Assembly (NCBI GenBank): GCA_964247055.1
Contig: OZ176056.1
Location: forward strand, 3,286,001 to 3,350,000
DNA from: Paragordius varius
Lineage: Eukaryota; Animalia; Nematomorpha
Reading direction: 5' to 3'
DNA: 64,000 nt
Shown here in pieces: positions 1 through 64,000 of the stretch. The notes under the pieces were generated by a model that ran no database searches, was not told the DNA's origin, and saw only the letters and a list, made by a program, of their open reading frames with translations. Within the stretch, counting starts at the first letter, position 1. Every line of letters begins with the position of its first letter. A program made the position numbers and the translations under genes.

Positions 1-92
1 TTTCTAGTGTAATTAATATGGATCTCTTTTAAATACAAAGATTTAAACAAATTTTATTTATAAAAACTTTCACATTTACAGAGAATAAATAC

Positions 93-1176
93 CTCCCGCC
101 ATATTCCTTATTCCATTATGATTGGAATTTTCATTGTGTGGCGTATTTTGATTACCATTTTTATGGTTTATTTGATTGAGGTTATTTGGATTGTTTCCGC
201 TTTCAAAATGATAATTGGCATTATTTAACGTATTTGTTCGTGGCATGGTACGTTCAATATCATGTAATAAATTCTGAATTTCACAAAAAAAATTATAAAT
301 TAAAGTAAAACATATTCGAAAAATGTCCCTAATCTAACAACTCATAAAAAAGGTGACTCATAAACTGAATTTTTATCAATAATTATATTTGATTAAAACA
401 TTCCTTTATGGGGTACCCTTAAATCTTAAAACATTAAAGTGGATTAATTAAATTCTTCAAAACCAATTAATTAAATGTTTTATACTTATAATCTTTCTTT
501 CAAACCAAAAATAAAAAAGTAAAAAAGGAATAATATAAAGCGTAAAATGAAAAATCCGAATCTTTTTTAGAAAACTGTGACATTCATAAAATTTGTAATA
601 TTGTCATTTTTAAATAAAATTTAATATTTTTAATTGATATTCAAAAACAATTTTTACATGTTGTTTAATATGGCTTTACAGTCATAAGTTAATCGAATAA
701 TCAATAAAACTCTCCACAAGTCTTATTTATTAATAATATTAATATATTCAAAATATGACCGATTCTATAGCAAAAATTAAAATCTTTAGTTGTGCTGTTG
801 GTTAAACTTTTTTTCTCATATCCTTTATATTTAAACATACAATATCCACTGTAATAAAAATTAAAAAAAGGATATATATTTGAATTACTTTATCTGCTAA
901 AATTAAAAATTATCGGTTCTCAACAGTAAAAAACCTTCATGATTTTCTTATTTTACCCTTTATAATTGGTCAATTTCTGTAAAAGTTATATAAAATAACC
1001 ATAAAAATCATACCTGAAATCGTTCAATATCAACGGTTAATTTATTAATTCTTTGGGCATTTTCATCCAATTGACTCGTTATTGTGTTGGGATCTCCCAT
1101 GCGCGGATTTTGTTCATATACTTCACGCATACGTAACATAGCATCTCTTAAACAAAGTATTATGATATAAACAAAT

Positions 1177-1214
<38 letters not shown>

Positions 1215-4200
1215 CATTTACAGTTCAAATCCACTCTTGTACAATTCAATACCCTCAAATATTTCAAGTTGGTTCTTGAACAGTTCAAGTTGGTCCTTAA
1301 AGGGGTCAAGTTGGTTCGTAAACAGTTCAAGTTGGTCCTTGAACACTTCAAGGTCCTTAAAATTTATAAATTTTGATTTAACTATAATTTTTGCATTTAT
1401 TATTTATTAACCTAATTGTCTTTATTTATTATAAATTTATTCATTCAAAAATATTGAAAAACCACTTTTTCAAACTATTTTTTTAATTGAACAAAATTAT
1501 TACTTTTTAAAAGTTTATAATGAAAAATTTAATTAATAACCCCAAAAACATATATATTTTTTCATTTTGTGTTGAAATCTTATAAATATCCAAAATCATT
1601 TTAAAAAATTAATAAAGATATACGGTTTCTCAGAGATTAAAAGTTGATTTTAAAATCTATGTTAAATAATAGGAAATAGGTTATAAACAATAAAATAGAT
1701 GAATTATTTAAGATTTGATTGATAAAAGTTAAAAACACAAAAGTCAAAGGACCAACTTGAACTGTTCGAGGCCAACTTTAAGTGTTCAAGGACACTCTTG
1801 AAGTGCAAATGGTATAACTACCATTTACTGACCCTAGAACAATTTGGAATCACCCTCGAACAATTTAAATTCACCCTTGAACGAGTCGAATTCACCTTAA
1901 AAATAAATTAAGTGTTTTCGAACTAATCTTTATGACATAGTTTATTATTTTTTTTTGTAATATGTTTTAATTTAAAACAAAATTTTATTTTTTGAAAAAT
2001 ATTTAAATATATAGGTAATTTTTAATCTTAAAAAACATGTATTTTTATATGAGGGTGAATTTGAATTGTTCGAGGTTCAATTTTGAATTGTTCAAGGGTG
2101 AATTTGAATTGTTTAAGGGTGACTTGAATTGTAAATGCTATATATATTAAGTAATTTTTATTAAAGGTTACAGTAAACAATAATACTGGTTATTCAAGGA
2201 AAGATCTAAAGGAGGGCTATTGTTTAACACATATAGCTTTGCGGGCCACATTAAATATTTTATTGGATTTTATACAACATATGACTCTAAAAAATACTAT
2301 TTATTTTTTCACCCTTTTTACTCAGATTTAGTAAAAATTCGGAAATCTCTAATGGGAAAATATGTTTAAGAAACCAATTTTCCTTAGATTTAGTAAAAAT
2401 TCGAAAAAAACCTTAATGGGAAAAATTTGTTTAAGAAACCAATTTTATTTAGCATTAATAAAAATTTTGTATTTTAAATTTCTCACACGTGCTGTAGATT
2501 TAGAGTAACGTGCAATATAATTAGCCTTAAAGATAATTTTATCATTTAAGGGATAGATGATGCATTTATAAAATTGGCTAAAAAGTAATTTTGGCATTAA
2601 ATATGTGGCTAATATTTACAGTAAATTGGACACAAAAAATATTTTTTGTGTCCAATTATTATCGAGAGATATTGTCACCTTTTTATTTATGCGAGATTGT
2701 ATTTGCAATAAAGAGCAGTAATATTATTAACTGAAAGCTACATTTTATATAAATTTTTAATTAATACTGATGATCATGTTTATAACTAAAGTTATTTTGC
2801 CTTTCGTTTTCTACCCATCAATATATATATATATATATATATAACTTAAAAACTTTTAAACTATTTGTATTCGTATATGTATAAAGATTTTTTTGCAAAA
2901 ATAAAATTAATTTAAATGGAATTTTAAAAATAATTTCAAAAATAAAACCTAGATGCCTTTTCCTGACCCAATTGAGTATTAAAGTGATCTATGCGCGCCA
3001 TAATTTTTTTCCGTCTTTGATTGGGTGGTAATTCACTAAAATCATCCTATATGGAGAAATATTCAAGAAAACTTTAAACACAAAATTAAATTTTTTAAAT
3101 CATTTTTTTTAATATATGATTATCTTGTTCATATCTTCCAATTAGAGTAAAAATTGATTTTATACGGACAAATTGTATTAATATAGAGACAAAATATTTT
3201 AAAAGACAACCATACTTTTTTAAACCCTAATATATCCTATAAAAAACATTTAACTACAATCGTAAAATACATAATTGATTGTGTTACCAATTTACATTTC
3301 TATATTGTACTTTGTAGTTTAAAACAATAAGTTATATTTAAAAAAATCAAGATTAAAAAAGTATGGTTATCTTTTTGAAAAAAATATTTATCTATATATT
3401 TTCACGTTTTGTCCGTATAATATCAATTTTTACTGCATATGTTAAATATAGCATATTTTTAATTATTTATAAAGTATAATTATTGATATAGATTGATGTA
3501 AAATAAATTCAAAGAGTTAATATTTTTTTTAATATAAATAAAACTCTATTTTTTGTATACATTGTAAAATAAACTTTGATATATGCCGTAAAGCAAATCA
3601 ATACTCCTAATTATAAAAAAATAACCAAAAATATAAAATTTCATAAAAATACATGGTTTTTTAAAGTTTAGTATGAAAAACAAAGCACTCTATAAAAAAC
3701 AATTTTTTCAATAATACTAAATCATTTTTCAAATTTCATTTTACATATACCATTTACAGTTCAAATCCTTAAACAATTCAAGTTCACCCTCGAAAAATAT
3801 AAATTCAAATTTACCGAACAATTCAAATTCACACTAAAACTAAATTATATGTATTTTCAGGCTAATATAACTCCTTATTAATATAAAATATAACTTTATG
3901 GCTTAGTTTATTGATTTTTTCTAAAAATATGTAAGAATATAGGTAATTATAAATCTAAAAAACACATAATTAATTTCAAGGGTGAAGTGTTCGAGGGTAA
4001 ATTTGAACTGTTTGAGGGTGAATATAAAAAAAGGGTACTACCTTAACACGACTAGAAGCACCCAAGGTGACATTACTCAAAAATTGTCGCAAAATATTTC
4101 GTTTTTTCCCGCCAATGACGACACCACCATTATTGTTTAATGAAGCTGGTATATTATTGCTAGAATTGTTTTGGGAATGCGAACTACCCCCATCTGCCTG

Positions 4201-7200
4201 ATCTGTTTGTCAAATATAATAAAAAAATGTGTTTAAAATTATATAATTAATAAGAGTGGCTTGGTTTTAATATTTAAATAATTTTGAAAAACATTCATCA
4301 ACATCAAAGCAAATGTGGCAAATATGAAAAAATTAGATTTTATTTAAACATTTATAAAAAATAATTCAAAATAGCTAAAATTATTTAAAAACAAATAATT
4401 TTTACAAGTTCAAAAATATAAAATATACTTAAGAAATAAATAAAAATTTAAATGGACCTACCCTTAAATGTAATTATATTTCTCCGAAGTGTGCAAGAAA
4501 CTTTAATTTGAATTTTATCCATATATTTCTTATGCAATGTGATAGTGTCTCTAACTAAGAGAAACTCGTTACTATTTTATGCTCAATATTTTCGAAACTG
4601 GTGAAACTACGAAAATAATATTATTTTGACTAGAAGATTGGTGTCTTACAGGGTAAACATGTAAACTTTTTATTATTATTGACAAACTTTTTGTCTTATT
4701 AGGCATTTTTTATGCATAAAATGGAATTTAATTTAACGTTTTTATGACAGATTGAGCTGTTGAAGTGTCACGGTTTTGTCTTCTGTTATCATTATTTTGG
4801 CCTTTGTTAAATTTATAGTTAGACTGTGGTTTGTAAGGCAGTTTTTCAATTTTTAAGTTTCTTTATTCATATTCGGAGTGGCTGAAATGACACACCATAA
4901 AGTAGTTGATATGGGGGTGGTAGGGAGGTGTCTTTCTTTAAAGATGTAGTCCAGTATGGCAATAAATAATAATGAGCTTAAGTTGGAACTCTAATGTAGG
5001 CCTGTTTTTATACCAAAGAACTGGGCGTACCCTACATTTATACTGACACAGCTCTTTATGCTTGTTTATAAATTCATAATTAACTGAATCGTAAACTCAG
5101 TAATATTATTGTATCTCAGGGCTTCCCTAATTAGAGACGAGATATAGAATCAAATGTTGTTTTAAATCCGTGGTATAAAATTACTCCTTTATTCAGTAAA
5201 ATGTTCCTGCATCCTGTATACAGAATAAAAATGGACTCAGAAACACTTTTGTCTTTTTGCAAAGCAAACTGGGATATGTATTAAATTGTTGGTAATCTAA
5301 ACATATCACTATCACATCGCATAAGAAATGGATGGCTAAAATTTAATCAATTAAATTTTATACTCACACATAAATCCATATCCCTCAAAATAAAGGTCAA
5401 ACTGTATAAGGTTGGGATTCGTCCAGCTTTAGCCTATGTATATCAAATGATACCGCTCACAAAAACAGCACAAATCCGACCCCAATACAAAACACAGAAA
5501 ATCGCATGCTATTGTAAAAAAATGCGTATCCAATACTACGGCCACATGATTCGAATAAATGAAGGAACTTGTGCCAAAGATATATTAGAGCAACGCTTCG
5601 ACGCCCCAAATCAACGGTGAAGCCCACACCTAACTTGGCTAAAACTTGTTAATCAAGATTTAGTCACATTACCCTTCATGAGAACGTTTAAGACAAATTC
5701 ATTATACCTTCCACAACCGGACGATATAAGTCAATGATGATGAGATTATCTCAGATATCAAAAAATTTTAAAAACCAAATTGAAAAATAATATAAATACA
5801 GTTATATTAATCTGTATATAGTCGAAATCCATTTTTTTCTTTCTTTAATGAATTAAAAAATGAAATTAAATAAAAACTAAAAAAGTACCCATTTGATTTA
5901 TGTGTGATTCATTTGAGTTGTGAGATGTGCGACCATTAGATGTGTTACAACCATTTGCCATTATATTCCTATTTTGATTGGCTGCTGTAGTATTTGTATT
6001 TAACAGTGATGATTTGGTTGACAATGTCGGGGTAAATACGCTATTTTTATCTATAAATTATTTAAATAAATGATTTTTAAATTCTTTTATAAATGTGTAC
6101 AATAATTTTTTAAATTTTTCGTTTGATGAAAAAAAAATGTGTTAAAAAAATGTTTTAATTTAAATTCATAAACATGGGGCAAGATTAATATATTACAAAA
6201 TGTAAATTTTACAGAAAATTGTCATATATAATTTTGAATTTATAAAAACTAAAAATTTATTTGGTTTTTATTTTAATGTAATATGAAAAAAGCGTAAAAC
6301 ACAAAACTATAAATATATATATATATATATCCAAATAAAAATAAAACTCCCATTAATATTTTTATAAATTTCAAAAAAGTTAAATATAAATTTTTAAATT
6401 TTATTTTTACCTGATATACCCAAAATAATTTTTGAAGCAATTTGCGTGGGGGGTAGACTAGGAATTGTGTTAGGATTATTATTTAATTTCGTTCCCATAT
6501 CTGATATGTTATTTGGATGTATGGGAACCTATAAATTATTTTTAAAAGCAAAAATTAAGTTAAAAATTAATATTTTTGGTTTAAATTTATAATTTTTTTA
6601 AATAAATTTACAAAGTTTAATTTTTTATAAAAAATATTTCTTTCAATATATTTTAAATATAACAATCTTTAATTTAAATTAATTAGCTCAAGATATTATG
6701 CAATAATCCAACTTTCAGATGTAATAAATATTAGTGCTTATTAAATAAATGGTAAAAATATAATTAATTAATTTGTTTTTTTAAGAAAATTTATTTCTTT
6801 CATATATTTAATTAAAAATATTTACACAATGGCCATTTTGTAGGGATAACTCTTGATTATTTAACTGTTGTTGAGGTGATGAGGTCGTATTAAAAGAATC
6901 TAAATTGGAAATAATATAAAAAAATTACGCATTACAAATATTATGTTAATTGTATATAAAATATAAATAATATATAAAAACTTTGTAATATATTTTATAT
7001 TAATTGGTAAAGTATCGGAATATTCTAGAACTATAAGGAATAAAACCCTATATAATACCTTTTTTGAGTTGTTTTAAATTAAACTTATCTACGATATAAA
7101 AATTATATTCGCCTTTGAATAAAATGCACTATTGAATCGCAATAATGTAGTATAATTCTAAAAATTGTTTTAAAAAAATGTAAGGTATCAATTTTACAGT

Positions 7201-9217
7201 TTATTAGACATTATTTTATAGATATTAATAAAATGGGTAATCTGTAAATTAGTTAATATTTTTATTTTAAGCTTATAAATTTTATTTTTACGTTTGACAG
7301 GATTCGCTTGTAGTAATCGAAAATTAACTATAATAAAGTCATTCAATTACATAGCTGAATTATGCTAATATTAAAAAAAATCAAATTAAAGCTAATTTTT
7401 ATTTAATGAAACCGGAATTTACACAAAATTTCGATGATAAAACAAAAACGAAAATCTATTTTACAAAAAAATATGTAGAATTAGAACCATTTAAAGATTT
7501 GTAAATACTTGATATCTAATCTTTATCACTATAATTACAGGATTCCAATTAATTATATAAATTAGTAAAATATTAAAAAGTTATTCTTTTTTAACCAGCT
7601 TAAACTAAAATAAAAAATTTAAGGGCCAAAATTAATTTTTATTAACCAATTACATTGCGTTAGTTGGGAAAGATCAATAAATTCCTCATCGTCAGGCACC
7701 ACGAATCCCGATTTGAATTTTTCAATCACTAATTTATTGTCCTAAAATTGTTGTAAAAGTCAAATTAAAAAACTGTGCAGATATTAAAATTGAAGTTAAA
7801 AAAAACTGCACATATAAAAAAAACTATATTTTTTGATATAAAAATTAAATTATTAATATCTAAGGTTGTTGACTGAATTAGAATGCAAATTAATGTAATC
7901 AAATATATAATCGAAAAATCGTTTGAACATATGCCGTAATATCAACAAACTTAATTAATATCATTGAATAAAGTTAATGTAAAAAACTTTATTTTTGAAT
8001 TTATATTTTTTTGGTTTTATATGTTTATGCGTAAAAATAAAGGGATATAAAGTAATGATCTAAAACTTTTATATCAATACATTTATTTCTAATAATTGTA
8101 TGATTATAAAATCCTGAAACCAAAAGCAGATAGTGGTTAAAAAATATCAAAAAAAACCAAACTCTAACAATTGGAAATAATGTAAAAACTGTTTTTATAT
8201 AAAATTAAAATTAATAATTTTAAATTTACATATTCTGGATCAATGGATTGAGACGCCATCTTCATATTGGTATAGCAGGTGTTTATGATGGGGATTACAC
8301 TGGTAGAGCATTGCACATACGTCCTTATAAATTGACCATATGTTTGAATTCGTTCAGATTCTAATTCTTGGAGGCGCTAAAATAAGATATTATAGTTAAA
8401 GATATTTCTAAAAAATTTATTCAAAATATAAAATTTTTCTAAATATTTATTTGATGAATTTTGAAAATGCTATTTTGTAAAAAAAACCCTATAATTTGAC
8501 CTAATGCAAAATAATAAAGTTAAACAAACTTAAAATGAATTTTATTTTTTTTAAAATATATAATTTATTAAAAAAGCATCATTATAAAAATGTTGGTTTC
8601 TAATTACATTGAGTAAAATATTTTATACCATTTTTAATATGAATAAATTCAAATGTAATGTTAAAATAAACTGCGAATTTTAAAATATGTGTAAACCTTA
8701 AATGTACATACGCGCAATATTTAGGAAGCAAGAGGATATAAAAATGTAAAAAATCCTGATAAAAAAGTATATAATTTATATTTTAATTTTAAACTAATAT
8801 TTTTTAAACATTTTTATACAAATGAGTTCTATATCTCTAATTTTTTATAAAAATTCCGATGTTTAATTTTGATAGGGCAAAATTTACAAAATTAATTAAC
8901 TATTATATTTAATAATTTCATACTAGCTAAATATTTTTTTAATAATACAAAATATTTGGATAAATACCACTAAAACAGCTGGTAAATGGGCATAAAAATG
9001 CGCCTTCTTTGTTTCATTAAATTCTTTTAAACGCGTGGCATAATTGGCTTTGGCATCATCCGATAATCTACTTTTGTAATGAGCTGTGCTACGTCTCTAG
9101 AAAAATTTAAAAAATTTAAAAATATTTTAAAAATTTATTAACAAAAAATATAAATATATTTATTTTTTTTAGTATAAATTACAGTTTTTAACTGTATTCT
9201 GGCTTATTTTATGACTG

Positions 9218-9248
<31 letters not shown>

Positions 9249-12200
9249 TAACTACTGTGGCATTTAAGGTCAAAGATATAAAAAAATAATAAGAAAAAAT
9301 ATAAAAAATTAAAAAACTGTAATATTTCTAGCAATAACTTTCAAGGTTCAGACCCCTTTAAAAAAATAATATATAGGATTTAAAATTTTATTTTTAGATA
9401 TTTTATTGCAAATAAAAAAATAAAATTCAAATCACCACAGTATAACAAAATGTAATTTACAAAGTTTATCAATATATTATATATATATATATATATTGCC
9501 AACATCCAATTTTATGTAAATATTTTATCGTACAAAAAAAAACCCATATTAATATCTTTAAATAAATTCCTAAATTGAATTTAAAAAATAAAATAAAAAA
9601 TGCACCTTTTCAATTTCAACTCGTGAAAGATTCATATCGGCGTCAGCACGTTCAAATTGGATTTGGGATTTAACGGCTTCTTTAAATTGTTTTTCATACA
9701 TTTTTTTGCTCTAAAAGTTTTTTTACAAAAATTATATTTAAAATATAAGATCACAAATAAAATTTATGAAGACAAAAAGATACCAAGAGTAAAAAAAACT
9801 TATTTTGCCCTAAAAAGTCATATTTTGAATTTATAAACTATTAAATTTATTTAATTGAGTGTGTTACCAATTGAGATCTATTATTTTAAACTAAAAGTTA
9901 TATTAAAATAAAAATCAGGGTATAAAAATTATATATCTTTAAATAAAATAGCTCTTTTGTTGTGTTTAAATTTAATTTTTACTAAAATTATATTTTATTC
10001 TAAAAATTATAAAATTAAAACATTACTTTATTAAGGGATTCTTCTTGTTCAAGTAATCGAAGGTTTAACTTACTCCCATCTACCAAGCACTATATGATAA
10101 AAATTTAAAATAATAAAAAATATGTGTAATATTATATTATATAAATATAAAATTTTTAATAATAGTTCTTTCAAATAATTTAAAAAACTATAAAATCTGA
10201 AAAAAGCTACCCTTTTTTATTTTTTTTTCAAATATTACTCTAACTTAACTGAACTAAGGCAAAAAATGCGGGTGTTCTGAGTTAAATCAAATTTTTAGCA
10301 AAAAAACATCCATAAATATTTATAAAAAGGTATATTTTTTGCGCTTGCAGTTACATTATTTTCTATAAGCATAACTTTTAGTAATTTAAAGATCTTTTAA
10401 AGGTAAAACGGATTTAAACAATCCTGAAAGTCAGAGTTTTGCAAAAACTTCAACAAAAATAAGCAAGATACTTTGTAATTTCACAAATTTTTTGCCCTAA
10501 ACCGTTTCAAAATACTGAAAACAAACAGTCCTTAAATATAATGCTAAAAAAATAAAAATCCTTTTACAATTATAATTTATTAGATAAAACAAAACATTCA
10601 AAAAATTTGTAAATTTTAACAAAACAAAAAATTCTTTCCAAAAATCAACCTTTTTCCTTTGTTCCTTTAGGTTTTTATCCATCTTCTCCAAACTATTTGT
10701 AAATTATTTAAAACATCTATAAGATTTTTAAACTTAACCTTAAAACTAAAAAAACAATAATTTTAACGAATTCTTTAAACATTAAAATTATACGAAAAAA
10801 TTTCACATTCCCTAAAAACGTATATTCTTTGTTCCATTATACGTAAAATAAAATTATCTAAAAACATCCGACTAGAAATCCGCTAAATATGTTAAAAAAC
10901 CAATTTTTCTGAAAAACCGATCTTTAGATCTTTCAAAAGGACCTACAAAAATACTCGAATTAATAAAAAAACCTTTTTTTCTATGCCTACAATATTATTT
11001 AATCCAAATTTTTTAAAAACAAACCTAGGAATCGGAAATAACCTAAAAAATGCTAATGTTTTCCCATTACAATTTATTGTAATAACAAACTTTTCAAAAA
11101 CTTAAAAAAACTAAAAATTTAATTTCCAAAAAATCAACCTTTTTCCTTTGTTCCTTTAAGTTTTAAACCACTAAACTATTTATAAATTATCTAAAAACTT
11201 TGATTAGAACCTTAAATACTAAAAATATTCAAAAGAAAACCAATCTTTTCTGGAAAACCTTTAAAACTTTTCAAAAACTTTTCATAATCTCAAAAAAACT
11301 AAAATTTTCTAAAATCAAACTTTTTCTTTGTTCATTTAGGTTTTTAACCCTATGTTTTCAAATTTCAAAACAACCCTCAAATAACTAAAAAATGTTAAAA
11401 ATGGTTTTTCCCATTACAATTTATTGGAATAAAAAACTTTTCAAAAACTTTAAAAAACTTAAAATTCAATTTACAAAAAAGGCAAACTTTTTCCTTTGTT
11501 CCTTTAAGTTTTTAACCACTTCGCCCAAATTGCTTGTTATATTATGTAAAACTAAAACCTTAAAATGCTAAAAATGTTAAAAAACCAATCTTTTCTGAAA
11601 AACTTAAAAACTTTTCAAAAGCTTTAAAAACTAAAAATTCAATTTCCAAAAAACAAACTTTTGTTCCTTTAAGTTATTAACCCTATGGATTCAAATCCCC
11701 AAAACAACCCTCAAATAAAACTAAAAAATGCTGAAAATGGTAAAAACTAAATCCTTTTCCCATTATAATTTATTTGAAAAAAAAAACTTTTAAAAAACTT
11801 TAAAAAAATAAAATTTCCAAAAATTAACCTTTTTTTGTTCCTTTAAATTTTTAACCACTACACCCTTTGATTAAAACCTTAAATGCTAAAAAAATCCAAA
11901 AGAAAACCAATCTTTTCTGGTAAACCTTTAAAACTTTTCAAAAACTTTAAAAAACTAAAAATTTGCAAAAATCAACCTTTTTCCTTTGTTCCTTGAGGTT
12001 TTTAACCACTTCACCCAAACTATTTGTAAATTATGTAGAACTTTAGTTAAAACCTTAAATGCTAGAAAATCTAAAAAAAACCAATCTTTTCTGGAAATAC
12101 AAAATTTATTGAAATGAAAAACTTTAAAAAACTAAAATTTCAATTTCCAAAAAATCAACCTTTTTCCTTTGTTCCTTTAAGTTTTTAACCCTATGTTTCC

Positions 12201-15200
12201 AAATTCCCAAAAGAAAACCTAGGAAATTGGAAATAACCTAAAAAATGCTAAAAGAGGTAAAAACAAATCCCTCCTTTTTCACAATTACAATTTATTAGAA
12301 TAAAAAACTTTTGGAAAACTTTAAAAAACTTTGCAAAAATCAAAGGTTATTAACCACTTCACCCTTTGATTAAAAAACCTTAAACGCTAAAAAATCTATA
12401 AGAAAACCAATCTTTTTTGGAAATACTTTTGAAAAAATTTTCAAAAACTTTCATTTTTAAAATTTTTAAAACTTTTCAAAACTTTAGAAAAAGATAAAAC
12501 TAAATTTCCAAAAATCCACCTTTTTCCTTTGTTCCTTTAAGTTTTTAACAACTTCGCCTAAATTGTTTGTAATATTGGCGGTAAGGGATTCGGCAATCAT
12601 TTCATGCTGTCCAGCTATGTCATTACTTTCGTTCAGGAGTGTTAGGAAGGCTTTGGCATAAGTAAATCTAAAAATTAAAAATTGAAAATTTAAAAAAAAA
12701 ATTAAAATTTTAAATTAAAAAATTTATAAAATAAAAATTAAAATTTTGAAATTTAAAATAATTATACTTTTTAAACCTTAATTAATTGAAATTCATCGTT
12801 CAAAATTGCAAAGTAAGGAATAGAAATGTAATTGGTAATACAATTAATACTATATATTTTTTACAATTTTAATTAGATAGTATATAAATAGTAAAAATTA
12901 AGTTTAACTGTATGGTTGTCAAAAAAATATTTACTTCAATATTTTTACGCCTGTAAAATTTCAATGTTTACTGTAAAAAAAATTAAAATTTTAAATTAAA
13001 AAAATTATATTTGAAAGATAATTTATATTTCATAATTATTTAGATAAATTTATTTTACTTATATTGTATTTTATTCTTCAAAATTTCGTTTTTAATTTAT
13101 TCATTGAAAAAATACTGTCATGTATATCGATAATTTTGGATATAGTTCATTCGAATAAATTTTGTTAGAATTAATCAAAGAATTATTTTTTCTTTCAAAA
13201 AGTTTTTTTTACTTAAACACAACCTTATTTTATATTGATTTTCCATATTATTTTAATATGATAAAAGTATGATAATTTAAATTAAAAATAATTTAAGAAA
13301 AAAAAGCTTAAATCTTGAATTTGTTTATGGCTACCTATAACATATATCAGATTTCAATTTAATAAAACTATTTAAACAAAACCATACACTCATGAATAAT
13401 TATAAAAGATGTACAAAGAAAATTAATTAAATTTACTGATAAAATTCATCATCTTTGCCCGATTTTTTGGGGAAATAGGATTTGGTAAGACGCCTAGAAT
13501 GTGAAAAAAAAATAAAAATTATTTTTATTAGAATTAAAAAAAATTTAATAATTTCTTATGTTAGGTAAAAATTTTATGTAAAATAAAAATAAATATAGTA
13601 AACCTAATATATTTTCAACACTTTAAACATTTTTGGAAATTCAAACATTCAGTAAAAAATAAAATTATACGGACGAAACGTAAAAACATAAAGACAGATT
13701 TTTTTCAAAATACTTTTAAACCCAATTTATCCTATTTAAAACATTTAATAACAATTTAAAATTTGTATTTGATTATATTACCAATAATCTCAATTCTATG
13801 CTTTGGATTTAAAACAATGTGTAATATTTAAAAAAAATCAAGATTAAAAAAGTATAGTTATATTTTAGGAAAATAGTCTTTATAATTTTACCTTTTGTCC
13901 GTATAATTTTAGTTATTACTATTATATTAAATTCCTTAATATCAAAATTAAATTATATTTCGTAGGGCAATATATAAAATTTAAACATTGTATATCCATG
14001 ATTAATCAAACAAATATTTAAGATAATATATTAAATTGAGCAAAAGCCACAGTTTCAAACAAAAAAAAGTATTATTTTAAAAAAAAAAATAAATATACCA
14101 TTTACAGTTCAAATCACCCTCGAACAATTCAAATTCACCCTCAAACAGTTCAAATTCACCCTTGAACAATTCAAATTCACCCTAAAAATAAATTATATGT
14201 TTTCGGGCTAATATAACTCTTTATTACTAAGAAATATATTTTTATGGCATATTTTTTTATAGTATTATTTTAATTTAAAACAAATTATTTTTTAAAAACA
14301 TAAAATATAAGCAATCTTTATATTTTATTTGAGGGTGAATTTGAATTGTTCAAGGGTGAATTTGAATTGTTCAAGGGTGAATTTGAATTGTAAATGGTAT
14401 ATATTAGCCCAATGATCAACTATGACTTCACGGGTCACATTTTTGACATTTAAAAATTTCAAAAAAACCGGCGAGCTGCATTAAAAAAATATATGGGTAT
14501 TCTCACTATAATTTTATCAGAAATTTCAGGCATAAAACTGTGAAAAATAGGGATACAATAAAACTAAAATTTATTTACAACAATTTATATCACCTTTAAA
14601 GTATTTAGTACTTTTATTTATATAATATCAATTGTAACAACATTTTAAGAGAATATATTACAAATTATGGAATTTCTTATTATTTATTTATTTATTAAAT
14701 TCAACTCAAAAGTTAAAATATCAAATGTAATTTCCTTAGAAATATATGATTTAAGTAAAACCATATTATATATATATATATTAAATAACTCTTGGCAAAT
14801 TGTAAAAAGAAATCTGTAGATCCATTTTAAGGCGAAAAAAAAATCATTCAATAATTAATCGATCGATATGGAAAAACTCAGAAAGCTTTTTATATTCTAA
14901 TAGTAATTATATATGCAACTCATATATAAACACCCATATTTCTCCTTTGAAAAACTAATAAAACTATCAAATATCTATCAAATCTCAGAATTTTTTTACA
15001 CTGTATTGAATATTCAATATTCAATAAATGGAAAAAATTATATTGAAAAAAAAACTTTTTAATCCCATTTAACACCTAATAATAGCATATAAAGTAACAG
15101 AAAGAAAAATGATATATTTATATAGATTTTTACAGATTTTTATGGATTTTTTTTAAGAACAAAGGAATTATATTTAATTGTTTAGGAGGAAACAGATTCT

Positions 15201-18200
15201 TTGTTTGTTTGTTTCATAATTCCAAGTTTCATTATGTAAAAAAACTATTTTTTAAACTTTTAAACAGTTTAAAAAATTGATATGTTAAATATCAACCAGT
15301 TTAGATCTTTTCAAACAAATTTTAATTTATCTTTGGTAAAAAATCTTTTAAACCTAAAAAATAAAATATGAATAAATTAAAAATATTTAAATGTTTCAAA
15401 AATATTATTATGAGGAGTGATAAATACTTTTGCATTCTGAAAAATAATTTTTAATCAAATATTTGAAATAGATTTGTAAAATCATATTTTTAAAAGGAAG
15501 GAATACGGTTTAGGTTTATTTTTAATGACTACAGAGTTATATTTGATTACCAGTTAATATAAAAATAATTCCTGAATCTCTAAATATAAAATGGTAGATT
15601 TTAGTCGATTATTGAAAAATTTTACTTAGAAATCATATTTATTTAAATATATCAAAAAATAATTTTAAGAATTGCAATTTTATGAGAAAAAAAATTAAAA
15701 AAAGTTAAAAAATAATTGGCGGCAAAAAAATTGCCATTAGGATTATTCTAGTTTTTATAATTTAATCAAACATATAAGTTTGGGTTAGAATCTTAAGGTT
15801 AATATCATTCCTATATCTAAAAAATCAGACTGAGGAATCAACAATTCAAAAAAAATATTCAATACTAATTTAACAAAAATAACTCAATAAATAAATATAC
15901 TTTGTTGTTGTAAAAAATTAATTTAAATTATAAAAAATAATTACAAGGATATTATATTAATACCACATGATTCATTTAATAAAAGTTTCAAATCAACATT
16001 TATGAAAAAAACGATAAAATATTAAACTTTTCATTTATTTTTACAATACAGGACCCCTGTAACTTACTTTAAATATTAAAATTTTCACTTTAAAATTTTT
16101 AAAAAAGATAATAATACCACATGATTAATTTAAAAGTTTCAAATCAACATTTATAAAAGTTTCAAATCAACATTTATAAAATATTGAAGAGATATATTCT
16201 GTTCATTTATTTTTCCAATACCCCCTTTGAAATTTTCACTTTAAAATTAAAAAATCCTTAAAATTTCTTATAAAAGATGAAAAAAGATAATTTTCCAATA
16301 TCGGAATCCTAACTCACTTTAAACTTTACAAAATGCCTTAAATTTCATATTCAGATATAAAAAAAATTATTTTCCAATACAGGATTCCTAATCACTTTAA
16401 AATTAAAAAATCCCTTAAATTTTATATCAAATATAAAAAAGATAATAGACTCCTATCTCACTTTAAAAATTTTAAAAAAATCCTTAAAATTTCTTATAAA
16501 AAATCAAAAAAAAAGATAATTTTCCAATACAAGACTCCTATCTCACTTTAAAAATTTTAAAAAAATCCTTAAAATTTTTTATAAAAAATGAAAAAAGAGA
16601 TAATTTACCAATATCGGAATCCTAACTCACTTTAAAACTTTAAAAATTAAAAAATCCTTAAAATTTCTTATAAAAAATGAAAAAAAAAGATAATTTTTCA
16701 ATACAGGACTCCTATCTCACCTTAAAATTTTTACAACAAAATATCTTTAAAATTTCTTTTAAAAATCATCTAAAATTTCTAAAAACCTTTAAAAATTTCA
16801 TATTTCTTATGAAAAATTATAAAAAAAAAGATAAAAAATTCTAATTCTACCTTATTTTACTGGCATATTCCAATTCCAATGCACAACGCTGTCGGACAAA
16901 ACTAGCGAACACGTCCAAAAAATCAATAGTTTTATTTGTGTAACATGCCAAATTATCATATTGATCCTATTATATTTTTGTTTAAAATGTATAAAAATAA
17001 ATTGTAAAAATTACTAAAGGATATATTAGATGTGCAAATATAGATTTTAAAGCATTTTAAATATATTTACTAAAATAGTTATTTTATTCTAAACATTGTA
17101 GAAAGCGAAAAAGTATGTAATTGATTGAAAATAAAGAATTTTTTTTGAATATCCGGTTAAAAAATTTGTTAAAAAAATGATAACAGACTTAAAAACTAAT
17201 ATTTTTCATATTGCGCGGATTTTTTTATCAGAGATTTTTAAATATATTTACTAAAATAAACATTGTAGAAAGCGAAAAGTAAGTAATTGATCGAAAAAAA
17301 GATTTTTTGAATGTTCCGTTAAAAAATGAAAAATTGTTTTAAAAAATAATTAGAACAAAACTTAAAAATTTTTTGATATTGCGCGGATTTTTTTATCAGA
17401 GATTTTGTTAAAAAAATTGAATTTTATTGTGTGTGCATATATTTTTAGTATTCAGAGATTCTTAAAATTTTTCATGTAACTTAAATTTTACTGGACAAAA
17501 AAACTTTTTTGCCAGTTTATATCGATCACTAACAGCTAAAATTTTAACAAAAACACCTGATTATTTAATTGCAGCCTTCATATTTTCAGACTGCAATCAA
17601 AAATCTTATCCTATATGAGTTATAAAGAAAAAAACTTTATTAAATTTAAGGCAAAAATATTTTGTAATCCTATTTATGCTAAAATTCATCATATTTTTGA
17701 GGCACATAAAGCAATTATATCAAAAGTTCAGACATTTTATACAAAACATTCATCCAATTAATTTTTATAGATTAACTAACATTAACCAGCAAGAATGAAA
17801 AATCAATACTGGTCCGTTATAACTGTTAAAAAGGCTATCATCATCAATTGCAAAAAGATAAAAAAAGGGATTTTTGATAAAAATATATATATTATTTTTT
17901 AATATATTTAAATTAATTTATTTTTAGGTATATATTTAAAAAAAGTTTGGTTTATTATAAAATAAAATTAGATAGAATTTTTGATGTTCCCTAAAACTAT
18001 ATGTATGATCATCTTTAAAATAAAACAAATTAAATTTTTAAAATAAAAAATAACTAAAATTAATTTGGAAACCATTGTCTGTTGTTTATAGTACAAAATA
18101 TTAAAAAGTATAATTTTTTTAAAAAATATTAAAATATATAAATATAGGAAAAAAAGTTTGATGATTTAAAAAATAATTACACTAAGTATAAATGACTTTG

Positions 18201-18811
18201 TTTTCTTATAATTCTCATTTTTATCATTTTTTATACTAAACTATAACTTTTGAATTTACCTGGATTATGTTTATTCATTCACCTGTGCATAAAAGTAATA
18301 TTTTATTTTTATTCGTAAAAAAATATGTGTGTGCAGGATTAGAGGAGCACAAAGGTAATTTTACAATCAATGTAAAATAAAAATATATTAAAATTAAAAA
18401 GTTCTAATAAAGGTGGATTAAATCAAATGTGATTTGATAATGTAAATTTGAAACATGAAATGATTATATTATGTTAACAAAGTTTTACAAGTAAAAAGAA
18501 TAAATTTAAATTTATAAAATCAAGGAAAGATTATTAACGTCATTGTGGAAAATATAAAGTTATAACAAGCGAGATTGCTTTATGTTTCAAAGTGTTATTT
18601 CATAAATAGAACGATGACAACAGCAGATTGATTTTTAGTATATTTGAATTATTTGCACCAAAACTCGAATTTGCCCAAAATAACGGTCATTTTTTTCAAA
18701 AACATAAAAAAATATATTTAATAAATAAAAATTTTTGTAACAGTTAATAAATATAAAAATGTTAATTAAAATAAATGAAATAAGTACCCATAGCTCTGTT
18801 CCCCAATTCAT
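93..18811 (-). CDS. Cip4: F-BAR/HR1 protein of the CIP4/FNBP1/TOCA-1 family, 3'-partial (SH3 exon(s) expected beyond the left edge)
   Basis: 15 GT-AG exons with consistent phases: 18788-18811 (MNWGTELW), 16851-16966 (DQYDNLACYT...ELEYASKIR), 13437-13493, 12520-12667 (LNESNDIAGQHEMIAE), 10027-10089, 9606-9710, 8968-9096, 8230-8376, 7654-7741 (DNKLVIEKFKSGF), 6826-6899, 6411-6528, 4042-4202, 2949-3046 (DDFSELPPNQRRKK), 1014-1146 (RDAMLRMREVYEQNPRMGDP, HR1), 93-273. Motifs match FNBP1/CIP4 as recalled. Confidence 0.95.
1212..1814. mobile_element. Foldback/MITE, TACCATTT family, variant B (unit TTGAACAGTTCAAGTTGGTCC)
   Basis: Left end TATCATTTACAGTTCAAA, right end GTGCAAATGGTA|TA; inverted arms of 21-bp tandem units around a ~400 bp AT-rich core; no ORF. 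Confidence 0.8.
1819..2140. mobile_element. Foldback/MITE, TACCATTT family, variant A (unit TTGAACAATTCAAATTCACCC)
   Basis: TACCATTTAC...GTAAATGCTA ends, inverted 21-bp tandem arms, family core (aaataaatta.gtgttttcg...ataggtaatttttaatctt). Confidence 0.85.
3163..3417. mobile_element. MITE family 2 (TA|TACGGACAAA...TTTGTCCGTA|TA)
   Basis: Terminal inverted repeats with TA flanks; second full copy at 13668-13903; fragments near 22890, 50295 and 62440-62520. Confidence 0.8.
3748..4023. mobile_element. TACCATTT family variant A, right end truncated
   Basis: TA|TACCATTTACAGTTCAAA, family core, partial inverted arm. Confidence 0.8.
4700..5140 (-). mobile_element. RTE-clade non-LTR retrotransposon RT remnant (inverted 5' segment)
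   Basis: Minus-strand translation with stops/frameshifts: EALRYNNI...IKTGLH*SSNLSSLLFIAILDYI...*KTALQTT/LTINLTKAKIMI, resembling the RTE RT GxxQGSxLSPLLF and LxINxxKTKxM motifs. Confidence 0.65.
5280..5750 (+). mobile_element. RTE-clade LINE 3' remnant
   Basis: GNLNISLSHRIRNGWLKF...KVKLYKVGIRPALAY...RIQYYGHMIR...R*SPHLTWLKLVNQDL. Confidence 0.8.
10480..12570. repeat. Degenerate ~170-190 bp tandem array containing copies of the Cip4 exon-4 3' end and donor site
   Basis: Motif aaatcaacctttttcctttgttcctttaagtttttaaccacttc recurs near 10645, 11135, 11318, 11485, 11655, 11825, 11970, 12155 and 12340 (deleted form); the real exon/donor is at 12518-12570. Confidence 0.85.
13668..13903. mobile_element. 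MITE family 2 copy
   Basis: TA|TACGGACGAAACG...TTTTGTCCGTA|TA; internally homologous to 3163-3417. Confidence 0.8.
14096..14399. mobile_element. TACCATTT family variant A, intact copy
   Basis: TA|TACCATTTAC...GTAAATGGTA|TA; 4 left and 3 right 21-bp units. Confidence 0.92.
16030..16830. repeat. Minisatellite, ~80-90 bp unit, about 7 copies
   Basis: Recurring gataattttccaatacaggactcctatctcactttaaaa...aaaatccttaaaatttcttataaaa, ending just inside the exon-2 donor of Cip4. Confidence 0.85.
17050..17410. repeat. ~190 bp tandem duplication
   Basis: tatatttactaaaata...aaacattgtagaaagcgaaaa...atattgcgcggattttttatcagagatttt occurs twice. Confidence 0.8.
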
Positions 18812-20730
18812 GATCGATCAATGTGTAAGCGCAAAACAGCTGGCATTAATATATTATGTAAAAAAATATGATTTTGTTTTATTGTGGAAAATACTTACCA
18901 ATGCACTTAAAACAATCTATAGATGTATATATATTAAATGATAATAACGATATAATAATTACTTAGCAAATAATGTTTGTAGTTTTACATAATCTTAAGA
19001 GTTTAATAACTATGATGTAAACAATTGCTTTGTGTGGTAGTTTAGTACCCCGTAGCTAAATCTTGTAAATTTAAAAGAGCTTCATTATCAAATCCTGAAA
19101 AATTACAGTTTAACTTCTCTGGATCATATCTAAACACATTGAAACGCAGCTCATTTTTATATCATATAAACTTAAAGTCTAATTTATACAAGGTGGTTAT
19201 TTTTTTTAACTATACTGCATTTGTATTCCGGTTGTACACTGTTGGGGGGCTGGGTAATTTGATGAAATATATATTCTGATCGTGCTTCCAAATTGCTTGA
19301 TTATAAACTAAATTTTTCTTAAAACTATTTTAAAATAAAAACAATGTATTCTTTCAAAAAAATATTGCCATAATATCCGACATATTAAAAATTAATGCAT
19401 ATACCGGTTTTTAAATTAACTAGACCATATAGGTGACCAAAAATTTGGAACTTTGGAAACTAACATCTCATTCGTATAAAAAGAATGTTTCTCTTTTTAT
19501 ATATAGTATATGATATATATTTTTTAATTAAAGCTCAGTTATTAAAATAATTTATTTGGATAATGTGCGCAAATTTTGCGTAGAAGTGTAAATATTTATC
19601 TTATAAAACTCGTAAAACCCGAAATAAAAGCACCATGTGAAACTTGATGCATTATCAAAGTATATATATTCCTGACTTTATTGTGGACAGTGTGTATATA
19701 TTTTATATCAATATTTTGGTGGGCTTTTATGGTATGATGAAGCACACGCTATAAATTGCATAAAAACATCCTAAAATATTTTAACTTTTCCTATTTAAAT
19801 AAATTTTTTATCACATTATCATTTAAACTTTTTTACTTAAAATTTTGATTTTATGTTAAAACACTGCATATAATTTTATGTAGACAATCGATTCTTTTTC
19901 CAAACATGAGTTGTAGAATGTTGAGCATCATAAAATAATATGTTTAAATAATATATTTAGTCTAACACAAATTTTGAGAGCCGAATTTTAAACGCAAAAA
20001 AACGGCGGGTCGCATAAAAATAGAGTGATTATTATATATTTAGTTAAAAAATACGAAAAAAATGGCCAATTAAAAAGCAACTACTATTACTTTTTATTTG
20101 ACTAATTTTTATTAGATGTTGCCACTTGAATGAGAAATAATTTTACAAAGAATTTGTAATCATGTTTTATTAAATGCAATTTGTATATTTAGTAATTTTT
20201 CAAATTCACGGGCAGCACATATCCGGACGCCTGTGAGTTGACCGCTATTTTTACCCATTTCCAGCAATCGTCGAAATTCATAAAACTCGGCTCAAATTTT
20301 TCTATAAATTAAAAATTAGCAAAATATACTCGGAAAATACTAATACTAAATTTAAAAATACTAAATTTGATGTCAAATTTAGCATACATTGTAAAATTCT
20401 TAATATACGAAATACTTGTCACGTTTACACGGATCCAAAAAAAGCTTTGAGCCTACATCCATTTCATATTATTATTATTTTCATATATATTTTAATTTTT
20501 TGGACTGAAGCATTTAGCTTTTACCAAAGTTAGTTTATTTAGCAAAATGGGAGATTTTGCCAACTGACACATATTCTAACAGAACATATGTATTTGTGCA
20601 GTATGTTAGCCATTTTAAATAAATCCAGAGAAAAAAATGGCGGCAAAGGTTTGCGATGAAGATTTTTTTACAATATAGATTTTTAACAAATAAAATAGCC
20701 TGCGCTTAGAACGTTAAATATAAATATATA

Positions 20731-21050
20731 TACCATTTACAATCAATTCACCCTTAAACAATTCAAATTCACCCTTGAACAATTTAAAGTCACCCTAGAA
20801 CAATTCAAATTCACCATCAAATAAATTATATGATTTTTAAGATTAAAAATTATCTACATTTTTATGTATTTTTAAAAAAATAATATTTGCTTAAAAATTT
20901 AAAAATACTGAAAAAATAATATACATGCCATAAAGATATATTTCATGTTATATGTTTTATTAGTTCGAAAATACATATTATTTTTAGAGTGAATTTAAAT
21001 TGTTAAAGAGCGAATTTGAATTGTTCGAGTGTAAATTTGTGTAAATGGTA
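20731..21050. mobile_element. TACCATTT family variant A copy (reverse orientation)
   Basis: TA|TACCATTTAC...GTAAATGGTA|TA, 21-bp arms, core reversed. Confidence 0.88.
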
Positions 21051-21256
21051 TATAATGGTGCGGGATAAAAAAATAAAAATCTATTGTGATTTTGTTCATT
21101 TATGGTTTAGGACCCCCCATAATATTGCTTCATTTACATAGCCCAATTTAAAGCTTCTGACATTTTAATTTTAACCATATATTATATCAAAAAAATAAAT
21201 TTATTTATTTTATTAAAGCGACAAGAAAAGTATTTGAGATAAAATGTTTAATATAT

Positions 21257-23313
21257 TTAATTACAGATTCCAATAACTTTTTCTAAACTTTGATTCATGG
21301 TGGAAACAGCTATGTATCCATTCATTATCTTAACATCCATAAAATTGGTGTAGGTTATGTTCCGTACATATGGACAAGAAATTTTAAAAATAATCCCATT
21401 CACATACCATGCTATATCGTCAATGCTATTATTTTTGCTTTGAATGATAATTTGAGTGTATAAGGCCGTATTATTATGATCGTTGGAAGGGATTTGCGTA
21501 ATTTCAGCCTAATTTTACCAGCAAAAATAAAATAAGATAAAAATAAAATTTCTCTCAATTTGTTAATTATAATCCAAAAATTAAAGTGATAAATAAGGTT
21601 TAAAGTGCATTGTTTCTTATTCACTAATGTTATCTTTCTTCTAAATACTGACGGCAGGCGTTAACGTGGTTTAAATTTGTACTAAAAAAGTATAAGGGCA
21701 AACAACAAACAGTTATCTATTATTTTAACATATTATTGATTCTCGATTTTATTATTTTTGCAATATGATAAAATTGGCTACTATAAATTTGACATTTAAG
21801 CAATTTTCTTTTTCCATAGTTTTTTCACGATATGTTAACAAATAAGTTTAAATTTTTTCATGGTTTTGATAAAAATCGGGGAATTAGATTACATCTCTTT
21901 GTTCAAACCTTTGATACCAAAAGTTGCCCAATCAGACCCCTATTTTGGCCTAACATGATTTTAAGAACGCTTTGTTTTAAACACAAGTTTATAAAGTGTA
22001 ACATGCTCAGTATTTATGTCGACACACTTTCCAGAAAAATCTTGGGTTGTTTAAAATAACCTAAATTCTTAATTTTATTGAAAACTTAAAAATATTAAAT
22101 GATATTAATAAGTTATAATACATACCGTTTGATCTGACGTAGTCGAAATCGATATTACAATTCCAGATTTGATATCAAGCAAGAGTGTTTGACACGGCGA
22201 AAGAAAGTTGCTGTTTATGCTTATTGTAAGCTATGGGCGTTAACCATATTATAAATGTCAAATATTTAACCATATAAAATGATTGTCAATTTACTAAAAC
22301 ATAGGATATAAAACAAATTTTTTCCATAATCAAATAAAATTAATTGGTTTATAGGGAAAATTAACCATTTGTTTTTTACGCATACGCTACGGCATGGGTG
22401 TCTACAGAAATGTTTTTGCGGGCTGATATGAAAATTTTTCATTTAATTTATTTTAAACCCAATTTTTGAAATATTTTTAAAATAATCGTAAAATTTTGTT
22501 TGAAATCCAATTTTTTATTTTTTCAACATTTTTTAAGGCACTTTTGCGTACCACATAAAGCGTGTTGAACATCCATGCCCAACGATATTACCAATCGCCA
22601 AAAATAATGATTGAAATGACCAATATAACATACGCTAATTAAAATATAATGTTGGTATTAATGTACTTTGGAATATCCTGAATACATATATTCGAAGTTA
22701 CGAATTCTTTTAACCACTTGAATCAATGTGTCTTCAAAGGAAGGAAACATACGTAATACAATGTCATTAGAAATAAGAACGATTTCTCCCAATGCAATGT
22801 ATTTTATTTTTATGTTTTTTGAATTTCCATGTGTGTTTTCAACGTATATTGGTACAAATCTAATAATACAATAAAAATTACAAGTTGTAGACAGACAAAA
22901 CGTAAAAAACAAATTTTTTCAAATGACAACCATACTCTCTTATTTATTACTATACATAATAATTAATTACAAACGTAAAATATATAATTGACTGTGTTCC
23001 CATTTAAACATTTCTGTTGCATACTTTGCATTTTAAAGAATGAGTTAATTTGAAAAATCAACAAGTTTAAAAAAGTTTGGGGGTTTTTAAAAACAAAATT
23101 TCCTATGTTTTCACGCGTTTCGTCTGATCAAGTTTTAAAAATTTAATTTTACCTAGCACAATTAATAATAAGTAAGAACCTTAAAATTGAAGTACCCTCA
23201 AATGTCATCATGAGATTGTATATGCCGTTTTGTACAATTTTTTGGCATATATTGATGATACCAACATACAAATCTATTTTTTGAATATTTTCATTTATAT
23301 ATAATAAATATTA

Positions 23314-23355
<42 letters not shown>

Positions 23356-26067
23356 TTTACATTTATATTCACCGTTGAACTCAAATTAACCCTTTACCTA
23401 TTCAAATTTACTCAGTAATAAAGGGTGTAATTTTACAGACACCGTTATCAGAGTTTTTAATTCAGAGTTCTATATCAATCGGTAAAAAGGCTCTAAATAA
23501 CTAAATAGCGGGAAACGATAATTGGCTTAGCCAGGGACATCCAACACAAATGGCTTCAAAGGCGGCATTTTTGATTCAAAATATCCGGCTCCTGCCTTCA
23601 AGATTTTTTATATTTATCCATATTTCATTAGATTGCAAAATTCAAACGCAACATAACATTTTTTTCTAGTTCTTGCCCATTGAATAGACTCATGCAGAAA
23701 TATTGTTTAAGAGTATCATTTTCACTAAGATTTTGTACACATGTTTTTGCATTTGAATAATTTTAAGCCGAACGCAAAAAAACTCTCTGCAGCGGGACGC
23801 GTGTTGAATACCCCTGTAGCCTCTTTTAATCCATTCATTAATGACTAGAGTATAAAACAATTGTATACCCTTTCCATCCATTTCTTCGTAATGCAATAAT
23901 TTTTGAGTGGCTAAATGTGAATAGATACGGTTGAAAAAAATTGCATAATTAGACTGAAAAAAAAAATCAAAACATACTTATTGGTTCTTTAGGACAATCA
24001 ATTACAATGTTTAGCGTTGGAATCATATTGGCTTTAGTTTTGAGATTTATGTTTTGTGTTGCAAATAACTCTAAAAGTAAAAGATTTTGCGAAGAAGTTG
24101 ACACAAAGCCTCCATCTATTATGAATGCGTCGTAAATTTCGTAAAGTTTAATGCCGCTTAGCGTGTTCATAATGCGTATCTATGAAGGTAAAAATATAGA
24201 AGCGAATACCCCATTAAAAACTGACTCGGGTTCGATATTTATTTAGATAAAGTAAAGCTATTGTCAGAATTAATTTTGTGAGATGATTTAAGCAGAGGCG
24301 TAGCTTGTATTTCTGGTGAGGCGCCCCCTTCCCCCTCCATGTGACTATTTTTTTAAAAAAATTATCAAATATAAACCATGGTCATGACCACTCATAAATG
24401 GGTAATTTTTTATGAATATTTAAAATAATAACTTTTAAATACCTATTTTTTTGAAATAAAATTAAAAAAATTTAAATCAACTATGGCGCCAGGTGCACCA
24501 GCCCACCTCCCCTTCCCTCAAGCTACGCCTCTGCTCTTAAATCGTCCTTTGAGTTTGCGGAAATCGTCAAAATCGTTTTTGATTCGATTATATTTTTCAG
24601 TATATAAGTCTTAATGGCTCCTATTTATATATTCAATTAATTTATTGAAGTTATTTAGCCGCAAAATCATAAAAGCTACAAAGTTTGGACTTTTTTGTAA
24701 AAATTCTAAAACATGTATATTAATACTTTTAAATAATAACATTGATAATTATAAATTATATAGACCAAAAGTTTTATTCAGCAAAATCAATTTGTTAAAA
24801 CATGTTTGGAAAAGCTTGTAGTTTGATATTTATCTTTTTGTAAAACGACGTTTTTAATTCCTGTTTGTCGTTCAACACGGAGTAAAATATATACTTATGT
24901 TAAAGTATTATTTCTCTAATGGTTGTTATTATACAATTTAAGATCTAATGCATTGTTCAATGAATCCTGTCTAAAGATTTTTTTGACTTGTATGTCAAGT
25001 ATATGGCTTACAAATTTTAAATTCGGTTTCCTATTCAGTGCAACAATATAATCTTGAGCAAAATCATAATAACAATCGCTGTCATTTCTGCTGTATGATA
25101 CATCACCGTAAGTCAGGTTTCTAGATCGTTGGCCACAAATTATTAATCTCAATGCATGATACGGAACATCCACATAAAACTAATAGCCATGTTTAAAATT
25201 TAGTGTCAAAATGTAATTTTTAAAGGAAACTCTCCACCAACTTTTAAAACCTGTTAAAAAAATTTGGGGACAATCAAAATAAACACAAGAGCAAATTATA
25301 AAAGTCAGTTTTTTAAAAAATTCTCAAATAATGTGTAAATCAAATGGCTATAAATATTTGCGATTAAGAGATTAAATAAAAGATTTATAGCACTTGTTTT
25401 AATTTTGACATTTACAAAGTGATTTTAAATGGATATACTCTAAAATTAACAATATCAATTGATAAAATATGGTACAAAATGAATTTTGGGCGTTTAATTA
25501 TCTCGTGCATAAGTTTAGCCTATAAAAGTTCATTATTTAGACTCTGATTCTTAAACTTTATTTATTGAAAACTTGCAAAACCCGTTTGATACTTGATATA
25601 AGATAGAAACTTTTTGATTTAATTCTCTAGCAAAATATTAATTTGCATCTTTTAAGTGCAATAAAAACTTTACTAAATGAAGTAATTTATGGGTTATTAA
25701 ATATACGTTTCATAATCATCAAACAGGTTAATCACAGGCTTTTATGTTTTTCATTAGTACAAAATTTTTATATTCTTTTTATTTCATTTTAAAAATTGAT
25801 AATATATCTTAGGCGCATTTTTAACTGTTTAAACTTATTGAAACAAAAGCTTAATATGCGTTTTACCATTATCTATTGACAAAATTTTAGTTATTGCGAT
25901 TCACTATAAATTTTATAAAATTCTTCGACTTGCTAAAAATTATTTTTTTTAGTTTTCACTGATACGAAAATTTACATTCTTTGGAAATTTATATAATGAA
26001 ATATGGCAAAAACTCATGTAATAATTTGATAAAAAATATTTCAAAGAAAGTTCTTCAAAAAATCATA

Positions 26068-26102
<35 letters not shown>

Positions 26103-26539
26103 TAGGAGACATAGAGAGCTTTAATATGACAAATTAAATTTATTCAATATTATATAGATTACGGTTGGATGAAATGTTGTTTCCAAATATTTCCAATAAA
26201 GAAAATTGACATTATCCAGATAATAGTAAGTATATGGCTCCACAGACGCGTTAGTTAAATTCTGACGCAGGGTAAAAATTACATTTCCTTCTTTATGAAC
26301 GCACGGTAATACTGATAAGTTTCTACAACAAAAAGAGTGGTTGATTATTTTGATAAAGTTTTATTTTTATTATTCATAAAAATAAAAACTACGCAAAAAC
26401 TGTACTTTGAGGAATTAAAGAAGTGATTTATTTCACATAATCCGCCCCTAAAATTGGCATGACAATAATGGTTGTCAGTTTCCAAACGGCAGAATGGTAG
26501 TAAGATACAAATTTCTAAGAAAATTACAATGAAATGCAT
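21257..26539 (-). CDS. Putative multi-exon orphan protein, probably secreted/glycosylated; middle exons uncertain
   Basis: Phase-compatible chain: 26406-26539 (MHFIVIFLEICILLPFC..., signal-like), 26163-26322, 25012-25179, 23978-24179, then 23910 down to ~23784; further open GT-AG exons 22667-22859, 22552-22634, 22126-22230; terminal exon 21257-21508. Many NxS/T sequons. No family recognised; joins between ~23780 and 21510 are not secure. Confidence 0.55.
24293..24533. mobile_element. GC-rich-ended MITE, hAT-like termini
   Basis: Perfect 15-bp TIR CAGAGGCGTAGCTTG...CAAGCTACGCCTCTG, 241 bp; no 8-bp TSD visible. Confidence 0.7.
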
Positions 26540-27079
26540 TTTATTTTAATAAACATATATTAACCTTATAGCTCAGCAAAATTAGAGAGATTTAATTATT
26601 TATAATCTGTTATCCAAATCTATGCACGTAATTTAAGATTTACAATTATTAGGTTATATTTTGATAATTAAAACAGAGTGTTTGTTTTGCCTTAAATGTA
26701 TGTTTATAATTCTGTTCAATAATGAAAAGCAAGTAACATAATCTTATTATAAAACATTATAAAAAATCGTTTTTATATGAGTGATAAATTTCCATTAAAA
26801 GTGCTTTTATTTTTTTAAATTCGAGAATTTTCATTTAAAAGACCTCTTTTAAATGCTACCTTAAATTGTTGATCAATAACCAAAAACCTGATATCGTCCG
26901 ATAAAAATTTTTTATACTTACTCTAACATTAGAATTACATTGCATTTTAACATATCCCAGAGTGGTTGAAACATAAATATTTAAAAAAGTATTTAAGGTA
27001 TTAAGCCGAATAAAAAAATATGCTTTCTCTAGCGTAGGCGCATTATGCAAAAATTTTCTAAAAATTGTAAATTATAAAA

Positions 27080-27290
27080 ATATTATCTCATGATTTTGCC
27101 GCCACCTTTTTTCTATTTTTTAAGTTAACAGGCAATGGTGAGAAAATAAATAATTTACTTTTAATAGCTTTCAAGCTACATTTTCTCAGCAAAAACTTGA
27201 TATTTAATTTCACTATCAACTGTTCGTTTGAATAGTGTTCTAGAGATGTCCCAATATTAGAATCTAGAAGTCACAAAACTGTAAAAAATA
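27080..27290 (+). repeat. Dispersed repeat, homologous to 56040-56240
   Basis: Shared order tttt(g/a)ccgcca...cagcaaaaacttgatattt...aagtcacaaaa. Confidence 0.6.
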
Positions 27291-28136
27291 TAAGATTTAA
27301 TATCTAATACATCCAGAACAATGTTTAATAATAAAATTTTAACTGATTGAAACTGTGATTTATTAACTAGCCCAATATGTAAAAAAGTGAAAAGGTAATA
27401 AAGTGGTAAACAAATTATAACAATTTATTGTCGCTTAGTATTTTCTGCGTGCTAACGGTGTAAAAACGTTTTATTTCCAAATAATTATATGCCGCTGATC
27501 TCTATTTATGGTATTTTACCCTGCATATTTATGATTTAATTTATTGTTTATATTTATTCACAATGTGACCCCTGTGGAAAAAATTTTGCTGTATGAGTAA
27601 TTATACATTGCTAACTTCTCATTAAGTATTGTCAGATGGCGAAAACAGCAAATAGCTTTATTATTGGCAATATATAAAAATGAAAGATTACCTTTGCATT
27701 CTACCACAATAATTAAGAACAACTAATGTATACTTACGCATGAGTTGTATTCTAGCAAGATGGAAGATTATTATACCGTGCCCGGAATCGGAAGTATAAA
27801 AATACTGATTTATTAATTATATTAACAAATAAAATGTATCATAATTCTGATGGGTTTGTTTTGGGTCATATGGGTCATATAAAAGAGTTTATACTACTTT
27901 GACTTCTGTGATAACTGTTCTATATTAAAAATTTGAAATGGCCCACATTATAATATATTTTTAAATTAATGACGTCACAAAATATTTTTAATATATACAT
28001 AAAATTTATTTAAATAGCAAAATATATAATTTAAGATGTTTCCAAGAAGAGCCTCAGATTTTGGGCCCGTCAGCGGCTATTTTAAAATAACCGCAACCAT
28101 CCTGATTACAAAAAAACGATTTTTATATAGTATTTA

Positions 28137-28489
28137 TACCTATGAAACATTAAATTAACCTTTGTAAATTTCATATTTGCCCTCGATATCAATTTTAGCC
28201 TTCATTTATATTCACTCTTGAACATTTTAATTTATATATTTATGTGTTTCAGAGAAGAAATCTCCTTTATTTTTTATATTAATCCGTGATTTGTTAAAAA
28301 TTAAGAATAAAAAATGATAAACTATTTTTGGGAAGAAAATTATATCTATTAAGCCCAAAAACAGATTTTTTAGGTTTAACCTGAAATGTTTAAGGGTTAA
28401 GTTAGATATTTTAAGGTTAATTTGAATGTTTAAGGGTAATGTTCAAAAGGGAATTTAAAGTTTTTAAGAATCAATAGATGTAAATGGTA
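28137..28489. mobile_element. Degenerate TACCATTT family copy
   Basis: TATACC left end, GTAAATGGTA|TA right end, eroded 21-bp arms. Confidence 0.6.
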
Positions 28490-29589
28490 TATATATTAGA
28501 AATTTTAATTAAAAAGTGTGCGCTTAAGTCTCAAATTTTTGGCACCATCCTGAGATAAAAAAATGCAGATATTATGTAATAATATATGGAAATATATGGT
28601 AGATTTGACAAAAAATATTTTTGAAAAATCGATACCTAAAAAATAAAATTTTGAGCAATTTCATGAACTGTATATGTATATAAGGTATATTTGAGCTTGG
28701 TGGATACATTTAAAAAGCAGTTTACGATAAGGTTAAAACCTTCTATATATATATAGCACTGTCACAAAATCAGGAGTGACTAAAATCCAAATGGAATATT
28801 TTATAAATAAATGTAACAAGTTCTTATTCTTAGTTTTCGAATTTACGATTGATAAAGAAAGCCCTTTTAATGTAACTTTATAATAAATTGCTAGAATAGC
28901 GCATATTATGACACATATATTTGGGTTAAAGCTAAATCTTTATATCAATAAATGTATAGCTTTTATCAGTTTGCACAATCCTTATATATATATTCCGATA
29001 TAAAAATGTATGACTCTCATGGTGTGTTGGTTTTAAGGCTTACAATTGTTTTAATTAAGTTAGTTATATTTTTGTGGTGTGTGATCCATATCAAATGGCA
29101 AAATTGGGCAGTTTTTATAATAAATGTTTCGGTCAAAGCTAAATGCTTCATTCCATATCACCAAAATTTTCCATTCGGAAATAACTTCTGTTTAAAATTA
29201 ATATATTAAAATTATTTATCGCCCCTCGGAGTTTTGCCATTTTAAAAAGGACGAAATTCGGGAAGCTTGGGGCTTACATTTAAAAATTAAAATATTATAA
29301 ATATATAGCTTTTAAGTAGTGTATGATATATATTGGTGATATTTATTGAATGAAGCATTTAGCTTTTATCAAACAAATACTACAAAAAAGTTCGCATATT
29401 TCGCCCTTTTATATATAGAGCAGTTTTCACATAAGTGTATACTTTTTTCCACGCAAGAATCAAAAGCAAAAACATCATAAAAAATCTGATATTTCAGAAC
29501 ATATATTTATCTTCAGCATTACCCCGCGATCACCTTGAAGTTTTTAAAGTTTATTTTCATTGGTACATAACTCACTGTGATTATTTCAC

Positions 29590-32500
29590 ATGGTAAATTT
29601 TTGGTTGATAAAATTTATTAGTTTGGTTTAACGGATGTTACCATTACGGAACAAGACATAATACCATTTGATAAAGCTAAGCATATCCAATTTGTTGAAT
29701 CATTTGACACTGCTAAGAAAAATCTGGTATATATTTTTTTAAATTAAAGTTAAATGCCACCATAGATCACCTAAAATTGAGCGGCTTATATTGGTGTTGC
29801 AATTCTCTTGCTCTATTAAACGCGTTAGAAACATTCCTAAGCAAACCTGGGAAACGTGATGAACTCATAAATTTTATTAAATCATGTGAATGTGAGAATG
29901 GAGGTTATGCAGCCAGCGAAAATCATGATCCTCACATATTATACACTTTAAGTGCCATTCAAGTTTTATTTTTGTCAATAAAAATTATTATAAATTAATT
30001 ATTTTAACTACAAGCTAATTTTTTAAAAAATGAATAACCTAAATTTTTTAAATTTTAAATTGCCTATCTTTTTTACCCAAAAAATTCCGTTACATGTAGA
30101 AATAATTGTCCGACTAAATAACATAATTTTATAAAATTTTTATTTGTCTTCTAATTTATATTTTACTTTTAGAAGTTTTACCTTGTTTGTTTAGATTTGC
30201 ATTTTAATTGATGCTTTAGACATATTAAATGTCGATCGAATTGTCGCATACATCCTAAACTATTTAAATCCTGATGGCAGTTTTTGCGGCGATGACTGGG
30301 GTACTTATTTAATATCTATTTGGAAAAAGATATATTAATTTTTCAGGTTTTTCCATCAATCTTAATCTCAAAATATTTTTTAAAATACACTCTGTATTTT
30401 TCTCGGAAAGTTTTCAGGTTATAGAAATTTTGAAGAAAAAATAAAATTAAAATATAAAATGAAAAAAACAATAAGGGTAGAACAAAAAAACTACGTTTTT
30501 GACTAAATATTTTTTATTATCGGAACTTGAGATAAAAATTTATGATTTAATTCTTAACTGTAAAATTAATTTTTATTTAGAAGCATATTTAATAAATTAT
30601 AAATATATTTCATATGTAATTATAAACACCATCTTGTTTTTGTCTCGTTAGTCACTGTTCTTGTGTGGATTTAAAAACGTTTTATTTGAATATCGTAATA
30701 ATCAATTTTAATGTTGAAATCGCTAATTCAAATATACCTTTTAACAATTCAAATTCATCCTCGAACAATTTAAATTTACCCTAAAATAAATTATGTGTTT
30801 TTTTAAGATTACATATTACCTATATTTTTATATTTTTAAATAATGAAATTTAAATACTAAAATATAAAATAATCAAATAAGATGTATTTCATTCTAATAA
30901 TGAGTTTTATTAGTCACAAAAAACATAATATATTTATAAGGGAATTGTTCATGGGTAAATTTGAATTGTAAATGGTATGCATATAAATTTTGAAAATGAT
31001 TATTATTTTTTTGAGATTCATTTTTATTTTTTAACAGGTAAAAATTATCTTTTATTTTATATAAGAAATGGGAAGTTGTTAATTTCATTTACCATTTTTG
31101 AAAACTTTAAATCTTGAAATTTAAAATATTTAAATTATTTTATAAATGGTGAATATTAATACAATTAAAACGTTTTTCATATTATATATTAAAGTATAAT
31201 ATTTTTGAATTTTCACCAAAAAAGATGATGTCCAACATTTTTAAATTAATAATTTCATATATATACCATTTACAATTTAAATTCACCCTTGAATAATTCA
31301 AATATATCCTAAAAAAATTGTGTTTTCGGGCTAATATAACTCATCATTAATACGAAATATATTTTTATGACATAGTTTATTATATATTCAGTATTATATT
31401 AATTTAAAACAAAATTTCAATTTTTAAATATATAAAAAAATATAGATAATTTTCAACCAGAAAAAACAGATAATTTATTTTAGGGTGAATTTTAATAGTT
31501 TAAGGGTGATTTGAACTGTTCAAGGGTGAATTTGAAGTGTAAATGGTGTATATACAGGTATTTTTATAGTTGCCTATTTCACATAGTTGGACGATTTGCA
31601 ACACAGTAGTTTAAAAAATAACTAAATCATGAATAAACAATTATTTCCTTTCTTTTTTTCCATACTTTCCTGTGTTGCGAATTGCCACTATGTAAATTGT
31701 TGTTTCTAATATAGTTAAAAAAACTTTTATTTTAATATGGAAGGTAATGGTTAATTTTTGTAAAATTTAAAAAGTTTTCTAATAACTTTAATATTAAAAT
31801 CTTTAAAATTTGCTTTATTTTTAAGGTGAAATTGATACCCGATTTTCATTTTGTGGTCTTGCATGTTTATCACTTTTGGGTGAGTTGGATGATAGCTTAA
31901 CAACTCAACAACTCACATCCATAATAGGCTTTATATTGCGTTGCCAAAATTTTGATCAAGGATTCGGTAGTAAACCTGGGTCTGAATCTCACGCTGGTCA
32001 GGTTTAAGTTGGTTTTTTTTTCAAGTTTTTTTTGCAAATTTTATAAAACCTATAATAGCACAAAAAATGTTATATAAAAATATATTTAAACTTTACTTTT
32101 GTTAGAATATTACCGTTTCCTTTTTTTAAAGTTTTATTTTTATACAAACTCTGCTAAAAACACTAATCACAACATAATGTTATCATTTTTCTCTTTTTTG
32201 ATTGATAGATAAATAGGGTCCTACTTTCTGTTTGATTTATTTTATCATTTGATAAAATAAAACTTATGTAAAATTAACATAATTTAATTCTTAAAATGTA
32301 AAATGGACATCTGTTTTAGAGAATCTCACTTTTAAAATGCGCTTAATATAAATAGCACCTGTATGCATTTTTTTAAATTAAATAAATTATATCGTATTAT
32401 CTTATATTGGATAATAATCAAGTATGCCTATTTTTTTTGATAAATGCGCTTAAAACGGTTTTCCATGGAACTTAAAATTATTTTTGAGACAATTAAAAAT

Positions 32501-34751
32501 TGGTAAAGTTACTCTAAAATAAAAAATTGTCACAAAAACAAAATTAGAATCATAAGTTTTAAATAAAAAATTTTTTTTACTGAAAGGTTTATTGTTGTAT
32601 TGGAGCTCTTGCTATCGCTACGCAAAATGATGTCGCCACCTTTTGTAATTTGGATAAATTGGGTTGGTGGTTATGTGAAAGACAATTACCTTCGGGTGGA
32701 TTAAATGGTCGTTTTATATTTTAAATAAATTTATATTGCAAAGTAAACTTAACCATAATTTTATTCGTTTAATATGATTACATAATTATTTTTTAGAAAT
32801 ATTTTAAATATGTTTTGCAAAGTAAACAAAACCATATTTTTTATTCGTTCATGATTAAAAAATTGTTTTAAAATATCTTAATTTTATTTTTGCAAAGGAA
32901 ACAAAACCATATTTTTTATTCGTTCAATGTGATTACATAATTATATTTTAAAAATATTTTAAATTTATTTTGCAAACTAAAAAAACATATTTTTTTTGTT
33001 TAATATGATTACATAATCATTTTTGAAAATTTTAACTTATTTTACAAATTAAAGAAAACGCTATTTTAATTCGTATAATATTATTATATGTAACTTGTAT
33101 GATTGGTGTGGAGAGTATGTAGCAAATTTACATATCTATTCTTTATTTAGCAAAGTAAAACCATAGTTTATATAAAAAAACCGTATGTATTCTTTTTAAA
33201 AAATTTATTCTTGTTATATTTTAATTTAAATTTTATATTCATTCTATTATTTGAGAAAAATTCACTATTAATATATTAAAATTTTTTTATTTTGATCTTT
33301 TATTTTAGGTCGTCCTGAAAAATTGCCTGATGTATGTTATTCTTGGTGGGTTTTAGCCAGTTTAGCAATCATAGGAAAATTGGATTGGATAAATAAAGTA
33401 AAATTATTATATTTTTAATTTTTTAAAAAATAAATAAATTAAAATGCATTTATATGTATAATTTAAAATTAATTGTGTTGTAATTTAATAATAAAAAGTA
33501 ATTTATGAGATACACCTAAAATTAATTAAATATATAAAAATTATTAACCTGAGCAATTTTATTCGTATTTTTTATAAGGAATTTCGTTAATAGAAATTTT
33601 TTATAGTATTTACGGTTTTTATATTACAAATGTATTAAAATATATTGAGTAATTCTTTTATAATTTTATTTTTCATTTCTTTATTTTATTATTAAATTTT
33701 AGTTTATTTAATTAATTTATAAATAAATTTTAGAAAAAGTTGCAAGATTTTATATTATCTTGTCAGGATCCAGATAGCGGTGGATTTACTGATCGGCCTG
33801 GTGATGAGGTTTTATATTTTAAAAAATAATAATTTAAATTTTATTTTAATTTGTTTTGTTTAATAATTTATTTTAATTATTTTATAAGAAATTTTTTGGA
33901 ATACTACTGTAAAATCATTTTTTGTGCGTGCAAATTAATTTCAAACCCAATTTTTTAAAATTATTAAGACAAAACATAAAAACAAATATTGTTTTTTATA
34001 ATAAAGAAGGCCATACTTTTATAAAGTATTGATTTGCTTATATGACCTGAATGTTTACAAGTGTGAAATAGTTGTTGAATGTTTTAATTTAGAACTATCT
34101 ATTTTCGAAAAAATAATCTTGTTGTCTTTATAAAAAAGGATTTGTCCTACATTATTATATGATAAAATTGTTTTTTTTGTTGGAGAAATTAATTTTTCGA
34201 TCCATTTTATAATTATATAAAAAATTATATTTAATTGATTTTAACCGATTTCTTGCCCGTCTATACAAATTTTAAATGCAAATACATTAAAATATATCAA
34301 TTGATACAAAATTAATATATACAGGTTTTTTTTAGTTATCCGGGCGTTTTTTTATATTTTTACAACATTAGATTGAAAAAAACTTTTTGGGAGATTTTAT
34401 TTCTTGCTTAAAATTAAAACATTTTTGTTTAAGAGTTTATTTGTTTTTGTGCGAAAAGAATGAGGTTGACTGTTTTTTACCAACATTTATTAAATTCATC
34501 ATAATTTTATAAATTATGATAAATTTTCCATTTATTTTTCTTTAATTTAATTTATATAGCCAGACCCTTTTCACACCGTATTTGGTATATCAGGCTTATC
34601 ACTCTTAAGCTTTCCCAATGAAGATGACCATTTAATTGCAAAAGTTAATCCAATATACTGTATGCCAGAATCCATATTAACAAAACATTTTGAAAAGCTA
34701 AAAATTAAAAAATCCAACAAATTACATAATAGCAAAGGGGAGAATGTTTAA
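29590..34751 (+). CDS. RABGGTB: Rab geranylgeranyltransferase (type II) beta subunit, ~359 aa
   Basis: Exons 29590-29592 (ATG; placement least certain), 29622-29726, 29750-29962 ([13 protein letters not shown]), 30195-30300 ([10 protein letters not shown]), 31826-32001 (EIDTRFSFC...GSESHAGQ), 32587-32707 ([15 protein letters not shown]), 33309-33397 ([13 protein letters not shown]), 33734-33808, 34560-34751 ([15 protein letters not shown]). Confidence 0.97.
30735..30977. mobile_element. TACCATTT family variant A, short copy
   Basis: TATACCTTTTAACAATTCAAATTC...TTTGAATTGTAAATGGTA. Confidence 0.75.
31264..31548. mobile_element. TACCATTT family variant A copy
   Basis: TA|TACCATTTACAATTTAAATTCACCC...GGGTGAATTTGAAGTGTAAATGGTG. 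Confidence 0.85.
32735..33090. repeat. Minisatellite, ~80 bp unit, about 5 copies, in RABGGTB intron 6
   Basis: Recurring ttgcaaagtaaacaaaaccatattttttattcgtt..atgattacataat. Confidence 0.8.
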
Positions 34752-35064
34752 AAATAAAATTGTAAAATATGCAAATAAATTCATGCATATATATATATAT
34801 ATATTATTGTTTTAGCTAATAAAAAATTTTATATTGACCAATTTTTGATATTGGTTTTTGAATTTTTTTAAATACATTTTTTTCTAAAAAATATTTCCAA
34901 ATCGCCAAAAAATCTTTATTAATGGGCTATAAAATAATTTATTTAGTCAGTAGCTAATGAATATTTTTTAATATTGCAACGAATACATACATGTACACAT
35001 AAATATATGATAAATATATTCAATTCAAATAAATATTTGAAAATTTTTGAAGCGAAAATTCGTG

Positions 35065-38000
35065 TTAATTTGGTTGACTTTTTTGTTTGGTAAGAGCATT
35101 TTTGTACATCCAATATCCATTGACTTCTTCAAAAAACTACATAAAAAATAATTAAATTATTTAAGGGTAATTTTAAACAACAAAATAAAAAATATGGCCA
35201 AATTAACACTCCAAATTATTTTAACGTTTATATATAAAACCTTGAAAAACTAATTAACTTCATAATATGTTATTACAGTTTATAAAAAGAATTATCATTA
35301 TATATATTTAGTACACTTTAACGCCATTTTGCACAATTATTTTAGGAATAATAGTGTATGTTTTTGATATATTGCTAAATTTTGACTAAAATATATATAA
35401 TGTAAAATATGCTTAAATTTAAAATATATTATGGATAATATATCCATTTAAGGTTTAAAATTTTAACTTAACCAGAATACACCAAAATTATTTCAATATT
35501 TATCGCAATGATAAGTCGTCGTGTATTTTGATTGCTTCTTTTCATAGAATATTTTAGCATATATGCCAAATTTTTCTTAAAGAACTGTCTAATCAAAGTT
35601 AAAAAAAACTAACTTTTTTAAAATAATAAATCACACAAAATATTAGGACTTTCTCAAACCTTACATTCCCATTTAAGTCCGGAAACGCTTCTATGCCGGG
35701 CATTTAATCTTTGTTTTTCTTCAATATTTCTTTTTTCTTGTGTAGCCAACTCCAATTCGTGTGCTTTCAAATGTTTTGCAACATTTAACCATATCCTATG
35801 TGATTTTTTTAAGAATATTTTAATTCAAAATTTTAATCAATGGATAAAAATGAAAAATATTGCAAGAGAGGTAGATGTTTCAAGTCCTGATAAAATTTAA
35901 CTTTTTAATATAACAGCAGAGACTCTTTAAACACCATAGGGATGTCCAACACCGAAACGACGTCTGGCCCGAATTTAGAAATCCATTTATCTCAAAAATA
36001 TTCTAAGAATCCAAGTGTTTATATTTTAAAAAAAAATTCTAAATAGGTATATCCAATCAACAAGAATTAGGAAAAATAGTTAAAATTATGTTTGCATTTT
36101 AAAGTCTTAGGATTGAAATCTAATAAGTCACCTGAAGCCATTTGAGTTAAACACCACTGTATTGAACTCTAAATAAATTTGTTTTTTAATTATGATAAAA
36201 AGCCATATTCAATTAATTGTGGTATATATCCATTAATAATGGGTTTTTTTTATTACTTGAAAAAACCCTTATTATCAATAAAAAGTTATATTATAGAAAC
36301 GTAAAAACTAAAAGATGAAATTTTGTGATAAAGGTAGAATTATATTGGATTTTGTGTGCAACAAGTTTATAAAATCACCGTTTTATAATGTAAATTTCAA
36401 CAAATTTTACATATCAAAATAACTAATTAGATCGCAAACCTTAAATTACAATCCCAAAAACTATTAAAATTACATATTTAAATTACATAAAAATATAGAA
36501 TTATATAAACTTTCTCGATTCGTAATCCTTTTGCTGGGAAATTGGTTCTACAACCTTCGTTTGTTGTTCCAATGTTTCAGTATTAACAAACTCAAACGTA
36601 TCCTGTAATATATATATATATATATATATGCAAAAAAATTAAATAATATAAAACAAAACTTGTAGTAGATATAAGTCAAAAATAAAATTAGGTTTGACCA
36701 GTATATGTTAATTAATAATATTAAATATTAAGGAAAGATAATTATAATTCCATACATGAAAATTGATGTTTATATATTACAGTATGCATTTTTATGATTG
36801 CTTATTTCACATTAAAGTTGTTCAATTTGCAATACAGTAGTGTATAGAAAAAACTAAAGAATGTTAAAAAAATTTCCTTTTTTTTTATTTTATATATTTG
36901 ATTCAATATCTTGTTCTTTATATTCCATACACTACTGTGTTGCAAATTGTGCAATTATAATTATTGTGAAATAAGCAACCATTAAAATGCATACTATAAG
37001 AACAATTTATTGGGCAAATTTTGTTTTTCAAAAATAATTTTTTATTATCATTTGTGTGTTGGCGTTAACGGGTGTTTATAAGTGCAAATAGCGAGCGCAT
37101 CTATAAACAATGATATCATTTATAATTTTATTAATAAAACACATGATTAATTAACATATCAATTTTTTACCATTTAAAGTTAATTTTAGGCTTTATCCTA
37201 TATAATATACCATTTCCCAGTCTAAATAAACGTTTTCCCAGTCAATCGAAACATTTTCCCAATCAATCGAATCGTTTTCCTAGTCAATCGAAACGTTTTC
37301 CCAGTCAATCAAAACATTTTTCCAGTCAATCGAAACGTTTTCCCAGTCAATCGAAACATTTTTCCAGTCAATCGAAACATTTTCCCAGTCAATAAAAACA
37401 TTTTCCCAATCAATAAAAACGTTTTCCCAGTCGATAAAAACGGTTTTGTTTTTGATGATAAATATCAAAACAAATGTTTTTGATTTAAAAATATTTAATA
37501 AAAAGGATATTTTACTATGCCTGCGGGCCGCATTTTTAACTCAAACTGCACACGGTTTCCCATTCAAAATATATACAGGCATTCACATAATTTTACAAGC
37601 CTGTTAAATACAAACCCAATATAACATTTTTTTTTAATTCATTACCAATTTAAAAGATTCATTCATAATAATTGCGTAAAAAATACGATTATTACTAAGA
37701 TTTTGTGGGCATATTATATGGTTTTCTAAATTTTTTGCCGCCCGCATAAAGATACTCGGAAGGCTGCCTTCGGCCCCCAACCAAATGTTAAATATTATAA
37801 AATTAGGGTAAAATTTATGTTTAAGATTCAATATAAAGTGTTAAATGACCTTTGTGATAAAAATGGTATATTTTTGTAAATTTGTTTTATCCTTAACTAT
37901 AGATTTTATAAGTTAGCCGCATTTATTAATGCGAACCATAGATAAAATAAAAAATATCATCTTAACTTAATTCCAAAAATATAACATTTAAAAAATAAGT

Positions 38001-41000
38001 CATTAATGATTGTCCACTGGAATTTAATTGGAAAAATTTTCATTCAATAATTGTGTTTTTAATTAAAAATTATCTCCATGTATTACGCTAACAATGGTTA
38101 AAAGTGATTGTTATATTATTTTGATATTTTATCATCAAAAATAAAACCGTTTTTATTGACTGGGAAAACGTTTTTATTGACTGGGAAAACGTTTTTATTG
38201 ATTGGGAAAATGTTTCGATTGACTGGGAAAACGATTCGATTGATTGGGAAAATGTTTCGATTGACTGGGAAAACGTTAATTTAGACTGGGAAATGGTATA
38301 ATACAATAAAAAAATAATTTTAGATTGTGCATTTAAAAATAACAAAAAAGGTATATTAACCGTTTTAAATTTCAAGATACCACCTTATTAATACACGCAT
38401 CTCTCCATAAATTTTAATAAATCTAATTTATCCTGGGAAAAAATATAAATCGCAAACGATATATTTAATAATTCTTTATAAAAATTCAAAAAAATTAATA
38501 AAAATCAATCAATCAATAAACTAATTAATCAATACCCCTTTATTAGTTTTAGCTTGCATAATTCCATTCCAAGCACCAGTTATAGTGAGATAAGGACTCT
38601 TATCAAAAGGGCCGAAAATTTGACCAATAAATTGATGTTTAGTTCCCCCGTAAAAGGGCTAAATAAATAATGGGCAAAAACAATAAATTAATTTGGAAAA
38701 ATATCATCAGTTATTCAATGTTCAAAATAAAATTAATATAAATCTAATATATAGACTAAAAAAAGTTTTTATTTTAAATTAAAGTTCATTACCCTAAAAG
38801 GTTGATTAAAACATAATATTTTATGTATAACATAAATACTTGATACTAACAAAATTCCAATAAAAAAATCTTAAAAATTTTAAATTTTTTAATCAATTTA
38901 AAACTAAATTTTTTTAAAACACCTTCCAAAAATATCCACTACAACTTAAATGTATATATTGAATAAAATGGCTAAATATCAAATAGATATATATATATAT
39001 ATATGACATAAAATATCTATAAAAATTTATTTTATGTAAATAAATTTTAAATTTTTTAAATTTACTTTAGTCAAAAATTCAATGTCAGCGAAATATCCCG
39101 TTTTAGAACAAGTTATGGTAACTTTACCACCCAACTCCATCCATGGTACGGAGAAAATTGATCTATAAAAGAATCAAAAAAGTCAGAAATTAATTTCAAA
39201 ATGTTTTTTTTTGTTAGAATTCAATTTTTTTAAACATATTAATTTAACCAATAATATATATAATCTTAAATTCCCCCTTGAACAATTCAAATTACCCTTC
39301 GAACGATTCAAATTCACCCTAAAATAAATAAATTACACTAGACAACAAATTTTTTCTCCACTCGAGTTTTTTGCATTTTTTGATATTTAATATCATTTTA
39401 ACAGTAAATCTGAAATAAAAATTATAACTCGTTGGAAGAATTTTGTATAATTTGATTTTTTAGATTATGCGCCCTCTTTATCCAAATTTTACTAAAAAAT
39501 GTTTTTCCTTGAAAATATACAAGTAATGTCCATTTGTAATATATCATTCGAAAGAATATTAAAAACTCTATAAAATGTATACTAATATGTATTACATCGA
39601 CAGTTAATATTGGACACAAAGAGCGACAAACGCGCGAAGCGAGAGCTTTTTTTTTAATTATTATATTTTTAAAACTAATGGATGAAAATAGTTCAAACTT
39701 TGTTTAGATGGAGATGAATGTCCAAAAAAGATAACACAAGAAAGTTTTTTTTGATTAAAACATTTTTTATTGCTTTTATGTCACTCAAAACAGCCATTTT
39801 TAAGTTTTTTGTTTTTTAAAAATTACCATCTCATCAATATTAATTTATTTTCTATACAAGGCTGATAATTTCGAAAATTTAAAAATAAAAACAAAGTTTA
39901 AGGTATTTTTGATCTTTTATAGCCATTATGTAATAAATTTACAGTTATAACTATGCATTTTAGTATCCACTAGGTAAAATATTTATGATAATTATAATTT
40001 TTATTAAAAAAGCAAACCAAAAGCTTTTCCAAACATTTTTTTTAAATTAAATACTAATATAACCCTAATAATAATATTAAAATAATTTAAATGATTTAAA
40101 AATTAGTTTGTCTGTGAAAATTCCTGACTTATTTAAGGGTTGAAAATTTTGACCATTTAAATCCAAATAACTTTTACATCCGGTGGATTTAATTGACTTA
40201 CTACCATTTAAAAGATGCAGTTTTTTGCGCTCTTTCGAATGATATAAAATACATGGCTTCATATCTAAAACTTTAAATTTATGAAATTTCGAGTTTAATG
40301 TTAAATCGGGGTCAAAAATTATCGATAAACTCTAATATAAAAAAATTCTTTCATGTAGGACCAATTTTCTTTTCAGATATACTAATTATGTACTTTAATG
40401 AAATAAATTTTAAATTTACAAGAATGGCTGTTAAAAAAAGTTAAAATTTGTTGTCTAGTGTTATGTGTTTTTTAAGTTTAAAAATTAACTATACTTTTTT
40501 TATAATTTTAAAAAATAAAATTACGTTTAAAATAATAAATAATACTGAAAAAATAATAAACTATGCATAATATATTTTTTATTAATAATGTTTTATAAAC
40601 CCGAAAACACTTAATTTATTTTTAGGGTGAACTGGAATTATAAATGGTATCTATAATGAAATTAAACCAAATGCTCAAAATCAGTTATTTTATATTTTCG
40701 ATTGATTATATAAAAATCCTAATAAATAGTCAATTCTTCGCGAAAACATAAATAATTTTTATTAATCAAATTAATATTTTATTAAATTATGATAAAAATA
40801 ATTATTATCATTTGAAAAAATCTTTATGCATAAAATTTTTTAAATTTTAAGTAAACTAAAAAAGGTTTTTTACCTTGCATAGGCATTAGGAAAAGTGCAA
40901 ACATATTCTTCATCAAAATCCAATAATTTTATATAGGCTTGTCCAACCATATGTACTCCTAAATTTAATATTTGTCATTAAGAATATATTTAAAATTAAA

Positions 41001-44000
41001 TTTTATTTATAAAAAAAACAATTGAATACATTAAAATTCAATTTTAATTGTTCAATCTATGAAATTAAAGTTTATGTTACTTATAAAAAAACATTCGTCT
41101 AAATTTATTTGATTAATAAAAAATATATTTAAATGTTTAAAAAAATTAAAATAAATTGAATTTGTAAAATTAATTTTTATTGTACGAATTTTTTATAAAA
41201 TAAAAATACCAATAGATAGGCCTAAAAATTTTGATTTGGTCCATATATTACCATTGATACAAATGCGCTTTTCTGTATTCTCTGCATAAAATGCAGAAAC
41301 TAAAAACAAAAAAATAGAAATTTATATAGAATTTTTTTTGAGATTTTTATATATTTAACCATTTTTTACACTAATTAAATTTTTACGGTTTTATCTTCTG
41401 TACATACTTAAAATTATTCTGAATTACACTGGTTTTTTAAAAGATGTTAAAAAATTATTAAAATGGCATTAATAAGCAGTTTAATGATAAAAAATTATTG
41501 CTTAGGAATTTTGGTTAAACAACAATCATGAGAAACGTAGGAAAAAATATCTCTATAACGCCATAACTTAAATTATATATACTTTATAAATGATTAAAAA
41601 ATGCCTATTTATATATTAAATTTAATTATTAAATTGTCCCAAACCTATATTGTTAACAAATATTCTAAAACTAAATTATTTGAAAAACAGGCAAAGTTGT
41701 CAAGGTTTGGAATTTTAAATTACAAAAAAAATGATTTACTAGGTGGATGATGGGAAACCTGCTCGGCAACAAAACTCAAATTACAATCTTGATTGGAATC
41801 TAACTATAAAATAACAACAAGAAAAATTAAAAAAATAGTAATTTTGAGAAAATTATTAAAACTGGCTTTTCGCATATGAAATATGTCGGCTATATTAATA
41901 ATATATATATATATATATATATATAAAGATAATCAACATTAAATTTTATGGTAAAGCGTTTACAGTTCAAATTCCCCCTTGAACAATTTAAAATCACACG
42001 CTAAAAATAAATTATGTGTTTTCGGGCTATAACTCATTATTAATATGAGTTATATTTTTATGGCATAAATTATTTTTTTAGTATTTTGTAAAAGAAATTT
42101 TATTTTTAAAAATATATAAAATATAGGTAATTTTTAATCTTAAAAAACATATAAAATATTTGGGGGTGAATTTGAATAGTTTAAGGGTAAAAATGGAGTT
42201 TGTTACAAAAGTAATAATAAAATCATTTCTTAACTTTAAAAAAAATTAAACTTTAGTTCAATATAATGACCCTTAACGTTAAGAATATTTTTTTAATGTT
42301 TAATCAGATTATTATTCCTATCATGGTTGAATGTTGAAAAAACTAGGAGAATTTAGCCAAGAATACAGAAAAATAAACTTAAAAAAATAAAAATATCATT
42401 AACATAAATTGAGAAAAAGACCCATTTGAGGCGAAAATTCCTTTCTTGTCAAATAAAGCGAATGATCATAAAATAGTAATGTTTGATACATGTGGAAAAC
42501 ACATTTTTTTGTAATATAAATAAATATAATTTCCCAATTACAATTTAAAACAACTTAAAAACTTTAATAACCATTTTTTTAGCAATTATGAAATTTTATC
42601 TATTTCGATGTAAATATTTTGTATTATCTGGAGATCAAAACCTTAAATGGTATTAGTTATAAAGAAACTAGGTTGAAACATGTTTGAATATCAATATTGC
42701 AACGCTCTTTTATTAAAAAAAATGACTTTTATATAATATAAACGCTTTCGACTTATATTTCAAATATCTTACTATATTAATAGTTTTAGAGCCATTTTGA
42801 ACAGATGATTTCCAATGACACATAAAGACTTCACCCAAAATTGGGTTAAATGGTTTCTTAGCTACGGATTGGCGTCCGCTATGGAAAGAACTGAGATAAT
42901 ACTTAACGACTTGTGTCATACGTTCGCGGGCTGTTTTATATTCCACTATGCTAAATAAATAGTAAACTCTAAAAAAAATTTAATTATAGAGCCGGAATAA
43001 TAATTATGTTTAAATGTTTTTTGAGATTAAGTGTTGAATGTTATTTGTTGGTGACATATACCATTTAGACTCTAAATTCACCCTAAAATAAATTATGTGT
43101 TTTTTGTTAAAATCACCTTTATTTATCAATATCTTTAAAATCAAAATTATACTGAAAAATTAACTATGCAAATATATATTCCATATAGATAATGAATTAT
43201 ATGAAAACGTTTATTTTTAGAGTTTGAAATTTTTGAAGAGTTAATTTAGATATCGAGGGTGGAATTGAATTGTTCAAAGGTGAATTTGAATTGAAATGGT
43301 ATATAATAGACTCCTATATTAAATATATATAATACTAATTAAGGATGAAAACACCCCCATTTGGAACTTGAACTTTATTTCAATATGGTGAAAACTCAAA
43401 GATTAAAAGACAAATATTTTTGTAAAGACATTTATATTAATTAAAACATTTATATTATTGATTGAATATATAACATTTATTATTGTATTTAGTTATAAGA
43501 AATAAGGTGTTTTACCAATCTAAATTTATTTTACATAACAATAAGTTAAAATATATGGCAAAAACGCCTATAAATGATTTGTAGAAATGGATTATTAATT
43601 TATTTAATAGATATCTAATTTTTGGTTATATTTGTATAACGGTTTTCAAGATAAAAAAAATTAAAAAAATATAAAATTGTGAAAATGATGTGTGGTAAAG
43701 ATATTTAAAACTAATGAAAAAAACAGTAAACATTATTGGAAAAAACTAGTGAAATACCCTTTATTAATGGATGGATTATTCAATTGTTTTAATATAATTG
43801 AGATAAGTATAATTAATTGTGTTATGGTTGCATATTAAATATTTTCGGAACGGTTAAGATTAGCATTTTGCTTTTCAATTTCATTAGTTTCACGTATAAA
43901 TCGTTTTGAACGATCTTCAATGTTAACCAATACTTCTGTTTTTGCTATGTGGTGACCTTAAAACAAATGTGTCAGCAAGTCCGGAATTAAATTTAGAGCA

Positions 44001-47000
44001 GTTTTTTGTTTTTCTGGTAATAATGATTGCTTGATTGCTTTTTTGAACAAATTAGTTATTTTAGTTGTCAATTGATAATCATCGCTTAATAGTTGATCAT
44101 TCATTTTGTTAATATACTGCTCGTTTGTTAAAATGACGGTGGAGTTTCCTTTGTCGGCAGGTAACATTATAATGTCAGGGTTATTAATTGCCTCTTTGAA
44201 GGCTTGGATTTCGTTTTTTGTATAATTTGCTTAGAGAAGCTTAGATTTTTTGATAATATGACTGACTGGTTTCCATTCGTATTATATCGGGCTTGCTATT
44301 GTGAAAGATTGCAATTTCCGTGATTATGGTTTCGAATATCAAGCCTTCAAATATGCTATTAATAACCCTGATATTATAATGCTACCTGTACACAAAGGAA
44401 ACTCCACCGTCATTTTAACAAACGAATAGTATATTAACAAAATGAATGATCAACTATTAAGCGATGATTATACAATCCATAAAATAGACCCGACAACTAG
44501 AATAACTAATTTGATTAAAAAAAGCAATCAAGCAATCATCATTACCAGAAAAACAAAAAACAGCAGCCACACCTAAATTTACTATCTCCCCGCGGATTTA
44601 GGGTCTACCTAAAGTTTATAAAGATGGAATACCATTCCATCCCATTATGAGTAATATCAACTCGCCGATGTATTTCTTTTCCAAACAACTGCTTAAGCAC
44701 CTAAACCATTTGCATACAGAACCACATCTTATGTCAAGAACAAAATTTTGTTAACAAAATAGAAGAGTTGAACATCAAAAATGCAGATCCACGTGTAAAG
44801 TTTGATGTACAGTCTCTCCTCACAAGATTTCCTAAAAACGAGGTTATTAACTTATTAAACAATATAACAAACAAAGGTTTGCACCCTGATATATTCCTAA
44901 ATTAGTTTTTTCATTTTACCAACCAATTTTACTTCCAAAATTACGGTACACCTATGGGATCAAGCATTTCCCCAATCCTTGCCGAACTTATATGGAAAAT
45001 TTTAAAGAAACAATCTTTAACTCCACTACCCTAGCTCTAAGTCTTTGGTTACGATATGCCGATGATAAGTATGCAAATTGCGAATAATATAAATAGTAAT
45101 ATAAAATTTTCCATGGAATTTAATAACATGTCTATCAGCTTCTTAGACACCCTCGTTATGAAAACAAAAAATAAAAAATTCGGACACAACATAAACTTTA
45201 CCTCAATGTTGACTCCCATCATCACCCTACCCAAAAATGATCAATTATACCATTTACAGCTCAAATTCACCCTTAAACAATTCAAATTCACTCTTGAACA
45301 ATTCAAATTCACCCTCGAACAATTCAAATTCACCCTCGAACAATTCAAATTCACCCCAAAAATAAATTATGTGTTTTCGAACTAATATAACTCATTATTA
45401 ATGAGAAATATATCTTTGTGGCATAGTTTATTATTTTTTCAGTATTATTTAATTTTAAAATAAAATTTTTATTTTATAAAAATATATAAAAATATTGGGT
45501 AATTTTTAATCTAAAAACATATATTTTATTTGAGGGTGATTTTGAATTGTTCACGGGTTAATTTGAATTGTTTAAGGGTTAATTTAAATTGTAAATGGTA
45601 TATCAAAACTCTAATTCACCAAGCTCAAGAAATATGCGAATCCACCTCACTGCGACCCGAAATCCACCACCTCAGACAATATTTTCAACAAAATGGCTAC
45701 CATCCCGAGTTTTTCAATAGAATCCACAGACGAAACACAGCTAAGCAACAATCAAATGATCAATTCGTTGCAACTGCCTCTCTACCCTTCATTAATAATG
45801 TAACCAGAAAAATCGGTCACCTATTAAACAAATTTAACATACGTACGTACAATATATAAAACAATGTCTAAACTTATCAATCACACAAAATATAAAGACT
45901 CTATCCCCCGCGAAAAAAGACCAGGTGTTTATAAAGTCACGTGCTCCTGTGATGGTGTTTATGTCGGAGAAACAGGTCGCACCATTGATCAAAGATTAAA
46001 AGAAAATAGACAATACATAGGCTCTAATAAATTTAATTCTGGACTTGCTGACATATTTGTTCTCAGGGTCACCACATAGCTAAAACACATAATCATTGGT
46101 TAACATTGAAGATCGTTCAAAACGATTTATACGTGAAGCTATTGAAATTGAAAAGCAAAATGCAAATCTTAACCGTGCCGAAGATATGGTGTTGTCGAAC
46201 ATTGGGAATTACAACCTTAAATAATATTTTATAATGCAACTATAACACAATTTATTCTTGTCTCAATTATAATAAAACAATTGTATAATCCATCCATCCA
46301 TTAATTAAGGGTATTTATAACTGGTTTTTTCCAATAATGTTTACTGTTTTTTTTCACTAGTTATAAATACCATTACCACACATCATTTTCACCATTTTAT
46401 ATTTTTTTAATTTCGTTTTAATTTTTAAAATATAACCGAAAATTAGATGTCTACTAAATAAATTAACTATTTATTTTTTAAAAATCAATTGTGCGCGTTT
46501 TTGCCATTTACCTTAACTATATATTTCGAACAACAATAAGTTATTATTAAAACCATATAGTAAGTAGTCTTTTTGTAAAAAATATTTGTCTTTTTTTAAC
46601 GTTTTGCCTTTATAATATAAATTTTATTTGGTTTTATAATTTTAAGTTGGAAAATCTCAAACCCGCAAAACGTGCTTGCATGAGCAAAAAAATCTGCAAA
46701 CATTTCTAACAAAGATCGGCGTTCCAATATAAACGTGGGCAGAGTTACTTTCGTTAAATCCATACCTATCCGGACTTGTGATAACAAATGTTTTATCATA
46801 CTCCCATATTGGCTTAAGTCTTCACCTGTATATAGGGCAGCAATTGGAAAATAAAAAAGTAAAAAGTATGGTAAGAATTAAAATTGTAACTATAAAGGAA
46901 TATAAAGAATTTTTCATACGTATACCATTTACAATTCAAATTCCCCCTTAAACAATTCAAATTACCCCTTAAAAAATTCAAATCACCCTTAAACAATTCA

Positions 47001-48744
47001 AATTACCCCTTAAACAATTCAAATTCACCCTTGAACAATTCGAATTCACCCTTGAACAATTCTAATTCAACTTTAAACAATTCAAATTTACCCTTAATTA
47101 AAATATATGTTTTTTAAGATTAAAAATTACCTATATTTTTATATATTTTTGAAAAATAAAAATTTTGTTTTAAATTAAAATAATACTGAAAAAATAATAA
47201 ACTATGCCATAAAAATATATTTCATATTAATGTTAAGTTATTTATATTAGTCCGAAAATTCATTAGAGTGAATTTGATTGTTCAAGGGTAAATTTGAATT
47301 CTTTAAGGGTAAATTTGAATTGTAAATGGTATAATTACAATTTTAAAGTATAATTGAGAGTGTTGTGTTGCTATTTTAAAGCTCTACGACATATTTTACA
47401 AAACAATTCTTTTATTATATAAAAAATAAAGGTTTTGCAATTCATAGGATTACTGTAAAAGACTAATATATATTTTAGGTTCAAAAAATATAATTTAGGA
47501 GTACCTTTACTTTTTGATTTATTTTTAAATTTTTATTGTTATACTATACACACTTCAAATTCACCCTTGAATGAGTTATATTATTTCGAAAACCCATAAT
47601 ATATTTTTAGGGTGAATTTTTGAATTGTTTAATGGTGAATTTGAATGTAAATGGTATTTAGGTTCAAAAAATATAATATTAGAATAATCCCTTTACCTTT
47701 TGAATTATTTTTATAAATTTTATTGTTTTTAGTAAATCCGTTATATCAAGGGATTGAAACCAAAATAATTAGTATTTATAGAAAAAATATAGTTTTGCAG
47801 AAAAAGACGAAGTCCAAAAATTAATTATAGGTTTAGTGTAAAAGACTAATATATATATATATATTTAGGTACAAAAAAATAATTTTATATTAATCCCTTT
47901 ACTTTTTTTTTATTTTTATAATTTTCATTTTCATTGCTATTGTAAAATCCGTTATATTTAAGGATCGGAACTACAATAATTATTATTTATAGGAAAAATA
48001 TAGTTTTGCAGAAAAAGACGAAGTCCAAAAATTAATTTGAATAAAAAATTGTCTATTGAATTAACGTTTTCAAACAGATACTTATTTTACAAAATAATGC
48101 CAGATTAAAATTTTATGTTTTAATATTAAAATTAATTTTTTAACATTTACAGTTATTAAAACTCTTTATTGACTATTCATTTAATAAATATTATTATTAA
48201 ATGAATAAAAAAATTTGTGAAAAATTGGATAATCAAATATATTACTTAGTTCAAGATCGCTTTTTGACAATTCAAACAGGCAATTTTCATCAAATATTGC
48301 ATTTTCGCTTTTTGATTTCTCTATAGTGGGGTTGATTTCATGACTATATAAAATATAATTTATTATAGAAAAAATATTATGGAAAGTTTTAAACAGATTA
48401 GTTTTGCTTACAGAATAGTATGCATTTTAATTAAGCTTATTTTACAAATTTCTAACATAGGAGTGTATGGAAAAAAAATTTTTATTTAACAACATTTTGT
48501 TGTTTTTTCAATACACCTCTGTGTCACAAATTGCCCAATATAGTGTGAAATAAGCAACCATCAAAATGTATACTGAAATATTTTAATAAAATTTGAAAAA
48601 AAATAAATAAGAAATGTAACCTTTTAATAATCTCCGTATCCAATAACACATTTTTAAGAGGACTTTTCTCAGTAATTTCGGTGGTATCACAAATTAAATC
48701 GGAACCTAATCAGAAAAAAAATTGTTGAAAAAAAATAATTTATA

Positions 48745-48796
<52 letters not shown>

Positions 48797-51700
48797 CAAG
48801 CTTTCAAAAGTATAATTGGCTTTTAGGAAAAAATATATTTTTAAATTTTGGTCTATATACATATAATTTTATGATTTAGGCAGAAAATGACACTGTTATA
48901 CATAAATATTTGATTATAACCTATCATTTTATGGCGTTAATTACATATGTAAATCCATAGAGTTAAATTAAACATTTAATATAGGTTAATTGTAAAATTA
49001 ATAATTTTTTATAATTAATCTTATTTTTACTCATTAAAAGTAAAGTTTAATTGCAGTTTTGTATCCTTTATTTTATCAAAAATTTATTTTTTTTTCGTTA
49101 AATGGGTATAAATATTTGGTAAAGAATGGAAAAAACAAGAGCTCTATGGTATTAACAATATCATATTCATCAATATAAGAGTTACCATAGAGCTCTTGTT
49201 TTCCATTCTTTACCAAATATTTATACTCATTTAACGAAAAAAAAATATATTTTTGATAAAATAAAGGATACATGACTGTAATATGATATATAAATATATT
49301 GTCAAAATTACTTTGTTCATTAGATTGATTGATAATTGGGTGGTTATTATTAGACGATATGTTTAAAGCGTCATAGAAATGCAATGAATCCTCAGTATCA
49401 CTAAAACTCAAAGATCTCGACCTTTGAATGTTTTGGTTTTTTAATAGCAAAGTATCCTCCACATTTAAAGGGGTATTTTCTATAAAAAAAAACAAAAGAT
49501 TCATAACCGCAGAAAATATTAGCTTTAAAATGTTGAACCAAAGCGATATATAGGTAATATTAATTTAAGGAAATTTTCGTGTAACTAATTAAATGCAAAA
49601 GTTAGAGATTATTCAAGGATTAGATCACTCGAGAAAAAGGTGAAATGAGTTAAGGAAATATTAAATTGCCTAGATCTTTAAAAATTTGCGTAAAAGACCA
49701 ATAAAAGATAGACAAAACCTATTAAATCATGACTGCTAAATCATTTATAGTATTTATATATTATTATAATATGTAGCCCACTCACATAATGACACCAAAA
49801 AATAAATGCAATCTTTTCTATTATTTACATTTTATATATCAATTTTTTACATATGTATATATTAATTTACAAAGAAAATATATATATATTAATTTTATAG
49901 TAACTTTTATATAAAAAAATATAAAAAATCCACAAACTAGCAAATTTATGAAAATTAAGAATTGTCGTTTATATATTACGACTCAACTATCTTACAAGCC
50001 AATTATATAAAAATCATCATCAAAATTGAGTAAATATGCGGTTTGACTTTTTAAAAAGCTTATATTATAATTAACCAATTGTGTCTAATAGCCCATCTAT
50101 TTAAAGAAAAATTCTACCTTTCCCATAAGACTGCGTGTGGTTTATTCCATTGTTTCCATTATTATTGATGATACTTGAAGGCATTACAACTTCTGTACTG
50201 CTCCAGATAGATGAAGGAGGGGTATTTCTTAAACTACTCAAACTTAGGCTTTTACTCTAATTAAATAATAGCAAATTTAAAAATGAAATTATATATAGCG
50301 GACAAAACGTAAAAATGAAAAGACATTTATTTTGTGGCAATAAAGACGGTTAATTTCTTCGAATCTTGATTTTGAGATTTTAGTTATTCAAAATAAGGAA
50401 TAGTGAATACTCAATTACATATATTTCAAATATCTCAGTTATGGAAAAAATTAACAAGGTTTTAAATAAATATATATCTGTCTTTTTATACCATAAATAA
50501 AAAAATTTATTAAAATTTAAGGATTCCATACGTGAATGACAATATAATAATTAATTTGGCAAACGTATGAATATATTATTAACAAATAAAAAATTTATTA
50601 ATAAAATTTTTTAAAAAAATTTATGTTTATAAGTTTTTAAAAATTGTATTCTGTACATAAATTCCAATTTTTTATTGTATAAATTACTCGATCATCGCTT
50701 TCTATGCTAGGAATTGAGGCTGATAAGGCTAAAGATATGGGAGCATTATTGCTTAGCAATTCCTCTTTGCAAGACATTTTCTGAGTCAAAAATGTAGTAA
50801 TTAAAATTATTTAATAATAAGGCTTAAAGTATGTTAAGAACAGAAATTAAAGTTTTTATTAAGGGCTAACTCGCGCTATTTAAAATGTAAACCAAATGAA
50901 GGCAGACACCGTTAAAAAAATTTGTTGGCCATTTAAGTTATAAAATTTCTGTATAATTAAATAAGTAAATATTTGATTAGAAGGAAGTAATATATATAAA
51001 GGAAAAGTAATTTTTCTATGTTTTAATTAAATGTATCAAATATTATTTTTATTTTATAATTTTGCTAAACAATTAATGAATAAACTTGAAAATTAATAAA
51101 TTTACAATATATAAGAGTTATAACTAAACCAGTTTTGATTTCAAATAATATCAATAAAAAAATCAACAAAAAAAGATTAGTTTCGTATATAGATTAGCTA
51201 ATGATATATTAAAAAGTAATATTACATTTATTTTGATATTTTTATTAATTTTTTATTAATATCATGTTAAGGAAAGTAATTGACTGGTTAAAACCCTTGT
51301 TATTCAATGTATTTCAACTAAAATAATAGTTTTATTCACTAGGCAAAAAATAAATTATTTAAATATTATATAATTTATTAATTTTAAAAAATATTTTTTT
51401 TCAAACAATCATTTACAATGCATAAATATAAGGGCATTTGAAAAATAAATTAAAAAACTTTTTCGTGTTGAATTGTTTCATTTGAAGGTGAACCCAATAT
51501 CAAAGGTGGTAAGGATGAATGATAAATGCCACAAGTTGGATATAATGCATTCTATAAAACAATTAAAAATTTAATAGAAGTCTGCTAAAAAATTAGTAAA
51601 TAATTTTTTTTCCCAAGATTATAATTTGATTTGTAATTTTATTTAATAAGATTTTTGAAAAAAAATATTATTAATAATGAAAGTTATAAATTTAAACAAA

Positions 51701-54700
51701 TTATTCAATAAATTAATACATTAATATTATTTATTTTAAAGTTTCTATATATTTTATTAATTCAACATACAACTTTTTAATAATATATTTTATTACAAAA
51801 ATTAAAAAAATATTTCGCATTAAACAAAAAATAATACAATAATTTAAAAATATTTATAAAAAAATTAAAATTAAGATTTATATATATATATTAAAATAAT
51901 CAGAATTTTATAAAAAAAACTATAATAAAAAGAAATTACCCTTGTAATTTGCAAAATGACTATTGAATGTTTAACACTGTCTATCAGAGCCTAAAAACAA
52001 AATAATAACAGAAAATTCCAAAAAATTTATAAATAAATTTAAATACAAATTTTTATACGCCTAATCCTAGAACTATATTAAAAATTAGGGATTAAAAGGT
52101 TTTTCCAAAAAAAAATATTATAACAGAAAATTACTTTTAATTTTTGACTTAAAAATTCTTATTTATTAAATTTATCTTATAATATTAATGTATTAAAATA
52201 TCTAAACGCCATCCTTTTCTAACGAGAATTTACATAATTTTTATAAAAATATAATTTAAATAAAATTACATGAGTAGATATTTTGATTTCAACGTATTTC
52301 TTATATATTTCATCATCTTCGTTCATTGCTTCGATTTTGGATTCCAATTTCTGGAAAATAAAATATTAACTTTTTAAAAAACGATAACACTAATCAACAA
52401 GGTTTTGCACCACCCCCTTATTTTTGCATTTTCTGATACCTAATGACATGGAAAGGCCAAAACAAAAAAGAAAATTGAGGCCACCAATAGGATTTTTCCA
52501 AAATTTAATTTTTAAATTTGTGTTTAATTCAAAAATAACAATCATTCCTCGTGTACATATGTTTAAATATTCAAACAAGCAAGTCGATACAAGTAATATT
52601 CCATGCATGGATAACAAATTCTAGGCATTAAATAAGATACTAAACAAGCTAAGAGCCAAAGTATTATAAATCTAAAAGGGGCTTATGTATAGTGTGATAG
52701 ATATGGGCGGCTGCACAAGCTCTGCATATCCCCCAAGAGATCCTATAATTATGCCAGATATGGCAAAGATAACAATAAGTAATCGTAAAGTGCGATAAGA
52801 GAGACTTGCAAGCAAAATCGTGGCAAATTGACATGTCAAATTAACCAATTTACAGAATAAAGTTAGTATATTCTACAATTAAAATGAATATAAATTAGGT
52901 AAATACAAACGGTCCAACCCCATAACAGTAAATTCTACTAAAAGTGGCTACACAACATCCATCTGAAATTCAAAATACAAAACAACCAATAATATCAAAA
53001 AAATAAGGTATATCCACTAGGTATAAATAAAGGATTTTTTATAAGAACCAACTCAAGAGAAAAAGTCTAATAAGTACTCGAAAGAACGAAAACTAACAAA
53101 AAAATATAGCCTATCTGAAAGCCGAAGGTTTAAACCATAGAATGTCTTTTTTAGTATTTTTTTGAAAAAATTTTATATGTGTTAAAAATTAACTTGAAAA
53201 AAAAAGACTAAATTTTGACGTTTAAGTGCGTACTATTTTTTTCTCTCTGATATATAAATGACATATTTATATTCAAAAGATAGAGTTTAAAACGCTTTAT
53301 TAAATGATATTAAGTTTATAATATAATAACATTTTATTATAAAGTTATATTTAATTTTCTCTCGATTTTCTCTTGTTTTTGAAAATTTGAAAAACCTATA
53401 AAATTTTAAAATTCTGATTGGCGGGATCAAAAATTTTTTCCGGTTTTAAAACACTAAAATTAGTCATAATTTAAAAAGTTTGAGTGGTGGTGCTTAAAAA
53501 TGTCCAAATTCGTTGACTAGTGTAATTAACATATTTTCATATAAAATATCAGTATATTTTAAGATTTATATTATTTTATTAAATATTATAGCTAAACAAA
53601 AAAATCAAAGAAAAGATGTATGAAAATCCATTATCTTCATTAATTTTGTCGATTAATTTTAAATATTTTATGATATTTATGGAGATAAGACTATATTTTT
53701 AGTGAGAAATTTATAAATATTATAACATTGGTAGATATAGTGTAACAGGGTTAATATCGTCAAAATTATTGAGAATTAGTTAACAATTATATATTGAAAC
53801 ATTTAAATAATCATATATGTAACAAAATTATGGAATTTAAGTTTTTCCCTAGGAGATTTAAATAAAATTCATAAACTTAATTTAAGATAATTTTATTTAG
53901 CTATTGACGCTTACATAAAATACAAGTACATTTAGATAAAGAAATTCTTTACACTAAATACTTAAATGCGCTGTTAAAAAATTTAATGACTCCGCAAAAA
54001 ACTTTTATACCTTAACTTGTGCAATTAATATTTGAAGGTAAGCGTCTGCTTCAGCGATTTTTGCATCAAATTTTTCATTTTGTTGCAAAGTAAATGTGTT
54101 GTTTTCTCCAACATTATCCTTCACAAAAAATGTGTTTTAAACATAAATACAGTACATAAAGTCAAAATTAAGAAAATAATAATTTGACATTAAGACCATC
54201 ATATCTTTTAAATAAATTATCAAAATAAGGATAGACATTTTAACTGGTAATATACTTATTCATAAATTTCACTGTTGGAATCATTAAAGTTATAAAGTTA
54301 TATAGAAACAGGGTCAAAAAAGTAAAGCTCTCTTGATAAATTTATTCTTGGTTTTTTTACGCGTTTGTAATAATCTTTAATTTATCTATTTATATTCTCC
54401 AGTTTGATTAAATTAGATTTAAACATCTTTATTTTTGGATAAATTTTATTAAGATTATTAGGAAATAATTATTTATGGTTAAAAAGATAAAAAATAACTA
54501 CTAAAATAGGGTACATATACCTCCTGATTGACATAACCACTTTTGTCATTTTCGCTTTTGGATTCATCTATATTCAAGAATTAATTTATGCAAAACAAAA
54601 TATATTATTCAAGAAATATTAAAAATATTATTTATTAAATTTAACCTTTGGATCTTTGCAAACATATAGCATATTCTAATGCTTTAACCCATTTTTCACG

Positions 54701-55065
54701 TTCAAGAATGTCACGAGCTAAACATAATACAAAATAATTAATGGAAAAAACATACATATGATTAAAAATTAACTCTTACCCTGGAAATGAAACTGTTTAG
54801 TATCACTCGTGATACTAAATCCACTATCATCCTCGTCATCAATACCAATCATAGCATTCTAATTTTTTATAAAACGAAAAAAAATTAACCTTCAAATGGA
54901 TAACACCTCTGCAAGAACCACGTTTCATTTTATCTCTAGACTTTAAAATTATATGTTAAGGTGTACCGTATAATATATAAGGAAACCATTCTTTGAATCC
55001 AAAACAAACCATCTGTATTGCCAACCATTAACTAAGTTTGTCCATTTACTTAAGGGACCTTCCAT
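35065..55065 (-). CDS. OSBPL9: Oxysterol-binding protein-related protein 9 (PH + ORD), ~787 aa
   Basis: 24 phase-consistent exons: 54967-55065 ([23 protein letters not shown]), 54890-54940, 54780-54858, 54646-54717, 54521-54567, 54011-54118 ([10 protein letters not shown]), 52270-52350, 51940-51990, 51459-51551, 50688-50780, 50118-50256, 49312-49479, 48621-48705, 48246-48343, 46663-46825 ([21 protein letters not shown]), 42773-42950 ([10 protein letters not shown]), 41740-41803 (EQVSHHPP), 41210-41299, 40874-40958, 39066-39162, 38536-38658, 36511-36602, 35660-35795, 35065-35136. Confidence 0.96.
36780..36996. mobile_element. MITE family 3, Tc1/mariner-like (TA|CAGTATGCATTTT...)
   Basis: TIR CAGTATGCATTTTTATGATTGCTTATTTCAC / GTGAAATAAGCAACCATTAAAATGCATACT with TA flanks; related copies ~31555-31710 and ~48415-48575. 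Confidence 0.78.
37208..38298. mobile_element. Foldback element, TACCATTT family, variant C (unit AACGTTTTCCCAGTCAATCGA)
   Basis: TA|TACCATTTCCCAGTCTAAAT...ATTTAGACTGGGAAATGGTA|TA; 10 left and 6 right 21-bp units in inverted orientation; ~690 bp core with no recognisable coding content. Confidence 0.92.
41957..42190. mobile_element. TACCATTT family variant A, eroded ends
   Basis: tttacagttcaaattcccccttgaac, family core, gggtgaatttgaatagtttaaggg. Confidence 0.7.
43059..43301. mobile_element. TACCATTT family variant A copy
   Basis: TA|TACCATTTAG...TTGAAATGGTA|TA. Confidence 0.82.
43593..44332 (-). mobile_element. Penelope-like element, inverted internally deleted copy
   Basis: [28 protein letters not shown]...; joined directly to the GIY-YIG tail and 3' UTR; reverse complement of 44333-44565 and 46021-46462. 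Confidence 0.88.
44333..46462 (+). mobile_element. Penelope-like retroelement (RT + GIY-YIG endonuclease), 5'-truncated and decayed
   Basis: [60 protein letters not shown], and [28 protein letters not shown]...REAIEI; stops, frameshifts and a MITE insertion. Confidence 0.93.
45248..45600. mobile_element. TACCATTT family variant A inserted into the Penelope ORF
   Basis: TA TSD at 45246-47 and 45601-02; removing the element plus one TA restores tca att atc aaa act (SIIKTLIH). Confidence 0.95.
46923..47331. mobile_element. TACCATTT family variant A copy, 8+3 units (reverse orientation)
   Basis: TA|TACCATTTAC...GTAAATGGTA|TA. Confidence 0.92.
47455..48040. repeat. ~210 bp degenerate tandem repeat, interrupted by a deleted TACCATTT copy (~47545-47656)
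   Basis: gtaaaagactaatatata..ttaggt.caaaaaa...aaatccgttatat...gttttgcagaaaaagacgaagtccaaaaattaatt repeated. Confidence 0.75.
48748..48792. repeat. (TA)n microsatellite (one of many, e.g. ~1183-1210, ~23318-23351, ~26071-26098)
   Basis: Direct reading. Confidence 0.95.
49086..49246. repeat. Near-perfect inverted repeat (~65 bp arms, 31 nt loop)
   Basis: 49086-49151 is the reverse complement of 49183-49246 apart from one substitution and a 2-nt A-run difference. Confidence 0.92.
52390..53160 (-). pseudogene. Decayed hydrophobic multi-TM reading frame; nad2-like NUMT candidate
   Basis: One frame of ~257 codons with 7 internal stops; MGL..LPNLYS, KL and [10 protein letters not shown] spaced like nad2; T- and G-rich strand. 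The R..LAYSS motif is not visible. Confidence 0.4.
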
Positions 55066-58000
55066 CCAAAATCGATTTAAACCATGCGGTGTTTAAACAT
55101 GCGTAAAGGTGTATGAATTCATTAACACTTGGATACAATCATTTTCAGTTCTTCGATTCAAGCACTAGTAAGATACTCCAGACCTGTTTGAAATTAATAG
55201 CTTTAAAAAATATGGAATTTGAAAACATGGCAAAAGTTTGCACTTGTGTAACATTAATAAACGGAAATATAAAATATTTTTTAAAAAAATAATTGATATT
55301 ACTTATTTACAACACATTCATTTTAGTCTTTCGATTCAAATTGGGATAGTTGGATACCCCAGGCCTGTTTAAAATTAAATACTTTAAAAATTATGGAAGG
55401 GATACATACTATGGTAAATGTCTGCACTTTTATTAAATAAATGAACCAAAATATATAAAGCTCCATCAAAAATACTTGATATTACTTATTTTACGGTAAA
55501 ACTCAAAGGTAAAAATTTAGTCGACATGACAAGTGTTCATTAGCTAAAAAACACAACATAAACCACTTTTTCTGTTTATATCAATGTTAGAGATTTAAAT
55601 AATTAGCTTTATTTTTAGCTTCAAAATTAAATAACCCGATATTTTGCAAAAATATTGCATAAAAATGGCGCCAAAGTAGTTTGATGCGAAACTTAAAAAA
55701 CTTGTTTAGATATTTCGGCTTTATATAATGTTAATTAGGATAGAAGCATAAAATTAAACGTTTCTTTTAGTAGTTTTTTTAAAATCTCAACTTAAAAATA
55801 GTCCGAGGTATTCAGACACCCAGATTTGAATCAAAGTGTTAACATAATACAACAAATATCCACATACTTTTTTAGTATCCTATACATATAAAAACTTCAT
55901 GACTTATGGAATATTTTAATATTCCAGCGAGATAAATTTAAATATGCTAAAAAGTACCGAAGAAGTTAGGCTTATAAAATTATTCTCTAGGCCCATACTA
56001 GAAAAAATTAGATGTAAATTGTAAAAAAAGTCTCATCTTAAATTTTTTACCGCCAATTTTTTGTGAATTTTAAATGGCATTATGGCTAGGAAATGTAATG
56101 AATTAACCTTAGTTAGATTTCACGCTGCATCCAGCAAAAACTTGATATTTATTGATTTAAAAATAAGCTGTTTAGCTCAATCCTGTTTTGAAGCTGTTCC
56201 AATACTCTATAAGTCACAAAATTGGAACAATATATGATAATAATTAAAAAAGTAATTTTCGAAACATTAATTTATTCTCAATGGGCTATGGAAGTAAGAC
56301 TACCGATTATACCATCGACAAAAAGTGAAAAGGTCATGTGTTAGGAGTAAATTTTCTGGCCAAAGATTTAATCAAAAAATATCCTAATATATATCATAAA
56401 CTCTATATAAAAATCATTATTATATTTTACGCAGGCTCAAAAAACTTATTTGGAAACGTTTGACATAGAAATTTCTCTTAAAAACCTAAAAATGCCGATA
56501 TTGCGCAATAAAAATATTAGTTATAAGCTTATTAACAAAAAATGTATTTTGCAAAAAAATGGGTTTGCTCGAAAAAATTATCAAATTTTGTTGAATAGAA
56601 TAATATGATATTTTCGATCATGTTGGAAACGATATATAACTTTTAGATATCATAAAAATTGTTTTTATATAGTTTGAAATCACTGAAACATTAGATTATT
56701 CCATAATTTTGTTTGACTTCGAATTGTTAATAATTTTTATATGTAGTACAAATAAATAATAATCTTAGGCATAATTAGCATCGTTCGATTGTATAGAATT
56801 GTTTTTATAATATATTTAAGTATTTTTATGCCGTTTATGCTACAAAATACCATAAAATCGCTTTACCAAAAATTATTACATTATAATTTAATCAAAACAT
56901 CCATTTAAAGCTTTGAAATTTAGCACATATTATCATGATATACAGGCATTTTTGTGTCTAAATTAATAAACTTGCTGTAAGCCGGTCCAAAAATTTGAGT
57001 CTTTTGGAGACAACATCTTAAATTTTTATATTAATATTCTTTTGCTTCTTATATATTTATAATTTTTTACTCATATCCCTTAGGAATGAAACATTTAGTT
57101 TTCATAAATCATTTTTTTAATAGAGCAGCTTTCCTATATCACTGTAAAAACCAAGATCACCATGATATGTTTTATCACGATATTTTTACTCCCAAACTGG
57201 TTAAGTATATATATATATATATATATATATCACCAACATTTAATTTTAAGTGACAAAGCATTGGGGGTATTAGATTTATAGCCATTAAATCTTTAAATAT
57301 TAATTACCGCTTAATTATTTTAAAGCTATAAATGTTAAAGTTGTCGACTTTGGAAAAGTGTTAGGTTTTTTGGATTAAATTTGGTAAATAAGGGTATTAT
57401 AGTGGCTTTTAACTAATAAATAGAGTCTCATGGATACACTCTTTTAATTTGTCCCAATTTTCATCCTTATTCTTTAGGTAAACAATTATTTCGACAAAGT
57501 CACAGTGGGTCATGATAGGACATAGTTATTAATATTATACCTACATTATGAATAAACATAAGTATATGGTAGTTTTACCATAATTTTGAAGCATTCGAAA
57601 GAGTTTGACTGTATTTAACTTCATAACGGTAAATATTGAGAAAAACTGGAATATCGATTTTGGAATTCATTTTTAAATGGGGTCAACTAAGCCTATACCA
57701 AATATATCTCGTTTCGTTTAAAAAACGATTTCAATAAGATTTTGTGGTAATTTATTCTGTATTTGAGCTGTTTACGCAAATATTTTATTATTCCTTACCA
57801 ATTTAAGTTGGTAGGTTTTGGTATAATATTTGAAGAAAACGGCATTTATCTTGTATATTAGGTCAAGCAAAAAATTTTTACTATCTGAATACGTGTGAGC
57901 TACATCTTAGTTAATTTTCATTAACTAAGATATAACCCACATTGTTAGCATCTACGACTTTATATAGTATCTGATAATCTCAGTACTTAAAAGAACTAAA

Positions 58001-58635
58001 ATAAAAGTCGATATATGTATAAATTTCCCCATTAATTTGTTTAAATAAACAATTTTTATAAAAGAATAGATGGATATTAGCGAAATTTGGGTATAGTTAT
58101 ATTACCATATTATTTATACTCTTTCAAAACAATTTGATACATAATAGTTTTTTTGCTTCAGTTCTCATGCATAAAATTGATTTTGACGCCATTATTCCCG
58201 CTTTCGGATATAATATCCTGATTAAAAAAATTTACTCAAGGGAAGTTCAACGCAGAAAATATTGAAATGTTACCCTACTTTATTTACAAATAATATATAG
58301 CATATAGTTTAAAATATTTTTTCATCAAAATATAAATTATGGGCAAGGTATGTATCATAATTAAATTTTGTATTTTTCGCATTTTCGGGTCCCGCATTTT
58401 TGTTAGATTCGTCCTTTTCCACATCGCTATACGATAAATGTCATATAAAAGTTGAATAAAATTTCAAAAAATAATTAAAATGTACCTGGTGGCAGTCGGA
58501 ATATCTTCATCTATATATATTATAAGGTAAAAAACATAAATAATAAATAGCCAGTCTTATGTTCTAAAATAAAGATAAAAAAGTGTGGTAAATAAATAAA
58601 TTTCTATAGCCAAAAACTTTGTATCAATTTAATTA

Positions 58636-61600
58636 TTAGTCACCTGCTTTAGTGGGTTGTTCTAGAACTGCTTTACCTTCTGTGATATCATCATTATCAG
58701 CTGTGTTCTCTCTACATTCATCTTGAGATTCGGTAGTAGGGCGTTTTTTACATCGCTTGCAAACGCATTTAACGATACAAAAAAGTATTAAAATTTTAAC
58801 GATAATTAATCCTACAACTAAGACAATGATAATCGTTTTATGTTTTGCAAGATATGCCTTGGCTTTGGGACTAAGTAGCAAATTTGGAATTCCCTCCAAC
58901 ATTGTTTGATCGGTTTTATCTAACGAGGTGTCCGCATTTTTATAGAGCGTTAAATCTATTTGACAATCATTGATTTTAGTGTGGGAAAAGGGTGTTTTCC
59001 CACATTTTTGCACATATATATTGCTTTCGTCAGAGTTTGGTACAACTTGAGTATTATTAAAATCAGCGTTTTGTGAAGTGTTAAAATTATTTTTTTCTTC
59101 CGATTTTGGCGGTAATAGCAAGCAATATGGTTCAGTATCTGAAATATCATGGGCCTGGCAATACCATCTCGTATACCAAAGTGTAAATTTGGCAAAATTG
59201 CAATCACAACGCAGGTCATTATCTGTTAAGTCTATGTAAGTTAGTTGTGTGAAATTCCTAAATGAATTATCGCTAACACTTGCAATGTTATTGGAACTTA
59301 AATCGATAGTTATAAGTTTGAGCGGCAATTCATAATTTACGAAGGTGATGAATTGATTGAATGATAGATTGAGTTGTATTAGGTTTGGGAGATTGATAGT
59401 GGAAAACAATTTGGGGGGCAAATTGCGTAAAAAGTTTTCGCTTAAATCCAGCTTCAATAGTTTCGTGAATCCTAAAAAGATTTTGGAAGAAATATTGAGG
59501 CAGAGTATTGTGAAAAAATATTTTTTCATAAATCGATAAATTAAAAAGAGCGTTTCATCTCAAAAAAAATAAAGTCGTTTTTAACGACCATAAAAGATTT
59601 TATAAGATATCGGCATGTCTCCCTGAAATTGGTTAGTTATATTCTTACATAGGTATATCCATATTTAATTAATAGAATTTGATAATACAAATTTTTAAGG
59701 GTTATCTTATTTGTATAATAACATAAAAAAGAGATACGCCTTTTTCAGCCAAATCTGTTTTCATGGATTTTTTTGCAAAAACCGTTTTTGTGCTTATATA
59801 AAATTATTCTAGATAAATAATTCAAATGGGTTTACTGTTTAAAAACAATAACGGGTCGACTGCTTGTAAATACAGTACCTCATTGTCCTGGCAGTTATCA
59901 TTGATTATAAAATTAGCTGTTTAAAATGGATAACTTCAAAAATAAATTTTAACCGGCTCAAATTTAAAAAATGAAATTCGTAATTTATAAATGAAAATTT
60001 TATATACTTAGAGAGTCAAGATGGAAAAAAGGAAAGTCTAAATAGCAATCAATGGATTTAACCTAGAAAAAACCGAACCCTATTATTATTTCAAACACAG
60101 GATGATCATGTGTTTGAATGGGATTTTTAAAAGCCTACACAGTCACGTTCATGAATGAATTAATTAACCGAAAGCCTCATGAAAATGTATTTAAAATATG
60201 GATAAGAATTTCTGGATGAATATCTTATCAATACATTGATGAGAACTATTAACTATTTTAACAACTGAAACGATGGTTTACCCCGTCGCTATTTACGGAT
60301 TCGAATCATAGGTATGTAAATCTATCCACAAACGCGCATCAACTCATTTTAAATGTGGTGCTTCCGGATAATTAAACATTTCCTAAAAACCAAAAATTTT
60401 ATTTTACGATCTGGTGATCTAAACCAATTAAAAGGCCACATTTTTCGATCCGATTCCAAGGAAAAAAACATTGTCCTTGAGTTGCTTGATGGGTCTCGCA
60501 AAAGAGGCGGTCCCAAAAAGCGGTTTCTGGATATCATCAAATCAGTTAAAGCCTTACCCTCTCCCAAATAATTCAAAAGTCTCAAAATCGGCTGGAATGG
60601 AAAACGTTTATTAATGAGAATGCTAAGAGTCGCTACGCGACTAGCTTCTAAACAACAACACGTTAAAGTAGTATATGGTGATTTAATGCACTAATATACC
60701 ATGGATAATTTATGATAACTTATCAATCATTTTAACTTTACAATATGTGATAAATATATTACCTGCAAAATAATTTTCGGCCAAATCTTTTAACCGAACC
60801 GAATTTATTGTTAAACTTTGTAGGGTTGGTCCTACCTTTATAAACATTCTCGCAAATCCGTAATCAGGAATGGTCTTTGTCGAATTCTTACCACGTATAT
60901 CTCGATTAATGTATCCCTTGATTATGAAATGTTGAATATTTAATGTGCTAAACAAATCAACGCTATCAAAATCATCTGTGTACTCCAATTGAATAAGGCG
61001 TATCCGTTTTAGCTGAATATTAAATTTCAGGAACCCAGCGGCCAGCAGCCCTTGGAAATTAGTGTATGTACAAAATATTTCTTTCCCCCCATCCCTACAA
61101 TCACAGGGTGGGACAACTTGACACGTGTAAGTGTCACACTCAGAAATCATACTTTTTAACGTTGGTACCGTTGTAGACTTTGGTGTAGCAATTATGTTTG
61201 GAACAATTTGTTTGGTTTTTTTCATATTATTTCTATCATTAATATCAAAGAATTGATTTTGGGAACCTTTAATTTTAGGTATTGGCGTCACAGACGACGC
61301 TATTGATTTAGTACTGCTTTCATCTTTGGGTGGGAATATAAATTTTTGGAGTGATATATTTTCTTCATCCGTTACATCGTCAAGTTCATCATCTACGCCA
61401 CCGATTATTGCGTGTGGAGTCAACAAAAAATGGCAAAATGTTTGTTGTAAATCAGTTTGCATAAATTTGTTGGCAGGTATTTTAGGCATATATTCTTTGA
61501 GTGCTGAAAAAAATTTACGATTACCGCATGTACAACTCACCGGGTTCCCAGTCAAATTTAGGAAAAATAGGGTAGGAAGAGCCATAGTGACAACATCGGG

Positions 61601-62693
61601 TACAAAAGTGAATTTGTTCAGTTCCAATTGCAAGGATGCATTTTCAACAATTTTTACATCCAACACGCCAAACCAATCGTATGTGAAATTCGCAGATGTC
61701 AACAGTAAAATTTTGATTTGTAATCCAGGTGAATAGGATAAACTATTTACCACTCGAATCAATGGATTGAATCCGAGATACAATTCACGTAAATATTTAA
61801 GGTCAGCCAGGGTGGCAACGTCAAACACGGTAAGAGAGATATTGGTAACTGAAAAAAGGCGCAAATATCTCATATTTTTGATTAAACCCAATGGGAGTTC
61901 ACGGATCGGATTGTGCCGTATTGAAAGGGCTTGCAGATGTAGGTAATGACTAAAAGACCAATTACACAGTCTAGTAATATCATCATATCGTATGTATAGA
62001 GTTGTAATGCGTGCACTAAAATTAAAGTAGGGTATTTCACATTCGCGATCAAAGAGTTTGGGTGAAAAGATAATCTCCAGATAAATTTCATCCGTCGTTA
62101 ACCAACTGTGTTGGCTTACAAGACCGTTTACGGTTTCAAACGTAACTGTTTGACATTTTATGCGACTGGTGTTTAGGGTTCGACTCCGTGTAATGTCACA
62201 ATTCAAATCATGGTATTGACATATATTATCTACTCATTGTACAAAAGATATCTCAGAATGTAAAAATATTTACGAACTTATTAAAAATATATTCATTTTT
62301 GTAACGAAAATCAGAAAAATTTATTGCAAAAACAGTAAAAATTGATTGATATTGTTCAAACAAAACAAAAAATTAACAAATAATTTTCCTTAAATCATAC
62401 TTTTTAACCATATTTCCTGTATAAATTATTTAATTACAATTGTAATATATAAATTGTGTCACCAATTTACATCTCTATTTCATAATTTGCAGTTTAAAAC
62501 AATGCATTTTTTGAAATGATTTATCTTTTATACTGCCTGTATCCAATTTTCACTGTAACATTACCCAAAAACTCAATCAAATACCTTTGCACGAATTAGA
62601 ATTTGATTCATGACCGGCTTCAAATATAGTTAAAACAAAAAGAATCGATAATAATAATAATAACCTATTTCTTTTTAACCATAATATTAACAT
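58636..62693 (-). CDS. Single-pass LRR transmembrane protein with two LRR cassettes, no TIR, ~803 aa
   Basis: Exons 62585-62693 (MLILWLKRNRLLLLLSILFVLTIFEAG, signal peptide), 60763-62229, 58636-59471; LxxLxLxxN repeats; LRRCT motifs LTGNPVSCTC and LTDNDLRCDC; TM IIIVLVVGLIIVKILILFCIV; ~45 aa tail. Confidence 0.9.
60030..60660 (+). mobile_element. RTE-clade LINE 3' remnant in LRR intron 2
   Basis: TMVYPVAIYGFES*...RINSF*MWCFRII...GHIFRSDSKEKNIVL..DGSRKRGGPKKRFLDII...NRLEWK; ends in aacaacaac. Confidence 0.8.
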
Positions 62694-62950
62694 TAACTTT
62701 TGGCGTAATCATAAAACAAATCATTTAACACTTATAATTATTATAATTTATACTGTATAAAAAAAATTAAAAATGGTATCATTTATTTTAATTGTTGGTA
62801 ATACATTTATGAGTCAGACACTTTTAATTGATTACATTATGATTGCTATTATTAAAAAGAGGCAAAATTAATGATTTGGCATTGGAATTTATTCTTCCGC
62901 AGGTAATTATAATCACAAAATTTGATATAATAGTTGAATCTTGTAAAACA

Positions 62951-64000
62951 TCATATTTTTTCGTTGAGCTTTTTGTCGGCTACACCATTTACATTAGTAT
63001 GAGAGGATTGACTTGTTGAGGGTAGACTAATGTTTTCATTGTTAAGGCTACTTGTAGAACTTAACGAAGTTATTGATGGATTAGTTTTTAATTCACTTTT
63101 AATATTTGCGTTTGCGTTACTATCATCGGATATGATAGATGTCGTTTCATATGTTGATATGGCTAATTGATTTTTTTCAGAATCAGTTGTAAACGTTGGT
63201 TTATTTAGCGTATGCCCTTCATCGCACACATGCTGGCTAAGATTTCGTAGTTTTTCGTCCAAGATTTTATTGGATCGTTCCAATTCCTATTCATATGATT
63301 TATTTATTATATTTATTGAAACATTTCCTGGCACATTAACAACACAAATGTATAAAATGGAATCATATTCTAACCAGGTGCAGACATAAGTCATAGGTTT
63401 AACTAAAAGAAAATGTCAGCGAAAAGTGCGCTAACGATTAACTAGATACACACCTCATATCGTTTAACCAAACGCTACATTTTTTCATCCAAATGCAACA
63501 TTTTCCATCCAATCTTATCGATTGATATTTTTGGCGCACACTGCTTCAACACCAAAAACAATCATTGAAATATTTCTAAAAAAATCTCACCTTTTCAAAC
63601 AAATTCCGTAGTTTTTCAGCCGTGTTCTCCATAGTTGTTAACTGTTCCCTCAGTTCCAAAATTTGATTATCCTTTTCCCGTATTTCCTGTTCAAGTTTTG
63701 TTACAATGTATTGTGTTGTAATAAAATTGGCTTTTATATCTTTGTTTTCGTTAATATCTCTTGCTTGGTGAATGATTGTTCTTAGCGTCAAATCCAAGTC
63801 GGAAAGTTTGCGTTGTCGCTCTAGAAAGTTTTATTAGCTTATTATTATTTGACAAAAAACTTATTTATAAAGATTAATTTAAGAAAAAATTTTTAACCAT
63901 GCTCCTCGTTAACGCCTTGCAATGTGTCATCACGCAATCGCAATTTAATTTTTTCTAGGATACAGTCTTTTTCAATATTCATTAATAGCACTTGGCTAAG
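62951..64000 (-). CDS. Unidentified coiled-coil protein, 5'-partial (last 3 exons)
   Basis: Exons 63898->64000 (LLMNIEKDCILEKIKLRLRDD), 63591-63820 (KLEQEIREKDNQILELREQLTTMENTAEKLRNLFEK), 62951-63286 (S/T/N-rich tail); phases 1 and 0 match. Confidence 0.85.

Follow-up and report, generated by a model that had tools for sequence, protein, structure and literature searches.

Candidate 29- and 23-nucleotide spliceosomal introns at the 5' end of a hairworm RABGGTB gene

Background

Very short spliceosomal introns are documented in two animal groups. According to the accessible text of a 2026 survey of 51 animal genomes, introns below 30 nt occur in myxobolids and Dicyema only (PMC13644364). The myxobolid myxozoans (Henneguya salminicola, Thelohanellus kitauei, and Myxobolus spp.) are AT-rich parasites in which RNA-supported GT-AG introns occupy conserved positions, have splice signals cut to about GTa and AG with A residues before the AG, and set a genome-wide median length of 22-27 nt (PMC13644364, accessible text). 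In the dicyemids Dicyema sp. and D. japonicum, conserved exon-intron structures are combined with short introns of ~27 nt, and two thirds of all introns fall below 30 nt; confinement to 5' ends is not mentioned in the available part of that report (PMC6543705). Outside animals, two unicellular ciliates have exclusively tiny, AU-rich GU-AG introns with a fixed branch position, of 15-16 nt in Stentor (PMC9505925) and ~25 nt in Paramecium (PMC5014332), which the available portions of these papers attribute to a spliceosome with all snRNAs. Because the ciliate spliceosome removes such introns, a length of 23 nt is mechanically possible.

We analyzed a 64,000-nt stretch of Paragordius varius DNA (contig OZ176056.1, positions 3,286,001 to 3,350,000), hereafter called the window. 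Near its middle, a RABGGTB gene appears to open with two introns, at 29593-29621 (29 nt) and 29727-29749 (23 nt). These segments resemble myxobolid introns in their GT-AG ends, conserved positions, AT-rich parasitic host, and minimal signals, and they share small size and conserved gene structure with those of dicyemids and AU-rich composition with those of ciliates, although their branch position is only putative. They differ in being a minority: only 4 of the 15 introns annotated in the window are tiny, and the other 11 measure 62-1821 nt and are repeat-rich, unlike the 22-27 nt medians of myxobolids and dicyemids. The tiny introns have so far been seen only within 150 coding bases of the start, lie beside kilobase-sized, repeat-filled introns, probably belong to another phylum, and, unlike the RNA-supported myxobolid examples, are predicted from genomic sequence. 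The preliminary description of this DNA had named ciliates, nucleomorphs, and dicyemids as the main known cases and had held that such genomes generally lack abundant long introns. Its list needs the myxobolids added, and since these also have some introns longer than 100 nt in the accessible text of PMC13644364, coexistence of the two sizes was already known.

A literature search for tiny introns in hairworms returned nothing, and the word intron is absent from the main text of two hairworm genome preprints. The window is 19-35% GC and carries small, scattered exons; values of 20-30% fit the 26.9% given for Gordionus (10.1101/2023.06.26.546503), a match that is not diagnostic. A myxobolid or dicyemid origin of the DNA, which would make the tiny introns an ordinary example, is highly unlikely given the long, repeat-rich introns, even though the reduced splice signals resemble those of both groups.

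The RABGGTB gene model

RABGGTB encodes the beta subunit of Rab geranylgeranyltransferase and has an essential housekeeping role. The model on the forward strand joins nine exons into 359 codons with no internal stop, and all of its introns are GT-AG, with lengths from first to last of 29, 23, 232, 1525, 585, 601, 336, and 751 nt. The last six bear out the earlier statement that the same gene has 0.2-1.5 kb introns. Coding exon 1 is a lone ATG (29590-29592) lying directly 5' of intron 1, which is phase 0 and 17% GC. Exon 2 (29622-29726; 105 nt, 35 amino acids) aligns with the N-terminal 37 residues of homologs and is followed by intron 2, also phase 0 and 9% GC. Exon 3 (29750-29962; 71 amino acids) is separated from exon 4 (30195-30300), which is placed by homolog alignment and a spliced aligner, by the phase-0 intron 3 (29963-30194), whose position is common to many homologous loci. 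The phase-1 intron 4 (30301-31825) contains foldback or MITE-like repeats with 21-bp units. Exon 5 (31826-32001), placed by homolog alignment, found 20 Prenyltrans relatives. Exons 6 (32587-32707), 7 (33309-33397), 8 (33734-33808), and 9, which runs to the stop codon (34560-34751), follow introns 5 to 8, respectively. The donor of intron 6 (GTCGTT, within 32708-32715) is unusual, its sequence recurring at the start of exon 7, and the intron position is shared with the homologous locus L001.

Database searches were run exon by exon, and the joined model was assessed by local frame checks, alignment, and a protein tree. Exon 3 matches Pfam PF00432 (E = 4e-12) and RabGGTase beta in PDB (E = 2e-16); at E <= 0.001 its PDB matches are RabGGTase beta chains only, with no FTase or GGTase-I beta chain among them. 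In the Atlas, all clusters obtained are Prenyltrans. Compared with RABGGTB homologs (PF00432; PDB 1dce_B and 6o60_B), the host gene is 43-52% identical to four of them and its exon structure is conserved, except that it lacks the intron that many homologs carry at residue 156. It is fast-evolving, forming a long, unplaced branch in the protein tree (end branch 1.39). A pseudogene was rejected, as all nine exons are in frame.

In vertebrates, RABGGTB introns host SNORD45 snoRNAs. Introns of 23-29 nt are too small to hold a snoRNA of this type; neither tiny intron has an Rfam match, and an Rfam scan of the window, except 32801-33099, found no RNA family.

Evidence for the 23-nt intron

The second segment is almost certainly a real intron, with its splicing inferred from homology. 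If it is retained, translation reaches an in-frame TAA within the segment, at codon 43. Its removal yields a KKNL| junction that aligns with the DDY/DEY site of homologs. Among all stop-free GT/GC-AG pairs that could be spliced here, this removal gives the best homology score (682, versus 631 for the best rival pair and 589 for exon 3 alone), and the other pairs were rejected on this ground. A spliced aligner guided only by homologs picks 29727-29749 unaided when its minimum intron length is set to 15 or 20 nt, and it drops exon 2 when the minimum is at least 24 nt. The distance from a conserved His to the Leu of the LRxSG motif is 22 residues in the spliced window protein, as in 25 of 30 homologs; the other five have 21. 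The chance placement of both a GT and an AG exactly at the codon boundary fixed by homology has a joint frequency of 0.0014 in the window.

An assembly error could in principle mimic this pattern, either because longer introns were collapsed or because a run of T was miscounted, in which case the segment would be a coding insertion of 24 or 21 nt. The segment does contain a run of seven T, and one T more or two fewer would open a frame without a stop. The resulting insertion of 8 or 7 residues would nevertheless lengthen the His-Leu spacing to 30 or 29, outside the 21-22 seen in homologs, and it would have to fall exactly at an old intron site between a GT and an AG. Collapse would need to have spared both GT and AG four times in the window, in non-repetitive sequence. 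Four DNA sequencing runs from two samples contain 81-96% of the sampled words of 29400-30400, although at ~3 words per base such coverage is weak evidence against a local slip. Taken together, an error of either kind is extremely improbable. The preliminary description had regarded one additional T as grounds for abandoning the intron, and this does not follow: with the extra base, the conserved intron site would be occupied by a GT-AG segment of 24 nt, which can be taken as coding sequence only with an 8-residue insertion found in 0 of 30 homologs. The simpler consequence of a miscount would be an intron of 24 nt.

Evidence for the 29-nt intron

The first segment is probably also an intron, with good confidence that falls somewhat short of that for the second. 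Its retention leads to a stop at codon 14. Exon 2 lacks an in-frame Met, and the in-frame codon immediately before it is the acceptor's TAG; the start codon must therefore lie in an exon further upstream, as it does in homologs. A start of the gene without intron 1 was rejected for the same lack of Met.

The ATG exon could instead lie further upstream, leaving the 23-nt intron as the only tiny one and making intron 1 long. Homologs do carry introns of 50-1000 nt at this site, and ATG|GT also occurs at 29019, 28596, and 28484, which would give introns of, for example, 600, 1023, or 1135 nt. The donors at 28596 and 28484 score 0.6 and 1.4 bits, compared with 0.85 for the ATG at 29590, with a matrix from 14 introns that is too small to rank them. 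Against these candidates, the ATG|GT at 28484 is itself a repeat terminus and the donor at 29019 is poor (-3.3), ATG|GT stands 20-32 nt upstream of only 1.6% of AG sites in the window, and a second gene, the OSBPL9-like gene described below, also opens with two tiny introns. We regard the distant ATG as highly unlikely and retain the lone ATG at 29590-29592.

Conservation of the two intron positions

Homologous RABGGTB loci were fetched with fragments that matched exon 5 and by a metagenome scan, giving 84 loci; a mammal-like motif was sought in each with no positive, so none was treated as human. Two of them have the architecture of the window gene at ordinary intron lengths. L001 has a lone ATG exon followed by introns of 597 nt after the ATG and 531 nt after the DDY/DEY residue, and L002 has a lone ATG exon with introns of 213 and 87 nt at the same places. 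The alignment columns of these introns coincide with those of the two tiny segments of the window. An ATG|GT arrangement with a phase-0 intron directly after codon 1 is found in L001, L002, L051, and L020/L023, and a phase-0 acceptor matching that of intron 1 is also present in L060, L063, L069, and L082.

The position of intron 2, after residue 37 and in phase 0, also recurs among the loci. Besides L001 and L002, it is occupied in L006 (50 nt), L051 (65 nt), L060 (2920 nt), L063 (656 nt), L069 (1253 nt), and L082 (1093 nt). Applied to the full set of 84 loci, the spliced aligner places an intron here in eight loci and starts its match exactly at this column in eight more, and the latter fit the same exon start. 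The carriers of intron 2 belong to four separate branches of the tree, with 49-65% identity between branches, and because of this spread the positions are considered old. Since both sites coincide with intron positions in distant homologs and removal of the 23 nt outperforms every other pair, the spliceosomal reading of the preliminary description is supported. Very probably, then, 29593-29621 and 29727-29749 are genuine ultra-short spliceosomal introns that stand beside long ones in the same gene. They are best explained as old major-class introns reduced at their original sites to 29 and 23 nt.

Probable tiny introns in a second gene and their 5' bias

The intron sample comprises 15 introns in three annotated genes (RABGGTB, OSBPL9-like, and CIP4-like). 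The OSBPL9-like gene, on the reverse strand, likewise begins with two predicted phase-0 introns, of 26 nt (54941-54966; a stop at codon 39 if retained) and 31 nt (54859-54889; a stop at codon 67 if retained). Exon 1 is the start of a PH domain, and a 51-nt exon separates the two introns. Intron length in this gene rises steadily with distance from the ATG (26, 31, 62, 78, 402, and 1660 nt). In RABGGTB and the OSBPL9-like gene together, every intron below 32 nt, four in all, is found no more than 150 coding bases from the ATG, and the ten downstream introns are all at least 62 nt. A correlation between length and distance in these two genes is inflated by their own introns, and its p-value was not relied on.

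The CIP4-like gene (reverse strand; FCH domain) has a first coding intron of 1821 nt (16967-18787) located 24 nt after its ATG, so introns near the 5' end need not be small. A possible intron of ~60 nt is also visible in the 5' UTR of this gene near 18840-18898.

Tiny sizes may be tolerated only near the 5' end of the transcript, a weaker proposal than shrinkage in place, with downstream introns not falling below 60 nt and many of them perhaps swollen by small transposons. Two causes are each plausible without being favored. The cap-binding complex, which assists first-intron splicing (PMC7462061), could lower the size floor near the cap. Alternatively, deletion bias combined with exclusion of transposons near promoters could produce the same distribution with no special mechanism. 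Some other cause, or an effect of the small sample, is unlikely to account for it. Three genes are too few to tell cap-binding help from deletion bias.

We consider it possible, if rather doubtful, that hairworms are a third animal lineage with introns of 21-31 nt, allowed only near the 5' end because the size floor is set by distance from the cap. If true, a minimum size that depends on cap distance would reverse the usual rule, by which first introns are the longest (PMC2518113). Even as a local pattern, short first introns oppose that rule. Introns of 23 nt and 1.5 kb in one gene would also allow the size floor of a single spliceosome to be studied against position, which uniformly tiny-intron genomes cannot offer. 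Because aligners with a higher minimum intron length drop first exons, errors may arise in such genomes at the 5' ends of gene models and in gene-loss counts.

All four tiny introns have lengths that are not multiples of three, and each gives an early stop if kept. This arrangement would suit introns that are real and poorly spliced, with most transcripts retaining them and being destroyed, as a throttle on expression like that in microsporidia. Splicing of microsporidian short introns is put at ~25% (cited in the accessible text of PMC13644364). Among the RNA runs and contigs searched, none contained the 5' part of RABGGTB, although this carries little weight when the RNA assemblies are small. 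Production of this essential subunit nevertheless needs both introns removed, which makes such a throttle distinctly unlikely; were it to operate, it would alter splicing efficiency and leave the introns real.

Splice signals and predicted mechanism

Both introns show what is expected of the U2 type: GT and AG ends, restoration of a conserved reading frame, and the position and phase seen in homologs. The extended donor consensus with +5 G and a pyrimidine tract is lacking, and the tiny introns are too small for a tract. Across the 15 annotated introns of any size, +5 G occurs in one donor and the acceptors are TAG (nine), AAG (five), and CAG (one), so weak signals are common to short and long introns. 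Absence of the extended donor consensus is not disqualifying because myxozoans and Dicyema likewise lack it (PMC13644364, accessible text).

Two other intron classes were considered. The donors GTAAATTT and GTATATAT do not fit the U12 type, which was rejected. That class has the 5' consensus RTATCCTT and a TCCTTAAC-like branch site. A nonspliceosomal intron of the XBP1/HAC1 type would be cleaved at stem-loops and would not need GT and AG, and the GT-AG ends at apparently inherited spliceosomal positions argue against it.

A U2-type spliceosome would remove the tiny introns by intron definition, pairing their ends across the intron. The 5' signal needed may be little more than GTA, with no separate pyrimidine tract. 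Judged by eye, a candidate branch A stands at position 16 in intron 1 and at 16-17 in intron 2; in sequence of 9-17% GC such a match is not significant. The putative branch point would then be an A 6-13 nt before the AG, forming a lariat loop of ~16 nt. A loop of this size appears feasible because Stentor, in splicing its 15-16-nt introns, manages a smaller one of 10-11 nt (PMC9505925).

Repeats and other features of the window

In addition to the read runs above, run X5, labelled as another organism, contains half of the 29400-30400 words and could represent a related species or RNA. The repeat search, whose range ended at 32900, located at least two foldback or MITE-like elements with 21-bp arm units at 30710-31554 within RABGGTB intron 4, and the same family recurs at 20724-21054 and elsewhere. 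An inverted-repeat element of ~300 bp with 58-nt arms (71%) occupies 29100-29401 and ends ~190 nt upstream of the RABGGTB ATG.

Two regions of the OSBPL9-like introns contain further coding-like sequence. Broken reverse-transcriptase and GIY-YIG-like fragments, Penelope-type by eye, are present at 43900-46230, where two fragments gave no Pfam match. Hydrophobic open frames of higher GC at 52393-52960 (reverse strand, intron 6) gave no convincing Pfam match; they resemble a membrane-protein gene, or what is left of one, nested in the intron. A word search with RABGGTB exon 3 and a 498-aa LRR frame was blank, a result that is uninformative on longer kin. A large-exon LRR membrane-protein gene lies at 58636-62300 on the reverse strand, and its start likely needs an intron of 45-48 nt at 62277.

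Follow-up and report, generated by a model that had tools for sequence, protein, structure and literature searches.

Two segments of 26 and 31 nt at the 5′ end of an ORP9/OSBPL9-like gene of this hairworm, an ordinary gene for lipid transfer, are very probably genuine U2-type GT-AG spliceosomal introns, the first and second of the gene, and shrunken forms of ancestral animal introns. The gene lies on the minus strand of the window, the 64,000-nt stretch of DNA analysed here (G000:C7:3286001-3350000; GC 19-35%), which is part of an assembly of 110.6 Mb in 44 contigs. Each segment has GT at its 5′ end and AG at its 3′ end, and removal of both restores an open frame that is colinear, exon by exon, with homologous proteins.

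The sequence-only reading had given coordinates, lengths and flanking peptides for the two segments around a 51-nt exon, and all of these prove correct on the minus strand. Its claim that introns of 62 and 78 nt come next and kilobase-scale introns later also holds, with a 402-nt intron in between. In window coordinates, the exon-intron anatomy is:

54967..55065, minus strand: exon 1, 33 codons, ATG at 55065-55063, MEGPL...IYYT; first PH-domain strands.
54941..54966, minus strand: intron 1, 26 nt, phase 0, GT..AG (GTACAC...TTAAAG), with an in-frame TAA.
54890..54940, minus strand: exon 2, coding, 51 nt, 17 codons.
54859..54889, minus strand: intron 2, 31 nt, phase 0, GT..AG (GTTAAT...AATTAG).
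54780..54858, minus strand: exon 3, coding, ending in FHFQ and base 1 of a split codon; matched by tblastn to four foreign loci.
54718..54779, minus strand: intron 3, 62 nt, phase 1; position and phase common to loci L001, L035 and L036.
54646..54717, minus strand: exon 4, coding, end of the PH domain.
54568..54645, minus strand: intron 4, 78 nt, phase 1, placed from sequence.
54521..54567, minus strand: probable exon 5, coding, 47 nt, placed from sequence alone.
54119..54520, minus strand: putative intron 5, 402 nt, GT at 54520 and AG at 54120-54119.
54011..54118, minus strand: exon 6, coding, 36 codons in an open frame, with putative boundaries.
46668..46844, minus strand: first ORD (oxysterol-binding) exon, Pfam PF01237 positions 2-42, by tblastn.
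42812..42958, minus strand: ORD exon 3.7 kb downstream of the first, PF01237 positions 46-93, by tblastn.
38533..41782, minus strand: further ORD exons, by tblastn with ORFs of L001 and L035.
41782-41735, minus strand: the ORD exon among these that carries EQVSHHPP, by tblastn.
41306-41205, 40935-40873, 39164-39066 and 38604-38533, minus strand: remaining ORD exons, with introns of ~0.3-1.7 kb between them.

Beyond intron 5 the introns measure ~0.3-3.7 kb, and the gene reaches ~35.6 kb in the window. If intron 1 were retained, in-frame reading would give VHLNI and then TAA, a stop after five codons. Retained intron 2 contains no stop in frame, but the resulting frameshift leads to a stop 7 codons further on. 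Candidate branch-point motifs are present in intron 1 (CTTAAC or TATAAT), and intron 2 has T- and A-runs; because the sequence is so AT-rich, such motifs are expected by chance.

Upstream of exon 1, a three-codon uORF (ATG GTT TAA) occupies 55077-55085 on the minus strand, 12 nt ahead of the main ATG. Read in the frame of the OSBPL9 start codon, a further nine codons upstream are open (..LNRFW), with a faint resemblance to the ..SKRF that precedes MEGPL elsewhere in animals; this upstream extension contains no AG acceptor.

The identity of the gene follows from its domains, with exons searched one by one, such that the alignments are per exon and not of a spliced protein. Exon 1 matches positions 3-33 of the Pfam PH domain (PF00169) and aligns with the solved PH domains of FAPP1, ORP11 and CERT. 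A frame at 49076-49504, between the PH and Oxysterol_BP exons, contains the FFAT-like HFYDA, and the downstream exons match the Oxysterol_BP domain (PF01237). The layout typical of ORP9 is present, comprising an N-terminal PH domain of the FAPP/CERT/ORP type, an FFAT-like motif and a C-terminal Oxysterol_BP domain. On these domain matches, the gene is of the ORP9/10/11 type, and the name OSBPL9 is plausible. Searched singly against PDB and Pfam, exons 3 and 4 gave no match, as these exons are too short.

Positional homology carries the case that the two segments are introns. The stop-free frame that surrounds exon 1 (54949-55092) was used in a word search; exon 1 matched 25 short ORFs on genomic contigs from other animals, at 73-82% identity. 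In 25/25 of these foreign ORFs, the similarity runs through ...LLSYYT, continues into a GTN codon (V) and then gives way to divergence. This indicates that an intron starts at exactly that codon in all of them. Five of these foreign loci were fetched and their exons located:

L001: 56-nt intron at position 1; none at position 2, where exons 2 and 3 are fused.
L002: 375-nt intron at position 1; at least 394 nt at position 2, where the contig ends.
L035: 281-nt intron at position 1; none at position 2, exons fused.
L036: 143-nt intron at position 1; none at position 2, exons fused.
L037: 199-nt intron at position 1; 52-nt intron at position 2.

The position of intron 1 is thus occupied in 5/5 foreign loci, by introns of 56-375 nt, and that of intron 2 in 2/5, by introns of 52 and at least 394 nt. 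In L001, L035 and L036, exons 2 and 3 form one open frame that is colinear with the window exons, with no residue gained or lost. The uninterrupted L001 ORF makes the second junction precise. By tblastn, its residues 1-17 align to 54940-54890 and its residues 18-44 to 54858-54778, so exactly 31 bases, GT..AG, are without counterpart. Over exon 2, 13/17 residues are identical to L001. L002 and L037 also have these 17 codons as a separate exon, with an intron on either side.

Junction 1 was judged by the residue numbering of CERT PH structures, with no intron-less homologue at hand. The 32nd residue of exon 1 aligns to CERT residue 32 (2rsg) or 39 (4hhv), and the frame of exons 2-3 aligns from its second residue at CERT 35 (2rsg) or 42 (4hhv). 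In this numbering the last residue of exon 1 is 33 (2rsg) or 40 (4hhv) and the first of exon 2 is 34 (2rsg) or 41 (4hhv), leaving neither gap nor surplus. Because the intron positions and the micro-exon are common to other animals, the alignments mark the 51-nt exon 2 as an inherited micro-exon and both tiny introns as old introns that shrank.

Other explanations of the two segments have to be weighed against these alignments. The main transcript could use other junctions, for instance a single 108-nt intron (54859-54966) that skips exon 2, or cryptic sites. As 26+51+31 gives 108, a multiple of three, exon-2 skipping keeps the frame, and an alternative isoform of this kind is possible. As the main transcript it is very unlikely: exon 2 is conserved in its own frame, as the identities to L001 indicate, it encodes a part of the PH fold that aligns to CERT residues 34-50, and other animals flank the same 17-codon exon with two introns. 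Removal outside the spliceosome, either by IRE1/RtcB-type cytoplasmic splicing or by ciliate IES-type DNA elimination, has the 26-nt size in its favour and nothing else; the XBP1 intron of mammals is 26 nt. Here, there are no twin stem-loops and no unusual stability (fold z-scores of 0.65, -0.28 and 0.69 against shuffled sequence), and the ends are GT/AG, not TA/TA. A fold no better than that of shuffled sequence, together with the GT/AG ends, therefore rules out the XBP1-type and IES-type explanations. The positions also coincide with ordinary introns of other animals, making non-spliceosomal removal the least probable of the alternatives, with a chance close to nil.

A decaying pseudogene or an assembly error, with the two AT-rich segments as insertions, would fit a repeat-rich genome in which a dispersed repeat lies 51 nt upstream of the ATG and a retroelement in a later intron. 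Against this, the recognizable exons are all open and conserved over ~20 kb, each segment is bounded exactly by GT and AG at an intron position that is conserved, and the flanks show, by reading, no target-site duplication. Sequencing runs also argue against an assembly error, as four DNA-like runs carry 76-85% of the region's sampled words, while a run under another organism label carries 23%; the four runs may be the assembly's own source data. The recurrence of a tiny-intron class in many genes adds to these arguments, and a pseudogene or assembly error is accordingly still less probable than alternative junctions in the main transcript.

The preferred reading remains that both segments are spliceosomal introns. 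On this reading, introns at two ancestral animal positions have shrunk to near the physical minimum in this lineage, very likely Nematomorpha. The conserved PH domain requires the removal of both introns, and their excision in vivo is predicted. Recognition likely proceeds through intron definition, with U1 and U2 pairing across the intron, and the minimal signals may comprise a 5′ GTA/GTT, a 3′ A/T-AG and an A-rich stretch before the AG. Both introns belong, on this reading, to a genome-wide, discrete class of ~19-31 nt. This class coexists, even inside one gene, with a ~46-88-nt class and with kilobase-sized introns that bear transposons, and it clusters among the first one, two or three introns of a gene. 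Five small runs under the same species label, guessed to be RNA, carry almost none of the region's words.

Neighboring genes contain further tiny introns. Exact cases were read within ~95 kb:

RABGGTB: 29 nt at 29593-29621, directly after the ATG, and 23 nt at 29727-29749; exon 3 matches Pfam Prenyltrans PF00432.
OSBPL9: 26 and 31 nt, introns 1 and 2.
TAF9: 25 nt (phase 1) and 23 nt; across the 25-nt break, the positions of Pfam PF02291 continue without interruption as 36, 37, 38.
ATP6V0E: 29 nt, then a 61-nt intron; PF05493.

All exact tiny introns (7/7) are intron 1 or 2 of their gene, in a small sample of four genes. Their lengths span 23-31 nt, and a second short class in these exact cases spans 61-78 nt. 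The 5′ end reads GTA in 6/7 and GTT in 1/7, A or T precedes the AG in 7/7, and an A-rich stretch lies upstream of the AG. The RABGGTB pair, whose pattern of tiny introns 1 and 2 the sequence-only reading saw repeated in OSBPL9, reads as claimed. The wider pattern of 5′ position stands in part: tiny introns come first in OSBPL9, RABGGTB, TAF9 and ATP6V0E, but one probable exception follows a 1.39-kb intron. This probable exception is a tiny intron of 22-31 nt (G000:C3:8849637/8849660).

The size spectrum of introns across the whole genome was approached through profile matches, exon by exon, to five families (small GTPase, E2, CCT, ORD and proteasome), which gave 91 usable introns. Their sizes were estimated from genomic gaps and profile overlaps and are good to a few codons; sequence was read over 264 kb, and sizes elsewhere are estimates. 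The 91 inferred introns comprise 13 of 19-31 nt, 0 of 32-45 nt, 13 of 46-88 nt and 65 longer ones (>100 nt). This genome contains a discrete class of ~19-31-nt introns, as seen in this rough five-family sample. The 13 inferred tiny introns all come from small GTPase or E2 genes, where they make up 13/40; the CCT, ORD and proteasome domains have 0/51 (Fisher 6e-6). Where one gene mixes sizes, the short intron precedes the kilobase intron, though exceptions exist. Two small GTPase genes (G000:C5:5361143-5361730 and C2:7964739-7965373) each have three inferred introns of ~19-29 nt along the whole Ras domain. A de novo census that bridged open frames, with composition filters, gave no excess of GT-AG over control dinucleotides in 264 kb. 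Codon-usage scoring over 14-codon flanks was too weak for this purpose, with known exons scoring like random open frames.

The lengths of the tiny introns also bear on the proposal that lengths divisible by three (3n) are avoided through NMD. The length modulo three is exact, as it is given by the frames of neighboring profile matches. Lengths of 3n account for 0/13 of the inferred and 0/7 of the exact tiny introns, 2/13 of the short and 24/65 of the long introns. However, the profile search reads through stops and merges exons of the same frame into one row, which biases ascertainment against 3n introns. Four profile-match rows with 8-12 surplus codons and 2-3 in-frame stops are candidates for 3n introns of 24-36 nt (G000:C1:6948764-6949147, C4:11872323-11872550, C5:2896295-2896489 and C2:9804654-9804854). 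When these four are added, the 3n share is about that expected if only stop-less 3n introns were invisible. Because same-frame exons merge and the four rows may hide 3n introns, the apparent 3n depletion is not established. Of what the sequence-only reading had proposed, the non-3n lengths stand, and their avoidance through NMD is neither supported nor refuted.

A recent survey reports animal introns below 30 bp from Myxobolidae and Dicyema japonicum only, and predicts further lineages (PMC13644364, September 2026). The MBE paper covers 51 genomes. In the hairworm genome papers searched, the word intron is never used. The ultra-short introns known from myxobolids, Dicyema and ciliates are removed by ordinary spliceosomes (PMC13644364, PMC5014332). 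The likeness to Myxobolidae and Dicyema includes GT-AG introns of <30 nt at conserved positions between conserved exons, in animals that are parasitic, and weak signals (GTa and AG in PMC13644364, with an A-rich stretch upstream of the AG here). In Myxobolidae, the median intron is 22-27 bp (PMC13644364). In contrast to those animals, in which nearly all introns are tiny and genomes compact, the tiny introns here form a minority beside kilobase-sized, transposon-bearing introns in the same gene. Genome-wide miniaturization, with a median of <30 nt, is not found in this sample, as 13/91 inferred introns are <35 nt and 65/91 are >100 nt.

The closest pattern is that of neodermatan flatworms, tapeworms among them, which combine two discrete short classes with long introns in a genome that is not compact. 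In Gyrodactylus salaris, introns have modes at ~32 and 58 bp, and the shorter mode prevails at positions 1-2 (PMC4040987); in Schistosoma mansoni, many genes characteristically have small introns at their 5′ end, which transcript assemblers overlook (PMC3254664). The hairworm gene resembles Gyrodactylus salaris in having the shortest class at ordinal positions 1-2 and longer classes later (26, 31, 62, 78 and 402 nt, then kilobases). The ordinal-position pattern is therefore not new in animals, being published for Gyrodactylus salaris (PMC4040987) and noted for Schistosoma mansoni (PMC3254664). Unlike the neodermatans, the hairworm belongs to another phylum (Ecdysozoa, Nematomorpha), and its short mode is ~19-31 nt, with most exact cases <30. 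The comparison with flatworms sets introns known here from sequence beside the published modes.

Ciliates offer a further likeness in size, in discrete length classes and, in some genera, in a 5′ skew. Depletion of 3n lengths is well documented in ciliates (PMC5014332), and the 3n/NMD proposal derives from there. In these unicellular eukaryotes, unlike here, that depletion rests on tens of thousands of introns, as compared to 0/7 exact introns subject to ascertainment bias.

A more far-reaching proposal is that hairworms have a mechanistically separate, position-dependent mode for introns of 19-31 nt. This could be, for example, a cap- or promoter-proximal, co-transcriptional intron definition with minimal signals of its own. 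Such a mode would have an origin separate from flatworms, myxozoans and dicyemids, in a genome that has kept kilobase-sized introns elsewhere. The sequence-only reading had likewise raised a distinct short-intron mode, possibly promoter-proximal; the tiny intron behind the 1.39-kb intron is a probable counter-example. This proposal is speculative, and we consider it unlikely. If true, single genes would allow tests of how small an animal intron can be and of what switches splicing between intron and exon definition.

The window and its surroundings contain several repeats and duplications. An ~80-nt dispersed repeat lies at 55116-55197, upstream of the OSBPL9 start codon, with a second, diverged copy near 55300-55380. 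At least 40 copies, with 77-83% identity, are found on many contigs, and the repeat may be a MITE or SINE in the promoter or 5′UTR region of OSBPL9. A block of higher GC content (0.32), which spans ~43960-46230 and has long ORFs on both strands, lies within the 3.7-kb intron of OSBPL9. A GIY-YIG-like motif in this block suggests a Penelope-like retroelement, partly duplicated, and units of 21 bp in tandem (NLNCSRV / FELFEGE frames) adjoin it. The next feature directly upstream of OSBPL9, at 58636-62206 on the minus strand, is a leucine-rich-repeat membrane protein encoded in two long open frames of 297 and 498 codons. Beyond the window, two near-identical copies of a TPR/TMTC-like gene lie ~19 kb apart (G000:C7:3404500-3410900 and 3423400-3429900; L020-L023). 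Several exon frames of these copies are identical or differ by a few residues, and the pair looks like a recent tandem duplication.

At 110.6 Mb, the assembly is smaller than published hairworm genomes, which are said to be 200-300 Mb; the GC content of the Gordionus genome is 26.9%. The mitochondrial contig (C44, 15,693 nt; L013, L014) contains a COX1 that is read with TGA as a sense codon, and dozens of perfect palindromes with spacer-free arms of up to 208 nt. At L013:6750-7450, this contig also has a 52-nt hairpin unit in a 72-nt tandem array. Nematomorph mitochondrial genomes are known for many long perfect inverted repeats inside genes (PMC6649704), and the palindromes observed here match this peculiarity, making a nematomorph source very likely.

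What is new here is the positional homology of both introns and the micro-exon, the mitochondrial test of nematomorph origin, an approximate size spectrum for the whole genome, and the connection to published work on flatworms. If the reading of both segments as introns is true, the hairworm would represent a further independent lineage with introns below 30 nt, located at the front of ordinary genes. This case would be more informative than those of the myxobolids and the dicyemid, as introns of three size regimes in a single transcript have to be processed by the same spliceosome. Gene-finding and read-mapping programs that apply their customary lower limit on intron size would break the 5′ ends of many gene models in genomes of this kind, and such broken models could feed the apparent gene loss or the low BUSCO (71.6%, Gordionus preprint) of hairworms.
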